Below are positions 1-64,000 of a stretch of 64,000 nt of DNA, one piece after another. The DNA is from an uncultured bacterium (GTDB taxonomy: Bacteria > Patescibacteriota > Minisyncoccia > Phycocordibacterales > GWA1-40-21). Position 1 is the stretch's first letter, and each line of letters begins with the position of its first letter. The notes beneath the pieces were generated by a model, which ran no database searches, was not told the DNA's origin, and saw nothing but the letters and a program-made list of their open reading frames with translations. A program made the position numbers and the translations under genes. The stretch lies in contig CAWJAN010000001.1 in the NCBI GenBank assembly GCA_963840885.1, forward strand, positions 181,356 to 245,355, read 5' to 3'.

Positions 1-157
1 CTCCCATCTGGCCGCTTTTTTCAACCATTTCTTTCCTTTTTTTGAGATCTGATTGAACGTCAAATTCCTCATAAGCCACTCCGTTGGCCTTAAAAAAAGC
101 CTTGGCTTCGCCGCAGTAATGGCATGTTGGCGTTGAATATATGGTTACCTTTTTCAT
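1..157 (-). CDS. Glutaredoxin/NrdH-like thiol-disulfide protein (3' end truncated by window start)
   Basis: Own translation of the minus strand from ATG at 157-155 gives MKKVTIYSTPTCHYCGEAKAFFKANGVAYEEFDVQSDLKKRKEMVEKSGQMG. This is a Grx/NrdH-like fold with a CHYC redox motif. It is not in the supplied ORF track because it runs off the window edge. Confidence 0.6.
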   Translation of the reverse strand, partial: MKKVTIYSTPTCHYCGEAKAFFKANGVAYEEFDVQSDLKKRKEMVEKSGQMG

Positions 158-201
158 ATCTTTTTAATTAAATGATTAACTTTGTTATTATACCATATCT
201 G

Positions 202-272
202 TGCGGGTGGCGGTAATCGAAACCGCGCCTCAACCTTGGGAAGGTCATATTCTGCCACTAAACTACACCCGC
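202..272 (-). tRNA. tRNA-Gly(CCC)
   Basis: The reverse complement folds as a cloverleaf: acceptor GCGGGTG/CACCCGC, anticodon stem TGACC/GGTTG with loop TTCCCAA (anticodon CCC), T-loop TTCGATT. CCA is not encoded. Confidence 0.8.
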
Positions 273-274
273 TT

Positions 275-652
275 TTATTTGAACCAGTTTAATATACTCT
301 GCCAGAAACCGACATTTTGGGAAGAATTGCCGCTAGATGAAGCGTCATTTTGACCAACCACTACTACTACGGTTTCTCCGGGCTTTGCCACATCGAATTT
401 ACTTCTTATCTCCTCGTCTACGCCTGTATCCGTATTAAGCTTGGTTATTGCTGTGCCAAGCATGTCTTCCCTGCTTTTAAGACTATCGTACTGATTCTTT
501 ACTTCATCAAAACCTTCAGTGCTTATCTTCTCTTTCTGGTATATCTCATATGTGGCTTTAGCAAGTATGAATATAAGAACTAGCAAAATAACCAGTGCTG
601 TCTTAGAATATAGCATTTTCCTTACCTTTCGTTTTTGTTGAAAATCCAGCAT
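275..652 (-). CDS. Septum formation initiator FtsB/DivIC-like protein
   Basis: It has an N-terminal TM helix, a coiled-coil region and a C-terminal ...AKPGETVVVV resembling the FtsB/DivIC family terminus. Assignment rests on architecture and that motif only. Confidence 0.45.
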   Translation of the reverse strand: MLDFQQKRKVRKMLYSKTALVILLVLIFILAKATYEIYQKEKISTEGFDEVKNQYDSLKSREDMLGTAITKLNTDTGVDEEIRSKFDVAKPGETVVVVVGQNDASSSGNSSQNVGFWQSILNWFK

Positions 653-878
653 TTTTATGTAATATTAAGAGATATACAAAAGTAATTTTATACGATTAAT
701 CGAAAAATAACAAAGATGCTTTTTCATAAAAAAACAAGAAAATACATAAACATAATTTGGTCTATAGTGGCGTTTCTCGTCATAATAAGCATGATAATAC
801 TCTATACTCCTTTCTGGAGATAAAGGTTTTCACGTACTGATTCTAAAAAAGCGTGGCTCGTGCCCCGCTTTTTTAGAA

Positions 879-2690
879 TCAGTCGTTTTTCATCATCTTG
901 AGAAACACGTCGTGATCTATGTTTACTCTTCCTCTTTCCTTCATCTTCTTTTTTCCTTTTTTCTGCTTTTCGCGCAGTTTCATTTTTCTTGTTATATCTC
1001 CGCCGTAAAGATAATCGGTAACGTCTTTTTTCATCGCCGACATGTGCTTTGAAGCGATTATCCTTCCCATTGCTTTGGCCTGGATTTTAAAACTGAACAT
1101 TTCCCTGGACATAACTTTTTCAAGCTTCTCCACCGCCTCTTCGCCTTCTTCCTGGACCCTTCTTCTTGCCACAATCCTTGTGAATGCGGCTACTGGCTCA
1201 TCGGCAACAAGTATTTCAAGCTTCACCACGTCTGCTTCCTTGCTTCCCATCATTTCATAAGAAATAGAAGCGTAACCGGATGTTATGCTTTTAAGCTCGT
1301 TGAAAAAATTCCTCATAAGCTCGCGAAGCGGCATTTCAAGCGTGAGCGATGTCCTGTTATCACCGAAACTTTCGGAATCTCCTATCACGGCTTCATGGTC
1401 GTAAAGCTGCTGCATTATTGCGCCTATGTATTGCTCCGGGGTGATGATCCTTACCCTTACCCATGGTTCCATGACTTTTTCTATAAGATAATCCTCAGGG
1501 AAAAGCGATGGGGAAAAAATCGTTTCTTTCTTTCCATTTTTGAAAGTTATTTCATAATTAATGCTTGGTGTAGTGACAATTAGCCTTAGATTGAATTCTC
1601 TTTTCAATCTTTCAACTATGATTTCAAGATGGAGCATCCCGAGGAAACCGCAGCGAAATCCCCTACCTAAAGTTCCTGATGTTTCTTCGTCATATGTAAA
1701 TGATGAATCGGAAAGCCTGAGCTTGCCTAATGCTAATTTGAGCATGGCGAAATCATCTGCGCCTTCAGGATAAATAGATGCCCAAACTACTGGTGAAGGC
1801 CTGAAATATCCGTGAAGCGGCGGCAAAGTATCGTTTATATATGCGATAGTGTCTCCTACCGATGCTATGTCCGATTCTTTTATTCCGGTCGTTATGTATC
1901 CTATTTCTCCGGCAGACAATGTCTCTTTTGGCACTTCTGAAGGAGAAAATATTCCCACTTCCGTTGCCGTAAAAGATTTTCCGGAAACCTTGAAAATGAG
2001 CTGCGTATTCTTTTTCGCTTCTCCGTTGAAAACCCTTACGAAAACCGTAACTCCGCTGTGATTTGAATATTTGAAATCAAAAACCAAAGCCCTGAAGGAT
2101 TTTTCGTCAATTTCCATCTTATAATTCTTTTCTCCTGATTCTCCTTTCGGTTCCGGAATCTTTTTTATTATCTCGTCCAAAAGCTCTCTCACCCCCTGTC
2201 CGGTTTTTCCGGAAACCTCGAGAATTTCGCTCTCATCTATTTTAAGAAGTTCGGCTATCTCTTCTTTTGTTTCCTTTATTCTTGCGAGAGGAGAATCTAT
2301 CTTGCTTATGACAGGAATTATTACCAAATCTGATTCTTTTGCCATATTAAGAGTAGTGAGCGTCTGCGCTTGCACGCCCTGCGTCGCATCAACAAGAAGA
2401 ATAGAGCCCTCAACGGCCTTAAGCGCGCGCGAAACCTCGTAAGAAAAATCTATGTGTCCTGGGGTATCTATCAGGTTCAATATGTATTCCTCGCCACAGT
2501 TTTTCCACTTCATCCTTACGGGCTGCATCTTTATCGTTATTCCTCTTTCTCTTTCAAGCTCCATGGAATCAAGCACCTGGTTCATCATCTTTCTCTTTTC
2601 TATGGTTCCGGTAATCTCAAGCATGCGGTCGGCTAAAGTCGACTTTCCATGGTCAATATGGGCTATAATGCTGAAATTTCGTATATTCAT
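879..2690 (-). CDS. lepA: Elongation factor 4 (LepA)
   Basis: [25 protein letters not shown]... is the canonical LepA GTPase N-terminus, followed by EF-G-like domains and the LepA C-terminal domain. The ORF-track start at 2708 adds 6 aa (MLLFEL). I favour the internal ATG at 2690-2688. Confidence 0.93.
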   Translation of the reverse strand: MNIRNFSIIAHIDHGKSTLADRMLEITGTIEKRKMMNQVLDSMELERERGITIKMQPVRMKWKNCGEEYILNLIDTPGHIDFSYEVSRALKAVEGSILLVDATQGVQAQTLTTLNMAKESDLVIIPVISKIDSPLARIKETKEEIAELLKIDESEILEVSGKTGQGVRELLDEIIKKIPEPKGESGEKNYKMEIDEKSFRALVFDFKYSNHSGVTVFVRVFNGEAKKNTQLIFKVSGKSFTATEVGIFSPSEVPKETLSAGEIGYITTGIKESDIASVGDTIAYINDTLPPLHGYFRPSPVVWASIYPEGADDFAMLKLALGKLRLSDSSFTYDEETSGTLGRGFRCGFLGMLHLEIIVERLKREFNLRLIVTTPSINYEITFKNGKKETIFSPSLFPEDYLIEKVMEPWVRVRIITPEQYIGAIMQQLYDHEAVIGDSESFGDNRTSLTLEMPLRELMRNFFNELKSITSGYASISYEMMGSKEADVVKLEILVADEPVAAFTRIVARRRVQEEGEEAVEKLEKVMSREMFSFKIQAKAMGRIIASKHMSAMKKDVTDYLYGGDITRKMKLREKQKKGKKKMKERGRVNIDHDVFLKMMKND

Positions 2691-2776
2691 CAGTTCGAAT
2701 AGTAGCAAAAAACTGGTAAAAATAAAGCTTATTTTTCATTGAAAAAAAATCTTAAAATGATATTATGCTTTGTGTT

Positions 2777-2860
2777 GCGCAGGTGGCGGAGTGGTCAATC
2801 GCAATTGACTGTAAATCAATCGCCCATTGGGCTACGTAGGTTCAAATCCTACCCTGCGCA
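2777..2860 (+). tRNA. tRNA-Tyr(GTA)
   Basis: Acceptor GCGCAGG/CCTGCGC with discriminator A. Anticodon arm ATTGA-CTGTAAA-TCAAT gives anticodon GTA. The long variable arm is typical of bacterial tRNA-Tyr. T-loop TTCAAAT. Confidence 0.85.
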
Positions 2861-2865
2861 CAAAA

Positions 2866-2896
2866 AATAAAAACCCGAAAGGGTTTTTATTTTTTG
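2866..2896. terminator. Rho-independent terminator hairpin (bidirectional)
   Basis: aaaaacccg-aaa-cgggttttt followed by a T-run. A-run/T-run on both sides. It lies between convergent tRNA-Tyr (+) and clpB (-). Confidence 0.6.
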
Positions 2897-2921
2897 TGCG
2901 CATAAGTCTTGTCTTTTGCTC

Positions 2922-5630
2922 TTAATTTTTAGATTCGAAAACGTCTTCGGAAATAAGATTCATGTTTTCTATTTCCCTTTCTATTATCGAGCCTCTTCTG
3001 CCTTTTTTTACTTCGAATGTAAGCTCATACCCCTTGGTTCCTATGGCAACAGATCCTCCTTTCACAATTCCTCCGGAAATTATCAGGGAAGAGATCGGAT
3101 TCAAAATCCTGTCCTGTATGAGCCTTTTCAGCGGCCTTGCTCCGTATTGCGGATTATAGCCTTCCTTGGCCAGATAATCGGATGCTTTGTCTGAAATATC
3201 CAAAGTTATTTCTTTAATGGAAAGCCTTTCTCTAACCTGTGCGATTTGTATGTCTACAATTTTTCTCACGGCTTCATGGCTGAGTATGTCGAATACTATG
3301 ATTTCATCGAGTCGATTCAGGAATTCCGGCCTGAAATGATCTTTCAGCGATGCCATGACTTTTTCCTTGATTGTATTGTATTCTGAAACTTTTTCCTTCG
3401 ATGTCGTGAATCCTATCTGCTCCATCTTGTCTATGAATTGAGCGCCTATATTGGATGTCATTATAATAACTGTATTTTTGAAATTCACTACCCTGCCTTT
3501 AGAATCCGTAAGCCTTCCGTTGTCGAGCACCTGCAGAAGAAGATTGAATACTTCCGGATGCGCCTTTTCGATTTCATCGAACAGGACAACGGAGTATGGC
3601 CTGTGCCTGACGGTTTCGGTCAGAGTTCCACCTTCTTCGTATCCCACGTATCCTGGCGGAGATCCTATGAGCTTCGATGTCGAATGCTTTTCCATAAACT
3701 CTGACATATCTACTCTTACCAATGCTTTGTCGTCATCAAAAAGGAATTCGGTAAGAGCTTTTGTGAGTTCTGTTTTTCCTACGCCGGTCGGTCCAAGAAA
3801 TATGAACGAGCCTATAGGCCTGTTGGGATCGCTGATTCCAGCCCTCGATCTTTTTATCGTATCGGAAATTTTCCTAACGGCTTCATCCTGTCCTATGATT
3901 CTTTTCCTGATCTCCTCTTCCATCCTGACAAGCTTATTTGCTTCAGATTCAAGCATTCTCGACACAGGAATACCTGTCCACTTTGAAACTACGGTGGCTA
4001 TGTCTTCTTCGTTTATTTCTTCTTTAAGGATTCTTCTTGATATCTGAAGTTTTTTTAATTTTTTAAGTTTCAAATCAAGATCTTTTTCCGCCTGAGGAAT
4101 CTTTCCGTATCTTATCTCGGCTGCCTTTGACAAATCTGCCCGTATTTCGGCATTATCTGCATCGATTCTAAATATTTCAAGCTGTTTTTTAAGATCCTTT
4201 ATTCCTGAAAGTATCTCTTTTTCAGTTGTCCAGCGCAGCTCCACATCTTTTGTCTTTTCTTTAAGGTCAGCGATTTCTTTTTCTATCACGTCCACTCTTT
4301 TCTTCGTCTCTTTCTTTTTTTCTCCGTCCATTTCCTTTTTAAGCGCTTCTTTTTCTATTTCCAGGCGCATAACCCTTCTTCTGGCTTCTTCAAGCACCGG
4401 CGGCATATTTTCAAGAGAAATTTTAAGCATCGATGACGCTTCGTCTATGAGGTCTACGGCTTTGTCGGGCAAAAACCTGTCCGTTATATATCTCGAGCTC
4501 AGATTAACCGCGGCCAAAATGGCGTCATCAGTAATCCTGACCCCGTGATACAGTTCGTATTTTTCCTTGAGTCCGCGCAAAATCGCTATAGCATCATCTA
4601 TGGACGGCTCACTGACGAGAACTGGCTGGAATCTCCTGGTAAGCGCTGAGTCCTTCTCTATCTTCTGGTATTCCTTTAGCGTAGTTGAACCTATAGTCCT
4701 GAGCTCGCCTCTTGCAAGGGCTGGCTTCAGCATATTCGACGCATCCATGGAACCCTCAGCGCTTCCGGCTCCAACTATGGTATGTATTTCATCTATGAAA
4801 AGTATCAGCTTGCCGTCAGATTTTTCTATTTCCTTAACTATTGCTTTCAGCCTTTCCTCAAACTCCCCCCGGTATTTTGTGCCTGCAATCAAGAGGCCAA
4901 GATCCAAAGAAACCAATTCTTTGTCTTTCAGTGATTCCGGAACATCTCCGGAAGCTATCCGTGCGGCAAGACCTTCCACTATTGCTGTTTTTCCCACGCC
5001 TGCTTCTCCTATGAGTATAGGATTATTTTTCGTCCTTCTAGAAAGTATTTGTATTATTCTTGAAATCTCTACGTCCCTTCCTATTACGGGATCCAGCTTG
5101 TTGTCGCGGGCCAGCTTGGTCATGTTTCTGGTATATTTCAAAATCGCTCGGTATTTTTTCGGCTGGCTTGTTTCATCTCCTTTCAAAGTTTTCAATTCCG
5201 ACAGGATTTTCAATATAGTTGCCTTGTCTATCTTGAATTTTACGAGCATATCCCGTGCCGAAGACGGCGCATCCGTTATGGCAAGAAAAAGATGTTCGGT
5301 TGAAATAAATTCGTCTTTCAAATCACTTGCTTCCCTGCCGGAAAGGTCTAGAATCTGCGCAAGCTCGGGAGTCAGGTAAATCTGATGCGGGCTCGAAAGC
5401 GTCGTGCCAGAACTTGATGATTCGATCATTTCTATAATGGTATCGGTAAACAATACTATGTCGATATCAAGCCTATCCAATATCGAGGAGACTACCGATT
5501 CTTCCTGAAGGATAAGTGCGGCAAGCAAATGCAAAGGATTGACGTGGTTTTGTCCGCGCTCTATTGCAAGCTCATGAGCTCTCCTTATGGCTTCTTTTGC
5601 TTTTGTGGTGAAATTATTGAATGGGGGCAT
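2922..5630 (-). CDS. clpB: ATP-dependent chaperone ClpB
   Basis: 902 aa. Clp N domain ([12 protein letters not shown]), two AAA+ modules with Walker [16 protein letters not shown] and [14 protein letters not shown], and a long coiled-coil middle domain. Confidence 0.93.
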
Positions 5631-5724
5631 ATATTTTTAAGTTTAAGGCAAAAATCAAAATTGTAAAACCAATCGTGAAAGAAGATTATAGATACGGCTT
5701 TAAAAAAGTCAAACTAGCCTTATT

Positions 5725-6606
5725 TTACTGGTTATTTGAGGAAGTTGCGATGGCATCAAGCGCATCTTGTATATCGCTTGCAGGAGCAAAAAGATCATTT
5801 TGGGCACTGCTTAGATATGTGGTTTTTATTCCCACTAAATCGCCGGAAAGATCGAGAAGTATGGATCCGGGAACAAAATTTTGCGACACGGAAGTTTCTA
5901 TGTAGCTTAGCGCTGGGGCCGTCGAATCGGTGCTTGAAACCTGGCCGGCATCTTTAGTTCCAATAGATGAGACTATTCCTGTGGCAACAGTATTTTTTGA
6001 ACTTCCGCCTATATATACTACTGATTGGCCGAGCTTTACATCCTCGCTTGATAAATTTGCCTTAACAAAAGGAGTGGATGAGCTTGTATCCGGCTTAATT
6101 TTAAGCAGAGCGATCTGCTCGCCGGAAACGGAGCGCAATATGGAAATTTCGTGAAGCTGTCCGTCATCTGTCGGTGTAAAATATCTTCCACTATCCTTCG
6201 TTATTATATTCTCATCAGTTGCTATTATTCCGTCATCAGTAACTACGACTCCGAGGCCAACAAGATTCATGGAGCTTAAGCCGAGCGACGGATCGCTATT
6301 GGTCCTGTATAACCTGACCAGGCTTTTGGTATTCTTATCGACTGCGCTAACAACTGCGTCGTCGGAATTAACTATGACCGTCTCTTTCACTATTTGTTGT
6401 CCTGTATTTGAAGTTGATGTGGCCGGTTGAGATACTATTTTTTCTACAGTTGTCTGAACCACCCTGTTTATCGTTTGCGTCACGCCCACTGGAGCTTGAT
6501 TCATGAGAGCAACAGCGACTATTCCGGTAGCCATGGAAGTAACGAAGCTTACGAGAAGCGTAAGTAATACTATTTGGTGTCTAGTTAGGTTTTCCATATA
6601 TTTCAC
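5725..6606 (-). CDS. Membrane-anchored trypsin-like (HtrA/S1C-like) domain protein, predicted catalytically inactive
   Basis: N-terminal signal-anchor, then a segment alignable to the HtrA protease fold (GQSVVYIGG...TVATGIVSSI...PGSILLDLSGDLVGI versus HtrA GNSGGPLVN..GEVIGIN). The His motif (TNAHV) is replaced by TDENII and the Asp motif DIALL by QIALL. Confidence 0.45.
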   Translation of the reverse strand: MKYMENLTRHQIVLLTLLVSFVTSMATGIVAVALMNQAPVGVTQTINRVVQTTVEKIVSQPATSTSNTGQQIVKETVIVNSDDAVVSAVDKNTKSLVRLYRTNSDPSLGLSSMNLVGLGVVVTDDGIIATDENIITKDSGRYFTPTDDGQLHEISILRSVSGEQIALLKIKPDTSSSTPFVKANLSSEDVKLGQSVVYIGGSSKNTVATGIVSSIGTKDAGQVSSTDSTAPALSYIETSVSQNFVPGSILLDLSGDLVGIKTTYLSSAQNDLFAPASDIQDALDAIATSSNNQ

Positions 6607-6628
6607 TGAATAATATGATAAAAAACCG

Positions 6629-7813
6629 CTACTTGCAAATGCCTGAGAGTTTTTTCAAAAGATACTCAATGTTGGAATTTTTTGTCGCGCGGCCCATTGA
6701 AATCCTGAGAGTGGATTTGACCCTCAAATTGATCTCTTCTTTTGTGGCATCGGTCTTTTCAGCTATATTCCTAACTACATAAGATTCCTCCTCCCCACTT
6801 GTGCAGGCGCTTGCCGAAGAAACTATGATTCCGGCCTCATCAAGCCGCAGCACGAGCATTTCCCCGTCTTCCCCAGGAATTGAAATGTCGATATTGTTTG
6901 GCAAGCGATTCTCCGAACAGCCGTTTATAATCACTCGCAGAATAATATTAATTATCTGGCTAAAAAAATAATCTCTTATTTTTGAAAGCCTTGCTGATTC
7001 TTTTTCTTTTAGTTTTTCAGTTATTCTTAAGGCTTCGGCAAATCCGACTATCAAAGGAATGTTTTCGGTGCCGCTGCGCAGACTGTTTTCCTGGCCTCCG
7101 CCGAAAATAACCGGTGAAATTTTTACGCCATCCCTCACATATAATGCGCCTATTCCTTTTGGCCCATAAATCTTCTGAGCATCTATGGTTATGAAATCCG
7201 CACCAAGTTCTTCGGCATTCATGTTCAAATATTGCGCAGCTTGAGACGCATCGATATGAAAATACGGGTAATCTACTCTTTCCACGCCAAAATCTTTTCT
7301 CTTGTGCCTTATTTCCTTTATGATTTCCCTTACCGGCTGGATAACCCCTATTTCTCCGTTTGCATATCCAACCGAAATCAAAACGGTCTCGGGTCTTACC
7401 ATTTCCCTAAGATCTTTCGGATTTACAAGGCCATATTCATCAACCTTAAGGTAATCGACTTCGCATCCTTCCTTCTCAAGTTCTTTGAAGCATTCGAGCA
7501 CTGAGCTATGTTCTATTTCGGTAGTTATAAAATGGGCTTTTTTGTTGCTTTCAAGGAAATGCCTTGCTGAGCCGAGAATGGCAAGATTATTTGCTTCTGT
7601 TCCTCCTGAAGTGAATATTATCTCCCTGGAATGTGCATTCAGAAAATCCGCGACGGTCTTTCTGGCCTCTGCCATTGCCTTTTTTGCCGATACGCCAAGA
7701 GAATGGATCGAGCTCGGATTGCCGAAATCATCGCTCCAAAAACCTTTCATTGCTTTGACTACCTTCTTCTCGCAAGGCGTGGTAGCGGAATAATCCAGGT
7801 ATATCTTTTTCAT
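6629..7813 (-). CDS. Cysteine desulfurase (class V aminotransferase, IscS/NifS-like)
   Basis: YLDYSATTPCEK... at the N-terminus, the PLP-lysine region IDAQKIYGPKGIGALYVR, and an SxxSACTSG-type active-site Cys loop (VSSASACTSGEE). Start chosen at the internal MKKIYLDY. The ORF track extends to 7843. Confidence 0.88.
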   Translation of the reverse strand: MKKIYLDYSATTPCEKKVVKAMKGFWSDDFGNPSSIHSLGVSAKKAMAEARKTVADFLNAHSREIIFTSGGTEANNLAILGSARHFLESNKKAHFITTEIEHSSVLECFKELEKEGCEVDYLKVDEYGLVNPKDLREMVRPETVLISVGYANGEIGVIQPVREIIKEIRHKRKDFGVERVDYPYFHIDASQAAQYLNMNAEELGADFITIDAQKIYGPKGIGALYVRDGVKISPVIFGGGQENSLRSGTENIPLIVGFAEALRITEKLKEKESARLSKIRDYFFSQIINIILRVIINGCSENRLPNNIDISIPGEDGEMLVLRLDEAGIIVSSASACTSGEEESYVVRNIAEKTDATKEEINLRVKSTLRISMGRATKNSNIEYLLKKLSGICK

Positions 7814-7867
7814 GAGAAAAACTATAGCAACTGGAGCGGACATTTACAATCTGACGGACTTTGAACA

Positions 7868-7900
7868 AAAATATAAAAAATGTATAATGCATCTGTTAAA
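7868..7900 (+). promoter_or_regulatory. Putative sigma70-type promoter
   Basis: TTGAAC -35 and TATAAT -10 separated by about 17 nt, read directly from the sequence, about 35 nt upstream of the ATG at 7932. Confidence 0.35.
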
Positions 7901-7931
7901 TAATTAGCAAAAAAATAATAACTCTGAATAA

Positions 7932-8393
7932 ATGTCTTACGATATGTATACGATAATTGGGACAATTGCGGTAATAGTGCTTCTAATAATCTGGGTCATG
8001 ATCCTAGAAATGAAACTGAAAAAACTTCTTGGCAGAAAAAGCGGAACGCTCGATGATGCTCTTGATAATCTCAGAAAGGATGTGGAGTACCTGAAAAAAT
8101 ATTCTGAGAAATCTTCGGATAAATTCGATATCATAGAAAAAAGACTGGCAAAAACAGTATCGGGAAATGAAACGATCCGATTCAACCCGTTCAAAGGAGA
8201 CGGTTCCGGCGGAAACCAGAGCTTCGCCACGGCTCTTATAAACAGCACAGGTGACGGAGTTATAATATCAAGCATTTATTCAAGAGACAGGATGAGCGTT
8301 TTCGCTAAGCCAATAAAAAATATGCGTTCGGAATACGAACTTACTGACGAGGAAAAAGAAATTCTGAAAAAAGCGAAAGACAGCCTTTTATAA
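7932..8393 (+). CDS. Membrane-anchored DUF4446-like protein
   Basis: N-terminal TM helix, then RFNPFKGDGSGGNQSF...GDGVIISSIYSRDRMSVFAKPI resembling the DUF4446 signature. No catalytic motif. Confidence 0.4.
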   Translation: MSYDMYTIIGTIAVIVLLIIWVMILEMKLKKLLGRKSGTLDDALDNLRKDVEYLKKYSEKSSDKFDIIEKRLAKTVSGNETIRFNPFKGDGSGGNQSFATALINSTGDGVIISSIYSRDRMSVFAKPIKNMRSEYELTDEEKEILKKAKDSLL

Positions 8394-8404
8394 ATAAAAA
8401 TTGA

Positions 8405-8445
8405 GCGGCGCAGGCCTTCGGCCTGCGCCGCTTTTTTATTTTTAA
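8405..8445 (+). terminator. Rho-independent terminator
   Basis: Perfect 12-bp GC-rich stem gcggcgcaggcc-ttcg-ggcctgcgccgc followed by TTTTTTATTTTT. Confidence 0.75.
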
Positions 8446-8518
8446 TTTCGTGTTATATTGGAAATATAAAAAACTGCGATGGAACAAATGCCATCTTTTT
8501 TAATTCCAAAAGAAAAAT

Positions 8519-10051
8519 ATGCCAAACAATGCCTCAAAAAGCATAGTGAAGCGTCCTACCATTGTCTGTATAATGGGGCATATTGATCATGGAAAATCCA
8601 CTCTCCTCGACTATATAAGAAAAACCAATATCGTAGATACGGAAGCCGGCGGAATCACCCAGCGTATTTCGGCTTATGAAGTAGTGCATAAAACTCCGCA
8701 AGGCAAGGAAGAAAAAATAACGTTCCTGGATACTCCCGGACATGAAGCATTCGGAACAATGAGGGTCTCTGGAACGAGCGTATCGGATATAGCCGTGCTT
8801 GTAGTTTCAGCGGAAGAAGGAGTGAAAAAACAGACTATGGAAGCATGGAAAGCCATAGAAAATGCGGGCATACCCTACATAGTCGCAATCAATAAGATAG
8901 ACAAGCCTGGAGCAAACGTAGAGAAGACAAAAAACAGCCTTGTTGAAAACGGAATTTATATAGAAGGATACGGAGGAAATGTCCCATCCGTGGTAATTTC
9001 CGCAAAAACAGGGCAAGGCGTTCCTGAACTCTTGGATATGATACTTTTGGTTGCCGAAATATCAGAACTCAAAGGAGATGCTGAAAAGCTTGCGGAAGGG
9101 ATAGTCATGGAAGCTCATCTCGACAAGCAGAAAGGGATTACGGCAGTTCTTATAATAAAAAACGGCTCGTTAAAAACAGGAATGTACGTGACCTCCGGAG
9201 GAGCTGTTGCTCCGACAAGGATAATGGAAAATTTTCTGAGTAAAAAGATAACCGAGGCCTCATTCTCTTCCCCTGTCCGCATAATAGGATTTGACAAGAT
9301 GCCTGAGGTCGGAAAGCCGTTTAAAACATTCTTAAGCAAAAAAGAAGCTGAGGCTTATATAGAAGAAGAGATGGATAAGGTTATCAAGGAGCCGGCCAAA
9401 AAACAGGAAAATCCTGAAGAAAATCCGGATGAAGTGGTTGTTAGAATAATGATACGAGCTCAAGTTGCCGGTGCTATACCGGCAATAGAGCACGAGATAA
9501 ACAAGGTCATAAATGACCCTGAAGTATTTGGAAAAATAAAAATTAAGATTGTCGGTTCTGGAATCGGAAATATAACCGAAAATGACGTTAAGCTGGCTTC
9601 GGGAAGAAATCCGGCAGCTATAGTAGGATTTGATGTGGAAACAGATTCTCCGGCAAAAACCCTTGCGGAAAGACTTGGAGTAGATATAAGGACATTTGAT
9701 ATAATTTACAAGATATCCGAATGGATAAAAGAAGAAGCTGTTAAAAAAATACCTAAACAAATGATAGAAGAGATTGTAGCGGAAGCAAAGATACTGAAAG
9801 TTTTCAGTTCAATGAAAGACAAATACGTAATCGGCGTAAGAGCCGAGAAAGGATTCATTTCAGTCGGACAAGAAGCCAAGATAATAAGGAAAGACGAGGA
9901 AATAGGAATAGGAAAGATAAAAGACTTGGAGAGAGATAGGACAAAAGTAAGCGAGGTTAAAGAAGGCATGGAATTCGGCTGCCAGTTCAAATCGGATATA
10001 GTTCCTGCCGCCGGAGACAAGCTTAGAATTACAAGGATTGTGGAAAAATAA
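8519..10051 (+). CDS. infB: Translation initiation factor IF-2 (short form, G-domain starts at the N-terminus)
   Basis: [17 protein letters not shown] (G1), DTPGHEAF (G3), NKID (G4), then the IF-2 beta-barrel and C-terminal domains. At 510 aa it lacks the long N-terminal region of typical bacterial IF-2. Confidence 0.9.
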
Positions 10052-10054
10052 GCC

Positions 10055-10381
10055 ATGTCAGAAACAAGAGACGAAAAAATAATAAAAATCATCAAGATAG
10101 CGGCTGCAAATTTTCTTGAAAGAGAGTCGAATGGATCATCCCTAATAACCGTAACGGACGTCAAACTTTCAAACGACGGCAAATATGCTACGATATTGTT
10201 TACTGTTTTGCCGGAAGACAAGCAGGATGCCGCTCTTGAATTTGCCAAAAGAATGCGCAGCGAATTCAAGGATTACATAAAGAAAAATACCAAGATCGGC
10301 ATTATTCCCATGTTTGATTTCGCCATAGACCTCGGCGAAAAACATAGGCAGAGGATAGACGAGATTTCTTCAAAAATATAA
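10055..10381 (+). CDS. rbfA: Ribosome-binding factor A
   Basis: About 108 aa. The layout (RESNGSSLITVTDVKLSNDGKYATILFTVL...) and its position immediately downstream of infB are consistent with the conserved infB-rbfA linkage. Confidence 0.72.
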   Translation: MSETRDEKIIKIIKIAAANFLERESNGSSLITVTDVKLSNDGKYATILFTVLPEDKQDAALEFAKRMRSEFKDYIKKNTKIGIIPMFDFAIDLGEKHRQRIDEISSKI

Positions 10382-10456
10382 GGCCCAGTAGCCAAGTGGT
10401 AAGGCAGAGATCTGCAAAATCTCTATGCGGCGGTTCAATTCCGCCCTGGGCCTCCA
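10382..10456 (+). tRNA. tRNA-Cys(GCA)
   Basis: Acceptor GGCCCAG/CTGGGCC. Anticodon arm GAGAT-CTGCAAA-ATCTC gives anticodon GCA. T-loop TTCAATT. The 3' CCA is encoded. Confidence 0.85.
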
Positions 10457-10486
10457 GAATTTTACAAAGTAAAATTCGGCGGAATT

Positions 10487-10568
10487 GCCCGGGTGGTGGA
10501 ATTGGTATACACGCACGACTTAAAATCGTGTCTCGAAAGAGATGTGGGTTCGATGCCCACCCCGGGCA
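10487..10568 (+). tRNA. tRNA-Leu(TAA)
   Basis: Acceptor GCCCGGG/CCCGGGC. Anticodon arm CACGA-CTTAAAA-TCGTG gives anticodon TAA. The long variable arm is typical of tRNA-Leu. T-loop TTCGATG. Confidence 0.85.
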
Positions 10569-10618
10569 CATATTATAAAACCCGGCTTTAAACCAGGTTT
10601 TAATTTTATACCTCCCTT

Positions 10619-11074
10619 TTATTCAATAATAATATCGAGTGACGGCTCTAACTTTTTGCATGCTTCTGCAATAAGACGCCGATGACAAAATTCTGGTGAT
10701 ATTTCAACGCATAAAATTGTAACATCGCGCTTGCAAGAAATCGCGTTCAATTCAGCCAGCCTTTTCTGAACCTTCGACATTTGCAAATACTCATTGAATT
10801 TTTCTGCAAATGCTTCCCAAGATAACTTGCCTTTGTAATATGATCCGACCAAAACAGGTCCTGGTGACAAATCCTGCCACCATTCATCAAAAGACTCTTT
10901 TGTAATATCTGAATCATGGGTGATGCCGTCACTTAAAGTATGGCGGCTCATGACTGATATGCGCAATTCATCTTTAGCTAATTTTTCAGCTTTTATGCAT
11001 TTTGTTTTTAGCGCCATTGTCTTTCTCCTTGGAATAAAAGGGCTTTCCTTTCTTATAAATAACATAAATGGCAT
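10619..11074 (-). CDS. DUF488 family protein
   Basis: The C-terminal TILCVEISPEFCHRRLIAEACKKL matches the DUF488 signature (LLC.E..P..CHR..L). The true start is probably an internal Met (MALKTK...). Confidence 0.55.
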   Translation of the reverse strand: MPFMLFIRKESPFIPRRKTMALKTKCIKAEKLAKDELRISVMSRHTLSDGITHDSDITKESFDEWWQDLSPGPVLVGSYYKGKLSWEAFAEKFNEYLQMSKVQKRLAELNAISCKRDVTILCVEISPEFCHRRLIAEACKKLEPSLDIIIE

Positions 11075-11144
11075 GTATTATCAATACAACTATGGCTTCA
11101 TTCATTGCCTTTTCCAATTTTCTCTGTTATTTTAATAAGCTGAT

Positions 11145-11217
11145 GCACCCATAGCTCAGTTGGTAGAGCAGATCCCTCTTAAGGATACGGTCGTAGGTTC
11201 GATCCCTACTGGGTGCA
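11145..11217 (+). tRNA. tRNA-Lys(CTT)
   Basis: Acceptor GCACCCA/TGGGTGC. D-arm GCTCAGTTGGTAGAGC. Anticodon loop CTCTTAA gives anticodon CTT. T-loop TTCGATC. Confidence 0.85.
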
Positions 11218-11221
11218 CATT

Positions 11222-11302
11222 GGGCGGGTGGTGAAATGGTAGACACGCTAGCCTTAGGAGCTAGTGCCGCAAGGCATGGAGGTTCAAGTCCTCTCCCGCC
11301 CA
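11222..11302 (+). tRNA. tRNA-Leu(TAG)
   Basis: Acceptor GGGCGGG/CCCGCCC. Anticodon arm CTAGC-CTTAGGA-GCTAG gives anticodon TAG. Long variable arm. T-loop TTCAAGT. Confidence 0.85.
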
Positions 11303-11379
11303 CTAATGTTTTCTTGACTTTAACCTGTATAAAAACTAAAATCTTATCAGGCTGATCTTATCCTTTAAGGAGGTTAAAA

Positions 11380-11670
11380 GTGTCTCAATTAAGCAAGGAG
11401 CGCATACTGGATTTTTCACGTGTAAGCTTGCTGGTTTTCGGAGAAAATTTTGATGCCGAAAATAAAAATTTATTTGATATCCTCGTAATCCATACTTATG
11501 TCTCCGGGCATAAGACGCGAATCTTCAACGCTATCGTTGTGGCTCTCAGCAACAACGTCATGCTATACGCGGGATTCAAGGAGATTGAAAAATTTGTCAC
11601 GATACTTGAAAAAGGCATCGTGGAACACGGCAAGAAACTGCATCGCAAAGAACACAACAGTAAAAAATAA
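11380..11670 (+). CDS. Hypothetical protein (GTG start)
   Basis: 96-aa ORF preceded by a strong RBS AAGGAGG 8 nt upstream of GTG, and followed by a terminator hairpin. No recognisable domain. Confidence 0.4.
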   Translation: MSQLSKERILDFSRVSLLVFGENFDAENKNLFDILVIHTYVSGHKTRIFNAIVVALSNNVMLYAGFKEIEKFVTILEKGIVEHGKKLHRKEHNSKK

Positions 11671-11672
11671 AA

Positions 11673-11708
11673 ATCGCCGCATCTTCTATGGTATGGCGAT
11701 TTTTTTAT
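11673..11708. terminator. Terminator hairpin between convergent genes
   Basis: atcgcc...ggcgat stem followed by TTTTTTATTATTT. It lies between the + ORF ending at 11670 and the ribonucleotide reductase gene ending at 11716. Confidence 0.5.
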
Positions 11709-11715
11709 TATTTGA

Positions 11716-14019
11716 TTAAGCTATTTCGCAAGTTCCCCCAACACAAGCCAATTCTTTCTTTACATCGGTCTCATCCCTTTTCTCGTACGTGATGATCTTT
11801 GAATAATCAATGTGCTCGAATTTCTTTATCATTTCCTTGTATCTCTTTTCATCTATCTCTTCATAAGGCGCAAGCTGGTATACGTGATTGTCGCGCGGCA
11901 AGAATGAAAGCCCGCCGAGAATATCCCAGTTTTCATAAAGCCAGTTTGCCACCTCTATCCATTCGCCGTCTCCGACAGAAACGGTAACGGAAGGATTGTG
12001 CTCGGTAAAATTCAATTTGACCATCTTCCAATGCTCAAGCTGCTGCAAAGCTGTCTGGTCATCTTTGAATATCGAGCCTTTCGGAGATTTGACCGGAAAT
12101 TCGAACACGAAAGTATTTGCTGTTTCTTTTGTCTGACCCACTTCAGGGAAATAAGGGACTCCCTGGTCGCGAAGCATTTTGAAAAGCGAATCTGTCGCGG
12201 AAATCCTGACTCTTCTTATATAATATGGCGCATATCTAGGATGCATTCCTGAAGAAAAGTTGAAAGTCTGGGAAGAATTTCCATCCGGCTTCACGCATGT
12301 AATCGCGGTTGAAGGAGTGACGCCGAATCTTTTGGCAAAAATTTTATTGGTTTTTATCGTTTCGTCCCTCATTTTCTGGAGCATTTTCGGAGTTCGCACC
12401 AGTTCGCAGTCCCATTGCCCTGCAAGACCCACGCCGAGCAATCTTTCCCTTTCGCAATTCTCTTTCCATTCCTTTGACAGATATGGGAAATTAGTAAGGG
12501 TAGACTGATAGGTGCCTATTATGGTGGCTATCCTTGTTTTTCTGAGTATTGAAGCTTCTGTATCGCCTTCCCTGGCTATTACATTCGTAAGGTTGCAGAA
12601 TTGCTTGGATTGCAGGATTATTTCACCGCAAGGATTAACGCCTATAAGCGGCTTATTGGTAAGCGCATGGCCGTCATATACGCCATCCTGCTTCCAGATT
12701 TTCAGCCTCCTTTCCGGAAGAGTATTCGGTATGCTACCCCTGTTGAATATTCCCCTTTCTCCTGTGCCGGATTTCATAAGGGCAATCCATTCGTCCATGA
12801 ATTCCTCTTCTGTCGGCTTTTGCATATAAACTGCAGAGTTGTTGGCTAGAGACCTTTGGCCTTCCGTAAGATAAAACTGGCCTTTTTTGGCATCGCGTAT
12901 CTTTTCATCCTCCAAATCAGAAAGAGAAATCATGGCGCTTCTTCTGACACCGCCGGAAACGACAATTTCTCCGATTTTGCACATGATGTCATGCGCGTCT
13001 ATATTTTCCAATCTCTTTCCCTGTCTTTTCAATATCTTGGCGCGCGCGAAATCCAAAAGATTTCTGAGAGGATCGGGTCCCGAAGATTTTCCTCCCATAG
13101 TTTTAAGCCTGGCTCCTGCCGGGCGGAGTTTTGAATAATCGAATTCTATGTCCATTCCATCTGCCCAAGTTTTGAGACCGAGAGTCAGAGAATCGCACCA
13201 GCCTTCTTTGCTGTCATCAACAATATGCGTAGGCAATTTTTTCCCGGTCTGTCTCTGGATTTGTGGTAAAGCCTGGATGTTCAAACTCTCAGCCGACCAT
13301 CCTACTCCTGTACCGCACATGCAGATGTACATTATCTCCGCAAAATCCTGCCACTTGTTCGGAGCAATGTAAGAGCAATTGTATGCACAGACATTTGTCC
13401 TGTCCGCTGCTGGTCCGGCAAATTGCAAAAGCCTCATCGAAGGCATTGCTTCCTGTTTCAGGATAGCTTCGCGGATTTCTTTGTATTCGGCATCTGTAAG
13501 TTTTTTTCCGAGATTTTTTTTCATGAAGGCCATGTATCTGTCCACGGTTTCAATCCAAGTTTCCCTCCTTTCCTCTTCCGGAATCCATTTTGAATATGTC
13601 CTGTAATAAACGAATTCGCCTAAAGGATTGCTGAAATATTTTTTGCTTTCTTCGGCAAGTTTTTTAAGATGAGGAGGAACAACCAAGCCTTGTGATCTTA
13701 TACTGTTTCTTTCCTGTCTGTATAATATGTATTCTTTCGATGATTTTACGTATTCTGAAAGTATGAGTTCCTTTTCCACTATATCCTGTATTCCTTCAAC
13801 GTCCGGCAAAAAATCCTTGAATTTCTTGGCTATTCTGACAAGTTCGGCTAAAACCTTATTCGCAACAAGCTCGGCTTCTTCAGTGGATCCCTCACCGCTT
13901 ACCGCCATCGCTTTGCTTATGGCATTTGTGATTTTTTGAAGATTAAAAGGGACTACCTGACCGTCTCTTTTCTTGATGCTCTTTATAAGGTGAGATCTGC
14001 CTGCTCCAGTTTTTACCAT
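11716..14019 (-). CDS. Ribonucleotide reductase catalytic subunit with N-terminal ATP-cone; class II (B12-dependent)-like or NrdA-like
   Basis: N-terminal ATP-cone (IKKRDGQVVPFNLQKITNAISKA). Active-site NPCGEIILQ...FCNLTNV (thiyl-radical Cys/Glu loop shared by class I/II reductases). C-terminal redox-shuttle cysteines CVGGTCEIA. No glycyl-radical RVCGY motif, so not class III. No small-subunit (nrdB) gene in the window, which favours a monomeric class II enzyme (inference). Confidence 0.85.
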   Translation of the reverse strand: MVKTGAGRSHLIKSIKKRDGQVVPFNLQKITNAISKAMAVSGEGSTEEAELVANKVLAELVRIAKKFKDFLPDVEGIQDIVEKELILSEYVKSSKEYILYRQERNSIRSQGLVVPPHLKKLAEESKKYFSNPLGEFVYYRTYSKWIPEEERRETWIETVDRYMAFMKKNLGKKLTDAEYKEIREAILKQEAMPSMRLLQFAGPAADRTNVCAYNCSYIAPNKWQDFAEIMYICMCGTGVGWSAESLNIQALPQIQRQTGKKLPTHIVDDSKEGWCDSLTLGLKTWADGMDIEFDYSKLRPAGARLKTMGGKSSGPDPLRNLLDFARAKILKRQGKRLENIDAHDIMCKIGEIVVSGGVRRSAMISLSDLEDEKIRDAKKGQFYLTEGQRSLANNSAVYMQKPTEEEFMDEWIALMKSGTGERGIFNRGSIPNTLPERRLKIWKQDGVYDGHALTNKPLIGVNPCGEIILQSKQFCNLTNVIAREGDTEASILRKTRIATIIGTYQSTLTNFPYLSKEWKENCERERLLGVGLAGQWDCELVRTPKMLQKMRDETIKTNKIFAKRFGVTPSTAITCVKPDGNSSQTFNFSSGMHPRYAPYYIRRVRISATDSLFKMLRDQGVPYFPEVGQTKETANTFVFEFPVKSPKGSIFKDDQTALQQLEHWKMVKLNFTEHNPSVTVSVGDGEWIEVANWLYENWDILGGLSFLPRDNHVYQLAPYEEIDEKRYKEMIKKFEHIDYSKIITYEKRDETDVKKELACVGGTCEIA

Positions 14020-14261
14020 TTTTTTAAAATTATTTTGCCGTTTGCTTGCACAAGTTCGCTTCGGGCTTGTTTGTAAATTGTTTTAATAATTTTAACCCAA
14101 CAACAGAAAGAAAAAAACATAAAATGGCTGTTTTTTAGGAAAATAAATTAAAAATCTGACAGTGTAAAGAACCTCACTGTAATACGCCTTAAAAATATGG
14201 AGATTTTAGGGTGTTTTTTTACAAAAAGCCTTCCGGCTCTTTTTTATTTTATGTTTTAAAA

Positions 14262-14292
14262 TGAAAAATGCCGGTTTGAACGGCATTTTTCT
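14262..14292. terminator. Bidirectional terminator hairpin
   Basis: aaaaatgccg-gtttgaa-cggcattttt. T-run on the minus strand directly downstream of the DUF192 gene. Confidence 0.55.
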
Positions 14293-14310
14293 TAAAAAAT
14301 CCGGTAAATC

Positions 14311-14784
14311 TTATAAAAATTTCATACTATCACCTACTTTTATATTATTTTTATCTGAAAATCCGGCTGGCACTTCCAAAACATATCTTGCTTCATAATT
14401 TTCTCCGAAAACCGTCGGGTAAGTATCCGTCGCCAGATTTTTTTCAACTCCAACTACTGAGAAGCTATCAGAAATCCATAAAATATCCAGCGGAAATTCC
14501 ATATCCTTCATCCAAAATCCGTAATTCCCCGGCTTATCAAAGGCAAAGAGCATTCCTTCATCAGCATTCAATCCGGTTTTTCCAGAAAGGCCGAGCGTAA
14601 GCTTGCAATAATCGTCTGCAATAATTGTTTTTAGATTTTTGTTTCCCAAAATAATATCCTGTTCTGAATAATTTCCGCATTCGCTCGTATATATAGGCCC
14701 AGTTATGAAATTCCTATAGACAAAAATCCCTAGTATAAAAATAATCAGAATTCCGAGTATAACGGCTAAGATTTTGTTTTTCAT
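14311..14784 (-). CDS. DUF192 (COG1430) family secreted/membrane-anchored protein
   Basis: N-terminal TM helix, then GMLFAFDKPGNYGFWMKDMEFPLDILWISD...YVLEVPAGF matching the DUF192 pattern (GMLF..FWMKN..PLDI.F...YVLE). Confidence 0.6.
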   Translation of the reverse strand: MKNKILAVILGILIIFILGIFVYRNFITGPIYTSECGNYSEQDIILGNKNLKTIIADDYCKLTLGLSGKTGLNADEGMLFAFDKPGNYGFWMKDMEFPLDILWISDSFSVVGVEKNLATDTYPTVFGENYEARYVLEVPAGFSDKNNIKVGDSMKFL

Positions 14785-14799
14785 GATATCAATTTATTC

Positions 14800-14888
14800 T
14801 GGCGGAGGGTGCGAGATTCGAACTCGCGGTGGATTGCTCCACACAGACTTTCCAGGTCTGCGCACTAGACCAACTATGCGAACCCTCC
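14800..14888 (-). tRNA. tRNA-Ser(GGA)
   Basis: The reverse complement gives acceptor GGAGGGT/ACCCTCC, anticodon arm CAGAC-CTGGAAA-GTCTG (anticodon GGA), a long variable arm, T-loop TTCGAAT and an encoded CCA. Confidence 0.85.
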
Positions 14889-14956
14889 ATACACCGCATC
14901 ATACTTGAAAAAAATATTTTTTCAATTGAGTTTTGGCAAACTGGCTGAAAAATTAT

Positions 14957-15643
14957 TCAGATAGAACGGTAGACTATAAGGCTGAGAACTGCAAAAAATA
15001 TCGCCGTATATAAAGTATATGTTGCCATTAGCAGGCTGAATTGGCTTCCCGTCATGAGAAATAGAAAGATAAATCCAACTCCTACGCTTTCAAGAACCAT
15101 TTTTATTTTTCCTATTGTCTTTGCGGGCACCACCTTTCCTTTGAATCTGTAATATGCGGAAGCAATGAGCAATAATTCTATAGAAATTATTGCGATCGCT
15201 ATCCTTGGGCTCAAAAATTCAAAAATTACTGTTCCGCCGACAATTCCTATAAGAAGCTTATCTGTGATAGGGTCGAATACTATTCCCCAATCAGTAATTT
15301 TTTTTCTTGTTCTTGCTATGGCGCCATCAAGCGCGTCCGAAAAGGCCGATATAACAAAAAGTACCGTGGCTGTTTCATATTGTCCGGTATTCAGCAGCCA
15401 TAATATGAAAGGAATGGAAACGAATCTGAAAACAGTCACATAATTCGGCCTTACCCATGAAGGGAAAGCCCAAAGAAAAAGGCTATCTATTATTCTGTCG
15501 GTAAAAGTCACCTTGGCTATATATTCCGGCCTAGGATCGTCAAAAACCCTGAAAAGGAGCCTCTTTATATCGATTTTTTGAGCTACCTTCTGTGCAACTT
15601 TTCCCTTGAAAACAAGCTTTTTATCTGGATTTTCGTTTTGCAT
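14957..15643 (-). CDS. CDP-alcohol phosphatidyltransferase family protein
   Basis: Multi-TM protein with the family motif DALDGAIAR...G...D...D (AFSDALDGAIARTRKKITDWGIVFDPITD). Substrate specificity not assignable. Confidence 0.75.
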   Translation of the reverse strand: MQNENPDKKLVFKGKVAQKVAQKIDIKRLLFRVFDDPRPEYIAKVTFTDRIIDSLFLWAFPSWVRPNYVTVFRFVSIPFILWLLNTGQYETATVLFVISAFSDALDGAIARTRKKITDWGIVFDPITDKLLIGIVGGTVIFEFLSPRIAIAIISIELLLIASAYYRFKGKVVPAKTIGKIKMVLESVGVGFIFLFLMTGSQFSLLMATYTLYTAIFFAVLSLIVYRSI

Positions 15644-16310
15644 TTCTCTTTATCTTTTTTTTCATGCGTGAAGAAATATTTTGAAGATCGCTGTATTTTA
15701 CAGTCTTATTTTTGCCGGTTACCTTGGCTTTGTACATCGCCGTATCAGCTTCCTTTACGACTTTTTCCGCCGAGATGCCGCTTGCCTGCGCTACTCCTAT
15801 ACTCACGGTAACTTTTATCTTATCGTAATCCGGAATCTTTATTTCATTTATCTTCAATCTGAGTCCCTCAGCCTTATCATACGCTTCATTTTCATCGGCA
15901 CCCAATAGCATGACACCCATCTCTTCTCCTCCAAGCCTTGCCGGAAAATCCCTGTCCCATATCTTTCTTTTTAAAACGCCGGCGACAGTTTTTAAAACCC
16001 TGTCCCCTATGGCATGTCCGTAAGTATCGTTTATTTTTTTGAAATTATCTATGTCTATGAACAAGACGGATATCTTGGTGAAACCGAAATGCTCGTGCCT
16101 TTCGTGGTGATCCTTATGAAAGATCATGCTTAGATTTTTTACCAGCTCTTCGTAAAAAAATTGCCTTGTTTTCAGTCCCGTCAGGCTGTCATGTATGATG
16201 TCCTGTTCCAAAGTCTTTATCTTTTTTTTCAATTGGAAATTTTCCTTCTGCAGATTGACCACCTGGAAAAACATCTTTAGCTTGTCTACATTTGATAATT
16301 CTTTTGCCAT
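15621..16310 (-). CDS. GGDEF-domain diguanylate cyclase-like protein (GGEEM variant)
   Basis: An N-terminal coiled coil, then a GGDEF domain: DSLTGLKTRQFF, ISVLFIDIDNFKKINDTYGH, and the A-site RLGGEEM (F to M). The I-site RxxD is only partly present (WDRD...). Confidence 0.78.
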   Translation of the reverse strand: MAKELSNVDKLKMFFQVVNLQKENFQLKKKIKTLEQDIIHDSLTGLKTRQFFYEELVKNLSMIFHKDHHERHEHFGFTKISVLFIDIDNFKKINDTYGHAIGDRVLKTVAGVLKRKIWDRDFPARLGGEEMGVMLLGADENEAYDKAEGLRLKINEIKIPDYDKIKVTVSIGVAQASGISAEKVVKEADTAMYKAKVTGKNKTVKYSDLQNISSRMKKKIKRNAKRKSR

Positions 16311-16312
16311 AT

Positions 16313-17194
16313 TTAATTCATATTAGTTAATGCCTTGATTCTTTCTTCAACCGGCGGATGAGTGCTGAAAAGATTTGAGACCTTCTTGCCTGCATTGCCG
16401 AAAGGATTCGCTATGAAAAGATGCGCTGTGGCGTGATTTGGATTTTTCATCGGAATATTTGCAGCGGAAATCTTACGCAATGCCGAAGCAAGTCCTTCAG
16501 GATATCTTGTCAGAAGCGCCCCCGATGCGTCCGCTAAAAACTCCCTTTTTCTGGATATGGCAAGCTGTATAAGCGTAGCCGCAATCGGTGATAATATTAT
16601 AAAAATAATTCCTATAATCTGCAAAATGCCTCCGCCCTTCTCCTCGTCGCTTCTTCCGAAAAACATTCCTCTTGTGAAAATATTGGCAAGGATTGATACG
16701 AATCCTACAAGAACAACTACTATAGTGGAAAGCAGTATATCCCTGTTCCCTATATGAGAAAGCTCGTGCGCTATAACTCCTTCAAGCTCATTTTTATCAA
16801 GTATTTTCAAAAGACCGGTTGTTACGCATACGGTAGCGTGATTTTTATCCCTGCCGGTAGCAAAAGCGTTAGGAGAAGGATCGCTTATTATGAAAACTTT
16901 CGGCATAGGCAGCCCAGCTGTAATGGAAAGATTCTGCACATCATTATAAAGGTCGAAATATTCTTCCCTTTTAGCTTCTTTTGCTCCGGACATCGAAAGG
17001 ACTATTTTGTCTGAATACCAATATCCGGCTATATTCATTAAGACGCTGAAGATTATGGCTATGTACAATATGCTTTCGTCATTATAGTAATAGCTTATGA
17101 AATATCCTATTCCTATGACTAAAGATAAAAACATGGCCATTAAAAACCATGTTTTTGTTACATTCTTTGACTGTTGTGTATACAGCGTCGCCAC
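16313..17194 (-). CDS. htpX: Zinc metalloprotease HtpX (peptidase M48)
   Basis: HELSHIGNRD HExxH motif. Four TM segments arranged as in HtpX. It is of HtpX size (293 aa). Confidence 0.85.
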   Translation of the reverse strand: MATLYTQQSKNVTKTWFLMAMFLSLVIGIGYFISYYYNDESILYIAIIFSVLMNIAGYWYSDKIVLSMSGAKEAKREEYFDLYNDVQNLSITAGLPMPKVFIISDPSPNAFATGRDKNHATVCVTTGLLKILDKNELEGVIAHELSHIGNRDILLSTIVVVLVGFVSILANIFTRGMFFGRSDEEKGGGILQIIGIIFIILSPIAATLIQLAISRKREFLADASGALLTRYPEGLASALRKISAANIPMKNPNHATAHLFIANPFGNAGKKVSNLFSTHPPVEERIKALTNMN

Positions 17195-17210
17195 TTTAAT
17201 TTTTACTTAA

Positions 17211-17687
17211 CTATGCTATATGATGCGCCTGATGATGGTATTCCGACTTTCCGAAACCTAAGATAGGATAAAATATGAATGGAAGAAAAATCAACCCTAG
17301 AGTGAACCATATTCCTCTTTTGAAGACTTTCGAGAGTTCATAAACGACTATCAATCCCACGACCATATTCACAAATGGAACGAAATACAGCAGAACCCAC
17401 CACAGCGGCCTGTTTATGACTTCAAGCATCACTACAAGATTGTATATCGGAACGATTGAGGCCCATCCGGGCTTGCCGGCTTTTTTGAAGATCCTCCATA
17501 TTCCTGCAATAGTAAAAATTGAAACCAAAAATGTTATGAGGAATATGAACGGCGTGAGCCATACTATTCCGATGAATGCTAATGCTTCTTTCTGGCAAGG
17601 GACCATCTGCCCGTTTACCCAGCAGAAAACATTCGGATGGTTAGACCAGGAATATGCGGAAGCGAATAAACTTGAAAATGAATTCAT
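17211..17687 (-). CDS. Small multi-TM membrane protein (DUF5684-like)
   Basis: AGKPGWASIVPIYNLVVMLEVINRPLWWVLLYFVPFVN resembles the DUF5684 membrane-protein signature. No catalytic motifs. Confidence 0.4.
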   Translation of the reverse strand: MNSFSSLFASAYSWSNHPNVFCWVNGQMVPCQKEALAFIGIVWLTPFIFLITFLVSIFTIAGIWRIFKKAGKPGWASIVPIYNLVVMLEVINRPLWWVLLYFVPFVNMVVGLIVVYELSKVFKRGIWFTLGLIFLPFIFYPILGFGKSEYHHQAHHIA

Positions 17688-17713
17688 AATATTTTTAAAT
17701 TAAAGCTTATAAT

Positions 17714-18268
17714 TTAAAACTTTACATCAACGGGCTTTTTTGCTGCAGCATCTGATTCATCAAGGGTGAACATTTCCATCTTCATGAAGTGAAAAACTTT
17801 GGCTACCATATTGCTCGGAAAAGAATCTATGGCTATGTTTAAGTCCCTTACATTGCCGTTATAAAACCTTCTTGCAGACTGTATCTTGTTTTCGGTATCG
17901 GAAAGCTCCGCCTGCAAAGACAGGAAGTTCTGGTTGGCCTTAAGATCCGGATATGCTTCTGCAATGGCAAAGACGCTTTTCAGCGCGCTTGCAAGAGCGT
18001 TTTCTGTTTTGCCTTTGTCTACTATGTTCTGCGCTCCCATTGCCGCAGCCCTTGCCTTTGTAACATTTTCAAATGCCTCGCTTTCATGAGCGGCATAACC
18101 TTTTACGGTATTTACAAGATTCGGAATAAGGTCGTATCTCCTTTTAAGCTGTACATCTATGTCAGACCAGGCTTCCTTTGCCCTGTTTATGAAAGTTATG
18201 AATTTATTGTATGAATAAATTCCCCATACAACGATGACCAATAAAATAACCAATAATATATTACCCAT
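17714..18268 (-). CDS. lemA: LemA family protein
   Basis: N-terminal TM helix, then the LemA signature (YNKFITFINRAKEAWSDIDVQLKRRYDLIPNLV...FLSLQAELSDTENKIQSARRFYNGNVRDLN). Confidence 0.85.
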   Translation of the reverse strand: MGNILLVILLVIVVWGIYSYNKFITFINRAKEAWSDIDVQLKRRYDLIPNLVNTVKGYAAHESEAFENVTKARAAAMGAQNIVDKGKTENALASALKSVFAIAEAYPDLKANQNFLSLQAELSDTENKIQSARRFYNGNVRDLNIAIDSFPSNMVAKVFHFMKMEMFTLDESDAAAKKPVDVKF

Positions 18269-18435
18269 AACGATTGAAATAATTGCAAATAAATGAGCGT
18301 TTTAGTTCTAAATTAGATTGCACTGCTCAAAAAGCATTATATCATAACCGGCCGGAATATGAACAGGCTCTTGAAATTGTCGCATTAAGCCTGTCTTTGA
18401 CTTTGAAATATTCTTTTGCTATACTTCCAGAGACA

Positions 18436-18660
18436 ATGATATTCTTACCGTATTTACAGATAATTCTTGCCGTACTTCTTGTCGCGGCTATCTTAATGCA
18501 GAGATCCGAAGCTTCAACCGGAGGAATTTTTGGCGGTACTGACAATTGGAATGCCGCTTATCACACGAGACGCGGGTTCGAAAAGACGCTTTTCGATATA
18601 ACAATAGCTCTCGGCGTACTCTTTACGATTGCTTCGGTTTTGGCTCTTATATTGAAATAA
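18436..18660 (+). CDS. secG: Preprotein translocase subunit SecG
   Basis: 74 aa from an internal ATG. Two TM helices flanking ...LMQRSEASTGGIFGG..., which matches SecG (LLQ.GKG.G.G.FGG). The ORF-track N-terminal extension from 18283 looks non-coding. Confidence 0.7.
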   Translation: MIFLPYLQIILAVLLVAAILMQRSEASTGGIFGGTDNWNAAYHTRRGFEKTLFDITIALGVLFTIASVLALILK

Positions 18661-18801
18661 TATTCGCCAAGCACGCCACTGAATAATATTGTTGCACGTT
18701 ATTGCTGATTCATTACGTATAGTATATATATTATAAAAATAATTTTAATCTAAAAGAGGTTTGGCCATAATTACGGCCCGAATCGCACTCCTATAAGAAG
18801 A

Positions 18802-20562
18802 ATGAAAAAAGAAATAAAACAAATCCTTAATAAGAGATGGGATATTGAATTTTTCGGAGAATTATCAAAAACGATATCCGCATTCAGCCTGACCGAAAAA
18901 ATAATATTTTATGCTCTGATCGGATTATTCGTAATATCAGGAATCTTCCTCTTAAATGATGTGAGCAAATCATATACCTTGAATGTGCCTGTTAACGGAG
19001 GGCAGCTGAAGGAAGGAATAGTCGGTTCGCCGAGATTCATAAACCCTGTCCTTGCTGTTTCAGATGTTGATCATGATCTTACTCAGCTCGTATATTCCGG
19101 CCTTGTAAAAATAACTCCGGAAAATGATATTGTTCCGGATTTGGCCAAAGATTACCAGATATCATCTGACGGCCTCACATACACATTCGACCTGAAAGAC
19201 GATCTTTATTTCCAGGACGGAACAAAGCTCACGACTGATGATGTGGTATTCACAATAAATGAAATCCAGGACGGAACCATAAAAAGCCCGCTAAGGCCTG
19301 AGTTTTACGATGTGCAGGTTCAAAAGATAGACGACAAAAAAATACAATTTATCCTTAAAAAGCCTTATGCTCCTTTTCTGGAAAATCTTACTGTGGGCAT
19401 CTTGCCTAAGCATATATGGGGCAATCTTTCATCGGAGGAATTTCCTCTGAGCCAGTACAATCTTGAACCTGTGGGATCCGGGCCTTATGAAATAAGCAAA
19501 ATGTACACGACGCAAAAAGATATGCTTCTTATACCTACTTATTACGAACTTGAGCCTTTCGACAAGTATGCTTCCGGCAAGCCTTATATAGACAGCTTGG
19601 TAATAAATTTCTATAAGGACGAAAAATCTCTTATAACGGCATATGATAATGGCGACATAGAAGCGATAAATTCGATTTCTCCGGACGGAATGGGTTCAGT
19701 TAAGGAACAAAGCGGAGCGGTAATAAAAACGGCTCCCCTTCCTAAAGAATTCATGGTCTTTTTCAATCAGAACCAGTCTGAGGCGCTTTCTTATCCTGAA
19801 GTCAGGCAGGCGCTAAGCGAATCTGTCGACAGAAATCAGCTGGTAGATCAAGTGCTAGACGGCTATGGCATACCTCTATACGGCCCGATACCCGTAGGAT
19901 TTCTTGGAAATGAACAAGCGACCAATACGAATAGCTATAATCTCGCCGATGCACAAGCGCTTCTTGCAAAAAACGGATGGACGATGTCTACGACAACGGG
20001 CGATTTGGTAAAAAAAGTCAGCAAGACAAAAACAGTGGAGCTTTCAATGACTCTGGCGACCCTGAACAGCCCTAACCTTGAAGAAGCCGCGAATCTGGTA
20101 AAGGCGAACTGGGAAAAGCTTGGCGCCAAAGTCGACGTCCAGGAATTCGATTTCGGAAGCCTTCAGCAAAACGTAATAAGGCCGAGAAAATTCGATGCTC
20201 TTCTTTACGGGCTTGTCGTCGGAAGAGATATGGATTTCTTCGCATTCTGGCATTCATCGCAAAGAAATGACCCGGGCCTCAATATATCAATGTATGCGAA
20301 CAGCAAAGTAGACAAGCTTCTTGAAGATGCCCGGGCTACGCTTGATCAGACAGAACGCACAAATGACTATATGTCTTTCCAGAACGACATAGAAAATGAC
20401 AATCCTGCCGTTTTCCTTTATTCTCCGGAATTCACGTATATAGTTCCTGGCAATATACAGAATATGGATATCAATACAATAACCATGCCTTCTGAAAGAT
20501 TCTTGAATGTTAACGAATGGTATATAGAAACCAATAACCTTTGGAAGATATTCGCCAAATAA
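18802..20562 (+). CDS. ABC transporter substrate-binding protein, family 5 (peptide/nickel-binding type), membrane-anchored
   Basis: N-terminal TM anchor, then an SBP_bac_5-type domain (GIVGSPRFINPVLAVSDVDHDLTQLVYSGLV..., DGTKLTTDDVVFTI). No permease or ATPase gene is adjacent. Confidence 0.78.
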   Translation: MKKEIKQILNKRWDIEFFGELSKTISAFSLTEKIIFYALIGLFVISGIFLLNDVSKSYTLNVPVNGGQLKEGIVGSPRFINPVLAVSDVDHDLTQLVYSGLVKITPENDIVPDLAKDYQISSDGLTYTFDLKDDLYFQDGTKLTTDDVVFTINEIQDGTIKSPLRPEFYDVQVQKIDDKKIQFILKKPYAPFLENLTVGILPKHIWGNLSSEEFPLSQYNLEPVGSGPYEISKMYTTQKDMLLIPTYYELEPFDKYASGKPYIDSLVINFYKDEKSLITAYDNGDIEAINSISPDGMGSVKEQSGAVIKTAPLPKEFMVFFNQNQSEALSYPEVRQALSESVDRNQLVDQVLDGYGIPLYGPIPVGFLGNEQATNTNSYNLADAQALLAKNGWTMSTTTGDLVKKVSKTKTVELSMTLATLNSPNLEEAANLVKANWEKLGAKVDVQEFDFGSLQQNVIRPRKFDALLYGLVVGRDMDFFAFWHSSQRNDPGLNISMYANSKVDKLLEDARATLDQTERTNDYMSFQNDIENDNPAVFLYSPEFTYIVPGNIQNMDINTITMPSERFLNVNEWYIETNNLWKIFAK

Positions 20563-20641
20563 AATAATCCTTCAGGATTGTTTTACCAGGCAAAAAATTT
20601 ATAAGTTTAATTTTATCAAAGCCGCCGATAGCGGAAAAAAT

Positions 20642-22651
20642 ATGTTAAGAAACCAATTTAATCAGCACGATAACAGAAGAAGAATGGGCCATAGGCCGCA
20701 CAAGACAGCCGGGCCGGCAAGGCCGGGCGATAATCTTCCGCCAAGAAGATCTTTTTCTCCGCTTGCGGAAGATCAGGCGGCTATTTTCGACAAAAATCTG
20801 TCCGGAATCCTAAGCGATAACAATGCCGGCGGTCATGAGCACCGGGACGGAAGAATGCCTTTTCAAAAAAGAAGGCCTTTCAACAGAAACCCTAGGAGAG
20901 GTGAAAAGCCCAAAGTAGGCCTTATAAGAAAGGTCACTTCGGAAACTGCCAAGAAAAATGAAGAGATAGTTCCTCCTATAGAAAAAGGCATAGTAAGAAT
21001 AATACCTCTTGGAGGAGTTGAGGAGGTTGGAAAAAATATGACTGCCGTGGAATACGGCGACGACATAATCGTTATCGATGCCGGAATGCAGTTCAAGACT
21101 GAAGAGACTCCCGGCATAGATTTCATGCTTCCTAACACTAAATACCTGGAACAGAGAAAGCATAAGATCAAAGCTCTGGTCATAACTCATGGACACCTAG
21201 ACCATATAGGAGCTATACCATTCATAATGGAGCCTCTTGGAAATCCTCCGATTTACACAAGAGAATTCGGCGCGCTTATAATCAAAAAAAGGCAGTCTGA
21301 ATTCCCTCACCTTCCGGAATTAAATATGAAAATAGTTGAGCAGACTACAGATTTTCTTCCAATAACGGAAAATATAAAAATAAGATTTTTCGGAATCACA
21401 CATTCCATACCTGAGTCCACCGGAGTAATAATAAATACGCCTGTAGGAGACATAGTTACCACGGGCGATGTAAGGCTTGATAATGTGGACGGCGTGCCCA
21501 CGGAAGAAGAAATCGAACAGTATGAGCTCTTTCAGAAAAGAGAAGCTTTGCTTCTGCTTGTCGATTCTACGGGAATCGAAAGACCGGGATGGGGCATCTC
21601 CGAAGAAGTGGTTGTAAAGACGATAAGTGATATTGTAAGCAATGCACCGGCAAGGATAATAATCGCGACATTCGCTTCGCAAGTCGAAAGAATAATAAAA
21701 TTCATAGAAATAGCCAAAAATTTCAACAGAAAGGTTGTTATTGAAGGAAGAAGCATGAAAAACAATGTGGAAGTCATAAAATTCCTTAAGCTTGCGGATA
21801 CGAGCCATATAATCCCGATAGAAGAAATGGAAAATCATCCGCCTCATAAGCTCATGATACTTTCTACCGGAGCGCAGGGAGAAGAATTCGCTGCACTCAT
21901 GAGAATGGCCAATGATTCGCACAAATACATAAAGCTTAACAAAACGGATACGATAGTCCTTTCATCATCGGTAATTCCCGGCAATGAAAGAGCTATAGCG
22001 ACGCTCAAAGACAATCTTTACAGGCATGATTCAAGGATAATCACGTATGCCGAAAGCGATGTGCATGCTGGAGGACACGGAAAGCGCGGAGAGCTTGAGT
22101 GGATTCACAGGCATATTCCCCACAGATTCCTAATGCCGGTACATGGACACCACTTCATGCTTAAGATGCATGCGGAGCTTGCCGTTTCTGTCGGCATGCC
22201 GAGAGAAAATGTCGTTGTTCCGGATAATGGAAGCATAATAGAGATATACGACAACGGATCAAAAATCAGGATAAGGAAAGAGAAAGCGCCTTCAGGAATA
22301 GTCATGGTCGACGGTTTTTCCGTCGGAGACGTCCAAGAAGTAGTCATAAGGGACAGGCAGATGCTCGCTAAGGACGGAATGTTCGTAATCATTGCAAGCA
22401 TAGATGTAAGCACAGGAAGACTTAGAAAATCACCGGATATAATATCCAGAGGATTCATCTATCTGAAAGAATCTCAGGATCTACTTAAGAATGCGAGGCT
22501 TATAATAAAGAAGACTGTGGAGGAAGGGGCGCACGGAAATCCTATAAATTTCGAAATGATAAAGGATGAGATAACCGACAATATAAGCAGATATCTCTTC
22601 CAGCAGACAGCAAAGAGGCCGATGGTAATACCTGTGGTAATAGGAGTATAG
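20642..22651 (+). CDS. rnj: Ribonuclease J with Arg-rich N-terminal extension
   Basis: Metallo-beta-lactamase motif ITHGHLDHIGAIPF, a beta-CASP domain and an RNase J C-terminal domain. A roughly 110-aa basic low-complexity N-terminal extension precedes the catalytic core. Confidence 0.88.
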   Translation: MLRNQFNQHDNRRRMGHRPHKTAGPARPGDNLPPRRSFSPLAEDQAAIFDKNLSGILSDNNAGGHEHRDGRMPFQKRRPFNRNPRRGEKPKVGLIRKVTSETAKKNEEIVPPIEKGIVRIIPLGGVEEVGKNMTAVEYGDDIIVIDAGMQFKTEETPGIDFMLPNTKYLEQRKHKIKALVITHGHLDHIGAIPFIMEPLGNPPIYTREFGALIIKKRQSEFPHLPELNMKIVEQTTDFLPITENIKIRFFGITHSIPESTGVIINTPVGDIVTTGDVRLDNVDGVPTEEEIEQYELFQKREALLLLVDSTGIERPGWGISEEVVVKTISDIVSNAPARIIIATFASQVERIIKFIEIAKNFNRKVVIEGRSMKNNVEVIKFLKLADTSHIIPIEEMENHPPHKLMILSTGAQGEEFAALMRMANDSHKYIKLNKTDTIVLSSSVIPGNERAIATLKDNLYRHDSRIITYAESDVHAGGHGKRGELEWIHRHIPHRFLMPVHGHHFMLKMHAELAVSVGMPRENVVVPDNGSIIEIYDNGSKIRIRKEKAPSGIVMVDGFSVGDVQEVVIRDRQMLAKDGMFVIIASIDVSTGRLRKSPDIISRGFIYLKESQDLLKNARLIIKKTVEEGAHGNPINFEMIKDEITDNISRYLFQQTAKRPMVIPVVIGV

Positions 22652-22671
22652 CCAATAATATAAAATCTCAA

Positions 22672-22702
22672 AAAGCGGCGCCCGAAGGCGCCGCTTTTTT
22701 AT
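22672..22702. terminator. Bidirectional rho-independent terminator
   Basis: aaaagcggcgcc-cgaa-ggcgccgctttttt. It lies between convergent rnj (+) and the MFS transporter gene (-). Confidence 0.75.
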
Positions 22703-22710
22703 AATAAAAA

Positions 22711-23886
22711 TCAAAGAGTGTCTTTTATGGACAAGCTATACCTTATTCCGAAAAGCATTATGAATGCGAGCGCAAAGAAAAGATACTGAAAATTGAAATA
22801 TGCTAGAAACAAGGTCGCAACAAGCGGAGCTATTATGTATGTAAGCGGTATCATCGATCTGTACAAACTTATTATATTCGCATCCTTATCCCCTATTTTT
22901 TTGAAAAAATAAGTATCAGTCATAACCTCAACCATGGAAGATCCTACTCTGGTTATGAATAAAACTATGGCCCAAACCCAAAAATTTTTATTGCTTATGA
23001 ACGGTATGAAAGCAGTAGAAAAAGCTATTATTATAAAACCGGCAGTAAGTATCTCCTTTTCGCCAAGCACCTTGTCGGCAATCCATCCGAGCGGAGGCTC
23101 TAGTATGACGAAAGGCAGAAGCATTACAGTGAATATTTTACCTATCGTAAGCCAATCGAAACCCATATTTATATTCATATATATGGGCATATATATCGTC
23201 ATCCAGGCGTAAAAAAACTGCAAAAGAAAAAAAGATGCCGTTATAAACTGGACGTCTTTCATTCCCAAGATCTCTTTAGCTGTATTTAATATATCAAACT
23301 CCTTGTATTCCGGATCTTTGAAATCTTTCATTTCCCAGAACAATATGAAAATTATCGGTATCATAAAAAGCGCTGCGACTAAAAATGCATTGTGATAGCC
23401 GGATTGCCCTACTATAAGACCGGAAAGAAATGGGCATATGAGCCAGGCAAAATTTTCTATGGAAAGGTAAACTCCTCTTATGTCTCCGGTATTTATGTTT
23501 GCAGAGTCATGTTCAACGAATATATCCAAAGAAAGGCTTATTATGCCGGAAGCGGCAGAACTTATTATATAGAAAAGTATTATGGGCCATATGCTTTTTA
23601 AAATACCCATAGCCAAAAGAGACAAAAGGGTGAGGCAGGAAGCAAAGATGGCTGTCTTGTAGTTTCCATATCTCTTAAGAATCTTTGGCATCAATAGAAA
23701 CGTTACCAGCGAAACAACGGAAGCGCCGGCAAAAACATAACCAACCGTTTTTTCTCCGATGATAGCGCTAAAAAAGCTCGAAGTTATATATGATGGTATG
23801 GCAAAACGAAAAGAAATTATAAATCCCAGGACGTACAATGACAGCAAAGAAGATTTTCTTAAGATTGGCTTGATGTCCGGAATCAT
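22711..23886 (-). CDS. MFS-type transporter
   Basis: 391 aa with about 12 predicted TM helices in two 6-helix halves. No substrate assignment is possible. Confidence 0.65.
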   Translation of the reverse strand: MIPDIKPILRKSSLLSLYVLGFIISFRFAIPSYITSSFFSAIIGEKTVGYVFAGASVVSLVTFLLMPKILKRYGNYKTAIFASCLTLLSLLAMGILKSIWPIILFYIISSAASGIISLSLDIFVEHDSANINTGDIRGVYLSIENFAWLICPFLSGLIVGQSGYHNAFLVAALFMIPIIFILFWEMKDFKDPEYKEFDILNTAKEILGMKDVQFITASFFLLQFFYAWMTIYMPIYMNINMGFDWLTIGKIFTVMLLPFVILEPPLGWIADKVLGEKEILTAGFIIIAFSTAFIPFISNKNFWVWAIVLFITRVGSSMVEVMTDTYFFKKIGDKDANIISLYRSMIPLTYIIAPLVATLFLAYFNFQYLFFALAFIMLFGIRYSLSIKDTL

Positions 23887-23910
23887 GTGTATATAATAGC
23901 GGAAAAAAAA

Positions 23911-24369
23911 TTATTTTAATTTAACCGGCACGAAAAAAGATTTTGAGAAAGAAGGATCACCTGATGGATTGTCGTTTGAAAATACCAGGAGCCCGCTGCC
24001 GGTGCTTGTGGAATTGTCATATGTTATTTCGGCAGTGAAGTTCACGAAACTTGTCGTAGCCCAGTCGCTCTCAGCAGTGGCAATCCCCGATCCTATGATA
24101 TTTTCATTTTCATCATACAGCTTTACTGGAAAACTTGCCTCAAAAAACCAATTGCCTTTCGCTTTACCGGATATTTTTATCGGGCTTGAGACCGTATCGT
24201 TCGGCTTAGGATAAAATACGGATATCTCCGAACTTGTGGATTCTGTCTGCTGATAACTATTTAATGGGGTTAAATTACTATTTCTTCCCCAATCAAAGAC
24301 AAGCGCCGCTATAAAAAATAATATAGCCAGGATAACTATGTAAAAAATTATTTTCCACTTGATATTCAT
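23911..24369 (-). CDS. Secreted Gmad2-like immunoglobulin-fold protein (N-terminal TM anchor)
   Basis: Signal anchor followed by a beta-rich domain (GNWFFEASFPVKLYDENENIIGSGIATAESDWATTSFVNFTAEITYD) resembling Gmad2/GerMN-associated Ig-like domains. Low confidence. Confidence 0.4.
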   Translation of the reverse strand: MNIKWKIIFYIVILAILFFIAALVFDWGRNSNLTPLNSYQQTESTSSEISVFYPKPNDTVSSPIKISGKAKGNWFFEASFPVKLYDENENIIGSGIATAESDWATTSFVNFTAEITYDNSTSTGSGLLVFSNDNPSGDPSFSKSFFVPVKLK

Positions 24370-24375
24370 TGGTTT

Positions 24376-24756
24376 TTATTGCGGCAATTCGCAGCCTGTG
24401 GCATCGGAGAGCTGTTGGAGAGTCTGGCCTTCAACAAATCCCTCTATTCTCGTGCTTGTGCCTACAATCCATGTAGGAAAGCCTTGAATGCCCTTGTCTG
24501 TGCAAAGCTGTGTCTGTTCCGTGCATTCAACATAGTTTATATACTGAACTGAATCGCCCAAAGCCGCCTTATTTGCCTGGCAATGAGGGCACCAATAGGC
24601 TCCGTACATGACGGCCCCTTTTTGTGTAAGACACTGGGTAAAAGCATCATATTTTCCAGGTTCTGGAGCTTTCTTAGTTCCCATAAATGACAAGACCGTT
24701 ACAAGTATTATTACTATGACAGTTCCCCAAATTATTATTTTATTTTCTTTTTTCAT
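24376..24756 (-). CDS. Membrane-anchored thioredoxin-fold protein with CPHC active site
   Basis: TM anchor then GAVMYGAYWCPHCQANK...GFPTWIV. This is a CxxC thioredoxin-like redox motif and the cis-Pro loop region. Confidence 0.65.
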   Translation of the reverse strand: MKKENKIIIWGTVIVIILVTVLSFMGTKKAPEPGKYDAFTQCLTQKGAVMYGAYWCPHCQANKAALGDSVQYINYVECTEQTQLCTDKGIQGFPTWIVGTSTRIEGFVEGQTLQQLSDATGCELPQ

Positions 24757-24780
24757 GTTTGTCGTTAAATTAAAATTTAT

Positions 24781-25278
24781 TTATTCTTTGCAGCAATCGA
24801 CTAGCTTACCCATTATGTCATTCATCGTCCAGGGTTTTTCTTCTTCTGCCGTCTTTTTCAAGCCTTCTATATTTATAAGCTTGAGCCTTAGGGCAAAGAA
24901 CATATTGAACATCTTATAAGCTTCTCCGAAAACCTCTTTGGCTTCATCCTTTTTGCCGTCAGCCTGCAATTTTGTCCCCACTTCAAAAAGCCTCATGGAA
25001 GTGGCGAGCAGATGTTTTGATGCGCACCATGTCTCACCTTCAGTTTTCTCTATCATTTTTGCCAGAAGTTTAGCTCTGGTAGCGCGGACTTCCGTAAGAA
25101 AATCGAAATATTCCGGCTTGTTTGTCTTTGCTCCGGTAAAGAAAAAATGCTCTTCAAGGCTTATAAGATTCATTATGGCTATAGCCAGATCTTCCTCGGT
25201 GGAAAGGTCGAATTTTTTGCCTTTTTTAAGCTCATCGATCTTCTTGAGGACCTCTTCGTAATTCATCTCATTTTTCAT
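24781..25278 (-). CDS. Hypothetical protein
   Basis: 165-aa ORF with no recognisable motif. It lies between the Trx-like gene and the CcdA-like gene on the same strand. It ends in ...DCCKE. Confidence 0.35.
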   Translation of the reverse strand: MKNEMNYEEVLKKIDELKKGKKFDLSTEEDLAIAIMNLISLEEHFFFTGAKTNKPEYFDFLTEVRATRAKLLAKMIEKTEGETWCASKHLLATSMRLFEVGTKLQADGKKDEAKEVFGEAYKMFNMFFALRLKLINIEGLKKTAEEEKPWTMNDIMGKLVDCCKE

Positions 25279-25297
25279 AATATATTTCCTGAAAGGC

Positions 25298-26080
25298 CTA
25301 TTGTATCACAAAGATAAGCATACCCAAAAGAATCATCGCTAATGACAGCCATATCCTTGCTTCCTTAGTTTCAGCCCTTCTCACTTCGTCCATAGCTTCC
25401 AGAACTTTCTTGTTTGAAGCTATTATAAGGGCAATGAACAGGGGCAGAACAAATACTATGTTATAGAAAAATAGATAGCCAAGGCCTTTTATAAAGGTGG
25501 CATGATCGTGCAAAAGCCCGAGGACGAACAAATACGGGCCTCCGGTGCAGGGAAATTCGAATATTCCAACGATGAAACCTAGGAATAATGTCGTCGGTAT
25601 AGTCGCTTTTTCTACAAGCGCAGCTATTTTGTTGTATGCAAATTCTGGAATCTTCAGCTTTATGGGAAAATGCGGAATGATCTGGTCGAGAAAGCCTGTC
25701 AGACCGAATGCGATGATGGCGCCTGCGCCGATTTTCGTCAAAAGATCTGGGACTTGGAATAAGGACAGGGCTTTAAGGAAACCGAGGCCTATAAGCACGT
25801 ACGTTGCAAAAATACCGAATACGAATGAAAATCCGGCCCAAAAAATATTTTCTCTTGATCTGCCCAGGCTGAATAAGAATGCCATTGTAAGAAACAGGAC
25901 AGAGAAAGCGCATGGATTCGTGCTGTCTATAAGAGCTGATACGGCGATAAGCCCGGGAAGCCAACCCTTGTATTCTTTTATCGTGGGAATCTTAAAATGA
26001 AAAACTCCGGAATACAGCAATGCAAGAAAAATTACAGCAAGTATGAGTATTATTATGGCGGTTCTTTTCCTGTTATTCAT
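25298..26080 (-). CDS. ccdA: CcdA/DsbD-family thiol-disulfide transporter membrane protein
   Basis: Six-TM protein with the two conserved Cys-containing motifs ...NPCAF... and ...FPCTGGP... characteristic of CcdA/DsbD-beta. Confidence 0.7.
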   Translation of the reverse strand: MNNRKRTAIIILILAVIFLALLYSGVFHFKIPTIKEYKGWLPGLIAVSALIDSTNPCAFSVLFLTMAFLFSLGRSRENIFWAGFSFVFGIFATYVLIGLGFLKALSLFQVPDLLTKIGAGAIIAFGLTGFLDQIIPHFPIKLKIPEFAYNKIAALVEKATIPTTLFLGFIVGIFEFPCTGGPYLFVLGLLHDHATFIKGLGYLFFYNIVFVLPLFIALIIASNKKVLEAMDEVRRAETKEARIWLSLAMILLGMLIFVIQ

Positions 26081-26082
26081 GA

Positions 26083-27726
26083 TTATTTTTTAGCTTTCGG
26101 CAAATCTACGTAAAATGTCGTTCCCTTGCCCTCACCTTCAGAATCAAACCATACCTTGCCATTGTGTGATTTTATTACGCCTTTGACAAAGACCAGACCA
26201 TAACCTGAACTCTGGACATTTACTTCTATTGAATCGCGTCCGACTCCGCCTGCTTTAAACAGCCTAGGCCTGTCCTCTTCCTTTACGCCTACTCCCGTAT
26301 CTTTTATCGATACGAGCACTTCTCCGTATTTTTCGTAAAGATTTATATTTATGCTTCCTCTTGGCGTATAATTTATGGAATTATCTATCAGATTCCTAAA
26401 AGCCTCGCCAAGATATTTTTCGTCTCCCATTACATAATGATCGCCATCGTCTATATTCAATGTTATATTTAGGCCCTTTTTCTCAGCTGTCTGCTTGTTC
26501 TTTTCGAAAGTTTTTTTAAGAAGTTCTCCAAGGTCAATCTTTTTCATATCATAAATGAGAGTTCCGTTCTCTGCGCTTGCCCCCTGTAAAATCTGAGAAA
26601 CGAATTCTACGCCGGTATTTGTCTGTTCCAAACCTTCCTTAAGAAGAGGAGCCGCGGACTTCGGCATATCTCCGTAATCTTCCGTCAAAAGCTCTGCAAA
26701 AATATCCTTGTTCTTCCCGAGATAGCCTTTTATCTGGTGATTCATTATATGAATAAGGGTCTTTTGGCCAGCATTTGCTGTTTCAAGTTCCTCCAGCAAT
26801 GACGTCTCCTTTTTTATTCCTCGCACAAGAGTCAGGCCAAGAATACTGGATATTATAAGAGTTATGCCCGTAAGGACTTTTACTGTATCAGTCTGGCTTT
26901 CCAAATAAAAGAACTGGGAGCCGACCAAAATTATCAAAGCCCATACGAGCGCCTGGGCCCACAATAATTTAATATTAAACGCTTTGAATTTTACTATAGA
27001 GTAAGCCATGAAGCCTATGAATATGACCATGGCCAACAAACCGTATGATTCTACGACATAGCCGGATGATATGCCTTGATCTGTCAGATAACTAGAAATA
27101 AAGGCGGTTGTAAAGAAGCCTAGCAAAAAAAGAATGGCGCCGGAAGAGACAAGGATCACTTCTTTTTTTCTTTCTTTTTTGCTCTTTATGACCCCTTGCA
27201 CAATAAGGAATAACAACCAAATACAAATGAAGATTTCGGAATAATGAAGATAGGTTATGAAGAACCCTGTATTGGCCCAGCAATTTAGATAATCGAAATT
27301 CAATAGATTATAAGTCGTCGGCGTCATTATTATAATCGGTAAAAATATTATTCCAAGGATTATTTTGTATGGGAACGGCAAATCTCTCTGATTTATAAAT
27401 GCGTATGTAAAATAAAGGCCGCTTGCATAAATTAAAAACTCGAATATTCCCGTTGAAGCCCATGCGAACATGATGATTCTGCTGTCAAAACTGAGCCACG
27501 TAAATAGATCCAATACAGACCATATTGCAAAGCATATTGTCATCGATAAAAGAGCTTTGCTTACCAAAGATCTTTTATTTTTTATCAAGACTAAAATGCC
27601 TATCAATAAAGCGAGAATGACTGTCGGTATATGTGAATAATATAAAATACCGATGGAATTTCCATCTAAAACGCTGGATAATGAGGCTGAGCAGGTTGAT
27701 AGGTTGGTAATAAAATTATATCCCAT
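26083..27726 (-). CDS. Sensor histidine kinase with large N-terminal polytopic membrane domain
   Basis: Seven or more TM helices, a coiled coil, an H-box-like IHIMNHQIKGYL, and an HATPase_c G2 box (GYGLVFVKGVIKSHNGKVWFDSEGEGKGTTFYVDLP). No cognate response regulator is adjacent. Confidence 0.72.
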   Translation of the reverse strand: MGYNFITNLSTCSASLSSVLDGNSIGILYYSHIPTVILALLIGILVLIKNKRSLVSKALLSMTICFAIWSVLDLFTWLSFDSRIIMFAWASTGIFEFLIYASGLYFTYAFINQRDLPFPYKIILGIIFLPIIIMTPTTYNLLNFDYLNCWANTGFFITYLHYSEIFICIWLLFLIVQGVIKSKKERKKEVILVSSGAILFLLGFFTTAFISSYLTDQGISSGYVVESYGLLAMVIFIGFMAYSIVKFKAFNIKLLWAQALVWALIILVGSQFFYLESQTDTVKVLTGITLIISSILGLTLVRGIKKETSLLEELETANAGQKTLIHIMNHQIKGYLGKNKDIFAELLTEDYGDMPKSAAPLLKEGLEQTNTGVEFVSQILQGASAENGTLIYDMKKIDLGELLKKTFEKNKQTAEKKGLNITLNIDDGDHYVMGDEKYLGEAFRNLIDNSINYTPRGSININLYEKYGEVLVSIKDTGVGVKEEDRPRLFKAGGVGRDSIEVNVQSSGYGLVFVKGVIKSHNGKVWFDSEGEGKGTTFYVDLPKAKK

Positions 27727-27739
27727 TTGGCAAAAAAAA

Positions 27740-28558
27740 TTATTTGATCAATTCATCCATATACTTCGGATGGCTAGACCATATCTTATCATTTACTTCT
27801 TCGGATGGAACCCCTTCGACTATAAGAGGTTTGATGCCGAAATATTCTTCAATCTCCTTGAATGCCGGCTCTACTATGCGCTCAGTGAATCTGCCTTCCT
27901 TTCCATCTTTTATAAAATTCTCAAAAAGAATCCCATTTCTTATGAAAAGAGCAAGATACTTAGAATAATATTTATAGGCTTTTTTGCCCATAGCATTAAA
28001 AATGGGAGATGCGTCGAATAGTTCGATATCGGGAAATCTCGTTTTCAATATTCTATGGTGAAAATCCACCAGATTTTCTCCCCACAAGGTTGTTATATCG
28101 CTGAACTTCTTATTCTCTAGATTGCCGTTCTCCAAATCAACAACTTTTCTTGTCTTAAAAATTTTTTTGTTTGTTTTTTTATCAAATCTGTCGAAAATCC
28201 TCAATTTGACCAGATTAACCTTGCTGGGATTCGTTGAACAAAATAAATCGTCCAAATATTCATAACACAGAGGTTTAAGGCCGCATTTTATCGAAAAATC
28301 TATGAATCTGGTAAATTCAATGTCGGGAGACGCTATATTATGCACTATCAAAAGCTTTGGCTGATTTTTAATGACTTCTGGCATATCCATGTTTAAAAAT
28401 GCATTAACTTTCTTCTCCAAATCGCCGTCATTCCATCTTTTCCATATTTCTTTTTTAGCCTCTTCAAGAGGGGTGTAAAAATCGAATTTTTCCTGCATAA
28501 GGCTTAATTTTCTAATTCGCTGCTGCATTCTATTCCATCCGCATTGCCGATCTGGCAA
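27740..28558 (-). CDS. Hypothetical protein
   Basis: 272-aa ORF with no recognisable motif. It overlaps the upstream ORF by 55 nt, so the true start is probably the internal MQEKFDFY near 28498. Confidence 0.35.
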   Translation of the reverse strand: MPDRQCGWNRMQQRIRKLSLMQEKFDFYTPLEEAKKEIWKRWNDGDLEKKVNAFLNMDMPEVIKNQPKLLIVHNIASPDIEFTRFIDFSIKCGLKPLCYEYLDDLFCSTNPSKVNLVKLRIFDRFDKKTNKKIFKTRKVVDLENGNLENKKFSDITTLWGENLVDFHHRILKTRFPDIELFDASPIFNAMGKKAYKYYSKYLALFIRNGILFENFIKDGKEGRFTERIVEPAFKEIEEYFGIKPLIVEGVPSEEVNDKIWSSHPKYMDELIK

Positions 28559-28914
28559 AGTTCATATGAACAGTTATCTTCTCCGGTATTGCACATCAAT
28601 TCCGGGCAAGATATACCTCCGGACGCATCTTCATTGCATACGGCTGTAATATTATTGGCATTTTTATGTATCAATTTATAATAGCTTGTCTGTTCTGATG
28701 AATCTGAAGAACAAGAAGGGTCTACGGAAGGATCGCATTGATTAACAAAACAATTCTCAATTTTTGGATCACAAGATACCTGTGCGATAATCTGATAATC
28801 CTTCAGAACGAATAATTTTACGAAAGTGACCAGAAGAGAGATAAAAATAAGCGAGAAAAATATGATATAAAATATTTTGTCCGCTTTTCCGATTTTTTTT
28901 ATTTCTTGTTCCAT
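28504..28914 (-). CDS. Cysteine-rich small secreted/membrane-anchored protein
   Basis: N-terminal TM helix followed by a 14-Cys C-terminal region (CDPKIENCFVNQCDPSVDPSC...CPELMCNTGEDNCSYELCQ...). Confidence 0.4.
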   Translation of the reverse strand: MEQEIKKIGKADKIFYIIFFSLIFISLLVTFVKLFVLKDYQIIAQVSCDPKIENCFVNQCDPSVDPSCSSDSSEQTSYYKLIHKNANNITAVCNEDASGGISCPELMCNTGEDNCSYELCQIGNADGIECSSELEN

Positions 28915-28964
28915 GATGCTGATTGCCTCTGATAATTATACATTAAAAACTGGATGAAAAAAGT

Positions 28965-29621
28965 CTAAAAACCGCGTAAAAACAATTTTTTAATAATTTC
29001 TCCCACTAATGACATCAAAAAACTCCAGGCGGTGCAGCTGATAATGGTGCTGACTATGAATATTTTCATGTCCTTGCGTTCTATTTTCCCGAATCTTCCC
29101 TTCCTCATAAAAACAGTGGTCTTGAAAGAATCCTGGAATATCGAAAAGACAAAAAATGTAAAAAATCCTTCATATTTTAAAGCCCATGATATGAATTTGG
29201 AGTTTTTCCCCTTTTCTTTCAGCTCTTCGTATGCCTCGACGCCGAACCAATCTATGCCCATTTTCTGATACCACAGGAAAAACCCCATATTTATAATAAG
29301 AGCGCCTATGGAAGCGACTACCGAGCCCCATAAAACACCGAGTTCAAATTGCAGCCAAATCCAAAATGGAAAATCATAGAGAAAATCTATCGCTTCCATG
29401 ATTCCCCATCCGGCAGCCATAGTGATTATTTTTTTCCAATTTTTGGAAATAACGCAAAGGATAAGGAAAATCGTTGCTGAAAACCACACCGTTTGCTCGC
29501 TAACTAGAGCGATGATAATGGAAGAAACTATAAGCACAAGGAATATTGCGTAAAAAAGTCCGTCTTTCTTGCTCATCTTTTTTTCTTTCTGCATAAAAAA
29601 TCTATTTGGATTTGATATCAT
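28965..29621 (-). CDS. Hypothetical polytopic membrane protein
   Basis: 218 aa with 5-6 hydrophobic helices. No motif recognised. Confidence 0.4.
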   Translation of the reverse strand: MISNPNRFFMQKEKKMSKKDGLFYAIFLVLIVSSIIIALVSEQTVWFSATIFLILCVISKNWKKIITMAAGWGIMEAIDFLYDFPFWIWLQFELGVLWGSVVASIGALIINMGFFLWYQKMGIDWFGVEAYEELKEKGKNSKFISWALKYEGFFTFFVFSIFQDSFKTTVFMRKGRFGKIERKDMKIFIVSTIISCTAWSFLMSLVGEIIKKLFLRGF

Positions 29622-29740
29622 TATAAGTTAGAAAACAAAAAATAAGAAATAGTGTTATAAACTATGATTCATTTACTAATATTTTTTATTATGATAATTT
29701 AGAATAAGCTGTACAAAAAATCCGGAAAAGGAGGCTGAAC

Positions 29741-30010
29741 GTGCCTAAAAAGAATAAGGACAGGGTCGCTCTTCCTTTCCGTGTTGATCCGGATTGGCTG
29801 AAGAAAAAAACATATGTGCCAAACGGCGTAAAAATCGTTTTTACAGGCCGCTTGCCCATAAAATTCATGCAAATGAATATACTCGGCGGAAGCGGTCTTG
29901 AGATGTTTTTCAGGGGTTTTCCATTCACTTTCGAACAGAAAATGGCTGAAGACCTGATTAGAAAAGGCTTTGCCAAAAAGTTTATGGAAAAATCGAAAAG
30001 CCCCGGATGA
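29741..30010 (+). CDS. Hypothetical small protein
   Basis: 89-aa ORF preceded by an AAAGGAGG RBS and followed by a strong terminator. The minus-strand ORF overlapping it (29689-29976) is rejected. Confidence 0.4.
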   Translation: MPKKNKDRVALPFRVDPDWLKKKTYVPNGVKIVFTGRLPIKFMQMNILGGSGLEMFFRGFPFTFEQKMAEDLIRKGFAKKFMEKSKSPG

Positions 30011-30027
30011 ACGGGGCTTTTTTTATA
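29997..30027. terminator. Bidirectional rho-independent terminator
   Basis: aaaagccccg-gatgaa-cggggcttttttt. Confidence 0.75.
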
Positions 30028-30028
30028 T

Positions 30029-30661
30029 TTATTTAAGATAAACTATGATATCGAAAGTGTTTTTAGGATTTCCGCCCGGAACGAAATCGCTAAGCGTAAG
30101 CTTTATTGGCGTTCCTGAGGGAATTCCAAGAGCAACGCTGTTCAGGGAAATTATGGAAGATGCCACGTCCATCGTCGAAGTTGATATTGTTCCGCTTGAG
30201 AAAATGGAAACTGGAATTCCGGAAGGCCTCCATCCTGTTCCGTTCACATCATAAAATACCTGGACGGTTCCGGCTATTTGCTGAGTATCTGTCCATACGC
30301 AAGGGTATTTGCTCTCGCCCGCTATATCAAGAGTCCCTTTTATTGTAAGCGGAAATCCTATGCTGCTTCCGGAAACCGGATATGATACGTGAAGATTGCA
30401 TTTTTGATTGGCTGACTGAGCGGTGTTTGTTGTAGTAGTTGTTTTAACTGGAGCATTTGAACCTGATGTTGTTTTTGTATTTGTTTCAGCAACATTTGTA
30501 GAACTCGCCTGCTGTACGCTCGGAACAGTGTACGAAGCTTTATTACCGCCTGTCAAAAATAAGAGTATCAGAAGTATGACTAAAGCGCCGGCAATTAATA
30601 AATATTTTGCTTGTTTTTGATTAAGTTTTTCCATAGATAATATTATAACTCTCTTTCCCAT
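30029..30661 (-). CDS. Secreted Thr/Ser-rich protein with Gmad2-like Ig-fold domain
   Basis: TM anchor, a Thr-rich linker, then a beta-rich domain with two Cys (CNLHVSYPVSGSS...YPCVWTD...VQVFYDVNG). It is a paralogue-like relative of the 23911-24369 product. Confidence 0.4.
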   Translation of the reverse strand: MGKRVIILSMEKLNQKQAKYLLIAGALVILLILLFLTGGNKASYTVPSVQQASSTNVAETNTKTTSGSNAPVKTTTTTNTAQSANQKCNLHVSYPVSGSSIGFPLTIKGTLDIAGESKYPCVWTDTQQIAGTVQVFYDVNGTGWRPSGIPVSIFSSGTISTSTMDVASSIISLNSVALGIPSGTPIKLTLSDFVPGGNPKNTFDIIVYLK

Positions 30662-30730
30662 TTTTATACAACCAGCTTAAAAATTAATTTAAACCTTGAA
30701 TTTATTGGGCTTTTCAAGTATCCTAGGACG

Positions 30731-30774
30731 TATTGCGGGATCGTCCCTGGCCGGGCAGGCTAATGGTAGGACAC
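30731..30774 (+). repeat. Duplicated 5' fragment of tRNA-Gln (acceptor 5' strand + D-arm) with a 14-nt insertion
   Basis: attGCGGGATCGTC[cctggccgggcagg]CTAATGGTAGGACACA matches tRNA-Gln 31016-31046 (attGCGGGATCGTCTAATGGTAGGACACA), apart from the bracketed insert. It diverges immediately after ACACA. Confidence 0.6.
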
Positions 30775-30775
30775 A

Positions 30776-31034
30776 AATGCAGTATTATTTATATATTTTA
30801 AAAAGTTTGAAAGATAGTAAGCACTACGTTGGCATTACTTCAAATTTAGAAGATAGATTAAAATATCATAATGCAGGCAAAGTTAAATCAACCAAAAGCA
30901 GAAGACCATTCATTATTCTATATATTGAAAAATATAGTAGTAGAATTGAAGCAAGAAAAAGAGAAGTGTATTTGAAAAGTTACAAAGGCAGCAAAGAAAA
31001 ATTGACCTTGATCGAAAATTGCGGGATCGTCTAA
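30776..31034 (+). CDS. GIY-YIG nuclease-family small protein (YhbQ/UPF0213-like)
   Basis: 86 aa from ATG 30776. YYLYILKSLKDSKHYVGITSNLEDRLKYHNAGK...SRRPFIILYIE...REVYLKSYKG is the GIY-YIG/URI fold. The last 5 codons and stop are encoded by the first 15 nt of tRNA-Gln. The ORF-track N-terminal extension back to 30696 would read through the tRNA fragment and is rejected. Confidence 0.68.
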
Positions 31035-31089
31035 TGGTAGGACACATCCCTCTGGAGGATGTTATCTTGGTTCGAGTCCAAGTCCCGCA
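31019..31089 (+). tRNA. tRNA-Gln(CTG)
   Basis: Acceptor UGCGGGA/UCCCGCA with U1-A72 and discriminator G73 (classical tRNA-Gln identity features). Anticodon arm CATCC-CTCTGGA-GGATG gives anticodon CTG. T-loop TTCGAGT. Confidence 0.8.
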
Positions 31090-31110
31090 GCAAAAATGAA
31101 CGCAGTGATT

Positions 31111-31250
31111 TTTTGCTGCGGGAAGAAGCTCTGGGAGAGCTTCTTCTTGGACTCGAAGCCCGATTGAGCATATTTTATGAGTAAAGCGAAATAAAATATC
31201 CAATCGGGATACTGAGTCTGTAAGACTCGAGTCCAAGTCCCGCAGCAAAT
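31111..31250 (+). repeat. tRNA-3'-end-mimicking palindromic element, copy 1 (next to tRNA-Gln)
   Basis: Outer arms tttgctgcggga / tcccgcagcaaa are the complement and a copy of the tRNA-Gln 3' terminus. The hairpin is gaagctctgggagagcttc. Inner arms cttggactcgaa / ctcgagtccaag are the complement and a copy of the tRNA-Gln T-arm. The conserved core is GCCCGATTGAG...CCAATCGGGATACTGAGTCTGTAAGACTCGAG. The same core and architecture occur at 44937-45080. Confidence 0.5.
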
Positions 31251-31344
31251 AATTTTTCCTATAGATCTATGTCGGTAAATAGTATTGTGCAACTAAATAA
31301 AAAGTCCCTCAGTAAATGAAGGACTTGTAATCTTAAAAATCTTT

Positions 31345-31376
31345 TGAGGGGATGAGCTTACGGCTCATCCTCTTTA
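31345..31376 (+). terminator. Putative terminator hairpin
   Basis: ggatgagc-ttac-ggctcatcc followed by tctttattatgttt. It is downstream of the tRNA-Gln/element unit. Confidence 0.4.
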
Positions 31377-31446
31377 TTATGTTTGACATAGTGATTTTAT
31401 CGTGTTAATTTTAAATAGGACGACTTATCGTAAGTTAGGGGGAAAA

Positions 31447-31686
31447 ATGCTATTTTCAAATAAAAGGCATCCTGAACTTGGTCCGGATGAAGTCTGGATA
31501 ACGAACACTGATCTTGAAGGTTTTTCCAAAATTAAATGGAAAACCAAAAGAATGGGAGACTTAGCATATGATTTATACGGCAAGATCATAAACGGATACA
31601 ATGGGTCAAAAGTTTTGCCGGTTTTCGTCAAGAAATCCGAGATTATGCTGAAAAAGCCTCAGCTTCTCAAAGAGCTCGGGATATGA
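31447..31686 (+). CDS. Hypothetical small protein
   Basis: 79 aa from the ATG preceded by AGGGGG. The ORF track offers a longer 94-aa version from 31402. No motif recognised. Confidence 0.35.
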   Translation: MLFSNKRHPELGPDEVWITNTDLEGFSKIKWKTKRMGDLAYDLYGKIINGYNGSKVLPVFVKKSEIMLKKPQLLKELGI

Positions 31687-31690
31687 ATTT

Positions 31691-31729
31691 AAAAGCGCAA
31701 TACATGAAAATATTGCGCTTTTTTTTATT
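31691..31729. terminator. Bidirectional rho-independent terminator
   Basis: aaaagcgcaata-catgaaaa-tattgcgctttttttt. Confidence 0.7.
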
Positions 31730-31733
31730 TAAA

Positions 31734-33101
31734 TCAAAAACCTTTCCAGGTATTTAGAAACCTTTCCCTCTCCTCTTTATTGCGCTCCCTCCAGATAAGC
31801 CATGCTATGAGGAAAAATATGAAAAGCAAGATTATGATTGCGAATAATATTATGAGCAAATCCATATATGGATTGCTGACGGAACTGACATCAAATTTTC
31901 CCTGGCTTGCGAATACCGGCTCATTTTTTGAATTGTATCCGGTTATATAAAATGAATAAAGCGTATCTTTAGGGAAATTCTGTATGACGGCCTGGAATGT
32001 CTTTCCCTTGATATCGTTATTGAAAAGATAAGAGAAGGTCTTGCTGGAATCAGCGGCATCCACTACCGTAAGCACAATTGATTTTATGCCCGCCGGCATT
32101 TTGCTTGCATCCGTAGTTATTATAAGCGGGGTCTTTGCGTCTACCGTTATGGTGCTAGATGATATCTTCAGATTCGAACTTTGCTGCGTAAAAACAAAAC
32201 TTGGATATGAAGTGGTTGAAGATGCTGATGACGTCGTGGAAGCCTGGCCTCCTGCACCAGAAGGAACAGTTGTCGTTCCTGTGCCTGATACCGGATATAT
32301 TGGAAATACCGGAACAGTGGATGAAGGAGATGATATAGGAATTGTGCTTGTCGTTCCGGAAGGTGGCACCAGATAAATCTTGGTTATAAGAGCATTGGAA
32401 AGGTTCCCATTCCTATTGTAAGAAAAGGCGGAATAATAATATGTTTTTCCATATGAAAGATTAAAGTCTATGGCGCTCTCCCCTGTTCCCGAATAAACCA
32501 GGAATCCGTCAACCGGATTTGCAGGAAAGAAAGTATCTGACCTGACTATCTTAACGCTTCCGAAATCCACGCTGTTAGGATTATTCCAGCTAAGCATCGC
32601 ATTATTAAGATTCTGCGTGGCCGTAAAATTTAGAATTGTCGGCGTGACTACTATTCCGCCTACTCCGGCATTTACCGGCGAAGCGGGCGGCGTCGAAGTG
32701 CTTGATGTGGAAATGACGCAGCTGTATGTAGTAAGAAGTTCAAGGCGCACTACAGATGTGGCTCCGCTTCCGCTTAGATTTATCGTCGTAGTCGGGCAAG
32801 ACGGGCTTGAAACCGAATATGAATTTGACCCGGAAATTTTCGTCACTTTGAAATAAACGCCGGATGTAGACGCGACGAATGTGACGTCCGAAGAATTGTC
32901 CAAGGTCACGTCGGCATAATTTGAATTCACGTCTATATTAGTGAATTGGCCTGATGTGGCAAAAATGATGCCTGGTGAGGCGGTATCAGACGTCAAAAAA
33001 GAAAAGTTTGTTGTTCCAGATATCTGAGCATCGTTAACCGCAAGCGCCATAATCGGCGCAAGAAGGAATCCGATTGAAACGATTGATATTTTTTTAAGCA
33101 T
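31734..33101 (-). CDS. Cell-surface Ser/Thr-rich protein with signal peptide and C-terminal TM anchor
   Basis: N-terminal signal MLKKISIVSIGFLLAPIMALA, low-complexity S/T/P-rich regions, and a C-terminal hydrophobic helix plus charged tail (LLIILFAIIILLFIFFLIAWLIWRERNKEERERF). Confidence 0.5.
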   Translation of the reverse strand: MLKKISIVSIGFLLAPIMALAVNDAQISGTTNFSFLTSDTASPGIIFATSGQFTNIDVNSNYADVTLDNSSDVTFVASTSGVYFKVTKISGSNSYSVSSPSCPTTTINLSGSGATSVVRLELLTTYSCVISTSSTSTPPASPVNAGVGGIVVTPTILNFTATQNLNNAMLSWNNPNSVDFGSVKIVRSDTFFPANPVDGFLVYSGTGESAIDFNLSYGKTYYYSAFSYNRNGNLSNALITKIYLVPPSGTTSTIPISSPSSTVPVFPIYPVSGTGTTTVPSGAGGQASTTSSASSTTSYPSFVFTQQSSNLKISSSTITVDAKTPLIITTDASKMPAGIKSIVLTVVDAADSSKTFSYLFNNDIKGKTFQAVIQNFPKDTLYSFYITGYNSKNEPVFASQGKFDVSSVSNPYMDLLIILFAIIILLFIFFLIAWLIWRERNKEERERFLNTWKGF

Positions 33102-33460
33102 TATTTTGAATTGGTTCCGGAAGCATTCAGGATGACGGGATTTGAAACGGGTATTTTCTGTATATTTATTATCTGATTTTTAGCGTAATCGTAAATTATG
33201 GTTATGTCCGGATATATTATCACCCTGTCCCCGTCCTCGGCGTTTGCAAAAAGCGTCGGAGACAATTGTTTTGCGGCATTTATATCTGTGATGACTGCCA
33301 TGCTCGGAGCCGTGTTCTCATTAAGCAGCATGATTGAACCGAGCCTTAAAAGAACTGATGCATCGGATGCCGTAGGCTTATGGGAAAAAGCGTAATAAAG
33401 CCAGATGACCACGAGTATGGTTATGAGCAAGGTCAGGGTTGTTTTGAGATAATTTTTCAT
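33101..33460 (-). CDS. Small membrane-anchored hypothetical protein
   Basis: 119 aa with an N-terminal TM helix. Its start overlaps the downstream gene's stop by 1 nt (translationally coupled). Confidence 0.4.
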   Translation of the reverse strand: MKNYLKTTLTLLITILVVIWLYYAFSHKPTASDASVLLRLGSIMLLNENTAPSMAVITDINAAKQLSPTLFANAEDGDRVIIYPDITIIYDYAKNQIINIQKIPVSNPVILNASGTNSK

Positions 33461-33502
33461 ATTTTTTATTTAGTTACTTAGGCTTCTATCCGAGTAATTT
33501 TA

Positions 33503-36500
33503 TTAATTGGCCATTATACTTGCACCAATTACGTTGCTAGGAGATGCGCCTGTACCAGTACATGTATTCAACATATCTAGCACATCTCCCGCAGAAGCTG
33601 ACACCGTATGCGTTGTATCATGACAAGCGCTCGCACCTGCTGCTATAGTGCATGTAAGTGCCGTGCTTGCTCCATTTAGCCTAAGAACATATACTTCTGA
33701 GTCATTTACCGGAACATTAGAACGAGTTACTACATAAAGTTTGCTCAAAGTTGTAGCCACAGGCAATGGCGTAGGAATAACGCTAGTTTCGGTGCTGCTA
33801 TCATCAGCCGCACCAAAGTAAGTGGCGAATCCTCCTCCCGAACAACTAATGCTGCCATAGTTCTGGGTATTGCCAAATCGAATCATAGAACCAATGCCGA
33901 CTGTATTTCCGGTTCCTCCGTTTGCAATAGGAAGGGTACCGGTAACAGCGCTTGCCGATGCTAGGTTCACTTGGCCAAACGCAAGCGCAGTGCCTCCAGT
34001 ATTAACTACCAAAACTTGATTGGCCGTGCCCTGTATAGAAGCATTGTCTGCTGTAGCGTTTCCTGTAACCCCAAGAACGGATCTCGCGGAACCCTGTGTA
34101 AGATTAGCAAACGGAAGACGTCCAGTTACTCCATTTGCAAGATTTATTTGCGCCCATGCCGGATTATTAGAAGTGCCCGTATTAGAAAGATAACTTGTTG
34201 CGGATGTATTTTTTGCTAATGCCGAAATTGTATTTGCCGCCGAACCGTAAAGGATATCGCCTTGCGATGCTGCATTCGGAAGCACGAGCGTTGACCATGC
34301 AGGCGCTGTTCCCGCTCCGCCGGAACGCAAGAATGAACCGGCCGTAACATCTATTAGTTTTGAAAGCGTTGTTGCAGCACTTGCATAAAGAATATCGCCG
34401 GTTGTATAAGTTGTTTGTCCTGTTCCTCCGTTTGCCGCTATCAAACTTCCGCCGGAAAGTGAAAGTGTTCCTGATGTTGTAATAGGTGTGCCGGTAAACG
34501 TAAGGCCGATAGTCGAAGATGCAGCAACGCTTGTAACTGTTCCTCCAGCAGAGCTAGAAGTAGAAATAACATTTCCATTTGCATCTACTCCGAGAAAAGA
34601 GTTCGCTAGATTTAAAATTTTTAAACCGTTTGTAGTTGTAGTGCCTGTTACAGAAAGAGCTGTATTCGGAGTGGATGTGCCTATTCCTACATTACCATTC
34701 AAAAGCTCGATATTTCCTGAATTATCAAGAAGGATTTTTTCATTGCTCGATGTAGATGTTCCGCCTTGGAATAATGCGACTGAAGTCGAAGACTGCCTTG
34801 ATGCGATTACAAATTGATTGGTGAAGAAAGTTGCGGATGGATTTCCATATTGGAAAGATGCCGATAGAGTGCCATTCGAATCATACATATTCATACCAGC
34901 ATACGAGGTGTTTAAAGTTGATTGATTCCTTATTGTCGCATCCCCGGAAGAAGCTATTGTGAGAGGAGCTGCGGTTATAGTGCTCGTACCAATACTGACA
35001 TTTCCTCCGGCTGCGTAATAAATATTATTTCCGGATGTCGTCCACTGGGATGAGGTAATACCGAGCGTTGAAGTTGACATCCATGCCAAGCCATCCGTTG
35101 CCGTGGAACTCGCCGCAAGAATCTGTCCATCTGAACCTATACCCAGACGGACATTGTTTGATCCGTCGCTTGAAATCAAGTCTCCTTTTGTTGTTATTGG
35201 AGAAAGGCTATTGAAAGCCGAAGTAGCCGTGGTTTGGCCCGTGCCGCCCTGGCTGATTCCGACCGTTCCCGTTGAAGTGAGATTTTTTGAACTGTCAGTG
35301 AAAATAGCTGCTGATGCGGCAAGACCTGGATAATTGGCGGTGCCGCTTATTGTTGTCGTTATACCTGATCTGCCTATGGAAACTGAAGTCGATGTTGATG
35401 CTCCGAGGTTTAATGCTCCCGCGGAATAAATATTGAGCGAACCTGCGCCGGTGGACCAAGTCGATGTCGCCCCGCCGGTGAGCGTCAATGCTCCCCCGGA
35501 AGTAAAACTGGAAGCTCCAGTAGGAGTTAACAACACTGATCCTGCACCTGAAGCGGTAAAATTTCCTGATGTAAGGGTCAAGGCAATATTTGTAGAAGCG
35601 GCTGTAGTGATTGACGAGCCTCCGTCATAAGCGCTTTGCAATGTCGGCGAAGATATCGATGACCATTTTATGCCGCTTGCTTGGGTTGAATCAACGGTTA
35701 AAACCTGTCCATTGGTTCCAGAAACCGGCAATCTTATATTATTTGTTCCATTATGAACTATGATATCGCCTTTTGTCGTAAGCGGAGACAATGCATTAAA
35801 TCCTGCTGTCTGTGTTGTCTGACCTGTGCCGCCATTTGTAATTCCCAAAGTTCCAGACAGAGTCAATGTTCCAGAATCCGTAATCGGGCTTCCGGAGAAT
35901 GAGAGTCCGGACAATGTCGTTGAAGCTGCAACGCTTGTCACTGTTCCTGAATTTCCATCTGCCCAGGCAAGGCCGGTTGAAGCACCTGAGCTTGCAATGA
36001 GAAATTGTCCGTTTGAACCGACACTGAGTTTCACATTATCTGAACCATCACTTGAAATTATGTCGCCTTTCGCAGTAATCGGAGACAAATTATTAAATGC
36101 GGTCGTGGTTGCCGCAGCTCCGGTTCCGCCATTTGCAACATTTAATGTTCCTGTAAGGACTAAAGTTCCTGAAGTTGAAACTGGTCCGCCAGTAAATGTA
36201 AATCCTGTAGTTCCCCCTGATGCATCAACACTCATTACAGTTCCGTTGTCTTCATCATCTCCCCAATCAAAGCCGGTCGGTGAAGTTGAAGAGGCACGTA
36301 AAAATAAGCCATCAGTACCGGTTGCAAGAGCTGTAATTGTATCCGGAGAGGACCAGTAAGCCAGAGTATTTGTTGCTCCGGATCCTGAATTAACTATAAA
36401 TGTTGAAGATGCATATGAGAAAGAAGGAAAGGCGGATGAAGCGTAAGTGAAAGACGGATATGTCGAGGTTGCATCTGCGATTGAGAGATATGTCGCTGCG

Positions 36501-38995
36501 GCGGAGGTTGTGGAAAGTTTTGCATCAAGCGTTGCTTGCAGATCTGCTTGGTCAGAAAGAAGGCCTGTGATGGATCCCCAGCTTACAGCAGCGGCAGATG
36601 TGGCCGACCAGTCGAAACCTGTCGGAGAAGTGGACGAGGCTCGCAAAAATTGTCCTGGAAGTCCGGTTGTGATGGTTCCGAGTCCATGCAAAGAAGACCA
36701 ATATGTAATCGTATTCGTGGCACCGGTTCCATTTGCAAAAGTGGACGATGCATATGGGAATGAAACATATGTCGCCGCGGCGGAAGTCGTGGAAAGATAG
36801 CCGCCGAGAGAAGATTGCGTCGCATATGTTGAAGAACCGTAATCGTAAGTGACGAAAGTGGATGATGCGTAAGTGAAAGACGGATATGTCGAGGTTGCAT
36901 CCGCGATTGAGAGATATGTCGCTGCGGCGGAGGTTGTGGAAAGTTTTGCATCAAGCGTTGCTTGCAGATCTGCTTGGTCAGAAAGAAGGCCTGTGATGGA
37001 TCCCCAATCAACGGTTGTTGTTGTGGTAGCCACCCAGTCAAAACCGCTTGCGGATGTTGAAGATGCGGTAAGGAAATATCCTGGCGTTCCGCTTGGAATA
37101 GTTCCCAGAGTTCCTGTCCCGCTCCAATAAGGAATGGTTTTTGCAACGCCATTCCCTGCTCCGGCTACAAAAGTCGATGAAGCGTTCGTGATAGTCAGAT
37201 ATGTCGCCGCGGCGGAAGTCGTGGAAAGATAGCCGCCGAGAGAAGATTGCGTCGCATATGTTGATGAACCGTAATCATAAGTTGCGAAGGCCGAAGAAGC
37301 ATAGGCGAAAGACGGATATGTAGACGTGGCGTCTGATATCGCAAGGTATGTGCTTGCGGCGGAAGTCGTGGAAAGATAGCCGTCAAGGCTTGTCGTCGAA
37401 ATATAGCCTGCCGGATTTGAAGAGAGATAATATGTCGATGATGCCTCATCTATAGACAGATAAGTCGATGATGCGTATGTAAACGAAACATATGTTGCTG
37501 CGGCGGAAGTCGTGGAAAGAAAACCTACCGAAGAAGTTGGCGAAGTCCATGACAAACTGCCGGAGCCGTCGGTAGTCAAAACATAACCGGCTGAACCGTC
37601 TGAATCCGGAAAGGTGTATGTTGTAGAGCTTGTAATCGAATTCGGAATAAATCCGACATAGCCAGAAGTGGAAGCCGAGAGCCTCAGTTCTCCTTTTACA
37701 TCAAGGGCTGATCCGGGAATTGTCGTGCCTATGCCGACATTGCCATCGCCATCGATTATCATGCGCTCATTTGTCGTATCGGCGCCGCCGGTGATAAATT
37801 TTATTGAGGAATCGCCGCCGGTTAAAGCTGAAGGGAAAAGCGTGCCGATTACAAGATCATTTCCTCCGCTCACTAAAAATCCGTTATCCGGGCCTCCAAG
37901 CGGAAACGTAGGATTGTTATATCCGGAAGATGTTATGCCCATTGTCATGGAATTTTGTTGCGGATAGGGACTGTCATGATTGTCGGCGCCCGCAGATAAG
38001 ACAGAAGCTGCTGCGTTGCCTGCATTCCTGTTGGTAACATTCAAAAACAAGTTGTCATTGATATCTCCGTTGCCGGTTATGGTTCCTGGGTTTCCTGGGT
38101 CAGCTTCGACTCTGAATTTTTCTGTTCCGAAAGAATCCGATCCTACGAGGACCTGGCCTGCATTATTTATTATAAAAGGCGTAGTATCATTTGGTTCATC
38201 GTCTACTTGGAAACTGTTTCCGTCGCCAAGATTTTTTACATATAATGGCATCGCCGTGGAACCTGCTTGGGTTCTTACCTCCACTATAGCCGGGTTTCCA
38301 GTCGCTGTTGACGGAGAGCTCTCGCCAAAAACCATTCCTGTCTGATCCGGACTTGCCAAAGACCAGTTCCATGCCTGAGGATTGTCTCCATTATCTATCG
38401 TATTGCCTGCGGTTGCCGCAAACAAAGAAGAAAGCGTTGTGGCTGGAGTTGAGGAACTGAGAAGTTCCAGCCAGTTTGAAAGAGTACTCGGCGGAGTAGC
38501 TGAAAGTATGTAAGATTTGTTTTCATCGGTCCTTATGGCGACATCTCCCACATCGGCTGAAAGCGCAAGCATAGATGCTTCATCGCTGACTACATAGGTA
38601 TGCGTAATGACAAGAGATGGCAATTGAGAAGCGAAAACTTGGCCGTTTCCATCAAGCGTAGCTACTCCGCCAGGAACACCTACCGGCAAATTGCTCATCG
38701 GCACGACTCCGGACGAATCGAGAGGAGCTATACCGTTTGCATCGCCTACTCCGAGCCCGGCATTCGATAAAGCATTGGTGACTGAAACCCAAATGGCATT
38801 CCCGGATGAATCTGAAGACAATATGAAATTATTATTCGCTCCGCTTTCGAATTTTAAAGCGCCGGAAACGGTAAGGCTTCCGCCTGTTGAAATATTCGTA
38901 CCTATTGTAGTAGCTGCAAAAACCAAAGCAGGAGCGATGGCCAATCCCATCGATAATGAAACTGAAAACAAAATTTTATATGTTTTTATTTTCAT
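33503..38995 (-). CDS. Giant (1830 aa) secreted repeat protein / putative adhesin with phage tail-fibre-like NGGTG motifs
   Basis: Signal peptide MKIKTYKILFSVSLSMGLAIAPALVFAA. G/S/T/A-rich beta-strand repeats. Five or more copies of (A/I/S)NGGTG(x)T...(F/A)N(N/A/S)L..(I/L)T.KGD. Roughly 142-aa near-identical tandem repeats (WGSITGLLSDQADLQATLDAKLSTTSAAATYLSIADATSTYPSFTYASS occurs twice verbatim). Higher local GC than its surroundings. The many internal + and - ORFs in the track are artefacts of the repeats. Confidence 0.8.
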   Translation of the reverse strand: MKIKTYKILFSVSLSMGLAIAPALVFAATTIGTNISTGGSLTVSGALKFESGANNNFILSSDSSGNAIWVSVTNALSNAGLGVGDANGIAPLDSSGVVPMSNLPVGVPGGVATLDGNGQVFASQLPSLVITHTYVVSDEASMLALSADVGDVAIRTDENKSYILSATPPSTLSNWLELLSSSTPATTLSSLFAATAGNTIDNGDNPQAWNWSLASPDQTGMVFGESSPSTATGNPAIVEVRTQAGSTAMPLYVKNLGDGNSFQVDDEPNDTTPFIINNAGQVLVGSDSFGTEKFRVEADPGNPGTITGNGDINDNLFLNVTNRNAGNAAASVLSAGADNHDSPYPQQNSMTMGITSSGYNNPTFPLGGPDNGFLVSGGNDLVIGTLFPSALTGGDSSIKFITGGADTTNERMIIDGDGNVGIGTTIPGSALDVKGELRLSASTSGYVGFIPNSITSSTTYTFPDSDGSAGYVLTTDGSGSLSWTSPTSSVGFLSTTSAAATYVSFTYASSTYLSIDEASSTYYLSSNPAGYISTTSLDGYLSTTSAASTYLAISDATSTYPSFAYASSAFATYDYGSSTYATQSSLGGYLSTTSAAATYLTITNASSTFVAGAGNGVAKTIPYWSGTGTLGTIPSGTPGYFLTASSTSASGFDWVATTTTTVDWGSITGLLSDQADLQATLDAKLSTTSAAATYLSIADATSTYPSFTYASSTFVTYDYGSSTYATQSSLGGYLSTTSAAATYVSFPYASSTFANGTGATNTITYWSSLHGLGTITTGLPGQFLRASSTSPTGFDWSATSAAAVSWGSITGLLSDQADLQATLDAKLSTTSAAATYLSIADATSTYPSFTYASSAFPSFSYASSTFIVNSGSGATNTLAYWSSPDTITALATGTDGLFLRASSTSPTGFDWGDDEDNGTVMSVDASGGTTGFTFTGGPVSTSGTLVLTGTLNVANGGTGAAATTTAFNNLSPITAKGDIISSDGSDNVKLSVGSNGQFLIASSGASTGLAWADGNSGTVTSVAASTTLSGLSFSGSPITDSGTLTLSGTLGITNGGTGQTTQTAGFNALSPLTTKGDIIVHNGTNNIRLPVSGTNGQVLTVDSTQASGIKWSSISSPTLQSAYDGGSSITTAASTNIALTLTSGNFTASGAGSVLLTPTGASSFTSGGALTLTGGATSTWSTGAGSLNIYSAGALNLGASTSTSVSIGRSGITTTISGTANYPGLAASAAIFTDSSKNLTSTGTVGISQGGTGQTTATSAFNSLSPITTKGDLISSDGSNNVRLGIGSDGQILAASSTATDGLAWMSTSTLGITSSQWTTSGNNIYYAAGGNVSIGTSTITAAPLTIASSGDATIRNQSTLNTSYAGMNMYDSNGTLSASFQYGNPSATFFTNQFVIASRQSSTSVALFQGGTSTSSNEKILLDNSGNIELLNGNVGIGTSTPNTALSVTGTTTTNGLKILNLANSFLGVDANGNVISTSSSAGGTVTSVAASSTIGLTFTGTPITTSGTLSLSGGSLIAANGGTGQTTYTTGDILYASAATTLSKLIDVTAGSFLRSGGAGTAPAWSTLVLPNAASQGDILYGSAANTISALAKNTSATSYLSNTGTSNNPAWAQINLANGVTGRLPFANLTQGSARSVLGVTGNATADNASIQGTANQVLVVNTGGTALAFGQVNLASASAVTGTLPIANGGTGNTVGIGSMIRFGNTQNYGSISCSGGGFATYFGAADDSSTETSVIPTPLPVATTLSKLYVVTRSNVPVNDSEVYVLRLNGASTALTCTIAAGASACHDTTHTVSASAGDVLDMLNTCTGTGASPSNVIGASIMAN
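36440..37300 (-). repeat. Near-identical ~426-bp tandem nucleotide repeats inside the giant surface-protein gene
   Basis: A stretch of roughly 130 nt beginning gaaagacggatatgtcgaggttgcatc... and ending ...gatggatcccca recurs at about 36441 and 36867, with a further degenerate copy after that. Period about 426 bp = 142 codons, in frame. Confidence 0.6.
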
Positions 38996-38998
38996 TTT

Positions 38999-40138
38999 TT
39001 AATTTTTATCCGATGTCCTTATCGTTATATTCGTGGAACCGGAAAGCGAAGTTGAAGAACCCGGTTCTGGCAATGTCAGATTGGCATCATTATTTCCCGA
39101 TGAATCTTTTATCGTTCCTCCGTTTAATTCGAGAGAAGATGAGTTTTGGTAATCCAGAGGAGAGGCAGAATCACCCTGCTTTATGTAATACAAGAATATG
39201 ATGAATCTGGAGCCTGAACCGCTCAGATAAGATACGGCTGAAGTCTGTGAATCTCCGGTCACAAGCATAAGCTCCGGCTTGCCGGAAACATACACTGGAC
39301 GATTGAAAGAAACTATTACCGGAATCCTTCCTGATTTGAAGGTTCCGCTGAGTATCGGGGAAATTACGGAAGTTACAGTTGCTCCGATATTTGAGACATC
39401 CTGTTTCGTATCTTTCATGTTCTGTGTTTCCGAATCGGCTTCGCTTGAAGTCGAGACCGAATCATTTTGATTATCTTCGACAGGAACGGTGGTTGTTGAT
39501 ATTTCCGTCGAAGTTGCGTCGCTTGCTTCGGTTGATGAGGAAACATCGGCATTCTCTGTGCTTGTGGAATTAGATTCATCCGAAACGGTGGAAGTCGCAG
39601 TCGATGTGCTTGCCGAATTATCGCTATCGCTTGATGTCGCCTGAGTTTCATCAAAAGAATTTTCCGTGCTTGTAGAAGACTGCAAATCTTGCGCGGAAGT
39701 CGAGGATGCGGTGACGGCCGTTGATGTCGCATCGGAAGATGAGGCTGCAGAAACGGAATCGGAACTCGTGCTCGTCGGATCTGTCGATGTTGAAGAATCT
39801 CCCGGCAATACCGGAGCATTATCCGTAGTCGTAGATTCCGCTCCGTTTCCGTCGCCGGAAACAGGAGCGGTTATTTCCGAAAAAGTATCTCCTATCGAAT
39901 CATCGATTACCGAAGTCGTCGATATAGAATCGCTTGAAGTCAGGTCGTTTATCGTGGATGTGGAAATGATGCTTTCTATGGTGCCGGTCGCCGATTCTTC
40001 ATCTGCAAAGGCGAAGCCGTTTTTTGACAGGGCCACGCTGAATAAATTGTAAGCAAAAATAAAGACAAATATGGCCAGAATGGTCCTGTAAAAATAGCTA
40101 CTATCTGCAATTATTTTTCTTAGTTTATGTGGATACAT
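38999..40138 (-). CDS. Secreted Ser/Thr/Asp-rich low-complexity protein (N-terminal signal anchor)
   Basis: N-terminal TM/signal (ILAIFVFIFAYNLFSVALS), then a roughly 250-aa S/T/D/A low-complexity region and a more ordered C-terminal roughly 110 aa. It sits immediately upstream of the giant gene on the same strand. Confidence 0.5.
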   Translation of the reverse strand: MYPHKLRKIIADSSYFYRTILAIFVFIFAYNLFSVALSKNGFAFADEESATGTIESIISTSTINDLTSSDSISTTSVIDDSIGDTFSEITAPVSGDGNGAESTTTDNAPVLPGDSSTSTDPTSTSSDSVSAASSSDATSTAVTASSTSAQDLQSSTSTENSFDETQATSSDSDNSASTSTATSTVSDESNSTSTENADVSSSTEASDATSTEISTTTVPVEDNQNDSVSTSSEADSETQNMKDTKQDVSNIGATVTSVISPILSGTFKSGRIPVIVSFNRPVYVSGKPELMLVTGDSQTSAVSYLSGSGSRFIIFLYYIKQGDSASPLDYQNSSSLELNGGTIKDSSGNNDANLTLPEPGSSTSLSGSTNITIRTSDKN

Positions 40139-40899
40139 ACTATGCTCTAAATTATATCAATAAAGCGTTCTATAATAAAGGGGTTTGGCGGCAGTTGATA
40201 ACTATTAATTTAAGCTTGGCTTATGCCTGTTATAATAAGCCTGTGATAAGAAAAATATTCTATAAATTCTTCAGGAATTTGGCCATGTTTTGGAGCGGAT
40301 ACAACCTGATTTTTCAGGCAATCGCTATCCTCCTTACTTACTTTATAGTCACAAGCGATTTTGACTGGAAATTTTTTGAATTCACAAGAATCATTCCTAC
40401 ATCTGTCTACTTCCCTGCTATCATTATGGGCGGGCTTTTGCCTATTTTCATTCCGATTTTTTTCCTGGGATACGGAAATGCTAAAAACGATAAAAGTATT
40501 TCTTTATCTGGGGTAGCTCTCGGCCAATCGGCAATAATAGGGCTTCTGATTTCCGGGTTCTATAAAATCTTTACCGGAAGAATCCAGCCGAACCTTTACA
40601 ATACCGTCACCGATATAAGCAAGGAATTCAATTTTGGATTCATGAGGCACGGAGTTTTTTGGGGGTGGCCTTCAAGCCACACTACTGTGGCTTTCGCCAT
40701 GGCCATAACCCTTATTTATCTTTATCCAAAAAATAAAGCTTTGATTGTACTCTCGCTCATATATGCATTTTATGTGGGAATAGCCGTATCGATGAGCATA
40801 CATTGGTTTTCGGAATTCGTGGCCGGAGCTATATTCGGAACCATTATAGGAATGATAGTCGGAAAGACTTTTGCCGATTATAAAAAAACCTCCGCATAG
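40129..40899 (+). CDS. PAP2-superfamily phosphatase (BcrC/PgpB-like), start uncertain
   Basis: Multi-TM protein with PAP2 motifs (KIFTGRIQP; WGWPSSHT as the PSGH-type motif; SIHWFSEFVAG as the SRx5Hx3D/E-type motif). The ORF-track start overlaps the divergent upstream gene by 10 nt. The internal Met near 40285 (MFWSGYNL, giving about 204 aa) is more plausible. Confidence 0.55.
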   Translation: MDTYYALNYINKAFYNKGVWRQLITINLSLAYACYNKPVIRKIFYKFFRNLAMFWSGYNLIFQAIAILLTYFIVTSDFDWKFFEFTRIIPTSVYFPAIIMGGLLPIFIPIFFLGYGNAKNDKSISLSGVALGQSAIIGLLISGFYKIFTGRIQPNLYNTVTDISKEFNFGFMRHGVFWGWPSSHTTVAFAMAITLIYLYPKNKALIVLSLIYAFYVGIAVSMSIHWFSEFVAGAIFGTIIGMIVGKTFADYKKTSA

Positions 40900-40916
40900 G
40901 CGGAGGTTTTTTTATT
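40884..40916. terminator. Bidirectional rho-independent terminator
   Basis: aaaaaacctccgc-atag-gcggaggttttttt between convergent PAP2 (+) and ftsX (-). Confidence 0.72.
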
Positions 40917-41848
40917 TAATTTTTAAGATATTTCTGGACAGCCAGGTAGCTCGCTATCGAACCGAGAAGAACTCCGGATCCGAACAAGATTCCGAAAATA
41001 ATGAAGAAATTCTGCATATAATAATCGAAAATATCAAAACCTACAAAGTAGGTGCCGTAATACATGTTTAAGAAATATGTCGAAGCGGCAAAAAAAGTTA
41101 TGACAAGAAATGCGGAAATCACTCCGCAGAATATTCCGCTGACGACAAACGGCCCTTTGATGAATTTTCTCGATGCACCGACGAGATGCATTACGGAAAT
41201 CTCGTCTCTCGACATGTAGATGGAAAGCTTTATGGTATTGAAAACTATGAGTATGGATATGGCTATGAAAATGATGGCCAGCCAAAGGCCGATAGAATCC
41301 ACGGAATTCAATATTTTGGAAGCGCGGTCTATTATAAGCTTATTTTTGGAATAATTTACACTGTCTATTATTTTTGTGCTGCTTGCCGAGAGAAGCTCAT
41401 TGCTGTCAGAATTCAGGAAATCGGCTATGCCTTCGTATTGCGACGGATCTTTTGCTTTTATATTGAGTGATGCGCCGAGCGGATTCGTGCCGAGCTCATC
41501 GAGAGCTTGCAAAGTGAGCTGGTCTCCTTGATTTTTTGTCTTGAAATCAGCAAGCGCCTGGTCAGCCGAAACATATTCTACGGAAGATACTTCGGGAAGC
41601 GCTTCTAGAGATTTCTTCACGGCAAGAACATCCGGCTCTGTAGCATCAGTGACGAAATAGACGCTTATATCGACTTTATCCTTCACTTGGTTGACTCCGT
41701 AATTCACGAGTCCGCTCATCAGTACTGTGCCTGAAATTATAAAAAGGGTTATCGTCATGATGACGACTGAAGATAAGGAAACGAATCCGTTCCTGAAGAA
41801 ATTCTGCAATCCAGATTTCCAAACCCTTTTTGTATTTAGCCAGAACAT
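40916..41848 (-). CDS. ftsX: Cell-division ABC transporter permease FtsX
   Basis: FtsX topology: N-terminal TM, a large periplasmic loop, and three C-terminal TM helices. Characteristic N-terminus MFWLNTKRVWKSGLQNFFRNGFVSLSSVVIMTITLF. It lies directly downstream of ftsE. Confidence 0.85.
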   Translation of the reverse strand: MFWLNTKRVWKSGLQNFFRNGFVSLSSVVIMTITLFIISGTVLMSGLVNYGVNQVKDKVDISVYFVTDATEPDVLAVKKSLEALPEVSSVEYVSADQALADFKTKNQGDQLTLQALDELGTNPLGASLNIKAKDPSQYEGIADFLNSDSNELLSASSTKIIDSVNYSKNKLIIDRASKILNSVDSIGLWLAIIFIAISILIVFNTIKLSIYMSRDEISVMHLVGASRKFIKGPFVVSGIFCGVISAFLVITFFAASTYFLNMYYGTYFVGFDIFDYYMQNFFIIFGILFGSGVLLGSIASYLAVQKYLKN

Positions 41849-41864
41849 TTTTTTTATTATAGCA

Positions 41865-42551
41865 TTAAATGACGTATTTTCCCGTTGGATCGTCCCTTAT
41901 GATTTTTCCGTTTTCTATGGTAATGACTCTTTTTTCCAGGGAATCTATGACCCCCTTGTTGTGCGTGGTCAAGATTATCGTCGTTCCCAGATCGTTTATC
42001 TTTTTTAGAATCCTGATGACTTCGTTCGTATTTATAGGATCGAGATTCCCAGTAGGTTCATCGGCGATTATTATATCCGGCTGGTTCACTATGGCTCTTG
42101 CTATGGCCACCCTCTGCTTTTCCCCGCCGGAAAGCTCACCGGGAAAATTCAATGCCTTGCTCGCAAGATCTACAAGCTCAAGAACATGCGGGACGTCCGC
42201 CTGTATCTCTTCTTCACTTCTTCCTGAAACTTCCATGGCGAAAGCTATGTTTTCATAAACCGTCTTATTGGACAGGAGCTTGAAATCCTGGAATATCGTG
42301 CCGATTTTCCTTCTGAAATGAGGGATTTCGTTTTTCTTAAGCTTGTGCACGTCTATCGATTCATAAAAAACCCTTCCGCTCGTAGGCTTTTCTTCGGCTA
42401 AAAGCATCTTTATCATAGTAGTCTTGCCGGCTCCAGAATGTCCTACGATAGAAACGAATTCTTTAGGTTCAATTTTTGTAGTTGCTTCATCCAGCGCTAC
42501 CGTTCCGTCAGGATAAACCTTGGTAACTTTCTCGAAAATTATCATAAGCAA
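41865..42551 (-). CDS. ftsE: Cell-division ABC transporter ATP-binding protein FtsE
   Basis: Walker A GHSGAGKTT, ABC signature LSGGEKQRVAIARA, Walker B IIIADEPT. The N-terminus (M)IIFEKVTKVYPDG is FtsE-like. Confidence 0.9.
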   Translation of the reverse strand: MLMIIFEKVTKVYPDGTVALDEATTKIEPKEFVSIVGHSGAGKTTMIKMLLAEEKPTSGRVFYESIDVHKLKKNEIPHFRRKIGTIFQDFKLLSNKTVYENIAFAMEVSGRSEEEIQADVPHVLELVDLASKALNFPGELSGGEKQRVAIARAIVNQPDIIIADEPTGNLDPINTNEVIRILKKINDLGTTIILTTHNKGVIDSLEKRVITIENGKIIRDDPTGKYVI

Positions 42552-42616
42552 TCATTATAACATCTGGATATATCAATTCAACTTTATTTAATTCAACTGC
42601 CGGCCATTTTTAGCTA

Positions 42617-43489
42617 TTATTTCAGTTCCCTTTCCGCTTCTATGAATTCATCAAGGTCGCCGCCTAAAACTTTTTCTATGTTAGCAGTTTCCACATTGGT
42701 CCTATGGTCCTTTATCATCTTATACGGATGAAAAACGTACGAGCGTATCTGGTTTCCCCAGTTTATGGATATGGTTTTGCTTATATGCATGCCGCTTCGT
42801 TCGGCTTTTTTCTCTTCTTCCTTTAGCTTGTAAAGCTTTCCTTTCAAAATCTGCATTGCTTTTTCCTTGTTCTGGACCTGAGATCTTTGCGAAGCGCTTC
42901 GTACTGAAATTCCCGTCGGAATATGCGTGATTCTGACAGCCGTTTCTCTCTTGTTTACATTCTGTCCGCCAGGGCCTCCCGCCTTTGACATCTCAATCTT
43001 AAGATCGCTTTCGTTAATTGGGATTTCGCCGTCTTTTTCTATTTTCGGAAGCACCTCTACCATTGAAAATGAAGTTTGCCTTAGATTTTTGGAATTAAAT
43101 GGCGACAAACGCACCAGCCGGTGCACTCCCGACTCGTTTTTCAAAAGGCCGTAGGCATTCGGGCCGGTTATCTCAGCGGTAACATTCCTGTATCCGCCAT
43201 GGTCGTTTTCCGATTCGTCTATTATATGGAAGTTCCAATTTTTCCTTTCCGCATATTTCCTGTACATATCCAAGAGAATCCTGGAAAAATCCTCGGCATC
43301 GTCTCCGCCTGCGCCTGAAAATATATTCATTATGGCGTGTCCGGAATCATATTTGTTTTTTCCGGAAATCTCGGATTTAAGAAAATTTATTTCCTTCAGC
43401 ACTGCCTGGGCCTTGTTCTTATCGTTCCAAAAATCTGGGTTTTTAATCTCTTCTTCCAGCTGTTTTAGCTTTTGTTCCATTTCATTCAT
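42617..43489 (-). CDS. prfB: Peptide chain release factor 2 (short, no programmed frameshift evident)
   Basis: SPF tripeptide motif (RLSPFNS) and GGQ motif (GPGGQNVNKRETAVRITHIPTG). At 290 aa the N-terminal domain is shortened. Immediately upstream is a terminator hairpin, not a short frameshifted ORF. Confidence 0.85.
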   Translation of the reverse strand: MNEMEQKLKQLEEEIKNPDFWNDKNKAQAVLKEINFLKSEISGKNKYDSGHAIMNIFSGAGGDDAEDFSRILLDMYRKYAERKNWNFHIIDESENDHGGYRNVTAEITGPNAYGLLKNESGVHRLVRLSPFNSKNLRQTSFSMVEVLPKIEKDGEIPINESDLKIEMSKAGGPGGQNVNKRETAVRITHIPTGISVRSASQRSQVQNKEKAMQILKGKLYKLKEEEKKAERSGMHISKTISINWGNQIRSYVFHPYKMIKDHRTNVETANIEKVLGGDLDEFIEAERELK

Positions 43490-43529
43490 GGTTTGAATTA
43501 TAACAGAATTTTTTTATAAAATTAAAAAA

Positions 43530-43560
43530 TAAAAACCCCCTTGGATTCAACCAAGGGGGC
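43530..43560 (-). terminator. Rho-independent terminator (minus strand)
   Basis: Perfect 9-bp stem cccccttgg-attcaa-ccaaggggg, with a T-run on the minus strand (A-run 43510-43535 on the plus strand). Confidence 0.6.
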
Positions 43561-43970
43561 GAAGAAGTTCTTATTAGGTGTGGGGCATCGCCTGACAACT
43601 TACGGCATCTACCTGATCGATAGCGATTTTTTAATTCGCCGATGGAACAGTCGCCTGTGCACGCGGTCATTTTACCGCAGCAAAAGTTGTCTTACAGCCG
43701 TGGGATTCCTCCCTAACAGAGAGAATATCTCCGTAGTCCGGCAGTTGACGCCTAACTTCTTGCGGATCAACAGTAATGTTGATATCTTCCACTAAACTTT
43801 TAAGATGCAAAAGCGATTATCGGCTTTGTTTTACCGGTATGCCGATGCCTTAAAAGTGCCCTAAAAGAACGTTCATACTTTTTACCACATTTAAATTATT
43901 ATGCAAGGGCTGTTTATTCTTTGCAAAAAATAGGAAAATCGCTTAAGATTCAAATTGTTTTTGCAGCCAA

Positions 43971-44046
43971 GCCGTTGTAGCTCAGTCGGTAGAGCACGTC
44001 ATTGGTAATGACGAGGTCACCGGTTCGATCCCGGTCAACGGCTCCA
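43971..44046 (+). tRNA. tRNA-Thr(GGT)
   Basis: Acceptor GCCGTTG/CAACGGC. Anticodon arm CGTCA-TTGGTAA-TGACG gives anticodon GGT. T-loop TTCGATC. CCA is encoded. Confidence 0.85.
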
Positions 44047-44137
44047 TTTTAAAAAATGTTAGTTTTTAAAATGATGCCTATAAGTAGCTGTTCTGGCAGG
44101 TATCACCGCGAAGCAGATTAACAATTTGGGAAATAAT

Positions 44138-44210
44138 GCCGAAGTAGCTCAGTTGGTAGAGCACATCTTTCGTAAAGATGGGGTCGCCGGTTCGATCCCG
44201 GCCTTCGGCT
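44138..44210 (+). tRNA. tRNA-Thr(CGT)
   Basis: Acceptor GCCGAAG/CTTCGGC. Anticodon arm CATCT-TTCGTAA-AGATG gives anticodon CGT. T-loop TTCGATC. Confidence 0.85.
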
Positions 44211-44251
44211 CAAATTATCTTTTGGACTTGTTTATGCTATTATAACCGCAT

Positions 44252-44794
44252 ATGTTTTGGAGCAGAATGGGTTTCAGGACTTTCATACTTTATTTGGTAA
44301 AAGGGATACTGCCCGGAATTTTTCTGATGATACTGTCTGTTTTTCTTCTTTTGATAAAAAGCTATCTCGTAAGCGGAGCTAATTCAGAAATAATACAGCT
44401 GGGAAATTCGTATCAGATAATAATAACCGTTGCAGGCATACTTATGATTGCAGCGTTTCCCATCATAGCTCTCGGAATAATAATAAATATGTGGCGCTAT
44501 TGGAGAATCCAATACAAGCTGGAAGATGATGTGCTCAGATTCAACCGAGGAATAATAAGCGTTAAAGAACTCTCCATACCGTATACAAAAATAGAAGACG
44601 TGGACCTTGATCAGAGCGTTCTCGGGAGAATTTTCGGAGTCGCAAGATTATCCATAATAACATCAGGACGCGAAGAAAAAGGAGCCACTAGCGAAACGGA
44701 AATGATTTTCAATATGATAGACATAGGTAAAGCCAGGGATCTCCAAAAAGAACTGATATCAAGAGGAAGTGTGCAAAAAGTCAAAGAAATTTAA
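44252..44794 (+). CDS. Bacterial PH-domain (bPH_2/DUF304, YdbS/YdbT-like) membrane protein
   Basis: Two N-terminal TM helices flank a short loop. Then RFNRGIISVKELSIPYTKIEDVDLDQSVLGRIFGVARLSIITSG, the characteristic bPH_2 signature. Confidence 0.7.
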   Translation: MFWSRMGFRTFILYLVKGILPGIFLMILSVFLLLIKSYLVSGANSEIIQLGNSYQIIITVAGILMIAAFPIIALGIIINMWRYWRIQYKLEDDVLRFNRGIISVKELSIPYTKIEDVDLDQSVLGRIFGVARLSIITSGREEKGATSETEMIFNMIDIGKARDLQKELISRGSVQKVKEI

Positions 44795-44818
44795 AACCGC
44801 CCAAAAGGCGGTTTTTTC
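44794..44818 (+). terminator. Rho-independent terminator
   Basis: aaaaccgcc-caaaa-ggcggtttttt immediately after the stop codon. Confidence 0.65.
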
Positions 44819-44821
44819 ATG

Positions 44822-44895
44822 CGCGGGTGACCGGACTCGAACCGGCGACCTCTCCCGTGACAGGGGAGCGTTCTAACCAACTGAACTACACCCGC
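44822..44895 (-). tRNA. tRNA-Asp(GTC)
   Basis: The reverse complement gives acceptor GCGGGTG/CACCCGC, anticodon arm CTCCC-CTGTCAC-GGGAG (anticodon GTC), and T-loop TTCGAGT. Confidence 0.85.
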
Positions 44896-44936
44896 AAACG
44901 TTTAAAAAGGATATCAGAAATTTTTATTTCTTCAAT

Positions 44937-45080
44937 TCCTTTTGTGTCGACGGGTGGATTCGAGTCTTACAGACTCAGTACCCCGATTGGATTTTTCCGT
45001 TCATTTTCATTCCGGAAAAATTCTCAATCGGGCTTCGAATCCACCACGAAACTGCCATCCGGCAGTTTCTCGTCTGCACA
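44937..45080 (-). repeat. tRNA-3'-end-mimicking palindromic element, copy 2 (next to tRNA-Met/CAT)
   Basis: On the minus strand: tgtgcagacga (imperfect complement of the tRNA-Met 3' end) - hairpin gaaactgccggatggcagtttc - gtggtggattcgaa (complement of the tRNA-Met T-arm) - GCCCGATTGAG - 33-nt spacer - CCAATCGGGGTACTGAGTCTGTAAGACTCGAA - tccacccgtcgacacaaaa (copy of the tRNA-Met 3' end). Same order and core as 31111-31250. Confidence 0.5.
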
Positions 45081-45111
45081 AATATAAAACAATAAATTGT
45101 CTTATATTTTG

Positions 45112-45185
45112 TGTCGACGGGTGGATTCGAACCACCGACCTTAGCTTTATGAGTGCTACGCTCTAACCACCTGAGCTACGCCGAC
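45112..45185 (-). tRNA. tRNA with CAT anticodon (Met elongator or Ile2-lysidine type)
   Basis: The reverse complement gives acceptor GTCGGCG/CGTCGAC (one G-U), D-arm GCTCAGGTGGTTAGAGC, anticodon loop CTCATAA (CAT), and T-arm GGTGG-TTCGAAT-CCACC. Confidence 0.78.
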
Positions 45186-45284
45186 ATTAAAAATTTCACC
45201 GAGTTAATATAGCATTTTTTACCGTGTTTTCAAATTAAATGCCGATTTCGTTTTGCCGAAATCGGCATTTAATTTTTCTATTGT

Positions 45285-45353
45285 TGCGGGGGCCCGAGTT
45301 GCACGGACATCTCAAGGTTATGAGCCTCGCGAATTACTGTTACTCTACCCCGC
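45285..45353 (-). tRNA. Atypical tRNA-like gene with CAT anticodon (short D-arm, T-loop TGCAACT); possible divergent tRNA or pseudogene
   Basis: The reverse complement gives acceptor GCGGGGT/CCCCCGC (6 bp plus one mismatch), anticodon arm CGAGG-CTCATAA-CCTTG (CAT), and T-arm GTCCG-TGCAACT-CGGGC lacking the usual TTC. Only 17 nt lie between the acceptor and anticodon stems. Confidence 0.4.
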
Positions 45354-45426
45354 TATTTAGGCTTAATATGCTACAGAAAAAATACCAAAAAGTCAATTTT
45401 TTGTATTAATAAACGGAGAAAAAATA

Positions 45427-46074
45427 TTATATTATTTCAAATTCGCTGAAAACTTTTTCGTAAAGTCCTATCACTCTTTTTGCTTCCCTTTGGCTCAGCA
45501 TGAAATCAGATCCCTCATGCGCAATCGCATTCCTTATCTTATGGGCTTCCCAGGCATCTTCAATGCTTTGAAAATCTGAAGGGTCTACGGCCTTAAGCTT
45601 GTCGCCCATATTCTCTCCCGGAAGCTCGAGCTGATCAAGAAGATCGCTCAAAATTATATCCGCTTCTATTATGGCGAATTTCCATTTATTCGGATCTTCC
45701 GAATTTATATTGTCCAAAACCACTTTCCATTTCGGATGCTGGTTTTCATTTGCAAAAACTTCAGCACCGGCTCCTTCCGGCGGAAGGACTTTTGATATGA
45801 CGGCTTCCCTCATCTTATGGTATCTATGCACGTAAATGGCAAGGACTATGACTGCTGCAGCCGAAAACAATGCCGAGACGATGGCAAATTTTGCAAAATA
45901 ATTCAAAAAATAATATGAGATGACGTTATAGTAGGAAGTCAGCTTGTCTTTATTAAGGCTAAGCCAGACTGCGGCCGAACTTATCAAACTCAAAGCTATA
46001 AAAGCTATAACTGCTAGTTCTAGCGGAGTATCTATATGACTTGGACCTGGAGCTTTTGGAGCTTTTTCTGCCAT
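45427..46074 (-). CDS. Hypothetical membrane-anchored protein
   Basis: 215 aa with two N-terminal TM helices and an acidic C-terminal soluble domain. No motif recognised. Confidence 0.4.
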   Translation of the reverse strand: MAEKAPKAPGPSHIDTPLELAVIAFIALSLISSAAVWLSLNKDKLTSYYNVISYYFLNYFAKFAIVSALFSAAAVIVLAIYVHRYHKMREAVISKVLPPEGAGAEVFANENQHPKWKVVLDNINSEDPNKWKFAIIEADIILSDLLDQLELPGENMGDKLKAVDPSDFQSIEDAWEAHKIRNAIAHEGSDFMLSQREAKRVIGLYEKVFSEFEII

Positions 46075-46078
46075 ATTT

Positions 46079-46333
46079 TTACCCTGTTAAATAAGATTTG
46101 ATTCTTTTTCTAATAAATGACTTGCCATGATATGTTTTAAGATATTTTTCTCGATGCGTTGCGTCTTGTTGATTATGGCAAACTTCATAATATACAAGTT
46201 TAAACGGTTTTCTATCTTTTGTCGAATTAACGTTCCCTTTATTATGTTCATCAAATCTTAACTTTAAATTTTTAGTGAAACCTGTATAAAACTTCTTATC
46301 TTTTTGTGATTGCAGTACATATGTATAATACAT
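46079..46333 (-). CDS. GIY-YIG nuclease-family small protein (YhbQ/UPF0213-like), second copy
   Basis: MYYTYVLQSQKDKKFYTGFTKNLKLRFDEHNKG...STKDRKPFKLVYYE...REKYLKTYHGK is the GIY-YIG fold. It is a paralogue of the 30776-31034 product. Confidence 0.7.
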   Translation of the reverse strand: MYYTYVLQSQKDKKFYTGFTKNLKLRFDEHNKGNVNSTKDRKPFKLVYYEVCHNQQDATHREKYLKTYHGKSFIRKRIKSYLTG

Positions 46334-46382
46334 GAGTAATGAAATTTAAAGCTATTTAACAGGGTGAATTATAGCACTAGAA

Positions 46383-47831
46383 TTATTTTTCATCCAAGAA
46401 ACTTTTGGAAACAGCGAAAAGCGTGCCCTCTCCGAGATGATCCGCTATTAACTGAATTCCGATAGGCATTTTCTTTCCGCCAATATCCTTGAATCCGGCC
46501 GGAACGGATATGGCAGGGATTCCGGCAAGGTTTATCGGCACGGTAAAAATATCTTCAAGATACATGGCGAGTGGATCGTTGACTTTCTCCCCGATTTTGA
46601 AAGCTACCGATGGAGCAGTCGGAGTAGCTATCACATCGACTTTTTCAAAAGCTTTTTTATAATCTTCTTTTATGAGTTCGCGCACAAGATTGGCTTTATT
46701 GTAATATGCATCGTAATAGCCGGAAGAAAGAACATAAGTTCCGAGAATTATCCTTCTTTTGACTTCCCTGCCTAGGCCATTTTGCCTGGAGAGGAAATAA
46801 TCTTCGATTCCTGTTTTGCCGGAAACCCTTTCGCCGTATCTCATGCCGTCAAAGCGCGCCATGTTCGATGAAACTTCTGCAGGAACTATTACGTAATAAA
46901 CCGCCAGGGAATATTTAAGATTCGGCAATTTTATATCGATGATTTCATGACCAAGTTTTTTTAATTTTTCCAGAGACGCTTCAAAAGCTTCCAGAACATC
47001 TTTATCTATTCCGCCGACATTCAAAAAATCTCTCGGAACTCCTATTTTAAATTTCTTGCTTGATGAGATTTCTGGAGATTTTTTATTCGGAAGCGAAGTG
47101 CTGTCCATCTTATCGTGCCCCTTTATTGCTTCATACAGAATTTCCGCATCCTCTATGTTTTTTCCAAAAGTTCCTATTTGATCGAGAGATGAGCCCATGG
47201 CCATGAGGCCGTATCTTGAGACAGCGCCATATGTAGGCTTGAGCCCGACTATTCCGCAAAAGCTTGCCGGCTGCCTTATGGAGCCGCCGGTATCGGAGCC
47301 TAAAGCTACAAGAGCTTCGTCCGCCGCAACGGCGGCGGCAGAACCTCCGCTCGAGCCGCCTGGAACTCTTTCATTGTCTATAGGATTTTTTGTAACTCCG
47401 TATGCTGAATTTTCGGTTGAACCGCCCATTGCGAATTCATCCATATTTGTCCTGCCGATGATCACCGCTCCGTGCTCGCGCTGCAATTTTTCTATGACTG
47501 TTGCATCATATGTGGCTTTGTAGTTTTCAAGAATTTTGGAGGCGGAGCTGGCTATTTTTCCTTTTACTAAAATATTATCTTTTACGGCAATAGGAATTCC
47601 CATCAGAAGCGGAAAATCTTTTTTGACTTTGTTCGCTTCCGATATCGCTTTGTCAGCAAAGCTAGCTTGCTCAAGCACATTGTCATAAACTTCAAGGTAC
47701 GCATGAATATCTTTGTCCTTTTTCTTTATTTCATCCAGATACGCTTTGGCGAGATCGCTTGCCGAATACTCTCCTTTCTTGAAGGCTTCATGGGCTTTTT
47801 TTATAGTAAGATTTTTTAAATCAATAGGCAT
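46383..47831 (-). CDS. gatA: Glutamyl-tRNA(Gln) amidotransferase subunit A
   Basis: Amidase signature GGSSGGSAAAVAA, the catalytic Ser-cisSer-Lys context, and the operon position after gatC. Confidence 0.93.
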   Translation of the reverse strand: MPIDLKNLTIKKAHEAFKKGEYSASDLAKAYLDEIKKKDKDIHAYLEVYDNVLEQASFADKAISEANKVKKDFPLLMGIPIAVKDNILVKGKIASSASKILENYKATYDATVIEKLQREHGAVIIGRTNMDEFAMGGSTENSAYGVTKNPIDNERVPGGSSGGSAAAVAADEALVALGSDTGGSIRQPASFCGIVGLKPTYGAVSRYGLMAMGSSLDQIGTFGKNIEDAEILYEAIKGHDKMDSTSLPNKKSPEISSSKKFKIGVPRDFLNVGGIDKDVLEAFEASLEKLKKLGHEIIDIKLPNLKYSLAVYYVIVPAEVSSNMARFDGMRYGERVSGKTGIEDYFLSRQNGLGREVKRRIILGTYVLSSGYYDAYYNKANLVRELIKEDYKKAFEKVDVIATPTAPSVAFKIGEKVNDPLAMYLEDIFTVPINLAGIPAISVPAGFKDIGGKKMPIGIQLIADHLGEGTLFAVSKSFLDEK

Positions 47832-48115
47832 CAGAGTATTTTTTTGACTTTAAGATAATTATCCTGTGATTCCGGCATGTCTGCGACTATATCTTTTGTA
47901 TTTTTTCCGCTCTCAGCAGGATTTTCATCAAGCCTTGTGACATTTCTGTGTTCGCCGGCCTTTTTCTCTTCGCTCATCGTCGAAGCTACATCTTTTATCT
48001 GGGAAACATAGCCTAAAATAGAGCCTATGTCTTTAAGAAGGCTTTTCTTCTCATTTTCGGAGAGCTCGATTCTGGCAAGCTTAGCCAAGTGTTCTATATC
48101 TTTTATTTCCAACAT
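47831..48115 (-). CDS. gatC: Glutamyl-tRNA(Gln) amidotransferase subunit C
   Basis: About 94 aa. N-terminus MLEIKDIEHLAKLARIELSENEKKSLLKDIGSILGYV is typical GatC. Its stop/start overlaps gatA. Confidence 0.85.
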   Translation of the reverse strand: MLEIKDIEHLAKLARIELSENEKKSLLKDIGSILGYVSQIKDVASTMSEEKKAGEHRNVTRLDENPAESGKNTKDIVADMPESQDNYLKVKKIL

Positions 48116-48133
48116 AAAATCAATACTAGCACT

Positions 48134-50182
<2,049 letters not shown>

Positions 50183-50758
50183 TTACTGGATATAAGAAAA
50201 ACTCATACCTCTTTCAACTCTTCTTCCCGCAATCTGGGAATTGTGGCCAAATGTCTCTATTGTCGTATCGACGGTTCCATTTGTGGCATTGTATATCTTG
50301 CTTATATATATATCGGAAGCGGGATCGAGAGGATTGCTGGAAAATTTGAAAAAATTCACCATTGGGTTTTGAGAAAAATAACCGAGGCCGGATTCCACAA
50401 AATTCAGGCTTGCCGGGTCTGTGCTTCCGCTTAAATCCACATTCACCGTATTGCCAGCGCAAGTTATCTGCGTCGCGGCGACATTTATTCCGCAATCAGC
50501 AGTGCTTTGATCTATACAGGCCGGAATCGCGCCTTTGACTATATCCCAGTAAATGGCGCATTCTCTTGCACTGTCGGCGGCATAATATGCCTGAGCAGAA
50601 TCCCTTGCGGAAGTCGCAATATCTATTTCCTTAAGCGAAATATTGAAAATGGAAAGGCCGAGAGATATGAGAACGCTCGAAAGAAGCACGGCGAAAAGCA
50701 GGGCGAATCCTGATTCTTTTGTTGCTGATGCGGCTTTTTTTGTATCAGATAAAATCAT
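50183..50758 (-). CDS. Hypothetical secreted protein with pilin-like N-terminal hydrophobic segment (no Glu+5)
   Basis: The N-terminus KESGFALLFAVLLSSVLISLGLSIF resembles a prepilin leader and helix but lacks the conserved E at +5 after the G/F site. The remainder is Cys-containing and beta-rich. Confidence 0.33.
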   Translation of the reverse strand: MILSDTKKAASATKESGFALLFAVLLSSVLISLGLSIFNISLKEIDIATSARDSAQAYYAADSARECAIYWDIVKGAIPACIDQSTADCGINVAATQITCAGNTVNVDLSGSTDPASLNFVESGLGYFSQNPMVNFFKFSSNPLDPASDIYISKIYNATNGTVDTTIETFGHNSQIAGRRVERGMSFSYIQ

Positions 50759-50982
50759 CTGTTTGAAAATCTGTGCTTACTGTATTTTACGATATTTTTA
50801 AAAATAAAGCTAAAATTATAATCGCTTTGGAAATAATCGGTCTGCTGCCTAATACTTGATATATCTCATTTATTGTAGTATAACATCGCCAGGACCTTAA
50901 AATCATTTTTGTTTGGTTTAAGGAAGTTCTTATCCAACTCAATATCTTTTCACAGTCAACTTTCTTCAAAAAGGAGTGTAAG

Positions 50983-51972
50983 ATGAAAAAAGCTTTGCTT
51001 TGTTTTGCCGTATTCGTTGCCGTCTTTTCGGCAGCGATTGTCATGACCTCGTGCGGAGGAGGTAATCCTGCCGGACCGGGAGGCGGAGGAAGCAGCCAGA
51101 CGCCGGGAATAACCTGCATCAATAATCAGGGAACGGTGGTGCCATGCGCTCCATCTTTCACGGCAACGCCGACGCCTACCGGAACATGGTATACGCCGAC
51201 GCCGACGGACACGATGACTCCCTGCTTTATTTCAACGGGGACTCCTTGCGGACCGGGTATACCGACTATACCGCCGACTGGTACCTTTACGATGACACCT
51301 ACTATCACGTCTACGGTTACTAAAACGCCGACGGCAACTCCGACTTCGACTCCCTCGAGCCACAATGTATATTTTGTGATTTCGGGAACTTTTGTCGGAG
51401 GAGGAACGATCAATACGTCGAATTCCACAGCAGGTTCATCTGAAGAAGTGGATGAGACGGTGTCGCCGATTTCACGAACATCATCGACGTATGCGTTTAA
51501 TTCCGGAGATTTGATTTTTGCGTCAATCGGAAACATACCGCCTGGACCATATTACAATATGTCTAATTCGACTGTTGAAATATGGGTTGACGGATCGCTT
51601 TGGCGCTCTGCTTCATTGCCTTCAGGTGTGGCTACAGGAAATAATGTATTATTAAATGAGACTGTTCCTGTGGATACATCGAGTACGCCTGCCGGAACTC
51701 CGGTAAACGTATCATATACGGTTACATCGAATAATCCTGGGGATTTTTCCGTAACATATAATCTGCCGGACGGAGGACAAGTATCGGTTTCTCAAAATGA
51801 ATCCTTTACTTCGGGAACTCTTCAGTTTTATCCGGGAGAAGTGGCGAAAATCGAAGGGACGAGCTTGAGCGGAAGGACGGATAATTTTACGTCTACGATT
51901 CTGGTGAGTAGTTCATCTGTTGCTCAGATAACCGCTGCAAGCGATGCGGTTACAGAGTACACGATGCCTTGA
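50983..51972 (+). CDS. Predicted lipoprotein, Thr/Pro-rich (paralogue of 55009-55764)
   Basis: Lipobox VMTSCGG (signal peptidase II-type), then NPAGPGGGG and a T/P-rich linker and a beta-rich C-terminal domain. It shares the ...C..(x)NPAGPG... N-terminal architecture with the 55009 product. Confidence 0.55.
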   Translation: MKKALLCFAVFVAVFSAAIVMTSCGGGNPAGPGGGGSSQTPGITCINNQGTVVPCAPSFTATPTPTGTWYTPTPTDTMTPCFISTGTPCGPGIPTIPPTGTFTMTPTITSTVTKTPTATPTSTPSSHNVYFVISGTFVGGGTINTSNSTAGSSEEVDETVSPISRTSSTYAFNSGDLIFASIGNIPPGPYYNMSNSTVEIWVDGSLWRSASLPSGVATGNNVLLNETVPVDTSSTPAGTPVNVSYTVTSNNPGDFSVTYNLPDGGQVSVSQNESFTSGTLQFYPGEVAKIEGTSLSGRTDNFTSTILVSSSSVAQITAASDAVTEYTMP

Positions 51973-51984
51973 TCCAAAGTCATG

Positions 51985-52020
51985 CGGGCCCGGTTCATAT
52001 TATGAACCGGGCTTTTTTAT
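51985..52020. terminator. Bidirectional rho-independent terminator
   Basis: gcgggcccggttcata-tta-tgaaccgggcttttttatt. Confidence 0.65.
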
Positions 52021-52027
52021 TAAATAA

Positions 52028-52573
52028 TTATTTCAAATAAAGAAGAGCGAAAATATGCCAAGTTTTTATATCACCTTTCATAGTCAAACCTTTTCCAAAA
52101 TCTTCAGAAGTAAAATATGGTTTTTTATCCAAAATGCCAAGCGCTTCTGTTTTTGAATAGAAACTCATCGTATTGGCATGAATATCAACCCATTCATCTT
52201 CAACGCCAAAAAGAGTGAAATAAATAAAGCCTCCGGTTTTAAGATTATCAAAGGCTGTTTTTACTATCCTTTTTACTTCTGATTTATCGTGAATAAACGG
52301 CAAGATATTTGACATGATGATGCCATCGAAACTCTTATCAAAATCAAATTTTTCTACGGGTTCGTTTATAAGTTCATAATCGTTATCTTTAACCTTATGA
52401 AATCTACCATCCGCAAGAGAAAGTTTTTCTTTATCTTTATCTACAAGCAAAACATGGTATCCTGATTCAAAAAAAGGTTCTGAAACCGAACCATCGCCGC
52501 AGCCCAAATCCGCTAAAAACCCGTGTTTCTTGAGCATATGTTCTTTTTGAAGTTTTTTGAATAAAGCTATCAC
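52028..52573 (-). CDS. Class I SAM-dependent methyltransferase
   Basis: SAM-binding motif I LADLGCGDGSVS and a post-I acidic residue (LLVDKD). 181 aa, a small Rossmann-fold methyltransferase. Confidence 0.72.
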   Translation of the reverse strand: MIALFKKLQKEHMLKKHGFLADLGCGDGSVSEPFFESGYHVLLVDKDKEKLSLADGRFHKVKDNDYELINEPVEKFDFDKSFDGIIMSNILPFIHDKSEVKRIVKTAFDNLKTGGFIYFTLFGVEDEWVDIHANTMSFYSKTEALGILDKKPYFTSEDFGKGLTMKGDIKTWHIFALLYLK

Positions 52574-52591
52574 TAAAATATACTCGATTAT

Positions 52592-53347
52592 CTACAATTT
52601 TATTAGCGAATCTTTTAGCACATCGAGATGTCCCCTCCCATATACCACGAAAACATCCTTATCAGATTTTAAATTTTCCTCAATGGCTTTTAGTAAATAC
52701 TCATTTCTTAATTCTGTTCTTTTTGAAACAATCTCATTGATAATCGTATCTTTTTTTCTTGGATCAGATATTGAAGAAATAAATTTTTTATCTTCCAATT
52801 TTTGTTCGCCAAACAGTTTTTTATGCCTGCCATAAAACCAATCAGTTGTAGGGGTAAATTTATAAATATCAGAAAATTTCGTCTCTTTTTCTATGGAATT
52901 TTTTTCCAATGATTGCTCAAGAGTAAGTTTTCGTTCTGTGCGGAACCATATTAATAAGCTTTGAATTATAAATGCATAAGCTACATCTTGCGGATCAAAT
53001 AATTCACATAATTTTCTGCGCTGTTCTTCACCATTTGGTTCAGGATATATAACTTTGGCATTACCTTCATGGGCAAGACAATACGCCGCTCCGATTTCTC
53101 CGTATAAATTTATCGCCTCTTGAAAATTATTTATGCTTTTAAGATTTTGTTCGCTCTTTTTATTGCTTTCTACAATGACAACTTTGTTTTTTGAACTGTT
53201 ATTTATAAAAAATTTCCATGTATTCGATAGAAGATCAAATTGGGGATGCTTGGTATCATTAGAATGAAGAGCACCAAAAAAACATAGTGTGCTTCCATTT
53301 TCGGCATATTTAACTAATATAGAATTGAAATTATCGTTATAGGCCAT
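52592..53347 (-). CDS. TraB/GumN/Tiki-family protein (putative peptidase/peptide-signal processing)
   Basis: Two family-type motifs: TLCFFGALHSND (G-x-x-H) near the N-terminus and VFVVYGRGHLDVL (G-x-G-H-L) near the C-terminus, as in TraB/PrgY/GumN/Tiki. Tentative. Confidence 0.45.
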   Translation of the reverse strand: MAYNDNFNSILVKYAENGSTLCFFGALHSNDTKHPQFDLLSNTWKFFINNSSKNKVVIVESNKKSEQNLKSINNFQEAINLYGEIGAAYCLAHEGNAKVIYPEPNGEEQRRKLCELFDPQDVAYAFIIQSLLIWFRTERKLTLEQSLEKNSIEKETKFSDIYKFTPTTDWFYGRHKKLFGEQKLEDKKFISSISDPRKKDTIINEIVSKRTELRNEYLLKAIEENLKSDKDVFVVYGRGHLDVLKDSLIKL

Positions 53348-53383
53348 AAAAAATCGGATAGTATATAGAATATACTATCCGAT
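53348..53383 (-). terminator. Intrinsic terminator/attenuator directly after the precursor-peptide gene
   Basis: Perfect 14-bp inverted repeat atcggatagtatat-aga-atatactatccgat. On the minus strand it is followed by TTTTT, which runs into the ATG of the downstream TraB-like gene. Confidence 0.55.
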
Positions 53384-53403
53384 TTGGCAAGAATTCTCAA
53401 ACC

Positions 53404-53577
53404 TCACTGATCAGTGTTGTCGAGATATTCATCACCATACTGGATATCCGGATAAGTATAATCATCATACTCATCCGAACTCATCCGAGTACTTGCCGTT
53501 GGTAATGGCAACCGGTCAACACGCGAAAAAGCTCCGCGTAATGCCTTAATGCCTTTTTCTTCTGCAAGAACTGACAT
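53404..53577 (-). CDS. Candidate RiPP precursor peptide (57 aa) with Tyr-x-Asp-rich C-terminus
   Basis: Own translation: MSVLAEEKGIKALRGAFSRVDRLPLPTASTRMSSDEYDDYTYPDIQYGDEYLDNTDQ. It is preceded by an AAGGAGG RBS 7 nt upstream of the ATG and sits 44 nt downstream of the rSAM/SPASM gene on the same strand. It is not in the supplied ORF track. Confidence 0.55.
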   Translation of the reverse strand: MSVLAEEKGIKALRGAFSRVDRLPLPTASTRMSSDEYDDYTYPDIQYGDEYLDNTDQ

Positions 53578-53621
53578 GCTTTCCTCCTTAATGAAATCAA
53601 AGCAAGTTTGTTGCTATATAT

Positions 53622-54707
53622 TTACACGATAGCATTCGTAACTGCCGGATGCGCTTTCAGATACTTGCTTATATGCTCATAAAATGCCAAACGGCTGCCG
53701 CAATATGCATAATGCGGAGAAATGTCGCCATCGTCGATACGGTGAGCAACGCAACCGTTATGGCAAAATGTCTGCATGGGACATAACTTGCACTTATCAG
53801 GCATTCTAAACGTTTGCTCTGAGAATACCCTGTGTTCTTGTGATTCAAGAACTTCAGCAAAAGATTTTGCCTCAGTTATTTGTCCAAAACACACAGATCT
53901 TCCTAAGCGTTCGCATGGATAAACTTTGCCATCATAATCTACGAGCATCCAACTGGAACAAGTCCCGCGAAAGGTACACAACTGAGCAGCACGGTTCCTG
54001 GTCCAAGCTAGAATTCCATCTATTTCACGCACCCGTATATCCGGACGATCAAGTGAGATCCATTCTTCAAAGATATTCTTTAAAAAATTAGTCCACGCAT
54101 CGTCACTTATAGCAAACTTATCGCGTTCAAAATCTGTAGCTGTATTGTAAAAGGCATTGAACGCAATGCTTGTAAAACCAGATTCGACTAGTCCGCGAAG
54201 CATTTCTGCTCCGCGTTCCGAATTGCGTTTTGTTACAACACAGATAACTGATGGTTTTATTCCTGACTCACGAAGAATTCTTACGCCGTTCATTACTCTT
54301 GAATATGAACCGTGACCATAAAAACTTACCCTGTCAGCATCGTGCGTTTGGGAAATTCCATCAACACTAACACCAACCTTGAAATCATTGGAAAGTAAGA
54401 AATCAGCCCATTCGCGATTTATAAGTGTCGCATTAGTCTGAATCGTATTTTTCCACTGCTTATCTGGATGTTTTCTTTGAAGCTGAATCACTTCTTTGAA
54501 AAAATCTAGGCCGGCTAACGTTGGTTCTCCGCCAAGCCAATGCATTCGTTGGATTTTCTGTGGCAACTGTGCCAAAGAATTTATGAGTGCTTTAAGAATT
54601 TCATAAGGCATAATGCGTTTACTGCCCTGATCAAAATCACGATCACGGCAATATGTACATCGAAGATTACAAAAATCTCCAACTATTTTAGCTTGAATTG
54701 CTGGCAT
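53622..54707 (-). CDS. Radical SAM / SPASM-domain peptide-modifying enzyme (anSME-family maturase)
   Basis: CNLRCTYC (CxxxCxxC radical-SAM cluster) at residues 13-20. The C-terminal Cys cluster CERLGRSVCFG...CKLCPMQTFCHNGCVAHR is typical of SPASM/twitch auxiliary [4Fe-4S] domains. Confidence 0.85.
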   Translation of the reverse strand: MPAIQAKIVGDFCNLRCTYCRDRDFDQGSKRIMPYEILKALINSLAQLPQKIQRMHWLGGEPTLAGLDFFKEVIQLQRKHPDKQWKNTIQTNATLINREWADFLLSNDFKVGVSVDGISQTHDADRVSFYGHGSYSRVMNGVRILRESGIKPSVICVVTKRNSERGAEMLRGLVESGFTSIAFNAFYNTATDFERDKFAISDDAWTNFLKNIFEEWISLDRPDIRVREIDGILAWTRNRAAQLCTFRGTCSSWMLVDYDGKVYPCERLGRSVCFGQITEAKSFAEVLESQEHRVFSEQTFRMPDKCKLCPMQTFCHNGCVAHRIDDGDISPHYAYCGSRLAFYEHISKYLKAHPAVTNAIV

Positions 54708-55008
54708 TTTAGTTCACCACCTTTCATTATTTAAAAGAACTTAGGAAAAAACTCTTTGGATGTGCCTAAATATTCAAGCTTACCGAAAGAGTTATTTTCT
54801 GATTCAATTTTAACAATCAATTTAATCTTGTCAAACCGTGGTTCAAAAACCCTTTATTTATGGCCCTAAAATTGGCTTATCCACAGGGATTTGACTTTTT
54901 ATTATTTAATAGTATAATATTGACAAGGCTAAAGAGTTGTTCTTTAGTTAAGTTGTACCTTCAAAACTTAATACTACGACTACAAATAAATTTCCGAGGA
55001 GGAAAATT

Positions 55009-55764
55009 ATGAAGAGAATTATGCTTTTGCTGCTTCTGATTCTCCCGGTTGTCTTTCTTTCCGCCTCGTGCGCTCAGAAAGATAATCCGGCTGGACCAGG
55101 TCCGAGTAATACGCCGACGGCAACGCCGGTGGTAAGTGCAACGCCAAGCGTTTCAGCCACTGCTACGCCCACCACTACGGTGACGTACAGTGTCCGAGTT
55201 CAGATGAGCGGTGATTTCACCGCTGCTGGTGGAATTGATGTGAATTCCTTAGATGGGATACATCATTTTTCCACTTCGCCGTTTTCCTACGATGCGACCT
55301 TTACAAGGGTCTATTCAGCGGCAACGACGCTCCATCTGTCTTGTGATACCACTGATGGGACATATACCATGAACAATGCCGTGATAACGGTATCGTTCAA
55401 TGGAGTAGAGTGGGCACCCACTTTACCCTACGTCCTGACAAATGGTAATTACCTCGGTTTAGAAGGTCCTATCCCAGCAAGCTTGACGGTAGTCAATACC
55501 GGCTCGCCTGTCGATGTCTATTACACGGATACTGGGTCTTCAGGAACTTCTTGGTGGTTAGCAAACGGCTGGACCATGGGTGTCGTTACCGCTGGTCCTG
55601 TTACGTCTCCGACGTATCAGTTCTATAGCGGAGATATGGCACGTCTGGTGACGTGCACCGGCGGTGGCGGATGCAATGATACCGCAACCATTTATGCCGG
55701 AGGCTCCCCAGTAACAACCAACACCTACCTTTACGGAAATGATATCAGTTATACCATTCCGTAA
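55009..55764 (+). CDS. Predicted lipoprotein, Thr/Pro-rich (paralogue of 50983-51972)
   Basis: Lipobox LSASCAQ, then NPAGPGPS and a T/P/A-rich linker and a beta-rich C-terminal domain. Confidence 0.55.
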   Translation: MKRIMLLLLLILPVVFLSASCAQKDNPAGPGPSNTPTATPVVSATPSVSATATPTTTVTYSVRVQMSGDFTAAGGIDVNSLDGIHHFSTSPFSYDATFTRVYSAATTLHLSCDTTDGTYTMNNAVITVSFNGVEWAPTLPYVLTNGNYLGLEGPIPASLTVVNTGSPVDVYYTDTGSSGTSWWLANGWTMGVVTAGPVTSPTYQFYSGDMARLVTCTGGGGCNDTATIYAGGSPVTTNTYLYGNDISYTIP

Positions 55765-55791
55765 AAATAAAAGTCGTAAGTTTTAGTTTCA

Positions 55792-55830
55792 AAAAGGCCC
55801 TGTATCGAAAGATACAGGGCCTATTTTTTA
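55792..55830. terminator. Bidirectional rho-independent terminator
   Basis: aaaaggccctgtatc-gaaa-gatacagggcctatttttt. Confidence 0.65.
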
Positions 55831-55834
55831 TATT

Positions 55835-56467
55835 TTAATTCACAATGTAAGGATTGTTCGAGTAGTTGTATATATAATCCTCGAGGTTTATGTAGTTTTG
55901 TGATGGATTGATTCCCCATTCTACTCTTATACGCACCAGGGCTTCCCCTGGAGTTGTGGTAGTAGAAATATTCAGATATCGGTTAAAACCTGATGGTATT
56001 CCTTGTGATAAATTATAATTTACAAAATTTCCTTGCGGATCATTTGTTATTCTTAATGTATGGGCAATCTGAGTTTTATTGATGGCATTAGAAAGATTTA
56101 ACTGAGTTGTATCTATATTGCAAGATTTTTTTCTTGTCTGAATATTTACCGTATCTAAACTACATGCACTCTCGTTTCCAACACAAAAACAAGAATAGCC
56201 GTCACCGCTATCAGCAAACGGCCAGAGCCAAAACGTATTAGTCGTAGCATTCGAAAGCGCCACTTCATCGCGGATATTTTTTACCGCTTCCATGGCATCC
56301 TGCGCCATGTATGCGGCAATCATCTGGTCTGTGGACTGCGTGGCCGACTGAGTTCCCCTCTGCGCCAAGCTCATAGGCCCGGCGATGGCGACCATAAGAA
56401 TGGAAATCGCCACAAGCGCTTCTACAAGCGTGAATCCTTTTATTTTTTTGCTGAATGTTTTTTTCAT
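55835..56467 (-). CDS. Type IV pilin-like protein (minor pilin/pseudopilin)
   Basis: Prepilin leader and N-methylation site MKKTFSKKIKG|FTLVEALVAISIL (G/FTLxE with Glu+5). I chose the internal start. The ORF-track extension to 56539 overlaps the upstream pilin gene. Confidence 0.75.
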   Translation of the reverse strand: MKKTFSKKIKGFTLVEALVAISILMVAIAGPMSLAQRGTQSATQSTDQMIAAYMAQDAMEAVKNIRDEVALSNATTNTFWLWPFADSGDGYSCFCVGNESACSLDTVNIQTRKKSCNIDTTQLNLSNAINKTQIAHTLRITNDPQGNFVNYNLSQGIPSGFNRYLNISTTTTPGEALVRIRVEWGINPSQNYINLEDYIYNYSNNPYIVN

Positions 56468-56492
56468 AATAAAATTTATTAAATGCTGGGGT

Positions 56493-57131
56493 TTATCTCG
56501 ATCTCTGAGAAATCGTCGTCTGAAGGGCAAAGGTGACATTTCCGATTTTGGACTCGACGGAACCCTGAAGCGTTATCAAGACTCTCGGCTGTGTGCCGGC
56601 ATCAATGGAAGGATCAGAATTATAAACATAAAACTTCATGCTGGTTATGTTCACCGTCGATGTCGGAGCGGTCAGGCTCTGCCATGCTCCTGTCTGAGCG
56701 CAATTGAAATTGCTTTTCGTGGCATCGCACATCTGTATATTGCCGTCGCCCGCTGAAAGCATCGAGGATGGAACGAATTTGTAATATATAACATCTCCGG
56801 GAACCAGATTGCCGAGCGCATCCAAAGACGGAGTCGCCGTGTATACGATGCCTGTTCCGCCACTTGTGCAATCGGTATTTTGAGTGAAAGAATTGCTGTC
56901 CGCGGAACATCCATAATGCGTGCCTGTCCTCATATCCCTTGAAATGCTGTCTAATGCGAAGGAAACATTGTCCACGACAGTCTTTATAGCTTCATTTTTT
57001 TTATTGGTATTTATAACCGTAAACAAAGCACCTACGGAAATGACCATGACAGACATGAAAACAGCGATGGCGACAAGCATCTCTACAAGAGTAAAACCTT
57101 TATTCTTTTTTATGAAACTATCTTTGAACAT
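56493..57131 (-). CDS. Type IV pilin-like protein (minor pilin/pseudopilin)
   Basis: MFKDSFIKKNKG|FTLVEMLVAIAVF is a class III signal peptide with Glu+5. Confidence 0.75.
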   Translation of the reverse strand: MFKDSFIKKNKGFTLVEMLVAIAVFMSVMVISVGALFTVINTNKKNEAIKTVVDNVSFALDSISRDMRTGTHYGCSADSNSFTQNTDCTSGGTGIVYTATPSLDALGNLVPGDVIYYKFVPSSMLSAGDGNIQMCDATKSNFNCAQTGAWQSLTAPTSTVNITSMKFYVYNSDPSIDAGTQPRVLITLQGSVESKIGNVTFALQTTISQRSR

Positions 57132-57774
57132 AAATTTGTCCGAGTCCCGTTACCACAATGCTTGATGTCGCACCATCAGCGGAAGAAACAGTAATTTTTG
57201 CATAATTTTGGGCTTTTGTCGTGTTGCCGCCGGCATCCGTATATATAAGGGCGTTCGGAGAAGGCCTTTTGAAAATTATATATAAATCGTTTGCCGGCCC
57301 GAGAATATTGTTCTTGCAATCCGTTTCATTATCCCCTACGCATATCTGTGATATGAAAAAACCGTTTTTTACATTGTATTTTTGGATGCATTGCAAATCG
57401 TTTATCGTGCATTGGAACGAGGTGTTGTTATTTGAGATATCAAAATACGGCCAAGCGGTTATCGTATCGGGAACGGAAAAAACCATGAAGCTGTCATTGC
57501 CAAGATTGGACGGGCTGAAATATACTCCATACGAAGGGAAAGATGATGTGTGTATGGATTCCTGCACTCCAGATCCGTATACTTGTGTCTGCCTGATGGT
57601 CAAAGACATATCATATACGAGATTATTTAGAAGTATGGAATTATTGAATCCGCCTTGCGTAAAAAGCACAACCGTAGTGAGTAAAACGAAAATGACTATG
57701 GTTACCATGAGCTCTATGAGTGTAAATCCCTTTTTCAATCCGGCTCTTTTTTTATTTTTTAGAAAATGTTTCAT
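57118..57774 (-). CDS. Type IV pilin-like protein (minor pilin/pseudopilin)
   Basis: MKHFLKNKKRAGLKKG|FTLIELMVTIVIF is a class III signal peptide with Glu+5. Confidence 0.75.
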   Translation of the reverse strand: MKHFLKNKKRAGLKKGFTLIELMVTIVIFVLLTTVVLFTQGGFNNSILLNNLVYDMSLTIRQTQVYGSGVQESIHTSSFPSYGVYFSPSNLGNDSFMVFSVPDTITAWPYFDISNNNTSFQCTINDLQCIQKYNVKNGFFISQICVGDNETDCKNNILGPANDLYIIFKRPSPNALIYTDAGGNTTKAQNYAKITVSSADGATSSIVVTGLGQIYVQR

Positions 57775-57784
57775 ACAAAAATTT

Positions 57785-58573
57785 TTAAAAACCTATGAGG
57801 CTTCCGAGATTCCATCCTGTGATTATCTGGAGCAAGACCCCGAGAGCTATGAACGGAGCAAAAGGTATCTCGCTCTTAATCGTGATATGATGGCGCTTCA
57901 GAATTTTAAGCTTCTCAAACGCAATCAGGATAAGGCTCCATATGGCACCTATCCAGAAAGCGGAGATTATAGCAAAAATTCCGCCGGAAAATCCCAGCAT
58001 CCATCCGACTCCGAGAGCAAGCTTTGCGTCGCCGAAGCCCATCCATCTGCCTTCCGACACGAGCCATAATGCCCCGAAAAAAGCGAATAGGATTATTCCT
58101 CCAAGAAAATCCATGCCGGCCTGGCCGGAAAAAATATTCAGGAATCCGTAGCTGAAGAATATTATAAGGGCGGCAATGGCATTGAAAGGATAAACGAATC
58201 CGTCAGGAATTATCTTGTGTCCCAAATCGTATGCGGTTATGACTATGAGTAATGATGCTGCCAAAAGATAAAGTATGAGTATCCAAGAAAATCCTATCTG
58301 CCAGAAAAGCGCCGCGTATGAAAGGCCGGTAAAAAACTCAATCCAGAAATATTGGGCGGATATCTTGCTATTGCAGTTCAGGCATCTTCCTTTCAAAAAA
58401 ATAAAGCTCCACAGAGGCACAAGCTCATACCAAAAAAGGTGCTTGCCGCAGCTCAGGCATTTTGACCTGCCGCTCATGAAAGACATGTTCGTGTTGTAGC
58501 GGAAAACGACTACATTTAAGAAGCTTCCTATTATGGTGCCGAATATGAAAAAAATTATAATGTTGAACAGCAT
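57785..58573 (-). CDS. pilD: Prepilin peptidase (A24 family; leader peptidase/N-methyltransferase)
   Basis: N-terminal Zn-binding CxxC...CxxC (CLSCGKHL...CLNCNSKI). Eight TM helices. Conserved Asp-containing segments (AYDLGHKIIPD ... GFGDAKL). Confidence 0.88.
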   Translation of the reverse strand: MLFNIIIFFIFGTIIGSFLNVVVFRYNTNMSFMSGRSKCLSCGKHLFWYELVPLWSFIFLKGRCLNCNSKISAQYFWIEFFTGLSYAALFWQIGFSWILILYLLAASLLIVITAYDLGHKIIPDGFVYPFNAIAALIIFFSYGFLNIFSGQAGMDFLGGIILFAFFGALWLVSEGRWMGFGDAKLALGVGWMLGFSGGIFAIISAFWIGAIWSLILIAFEKLKILKRHHITIKSEIPFAPFIALGVLLQIITGWNLGSLIGF

Positions 58574-58580
58574 TTTTATT

Positions 58581-59102
58581 TTACAAAGGCATTACATCGT
58601 AAATCTTCGGATTGGAAGACGCGTCGACTCTCTGGCTTTCATCGGCTCCGGAGCACTCCAGAAAATTCGTTCCTCCGTCATCAGTTGAAGTTATGCCTGT
58701 GGAATCCAGGCCTTTTTTCTGCAAAAGAATCTGGTTGTTTGTTTCGAGCGTAGTCCAGAGCTGATAAAAAGTGCAATATGTGTTAAAAGACGATGAGCTG
58801 TCTTTTGCCACAAGCGGAAAATATCCGTACGGACTTTGGGTGGACGGATCGGCAGGAACGGACGGCAAAAATCCAGCGGTAACCAAATCTTGCAAAGCCG
58901 GAGGATACTGGTGATTCTTATTGTAATACTCTTCAAGGGAAAGCTTGATGAGGCTTATGTCGGATATTCTGGTGCTATCCCTTCCCTGCGCCTTCGAAGC
59001 GTCAAAAGCGGAATAGGTAATGGTAGTGAGTATGCCTATGATTGCAACTACGACCAGAATCTCTATCAAAGTGAAGCCTTTTTGTTTTTTAAAACGCAAC
59101 AT
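58581..59102 (-). CDS. Type IV pilin-like protein
   Basis: MLRFKKQKG|FTLIEILVVVAIIGIL is a class III signal peptide with Glu+5. Confidence 0.75.
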   Translation of the reverse strand: MLRFKKQKGFTLIEILVVVAIIGILTTITYSAFDASKAQGRDSTRISDISLIKLSLEEYYNKNHQYPPALQDLVTAGFLPSVPADPSTQSPYGYFPLVAKDSSSSFNTYCTFYQLWTTLETNNQILLQKKGLDSTGITSTDDGGTNFLECSGADESQRVDASSNPKIYDVMPL

Positions 59103-59137
59103 TATTCTTTGATTATACCAATCATTGCCATAAAAAA

Positions 59138-59162
59138 CAAAAACCCCTTGCGGGGCTTTTGT
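59138..59162 (-). terminator. Rho-independent terminator after the major-pilin gene
   Basis: ccccttgcgggg hairpin with a T-run on the minus strand (plus strand aaaaacaaaaaccccttgcggggctttt). Confidence 0.5.
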
Positions 59163-59184
59163 TAATAAAATCCGTTAAGAGATT

Positions 59185-59598
59185 CTATTGGCAATCAGTC
59201 GATGAGGCAACATTGGCTGTTGTGCCTTTTGAAGCACCTGAGCTTCCAGCACACCAGTATGTGTCGCTTCCTTCGGCAACCTTGAGAGGCGCTGAAGCTG
59301 ACCAATCATTTGCGGTAGCAATACACATGCCTGCACCACCTCCTGTTGAAGTGGCATTTGCAAACATATTTGCAAATGTCGTATCACCGCACAAGCCTGT
59401 ATAGCTGTTTGGTGTTTGGCTGCTGTAATACAATTCTCCTTGGGCTCTCATAGAGGCCAATTCTGATTTGACTGCAGCATTTGCACCCTTTGCTCTTGCG
59501 GAGTTAAGCGATGCCAAGACCACCGATGAAAGAATACCGATGATGGCGATAACCACCAAAAGTTCGATCAATGTAAAACCTTTTTGATATTTTCTCAT
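59185..59598 (-). CDS. pilA: Type IV major pilin candidate (PilA-like)
   Basis: MRKYQKG|FTLIELLVVIAIIGILSSVVLASL. 137 aa. A C-terminal Cys pair (CAGSSGASKGTTANVASSTDC) looks like a D-region disulfide. It has its own downstream terminator. Confidence 0.72.
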   Translation of the reverse strand: MRKYQKGFTLIELLVVIAIIGILSSVVLASLNSARAKGANAAVKSELASMRAQGELYYSSQTPNSYTGLCGDTTFANMFANATSTGGGAGMCIATANDWSASAPLKVAEGSDTYWCAGSSGASKGTTANVASSTDCQ

Positions 59599-59837
59599 AA
59601 AGTGTTTAATTCCTATCGATAAAAATTAACTTTGATAAACGCTTTTTCAAAACCAATCCGCTTGCTCAAGGCGGATAAAATTTGAAAAACTGATTTTTCG
59701 CGAAAAATCAGAAAGCTTGCCTGTAATTATAGCGTATATTTTTTCAAAAATGAAAAGCTGTCATGTGGATAAGAGAAAATGCGGCGCCGTAAGGCGCCGC
59801 ATTTTTACTTTCTACTCAGAACTTTATTAACTTAATC

Positions 59838-61046
59838 TTATGCTCCTGCCGATATGGAATAAATAGGAACGAGAACGGCAGCCATGAGGAAAGCCACACC
59901 AAGACCTAAGATCACTATCATTGAAGGTTCGATAAGGCCGACTATGGAATCTATGGAGTTGGTGACTTCCCTGTTATAAAAACTTGCGAGAGTCTTGAGG
60001 ATATTGCCGAGCTGTCCTGTTTCTTCGCCTATCTTCACCATCTGCACGAATATTCCCGGAATCTCTTTGTGCTTGCCGAGAGCTTCGGAAACGGAACTTC
60101 CGGATTTAACATCCTCTTCAGTTCTCTGCATGATTGATTTGAAAACGCTGTTTCCTACGATGCTTGAAGTTATGTCGAGAACTCTGACCATAGGTATTCC
60201 GGAGACGATCATAGTATTCATATTATCGGCTATTCTTGCCAGATACAATTTCAGATATAAATCTTTTACCAAAGGGACGCTGATTTTAGCTTCATCATAA
60301 GACATCTTTCCGGCATTGGTTTTCAGATATCTCCAAAGGAAAAAACCGGCGATTACGAGAGCTATCAGAAGTATGATTCCGTAATTGACAAAAAAACTTG
60401 AAATACCGAGAACCACCTGCGTATAAAACGGTATAGCCTGGCCGGATTGGGTAAGAATATCGCTTATCTTAGGTATTACGAAAGTAAGCATAAGAATCAT
60501 GACTACGATAAAAGTGCATACGACAAATGCGGGATAGATAAGTGCTGTTTCCACTTTTGATGTTACTTCGTAAGTCCTGTCGAGATAATCGGCCAGATAC
60601 ATGAATGTCTGGTCGAGCTTTCCCGATTCTTCTCCGGATTTGACCATGTTTATATAGAAATCAGAAAATGCTTCCGGATGCTTTGATAGCGCCGTGGAGA
60701 TGGGGGTTCCTCCTTGAAGATCGTCGGCTACTTCTTTGAGTATTCTTCGCAAAATCGGCTTTTCCGACTGCGCGGCAAGAAGCTGAAAAACTCTTAGAGC
60801 AGAAACCTGGGCTTCAAAAAGGGTGGAAATCTGTCTTGAAAGTATGACTACGTCCTTGTTTGAAACTCTGTCAAAAAAAGTTATGTTCTTTGACAAAAGC
60901 GATCCAGATTCTTCTTCCGGCTTTATAGTGACTATGGACAAGCCTCTTTTCTGCAAAGCGCTTATGGCCAAGTCAATATTCACTGCATCAACCGTCCCTT
61001 CTTTTGAAGCGCCTGTCTGATCCAATGCTTTGTATCTAAAAGTCAT
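59838..61046 (-). CDS. pilC: Type IV pilus assembly platform protein PilC (GspF family)
   Basis: 402 aa with two tandem T2SSF domains and three TM helices. Its position between pilT and the pilin genes supports the call. Confidence 0.88.
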   Translation of the reverse strand: MTFRYKALDQTGASKEGTVDAVNIDLAISALQKRGLSIVTIKPEEESGSLLSKNITFFDRVSNKDVVILSRQISTLFEAQVSALRVFQLLAAQSEKPILRRILKEVADDLQGGTPISTALSKHPEAFSDFYINMVKSGEESGKLDQTFMYLADYLDRTYEVTSKVETALIYPAFVVCTFIVVMILMLTFVIPKISDILTQSGQAIPFYTQVVLGISSFFVNYGIILLIALVIAGFFLWRYLKTNAGKMSYDEAKISVPLVKDLYLKLYLARIADNMNTMIVSGIPMVRVLDITSSIVGNSVFKSIMQRTEEDVKSGSSVSEALGKHKEIPGIFVQMVKIGEETGQLGNILKTLASFYNREVTNSIDSIVGLIEPSMIVILGLGVAFLMAAVLVPIYSISAGA

Positions 61047-61066
61047 ATTTTTATTTTAATCTTAAT

Positions 61067-62131
61067 TTATAGCATTCTCTGCAAAATCTTCGAATCCGTA
61101 GCATAAACATATGCATTCTCAACAGTTATTTCTCCCCTGGCAACAAGTTCCGCCAGGCTTCTGTTCATATCAACCATTCCTTCCTGCGAACTTGTTTCTA
61201 TGACTGAATTTATTTCATGAATCCTGTTTTCCCTGATGAGATTTGATACGGCATTATTATTCATCAAAAGTTCGTATGCAGGAATAAGGCCGCCGGAAAC
61301 TCTTGGAATAAGCCTTTGCGAAAGTATTCCCATCAAGCTTCCGGCCAGCTGGATTCTTATCTGTCCCTGCTGTTCGGCAGGAAAAGAATCTATGATTCTT
61401 GAAATTGTCTGCGCCGCGGAATTCGTATGAAGCGTGGAAAAAACCAAATGCCCGGTTTCCGCAGCGGTCACAGCTGTGCCTATGGTGTCTATCCCTCTCA
61501 TCTCTCCGATCATAGCCACATTTATGTCTTCCCTGAACATGCTCTGCAGGGCTGTAGGGAAATCTTTCGTATCAAGCCTTATTTCTCTCTGATCCACTAT
61601 GGATTTTTTCTGTTCGAAAACATACTCGATGGGATCTTCGATTGTTATTATATGTTCGGTTCTGGATTCATTTATCTCTTCTATCATTGCGGCGAGCGTA
61701 GTGGTTTTTCCATGGCCTATCGGTCCGACGACAAGGAAGAATCCCTGTGGCTTTTCAGTGAAAGATTTGAGTATGTCGGGAAGATTGAGCTCTTTGAAAT
61801 TCCTGATCTTTTTAGGAATGAGTCTCAGCGCTATGCCTATTTTCCCTTGCTGGAAGAAACAATTGCCCCTGAACCTGTTTCCGTTTTCTGCTCCGTAAGA
61901 AAAATCAAATTCTTTTTTATTCAGGAATTCATCAAAATTTTCCTTTCCTATGAGCTCGTTCAGAAGCCCTCTTACTTCATCTGAGCTGAATTCTTCTTTC
62001 TTTACAAGAGGAAGAAGAAGGCCTGTAACCCTTATTATGGGCTTTCTTCCTTCTCCTATGTGCAGGTCCGAAGCTCCTTCTTCTGAAACTATCTTGACCA
62101 GGTCATTTAATTCTTCTTTGTAATTCATCAA
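61067..62131 (-). CDS. pilT: Type IV pilus retraction ATPase PilT
   Basis: Walker A GPIGHGKTTT, Asp and His boxes. 354 aa is PilT-size, and it lacks the PilB N-terminal domains. Confidence 0.88.
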   Translation of the reverse strand: MMNYKEELNDLVKIVSEEGASDLHIGEGRKPIIRVTGLLLPLVKKEEFSSDEVRGLLNELIGKENFDEFLNKKEFDFSYGAENGNRFRGNCFFQQGKIGIALRLIPKKIRNFKELNLPDILKSFTEKPQGFFLVVGPIGHGKTTTLAAMIEEINESRTEHIITIEDPIEYVFEQKKSIVDQREIRLDTKDFPTALQSMFREDINVAMIGEMRGIDTIGTAVTAAETGHLVFSTLHTNSAAQTISRIIDSFPAEQQGQIRIQLAGSLMGILSQRLIPRVSGGLIPAYELLMNNNAVSNLIRENRIHEINSVIETSSQEGMVDMNRSLAELVARGEITVENAYVYATDSKILQRML

Positions 62132-62165
62132 TTTTTTGTTATTTTTTCGGTTAAAAATTTTCTGG

Positions 62166-62555
62166 CTACTCCATCGTCTTATCGTAAATCTTGAAAACTT
62201 CGTCTACGACTTCCGAAGGTATTGTGGTGGCCTTTATTATATAGCCGTTGAAGCCCATTTCTTTTGCCCTTTCTATGTCTGCCGATGTTCCTTGATTCGT
62301 CAAAATGACCGAGACCATGCTATTTACAAGATTTCCTTTCTTCATCTCGTCGTATATGGCGAAACCGTCCATATTCGGCATAACGAGATCAATTATCAGT
62401 ATATCGGGCTTGAAATCCCCTTTCAATATGGAAATTGCGTCCTGTCCGTTATCAGCCGTCTTGACGTCGCAATTATTTTTTTCAAACTTCATCGCATACA
62501 TGCCGAGAAGAAAGTTGTCGTCATCGACTATTAAAATCTTTTTCTTTTCTGCCAT
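62166..62555 (-). CDS. Single-domain response regulator (CheY-like receiver)
   Basis: KILIVDDDNFLLG, phospho-acceptor Asp in ILIIDLVMPNMDG, and conserved T/K later in the fold. It has no output domain and sits between pilT and pilB. Confidence 0.8.
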   Translation of the reverse strand: MAEKKKILIVDDDNFLLGMYAMKFEKNNCDVKTADNGQDAISILKGDFKPDILIIDLVMPNMDGFAIYDEMKKGNLVNSMVSVILTNQGTSADIERAKEMGFNGYIIKATTIPSEVVDEVFKIYDKTME

Positions 62556-62594
62556 AATTATACTCGGCTAATTATATCACTTATAAAGAACGAA

Positions 62595-64000
62595 TTACAA
62601 TTGATTCACTTCCTCGAATGGTATTTCTTTGTTTACTGACTTTATTATCGCGTCTTCTTTCATCGTAAGAAGGCCTTGTTTTCTTGCCACCTTGAATACT
62701 TCCGATTCTACCGGATTTTTCAGAATGACATCTTCTATTTCCGGGCTCATCTTGAACATTTCAAATACGCCTATCCTGCCTTTGACTCCAGTAGGGCATT
62801 GCGGAGTCGATTCGGCTTCATATATTTGTTTGCCTGTAGGAATTTCATCCCTGAAAGCCGATGGAACGTCTTGGAATTGCTTATCTATCATGGACTGAAT
62901 GCTTTCCGTAATAGGCGCCGGCTTCCCGGTATCCGGGCAAAGCTTCCTGACAAGCCTTTGGGCAACCGCCAATATAAGAGTGGGCGGAATAAGATATGGA
63001 TCAACGCCCATATCTATAAGTCTTGGAACAACTCCTGTTGCGCTGTTTGTGTGTATTGTTGAGAGAACCAAGTGTCCGGTAAGCGCCGCTTGCACAGCAA
63101 GCTGGGCAGTTTCTTTGTCTCTGATTTCTCCGACCATTATGATGTTGGGGTCTTGCCTTAATGTAGTACGCAGGCCGTTTGCGAAATCGTATCCGATTTC
63201 CGGAAAAACCTGCGACTGGCTTACGCCGTCTATATTGTATTCGATAGGATCTTCAAGAGAAAGTACGTTCTGGGTATTTTTGTCTATTTCTTCAAGAATC
63301 GCATAAAGCGTAGTCGTCTTACCGGAACCGGTCGGACCTGAAATCAAAATCATTCCATACGGCCTCTGCGTGGCATCTCGGAGCATCTTAAGATATCTTT
63401 TGGAAAATCCCATTTCTTCGAGCTTCCTTATTCCTCTTTCCTGATCAAGTATCCTCATAACGACTTTTTCGCCGTAATACGTGGGGAAAGTCGAAACACG
63501 GAAATCTATTTTCCTTCCTTCTATTTTTGCGGAAAATCTTCCGTCTTGCGGCTTTCTTTTTTCGTCGAGGCGCATATTGGAAAGTATTTTTATCCTGGCA
63601 ACCACAGCCTGGTGAACTTCAAGCGGCAATACGAGGCTGGTATTAAGGATTCCATCCACCCTGAATCTGACGCGGATTTTATCCGACATGGCTTCGATAT
63701 GAACGTCTGACGCATTGCCTTCTGTCGCATATCTGAGTATTGTGGCTACGATCTTCGTGACCGGAGCGTCTTCTATTATCTTTGTTTCTACTTTTTTATC
63801 TTTATCCTTGTCGGAAGTTATTTCTATATTTTCAAGATCAGTCGAAAGCTCAGATTCAAGCTCGGTAAGGGCCTTGGTGACTTCCCCGGAAAGGCCTTTG
63901 TAGCTGCTGATGACTTTCTTGTAATCCTTTTCTGAAATTATGAAAATCTTATACGGAATATTCAGCTTGCCGACGATAAAATTTATGGCGTCTCTGGCTT
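62595..64000 (-). CDS. pilB: Type IV pilus assembly ATPase PilB (GspE family), N-terminus beyond window end
   Basis: Walker A GPTGSGKTT and a tetracysteine-like region. The ORF-track start (MSDKIRVRF at 63689) is internal. My in-frame translation upstream continues without stops to the window edge and includes the GspE N2/N-terminal signature VTKIVATILRYATEGNASDVHIE. Confidence 0.88.
   Translation of the reverse strand, partial: ARDAINFIVGKLNIPYKIFIISEKDYKKVISSYKGLSGEVTKALTELESELSTDLENIEITSDKDKDKKVETKIIEDAPVTKIVATILRYATEGNASDVHIEAMSDKIRVRFRVDGILNTSLVLPLEVHQAVVARIKILSNMRLDEKRKPQDGRFSAKIEGRKIDFRVSTFPTYYGEKVVMRILDQERGIRKLEEMGFSKRYLKMLRDATQRPYGMILISGPTGSGKTTTLYAILEEIDKNTQNVLSLEDPIEYNIDGVSQSQVFPEIGYDFANGLRTTLRQDPNIIMVGEIRDKETAQLAVQAALTGHLVLSTIHTNSATGVVPRLIDMGVDPYLIPPTLILAVAQRLVRKLCPDTGKPAPITESIQSMIDKQFQDVPSAFRDEIPTGKQIYEAESTPQCPTGVKGRIGVFEMFKMSPEIEDVILKNPVESEVFKVARKQGLLTMKEDAIIKSVNKEIPFEEVNQL

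Follow-up and report, generated by a model that had tools for sequence, protein, structure and literature searches.

A conserved small-peptide gene beside a radical SAM/SPASM maturase gene in Patescibacteria, a probable precursor of a triceptide-type RiPP

A small ORF in the window, by which is meant the whole 64,000-nucleotide stretch of DNA that was analysed, is a real, conserved precursor-peptide gene situated between the genes of a radical SAM (rSAM) enzyme and a putative peptidase in many ultra-small bacteria (Patescibacteria/CPR). It is read here, with a probability of roughly 0.7, as encoding the leader and core of the precursor of an rSAM-modified RiPP of the triceptide (three-residue cyclophane) type, and the product is most likely a peptide in which aromatic residues are crosslinked to Asp to form rings. 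The coordinates of the cassette and of its signals are collected in Table 1.

Table 1. Features of the cassette, in the order in which they are read, with positions in the window
Feature	Position	Strand	Detail
Promoter-like element, TTGACA-16 nt-TAAAAT with TG before the -10 hexamer	54807..54834	-	precedes the rSAM gene
Radical SAM/SPASM peptide maturase, 361 aa	53622..54707	-	Radical_SAM and SPASM domains
Shine-Dalgarno sequence AGGAGG	53583..53588	-	5 nt before the peptide ATG
Precursor peptide gene, 57 aa plus stop	53404..53577	-	reads 53577→53404
Leader recognition motif (putative), A12-L-R-G-A-F-S-R19	53521..53544	-	28/28 curated peptides
Core	53419..53469	-	units Y37-D-D39, Y42-P-D44, Y47-G-D49, Y51-L-D53
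16-bp perfect hairpin followed by a U-run	53351..53385	-	lies after the peptide stop, ahead of the next gene
TIKI/TraB/PrgY-like hydrolase (putative), 251 aa	52592..53347	-	Pfam and motif conservation
Class I SAM-dependent methyltransferase, 181 aa	52028..52573	-	Methyltransf_25/11/12

Translation of the peptide gene from its ATG start codon gave MSVLAEEKGIKALRGAFSRVDRLPLPTASTRMSSDEYDDYTYPDIQYGDEYLDNTDQ*, identical to the sequence first reported. The earlier note had described this interval, its exact sequence, the four Y-x-D motifs (YDD, YPD, YGD and YLD, with an additional YTY) and the lack of Cys, all of which held; the strand, which it had left unstated, is the minus strand, and the plus-strand frame of the same interval is full of stops. 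Of 13 close relatives, 12 likewise have a GGAG/AGGAGG site resembling a Shine-Dalgarno (SD) sequence ahead of the start of the peptide (the start in L081 was not resolved). Directly after the leader motif the window peptide reads V-D-R-L-P-L-P, which contains the subfamily element [LF]-P-x-P, and within the core Y40-T-Y42 and Y42-P-D44 together form a [Y/F]-x-Y-x-D block. The register YDD[YF]xYxDxx[YH]xD is common to the window peptide and those of loci L002, L005, L009, L010, L082, L084 and L089. The probability of obtaining at least four Y-x-D motifs by residue shuffling was 7e-4 for the whole window peptide, 4e-3 for the 38 residues after the leader motif and 7e-3 for the last 22 residues; the decisive evidence for the ORF is its conservation.

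Small ORFs next to homologous rSAM genes, to which the earlier note had looked for support, were found in dozens of MAGs. In essentially all of the approximately 45 Patescibacteria loci examined, the homologous rSAM/SPASM gene is succeeded by a small ORF, which begins about 10-70 nt after the rSAM gene end; this ORF was present in all close relatives fetched, lies 3' of the rSAM gene in every Patescibacteria locus with an rSAM identity of about 33% or more except L043, and was also seen after the rSAM gene in the more distant L046 and L049. A metagenome scan with a single rSAM protein as query returned seven loci, six of which carry the small ORF, while the seventh ends inside the rSAM gene. 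The DNA of six further contigs was read and all contain the small ORF, a seventh contig carries it as a called gene of 55 aa, and it is a called gene in 6/7 of these further contigs and an uncalled frame in L092. The genes around the cassette vary from locus to locus, and the cassette is therefore regarded as a conserved unit. A spurious ORF was ruled out by this conservation.

A single-sequence search with the window peptide returned only the peptide itself, and homologues were reached by synteny first and then by profile, using three-frame translation for peptides whose frame overlaps the end of the rSAM gene. Look-ups with the exact sequences of the window peptide and of the window rSAM enzyme matched no record. 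The profile searches yielded 49 proteins at E ≤ 1, one of them the window peptide, and 62 representatives at E ≤ 1e-3; about 100 further peptides were found by profile, all but three of them 44-77 aa long and none with a functional name. The N-terminal part, described earlier as leader-like, carries the consensus A-[LIV]-x-G-A-[FLI]-x-R, which every one of the curated peptides shares; alignment A2 shows no variation at A12 and R19, and A12, G15 and R19 are each at least 90% conserved in alignment A4. The small ORF remains in frame and preceded by an SD site across dozens of genomes at a mean identity of about 24%. No model in NCBIfam or Pfam matched the peptide family, and in public records the peptide is unnamed or uncalled. 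The hosts of the cassette are almost entirely Patescibacteria, in lineages that include Harrisonbacteria, Yanofskybacteria, Nomurabacteria, Yonathbacteria, Zambryskibacteria, Wolfebacteria and WWE3.

The cores of the family follow a common rule. An aromatic residue (Y/W/F/H) followed at the second position by Asp or Asn occurs 282 times in 68 peptides, compared with 82.6±7.5 in shuffles, although the z-score from these shuffles overstates independence because the sequences are related; at least six subfamilies with distinct cores nevertheless obey the rule. Family-wide, the residue at +2 from an aromatic residue is D in 58% and N in 18% of cases (D+N 76%, background 22%). The spacing singled out in the earlier note was confirmed in the window's own subfamily, in which Asp stands at +2 for 61 of 68 Tyr (90%) and the middle residue X2 varies freely, taking 11 different residues in the close subfamily. 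Position 1 is Tyr, Trp, Phe or His depending on the subfamily, and a core holds about 3 to 8 units. That the aromatic residue is conserved together with Asp/Asn at +2 suggests a reaction dependent on both. The arrangement of aromatic(Ω1)-X2-X3 units in a C-terminal core behind a leader, together with a SPASM-domain rSAM enzyme with two auxiliary clusters encoded beside the precursor, is that by which triceptides are recognised (definition and mechanism: PMC11499958, PMC12257519). Cys/Ser-Pro, which is conserved in many cores, was considered as an anSME-type target and rejected, since Ile-Gln stands there in the window peptide.

The adjacent rSAM enzyme invoked in the earlier note is indeed encoded immediately upstream of the peptide gene on the same strand. 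It is anSME-like and lacks an RRE. The radical SAM cluster would be held by C13/C17/C20 and the auxiliary clusters by C244/C250/C265/C319 and C306/C309/C315/C336; all of these cysteines align with those of anSMEcpe, so that the three Fe-S clusters are kept. The best family match was TIGR03942 (anSME), with 267.5 bits against a cut-off of 349.45, and the best curated matches after anSME were the crosslinking maturases DynA (second-best, 205 bits), PapB, DarW, DarE, AmcB and GrrM/OscB. Pairwise comparison gave E = 5e-48 and 29% identity with anSMEcpe and E = 3e-12 with ChlB, and an AlphaFold model (pLDDT 87.7) superposed with a TM-score of 0.85 on anSMEcpe and 0.81 on the triceptide synthase ChlB. 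The enzyme reached no NCBIfam family cut-off, those of the cyclophane-synthase families included. For the curated 3-CyFE families the scores and required cut-offs were 65.4 of 450 (XyeB, TIGR04496), 119.5 of 310 (GrrM/OscB, TIGR04261), 94.5 of 370 (FxsB, TIGR04269), 109.5 of 445 (YhhB, NF041707) and 130.9 of 425 (AmcB, NF041718), and for the dynobactin/darobactin families NF041298, NF038005 and NF041300 they were 205 of 450, 132 of 650 and 138 of 650.

A short motif of the enzyme varies with the type of peptide encoded beside it. The window enzyme has C265-E266-R267, in which R267 adjoins an auxiliary-cluster cysteine. C-[ED]-R was found in 27/27 enzymes whose partner has a D/N core and in seven further ones checked, C-E-Y in 8/9 enzymes with W-x-K peptide partners and C-D-S in two enzymes with basic W-D-K peptide partners, while anSME-like relatives that have no such peptide carry C-D-F or C-D-H. 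R267 was thus found only in enzymes paired with acidic cores.

The remainder of the cassette was annotated as follows. The putative promoter agrees with the consensus at 11/12 positions, the assignment being by consensus match only. The hairpin after the peptide gene folds at -22.5 kcal/mol (z = -5.3; 0/200 shuffles fold as well), and an equivalent hairpin of 12-16 bp occupies the same place in 12/13 close loci, with differing stem sequences and in most cases a T-run behind it; it is probably an intrinsic terminator or attenuator. The 251-aa protein encoded next shows no signal peptide or membrane segment when judged by eye. A homologous hydrolase (28-48% identity) is encoded directly 3' of the peptide in L001, L002 and L004-L014, in L088-L091, L094 and the contig that carries P0013 the place after the peptide is taken by an uncharacterised gene of 225-268 aa, and L093 and, in part, L092 show a homologous frame containing the motifs GxxH and GxGH. 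Among 13 homologues G25, H28, E60, E84, R214, G237 and H240 are invariant. The Pfam model TraB_PrgY_gumN matched 5/13 members (best E = 8.6e-6), and the window protein itself matched it weakly, with 20 bits against a gathering score of 26.8; searches of the PDB with the single sequence and with a profile gave no sequence match, and a single-sequence structure model (pLDDT 40.6) was unusable. The protein is regarded as a candidate leader peptidase from these weak Pfam matches and the motif conservation. In the Trp-type branch an HExxH protein is the partner in place of the TIKI/TraB-like hydrolase.

The methyltransferase gene begins 18 nt after the TIKI-like gene, and a JGI contig, which carries P0013, has the same order as the window (rSAM, 55 aa, 251 aa and a methyltransferase of 182 aa). 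It was rejected as a core component of the cassette, being absent from L001-L080, and is possibly an accessory tailoring enzyme of some relatives. An exporter was sought in the cassette and none was found.

A scheme can be proposed in which a single transcription unit would run from the promoter through the rSAM/SPASM maturase, the precursor and the hairpin attenuator to the TIKI/TraB-like hydrolase and the methyltransferase. The RRE-less enzyme would bind the leader element A-L-x-G-A-F-x-R, with [LF]-P-x-P as an additional contact. At each aromatic-x-Asp unit a 5'-deoxyadenosyl radical would abstract hydrogen from Cβ of the third-position Asp, and the resulting carbon radical would add to the ring of the first-position Tyr, after which aromaticity would be restored by oxidation and deprotonation; candidates for these roles are the auxiliary clusters and E266, which is located where anSME has its base Asp277. 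Each crosslink would yield a three-residue ring from Tyr-C3 to Asp-Cβ with a mass change of -2 Da, and up to four rings would be expected in the window peptide. R267 may hold the Asp/Asn side chain, the leader would be removed by the TIKI-like hydrolase, and the methyltransferase may tailor the product. Precedents are the triceptide enzymes YxdB, which makes a Tyr-C3 to Asp-Cβ link, and OscB, which makes Trp-C7 to Asn/Asp-Cβ links (Nguyen 2020, Sugiyama 2022, as summarised in PMC11002830).

That the same precursor and enzyme are engaged in another radical chemistry, giving a C-O-C ether, a fused darobactin-like bicycle or an Asp-only modification (epimerisation or Cβ oxidation), is considered unlikely, although DynA, DarW and DarE are among the top curated matches of the enzyme and a cyclophane-forming rSAM enzyme has been reported to oxidise peptidyl Ser to aminomalonate, an overoxidation that gives a minor shunt product (PMC12186529). 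An Asp-only reaction fits poorly with the aromatic residue being conserved jointly with Asp/Asn. The bicycle draws on the layout of Y40-T-Y42-P-D44, which is Ω1-X-Ω3-X-X5 as in darobactin WNWSK, on Ω1-X2-Ω3 being the hallmark of daropeptides (PMC12912966), and on the recurrence of the [YF]-x-Y-x-D block in the same loci that share the window's core register; the block is, however, absent from the close relatives L001, L081, L088 and L093, which have Y-x-D units only, and from all Trp- and His-type subfamilies. The earlier note had allowed either a C-C or a C-O bond in proposing a substrate for Tyr-centred crosslinking. The former agrees with the conserved motif and with the YxdB precedent, whereas a common phenol ether is less likely, since in sister subfamilies this position is taken by Trp, Phe and His, residues that have no phenol oxygen to share in such a chemistry.

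Two further explanations concern what the product is and whether the peptide is involved at all. A small peptide-derived cofactor or metal ligand, made in the manner of PQQ or mycofactocin and taking the place of a secreted natural product, with crosslinked Y-x-D units excised by the TIKI-like hydrolase, would suit a cassette that is widespread in genome-reduced Patescibacteria, stands amid housekeeping genes with neither a transporter nor an immunity gene, repeats one unit in its cores and has M16 peptidases nearby in L089, L090 and L093. It is nonetheless held to be highly improbable, as the cassette contains no PqqB/C/D-like or other cofactor-finishing genes and spacers and core lengths that vary, as they do here, are usual in the precursors of multi-ring triceptides; moreover, it concerns function and not the crosslinking step, and to that extent overlaps with the triceptide reading. 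An ordinary anSME that converts Cys/Ser to formylglycine in another protein, with the small ORF unrelated or non-coding, is barely credible. TIGR03942 is the best family match and anSMEcpe the best PDB match, but the score lies under the family cut-off, the sulfatase motif C/S-x-P-x-R was looked for in the long ORFs of the 64-kb window and not found, Cys and any conserved Ser are missing from the window core, and the peptide-less relatives have C-D-F/C-D-H where the window clade has C-[ED]-R. It is also contradicted by the in-frame, SD-preceded small ORF in dozens of genomes.

Under the triceptide reading, three genes that default annotation leaves apart become one cassette with a testable function across many candidate-phyla-radiation lineages; by default the rSAM enzyme is a generic "radical SAM protein" or sulfatase maturase, and the 251-aa gene is labelled "hypothetical". 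Little natural-product capacity is usually ascribed to organisms whose genomes measure about 1 Mb. The cores form a natural series (Tyr/Trp/Phe/His at the aromatic position; Asp/Asn) whose enzymes differ at the candidate specificity residue R267, a series that should be useful for understanding and engineering cyclophane synthases. TIKI/TraB-type hydrolases would be brought in as possible RiPP leader peptidases; this superfamily is not known to act in RiPP maturation, and a review of RiPP leader proteases that was checked does not mention a partner of this kind. Tyr-Asp cyclophane chemistry itself is not new, being documented for YxdB. A literature search for cyclophane RiPPs from Patescibacteria/CPR found no paper, a search on core strings (NWPDW, YDDYQD and others) gave nothing relevant. 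Judged against the NCBIfam and Pfam models and the literature searched, what looks new is the family itself, which is uncurated, CPR-wide and accompanied by a TIKI-like partner; approximately 3,900 triceptide pathways have been predicted. A larger claim can be framed, namely a distinct, Patescibacteria-wide branch of rSAM-crosslinked RiPPs in which an anSME-derived enzyme would make Tyr-Asp rings and a fused darobactin-like bicycle on [Y/F]-x-Y-x-D, a TIKI/TraB protease would act on the peptide, and the product would serve ultra-small episymbionts in signalling or host interaction; it is thought decidedly improbable as a whole.

Compared with known systems, the window family shares with the triceptides its repeated aromatic-X-X3 units with Asp/Asn as X3, its adjacent rSAM/SPASM gene and the use of all four aromatic residues across subfamilies, and the window enzyme has no RRE and a predicted ChlB-like fold. 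The putative peptidase of the cassette would be in keeping with the proteolytic maturation, at a site before the first ring, that is reported for characterised triceptides (PMC12912966). Unlike the curated 3-CyFEs, the window enzyme is nearer to anSME and DynA. YxdA/YxdB (YxdB, WP_226048651.1) was compared by description and shares only the motif type Y-x-D. In the putative peptidase, H28, E60, E84, R214 and H240 fit the signature of two His, two Glu and a conserved basic residue described for TIKI enzymes (PMC6254334), a set that may place the protein in the TIKI/TraB/PrgY/GumN/erythromycin-esterase superfamily. DarE, DarW and DynA make three-residue aromatic crosslinks on short cores, and the window core holds one Ω-x-Ω-x-X block; a common origin of 3-CyFEs and daropeptide maturases has been reported (PMC12912966). 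Darobactin and dynobactin, however, have short, BamA-binding Trp/Lys cores, maturase cut-offs of 450-650 that the window enzyme falls far below, and Photorhabdus as producer, whereas the cores of the window family are long, acidic and multi-repeat and the hosts are Patescibacteria. The closest match in both sequence and fold is anSMEcpe (PDB 4K36-4K39; TIGR03942), which matches the window enzyme in size, in its three [4Fe-4S] sites and in lacking an RRE, and in which an acidic residue follows the auxiliary-cluster Cys (C276-D277) as it does in the window enzyme (C265-E266). anSME oxidises rather than crosslinks; it has C-D-F where the window enzyme has C-E-R, and in place of a sulfatase motif the 64-kb window offers an acidic, Tyr-rich peptide encoded next door.

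The precursor peptide ORF was recovered with exactly the coordinates and sequence proposed in an earlier note on this DNA; the minus-strand translation was identical, with four Tyr-x-Asp motifs and no Cys, and the plus-strand frame of the same interval was riddled with stops. The last 21 residues contain YDD, YPD, YGD, and YLD in addition to YTY. When the residues of the whole peptide were shuffled, at least four Tyr-x-Asp motifs arose with a probability of 7e-4; for shuffles of the last 22 residues the value was 7e-3. These odds by themselves are suggestive, not conclusive. As a single query the peptide matched only itself. The adjacent radical SAM/SPASM (rSAM) protein retrieved hundreds of relatives, nearly all from metagenome-assembled genomes (MAGs) of Patescibacteria, the candidate-phyla radiation (CPR), and the DNA 3' of the rSAM gene was read at 80 loci from genomes, at 7 from metagenomes, and on 7 further contigs. 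An ORF of ~45-75 aa, beginning ~10-70 nt past the end of the rSAM gene, was present at all but one Patescibacteria locus down to ~33% rSAM identity, and in every close relative fetched. All 28 curated peptides carried the leader motif A-[LIV]-x-[G/A..]-[A/V/T]-[F/L/I]-x-R. A profile of these peptides retrieved 48 more small proteins and a second profile, searched against 1.84 billion representatives, retrieved 62 clusters; the matches were nearly all 44-77 aa long, and none of the small proteins retrieved carried a functional name or domain. Of the 13 closest relatives, 12 had a Shine-Dalgarno sequence ahead of the ATG of the peptide, and 12 had a hairpin of 12-16 bp, usually with a T-run, after its stop codon. 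Stem sequences differed between relatives, so the hairpin is conserved as a structure and not as a sequence. Given the conserved ORF, leader motif, Shine-Dalgarno sequence, and hairpin, the peptide gene is real; a spurious ORF was excluded by this conservation. In one protein of the representative library (P0210, 249 aa), the C-terminal half of a clade rSAM enzyme (…YPCDRLSGN…) is joined to a tail that resembles a precursor (…ALAGCLNRI…WPNWENWENN…); the fusion may be natural, or it may be an artefact of a frameshift or of assembly.

Features of the cassette and its surroundings in the window
Feature	Position	Strand	Remarks
Five clustered tRNA genes	43971-45354		Thr, Thr, Asp, Met, Met
GatA/GatC	46383-48115		downstream of cassette
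NAD-dependent DNA ligase (LigA)	48134-50170		downstream of cassette
13-bp GC-rich palindromic hairpin	51986-52014		between convergent 50983-51972 (+) and methyltransferase; probable bidirectional terminator and operon end
Class I methyltransferase	52028-52573	-	18 nt past 251-aa gene
251-aa gene (TIKI-like)	52592-53347	-	3' of hairpin
16-bp perfect hairpin with U-run	53351-53385	-	3' of peptide stop; -22.5 kcal/mol, z = -5.3
Precursor peptide ORF	53404-53577	-	57 aa, ATG start
Shine-Dalgarno AGGAGG	53583-53588	-	5 nt before peptide ATG
Radical SAM/SPASM protein	53622-54707	-	361 aa; directly upstream of peptide, same strand
Near-consensus promoter	54834-54807	-	ahead of rSAM gene; sequence match
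251-aa lipoprotein-like protein	55009-55764	+	divergent from rSAM promoter
Type IV pilus cluster	55835-62131	-	adjoins cassette
Prepilin peptidase	57785-58573		in pilus cluster
PilC-like T2SSF	59838-61046		in pilus cluster
T2SSE ATPase	61067-62131		in pilus cluster

The region is chromosomal, with a G+C content of 41%, and housekeeping genes flank the cassette: LigA and GatCA lie to one side, and to the other lies the type IV pilus cluster, with several pilin-like genes bearing N-terminal methylation motifs. No transporter was found among the neighbours of the cassette, and one CX3CX2C protein is encoded within the window. The divergent 251-aa protein combines a lipoprotein-like signal (…LSASC) with a linker rich in Thr, Pro, Ala, and Ser, and matched no family.

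Within the subfamily of the window peptide (13 peptides; rSAM identity 56-74% where measured), Asp stands at +2 for 61 of 68 Tyr residues and the middle residue takes 11 identities. The register YDD[YF]xYxDxx[YH]xD is common to the window and to homologous loci L002, L005, L009, L010, L082, L084, and L089. Other subfamilies keep Asp or Asn at +2 and replace Tyr with Trp (cores such as GWNNWPDWDNGPDFPNWED and GWDDQWLNWDDLGGDDPGWGD), Phe, or His (for example GWDDGDHSDGHDDSSEHDD). Among 68 peptides, aromatic-x-[DN] was observed 282 times compared with 82.6±7.5 in shuffles, a difference whose z-score overstates independence because the peptides are related. Asp and Asn together made up 76% of residues at +2 from an aromatic residue (22% background), with no comparable enrichment at other offsets in this set, and the rule is obeyed by at least six different core designs. 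The small ORF is thus conserved beside homologous rSAM genes in other MAGs and its Tyr-x-Asp positions do not vary freely, in contrast to the middle residue, so that the earlier proposal withstood both of its computational challenges.

The alignment of the rSAM enzyme to its nearest PDB sequence, the anaerobic sulfatase-maturating enzyme (anSME) anSMEcpe (E = 5e-48), covers residues 7-346 of 361, which leaves no RRE or extra domain; the radical-SAM cysteines and those of both auxiliary clusters all align. The triceptide synthase ChlB was also matched (E = 3e-12). When modelled with AlphaFold from 28 homologues (pLDDT 87.7), the enzyme gave TM-scores of 0.85 with anSMEcpe, 0.81 with ChlB, which was crystallised with its leader, and 0.77 with CteB. 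Glu266, next after an auxiliary-cluster Cys, is the counterpart of the anSME catalytic Asp277, and in the enzyme-peptide pairs compared the residue that follows tracks the peptide type: C-[ED]-R, which in the window enzyme is C-E-R, occurs with Asp/Asn cores in 27 of 27 paired enzymes and 7 more checked, C-E-Y with W-x-K peptides (…NWIKC) in 8 of 9 relatives, C-D-S with basic W-D-K peptides in two Patescibacteria enzymes, and C-D-F or C-D-H in anSMEcpe and the anSME-like relatives that have no peptide. This residue may therefore be a determinant of peptide position 3 (X3); Phan and Morinaka showed for other triceptide synthases that X3 specificity is tuned by one residue of the active site (PMC11499958). 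The W-x-K set (L015, L016, L017, L021, L025, L029, L031, L033, and L041) comprises distant rSAM relatives, 33-38% identical, labelled as Bacilli, Rickettsiales, and Alphaproteobacteria MAGs plus two Saccharimonas/Saccharimonadales; their peptides of 26-36 aa have the C-terminus …W(R/K)G…SNW(I/M)KC, where a W-x-K unit is combined with a terminal Cys, and the set appears to be a sister family in which position 3 is of the Lys type. The W-D-K peptides (…KPWDKARDKGPWDKGHWANRK) lie at L062 5106-5267 and L077 5102-5257, downstream of rSAM genes with 28-29% identity.

A homologue of the TIKI-like 251-aa protein follows the peptide at L001, L002, and L004-L014 (28-48% identity), and all further close contigs have a similar-size uncharacterised gene or a homologous uncalled frame there. 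Residues G25, H28, E60, E84, R214, G237, and H240 are invariant across the 13 homologues and correspond to the signature of two His, two Glu, and a basic residue described for TIKI-superfamily hydrolases (PMC6254334). Pfam TraB_PrgY_gumN matched 5 of 13 members weakly, no PDB sequence matched, and a single-sequence structure model reached a pLDDT of only 40.6. In the Trp-type branch, a convergent ~300-aa HExxH protein replaces the TIKI-like gene at 11 of 13 loci. The occurrence of two unrelated hydrolase-like genes in one slot fits a leader-peptidase role, which is a serious possibility, slightly short of an even chance. The HExxH gene (L026-L028, L032, L034, L035, L037-L039, L042, and L044) lies on the opposite strand ~220-290 nt past the rSAM stop; its product has the motif WHEVIH, weak SprT-like Pfam matches, and no NCBIfam match. 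A zincin peptidase is one candidate identity, and an αKG-HExxH hydroxylase like ChlH/YhhC is another; HExxH proteins encoded in triceptide clusters are, however, not always peptidases and may instead act as αKG-dependent β-hydroxylases (PMC12636437). A counterpart of the methyltransferase gene was seen on just one close contig and at none of the 80 genome loci; the gene is treated as accessory at most. M16-family peptidase genes 1-2.5 kb downstream of the cassette on three close contigs (L089 6570-7104, L090 3959-4493, and L093 4160-5101) may be coincidental or encode a second maturation protease.

In the mechanism proposed, the leader motif would dock onto the RRE-less rSAM enzyme, and at each aromatic-x-Asp unit a 5'-deoxyadenosyl radical would take Hβ from Asp, the resulting carbon radical would add to the Tyr ring, and oxidation and deprotonation would re-aromatise it, the same steps as in the general triceptide mechanism (PMC12257519). 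The predicted mass change is -2 Da per unit, with up to four rings in the window peptide. The hairpin would increase precursor transcript relative to the transcript downstream of it, and the TIKI-like enzyme would cut off the leader. The analysis itself establishes the genetic architecture, motif rule, and enzyme features; the crosslink bond, its ring position, and a biological role are inferred.

An ordinary sulfatase maturase beside an unrelated ORF would agree with the top curated match of the enzyme, anaerobic sulfatase maturase, but the score of 267.5 bits does not reach the cut-off of 349.45, no C/S-x-P-x-R occurs in any long ORF of the window, the small ORF is kept with its Shine-Dalgarno sequence and hairpin, and peptide-less relatives have C-D-F or C-D-H in place of C-[ED]-R; this explanation is contradicted. 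The next curated matches (DynA, PapB, DarW, DarE, AmcB, and GrrM/OscB) were all far under their cut-offs. Other radical chemistry may act on the same peptide, for instance to form a darobactin-like fused bicycle on Y40-T-Y42-P-D44, but not as a general rule, since a block of this type is missing from several close relatives and from all Trp and His subfamilies. That the product is a peptide-derived cofactor or chelator is an unlikely possibility, and would bear on function, not on the crosslinking step.

Triceptides are three-residue cyclophane RiPPs with an aromatic-to-Cβ link formed on Ω1-X2-X3 motifs by rSAM/SPASM enzymes (PMC11499958). YxdB links Tyr-C3 to Asp-Cβ, OscB links Trp-C7 to Asn/Asp-Cβ, and HaaB and YhhB use His (reviewed in PMC11002830), so the chemistry proposed in the earlier note already exists and is not in itself new; its interpretation, Tyr-centred crosslinking by the adjacent rSAM enzyme, is supported at the level of comparative genomics. 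The window family differs from known triceptides in that its enzyme clade misses every curated family cut-off and adjoins anSME, its precursor family is uncurated, its hosts are Patescibacteria, and its partner is TIKI-like, a partner unmentioned in the RiPP leader-protease review examined. The most fitting class for it is that of a probably new, so far unannotated family that would work like known triceptide RiPPs, YxdB being compared through its description in the review. Its interest lies in the CPR-wide distribution of the cassette, in the natural series of Tyr/Trp/Phe/His-x-Asp/Asn cores with a candidate specificity residue, and in the TIKI-like partner.
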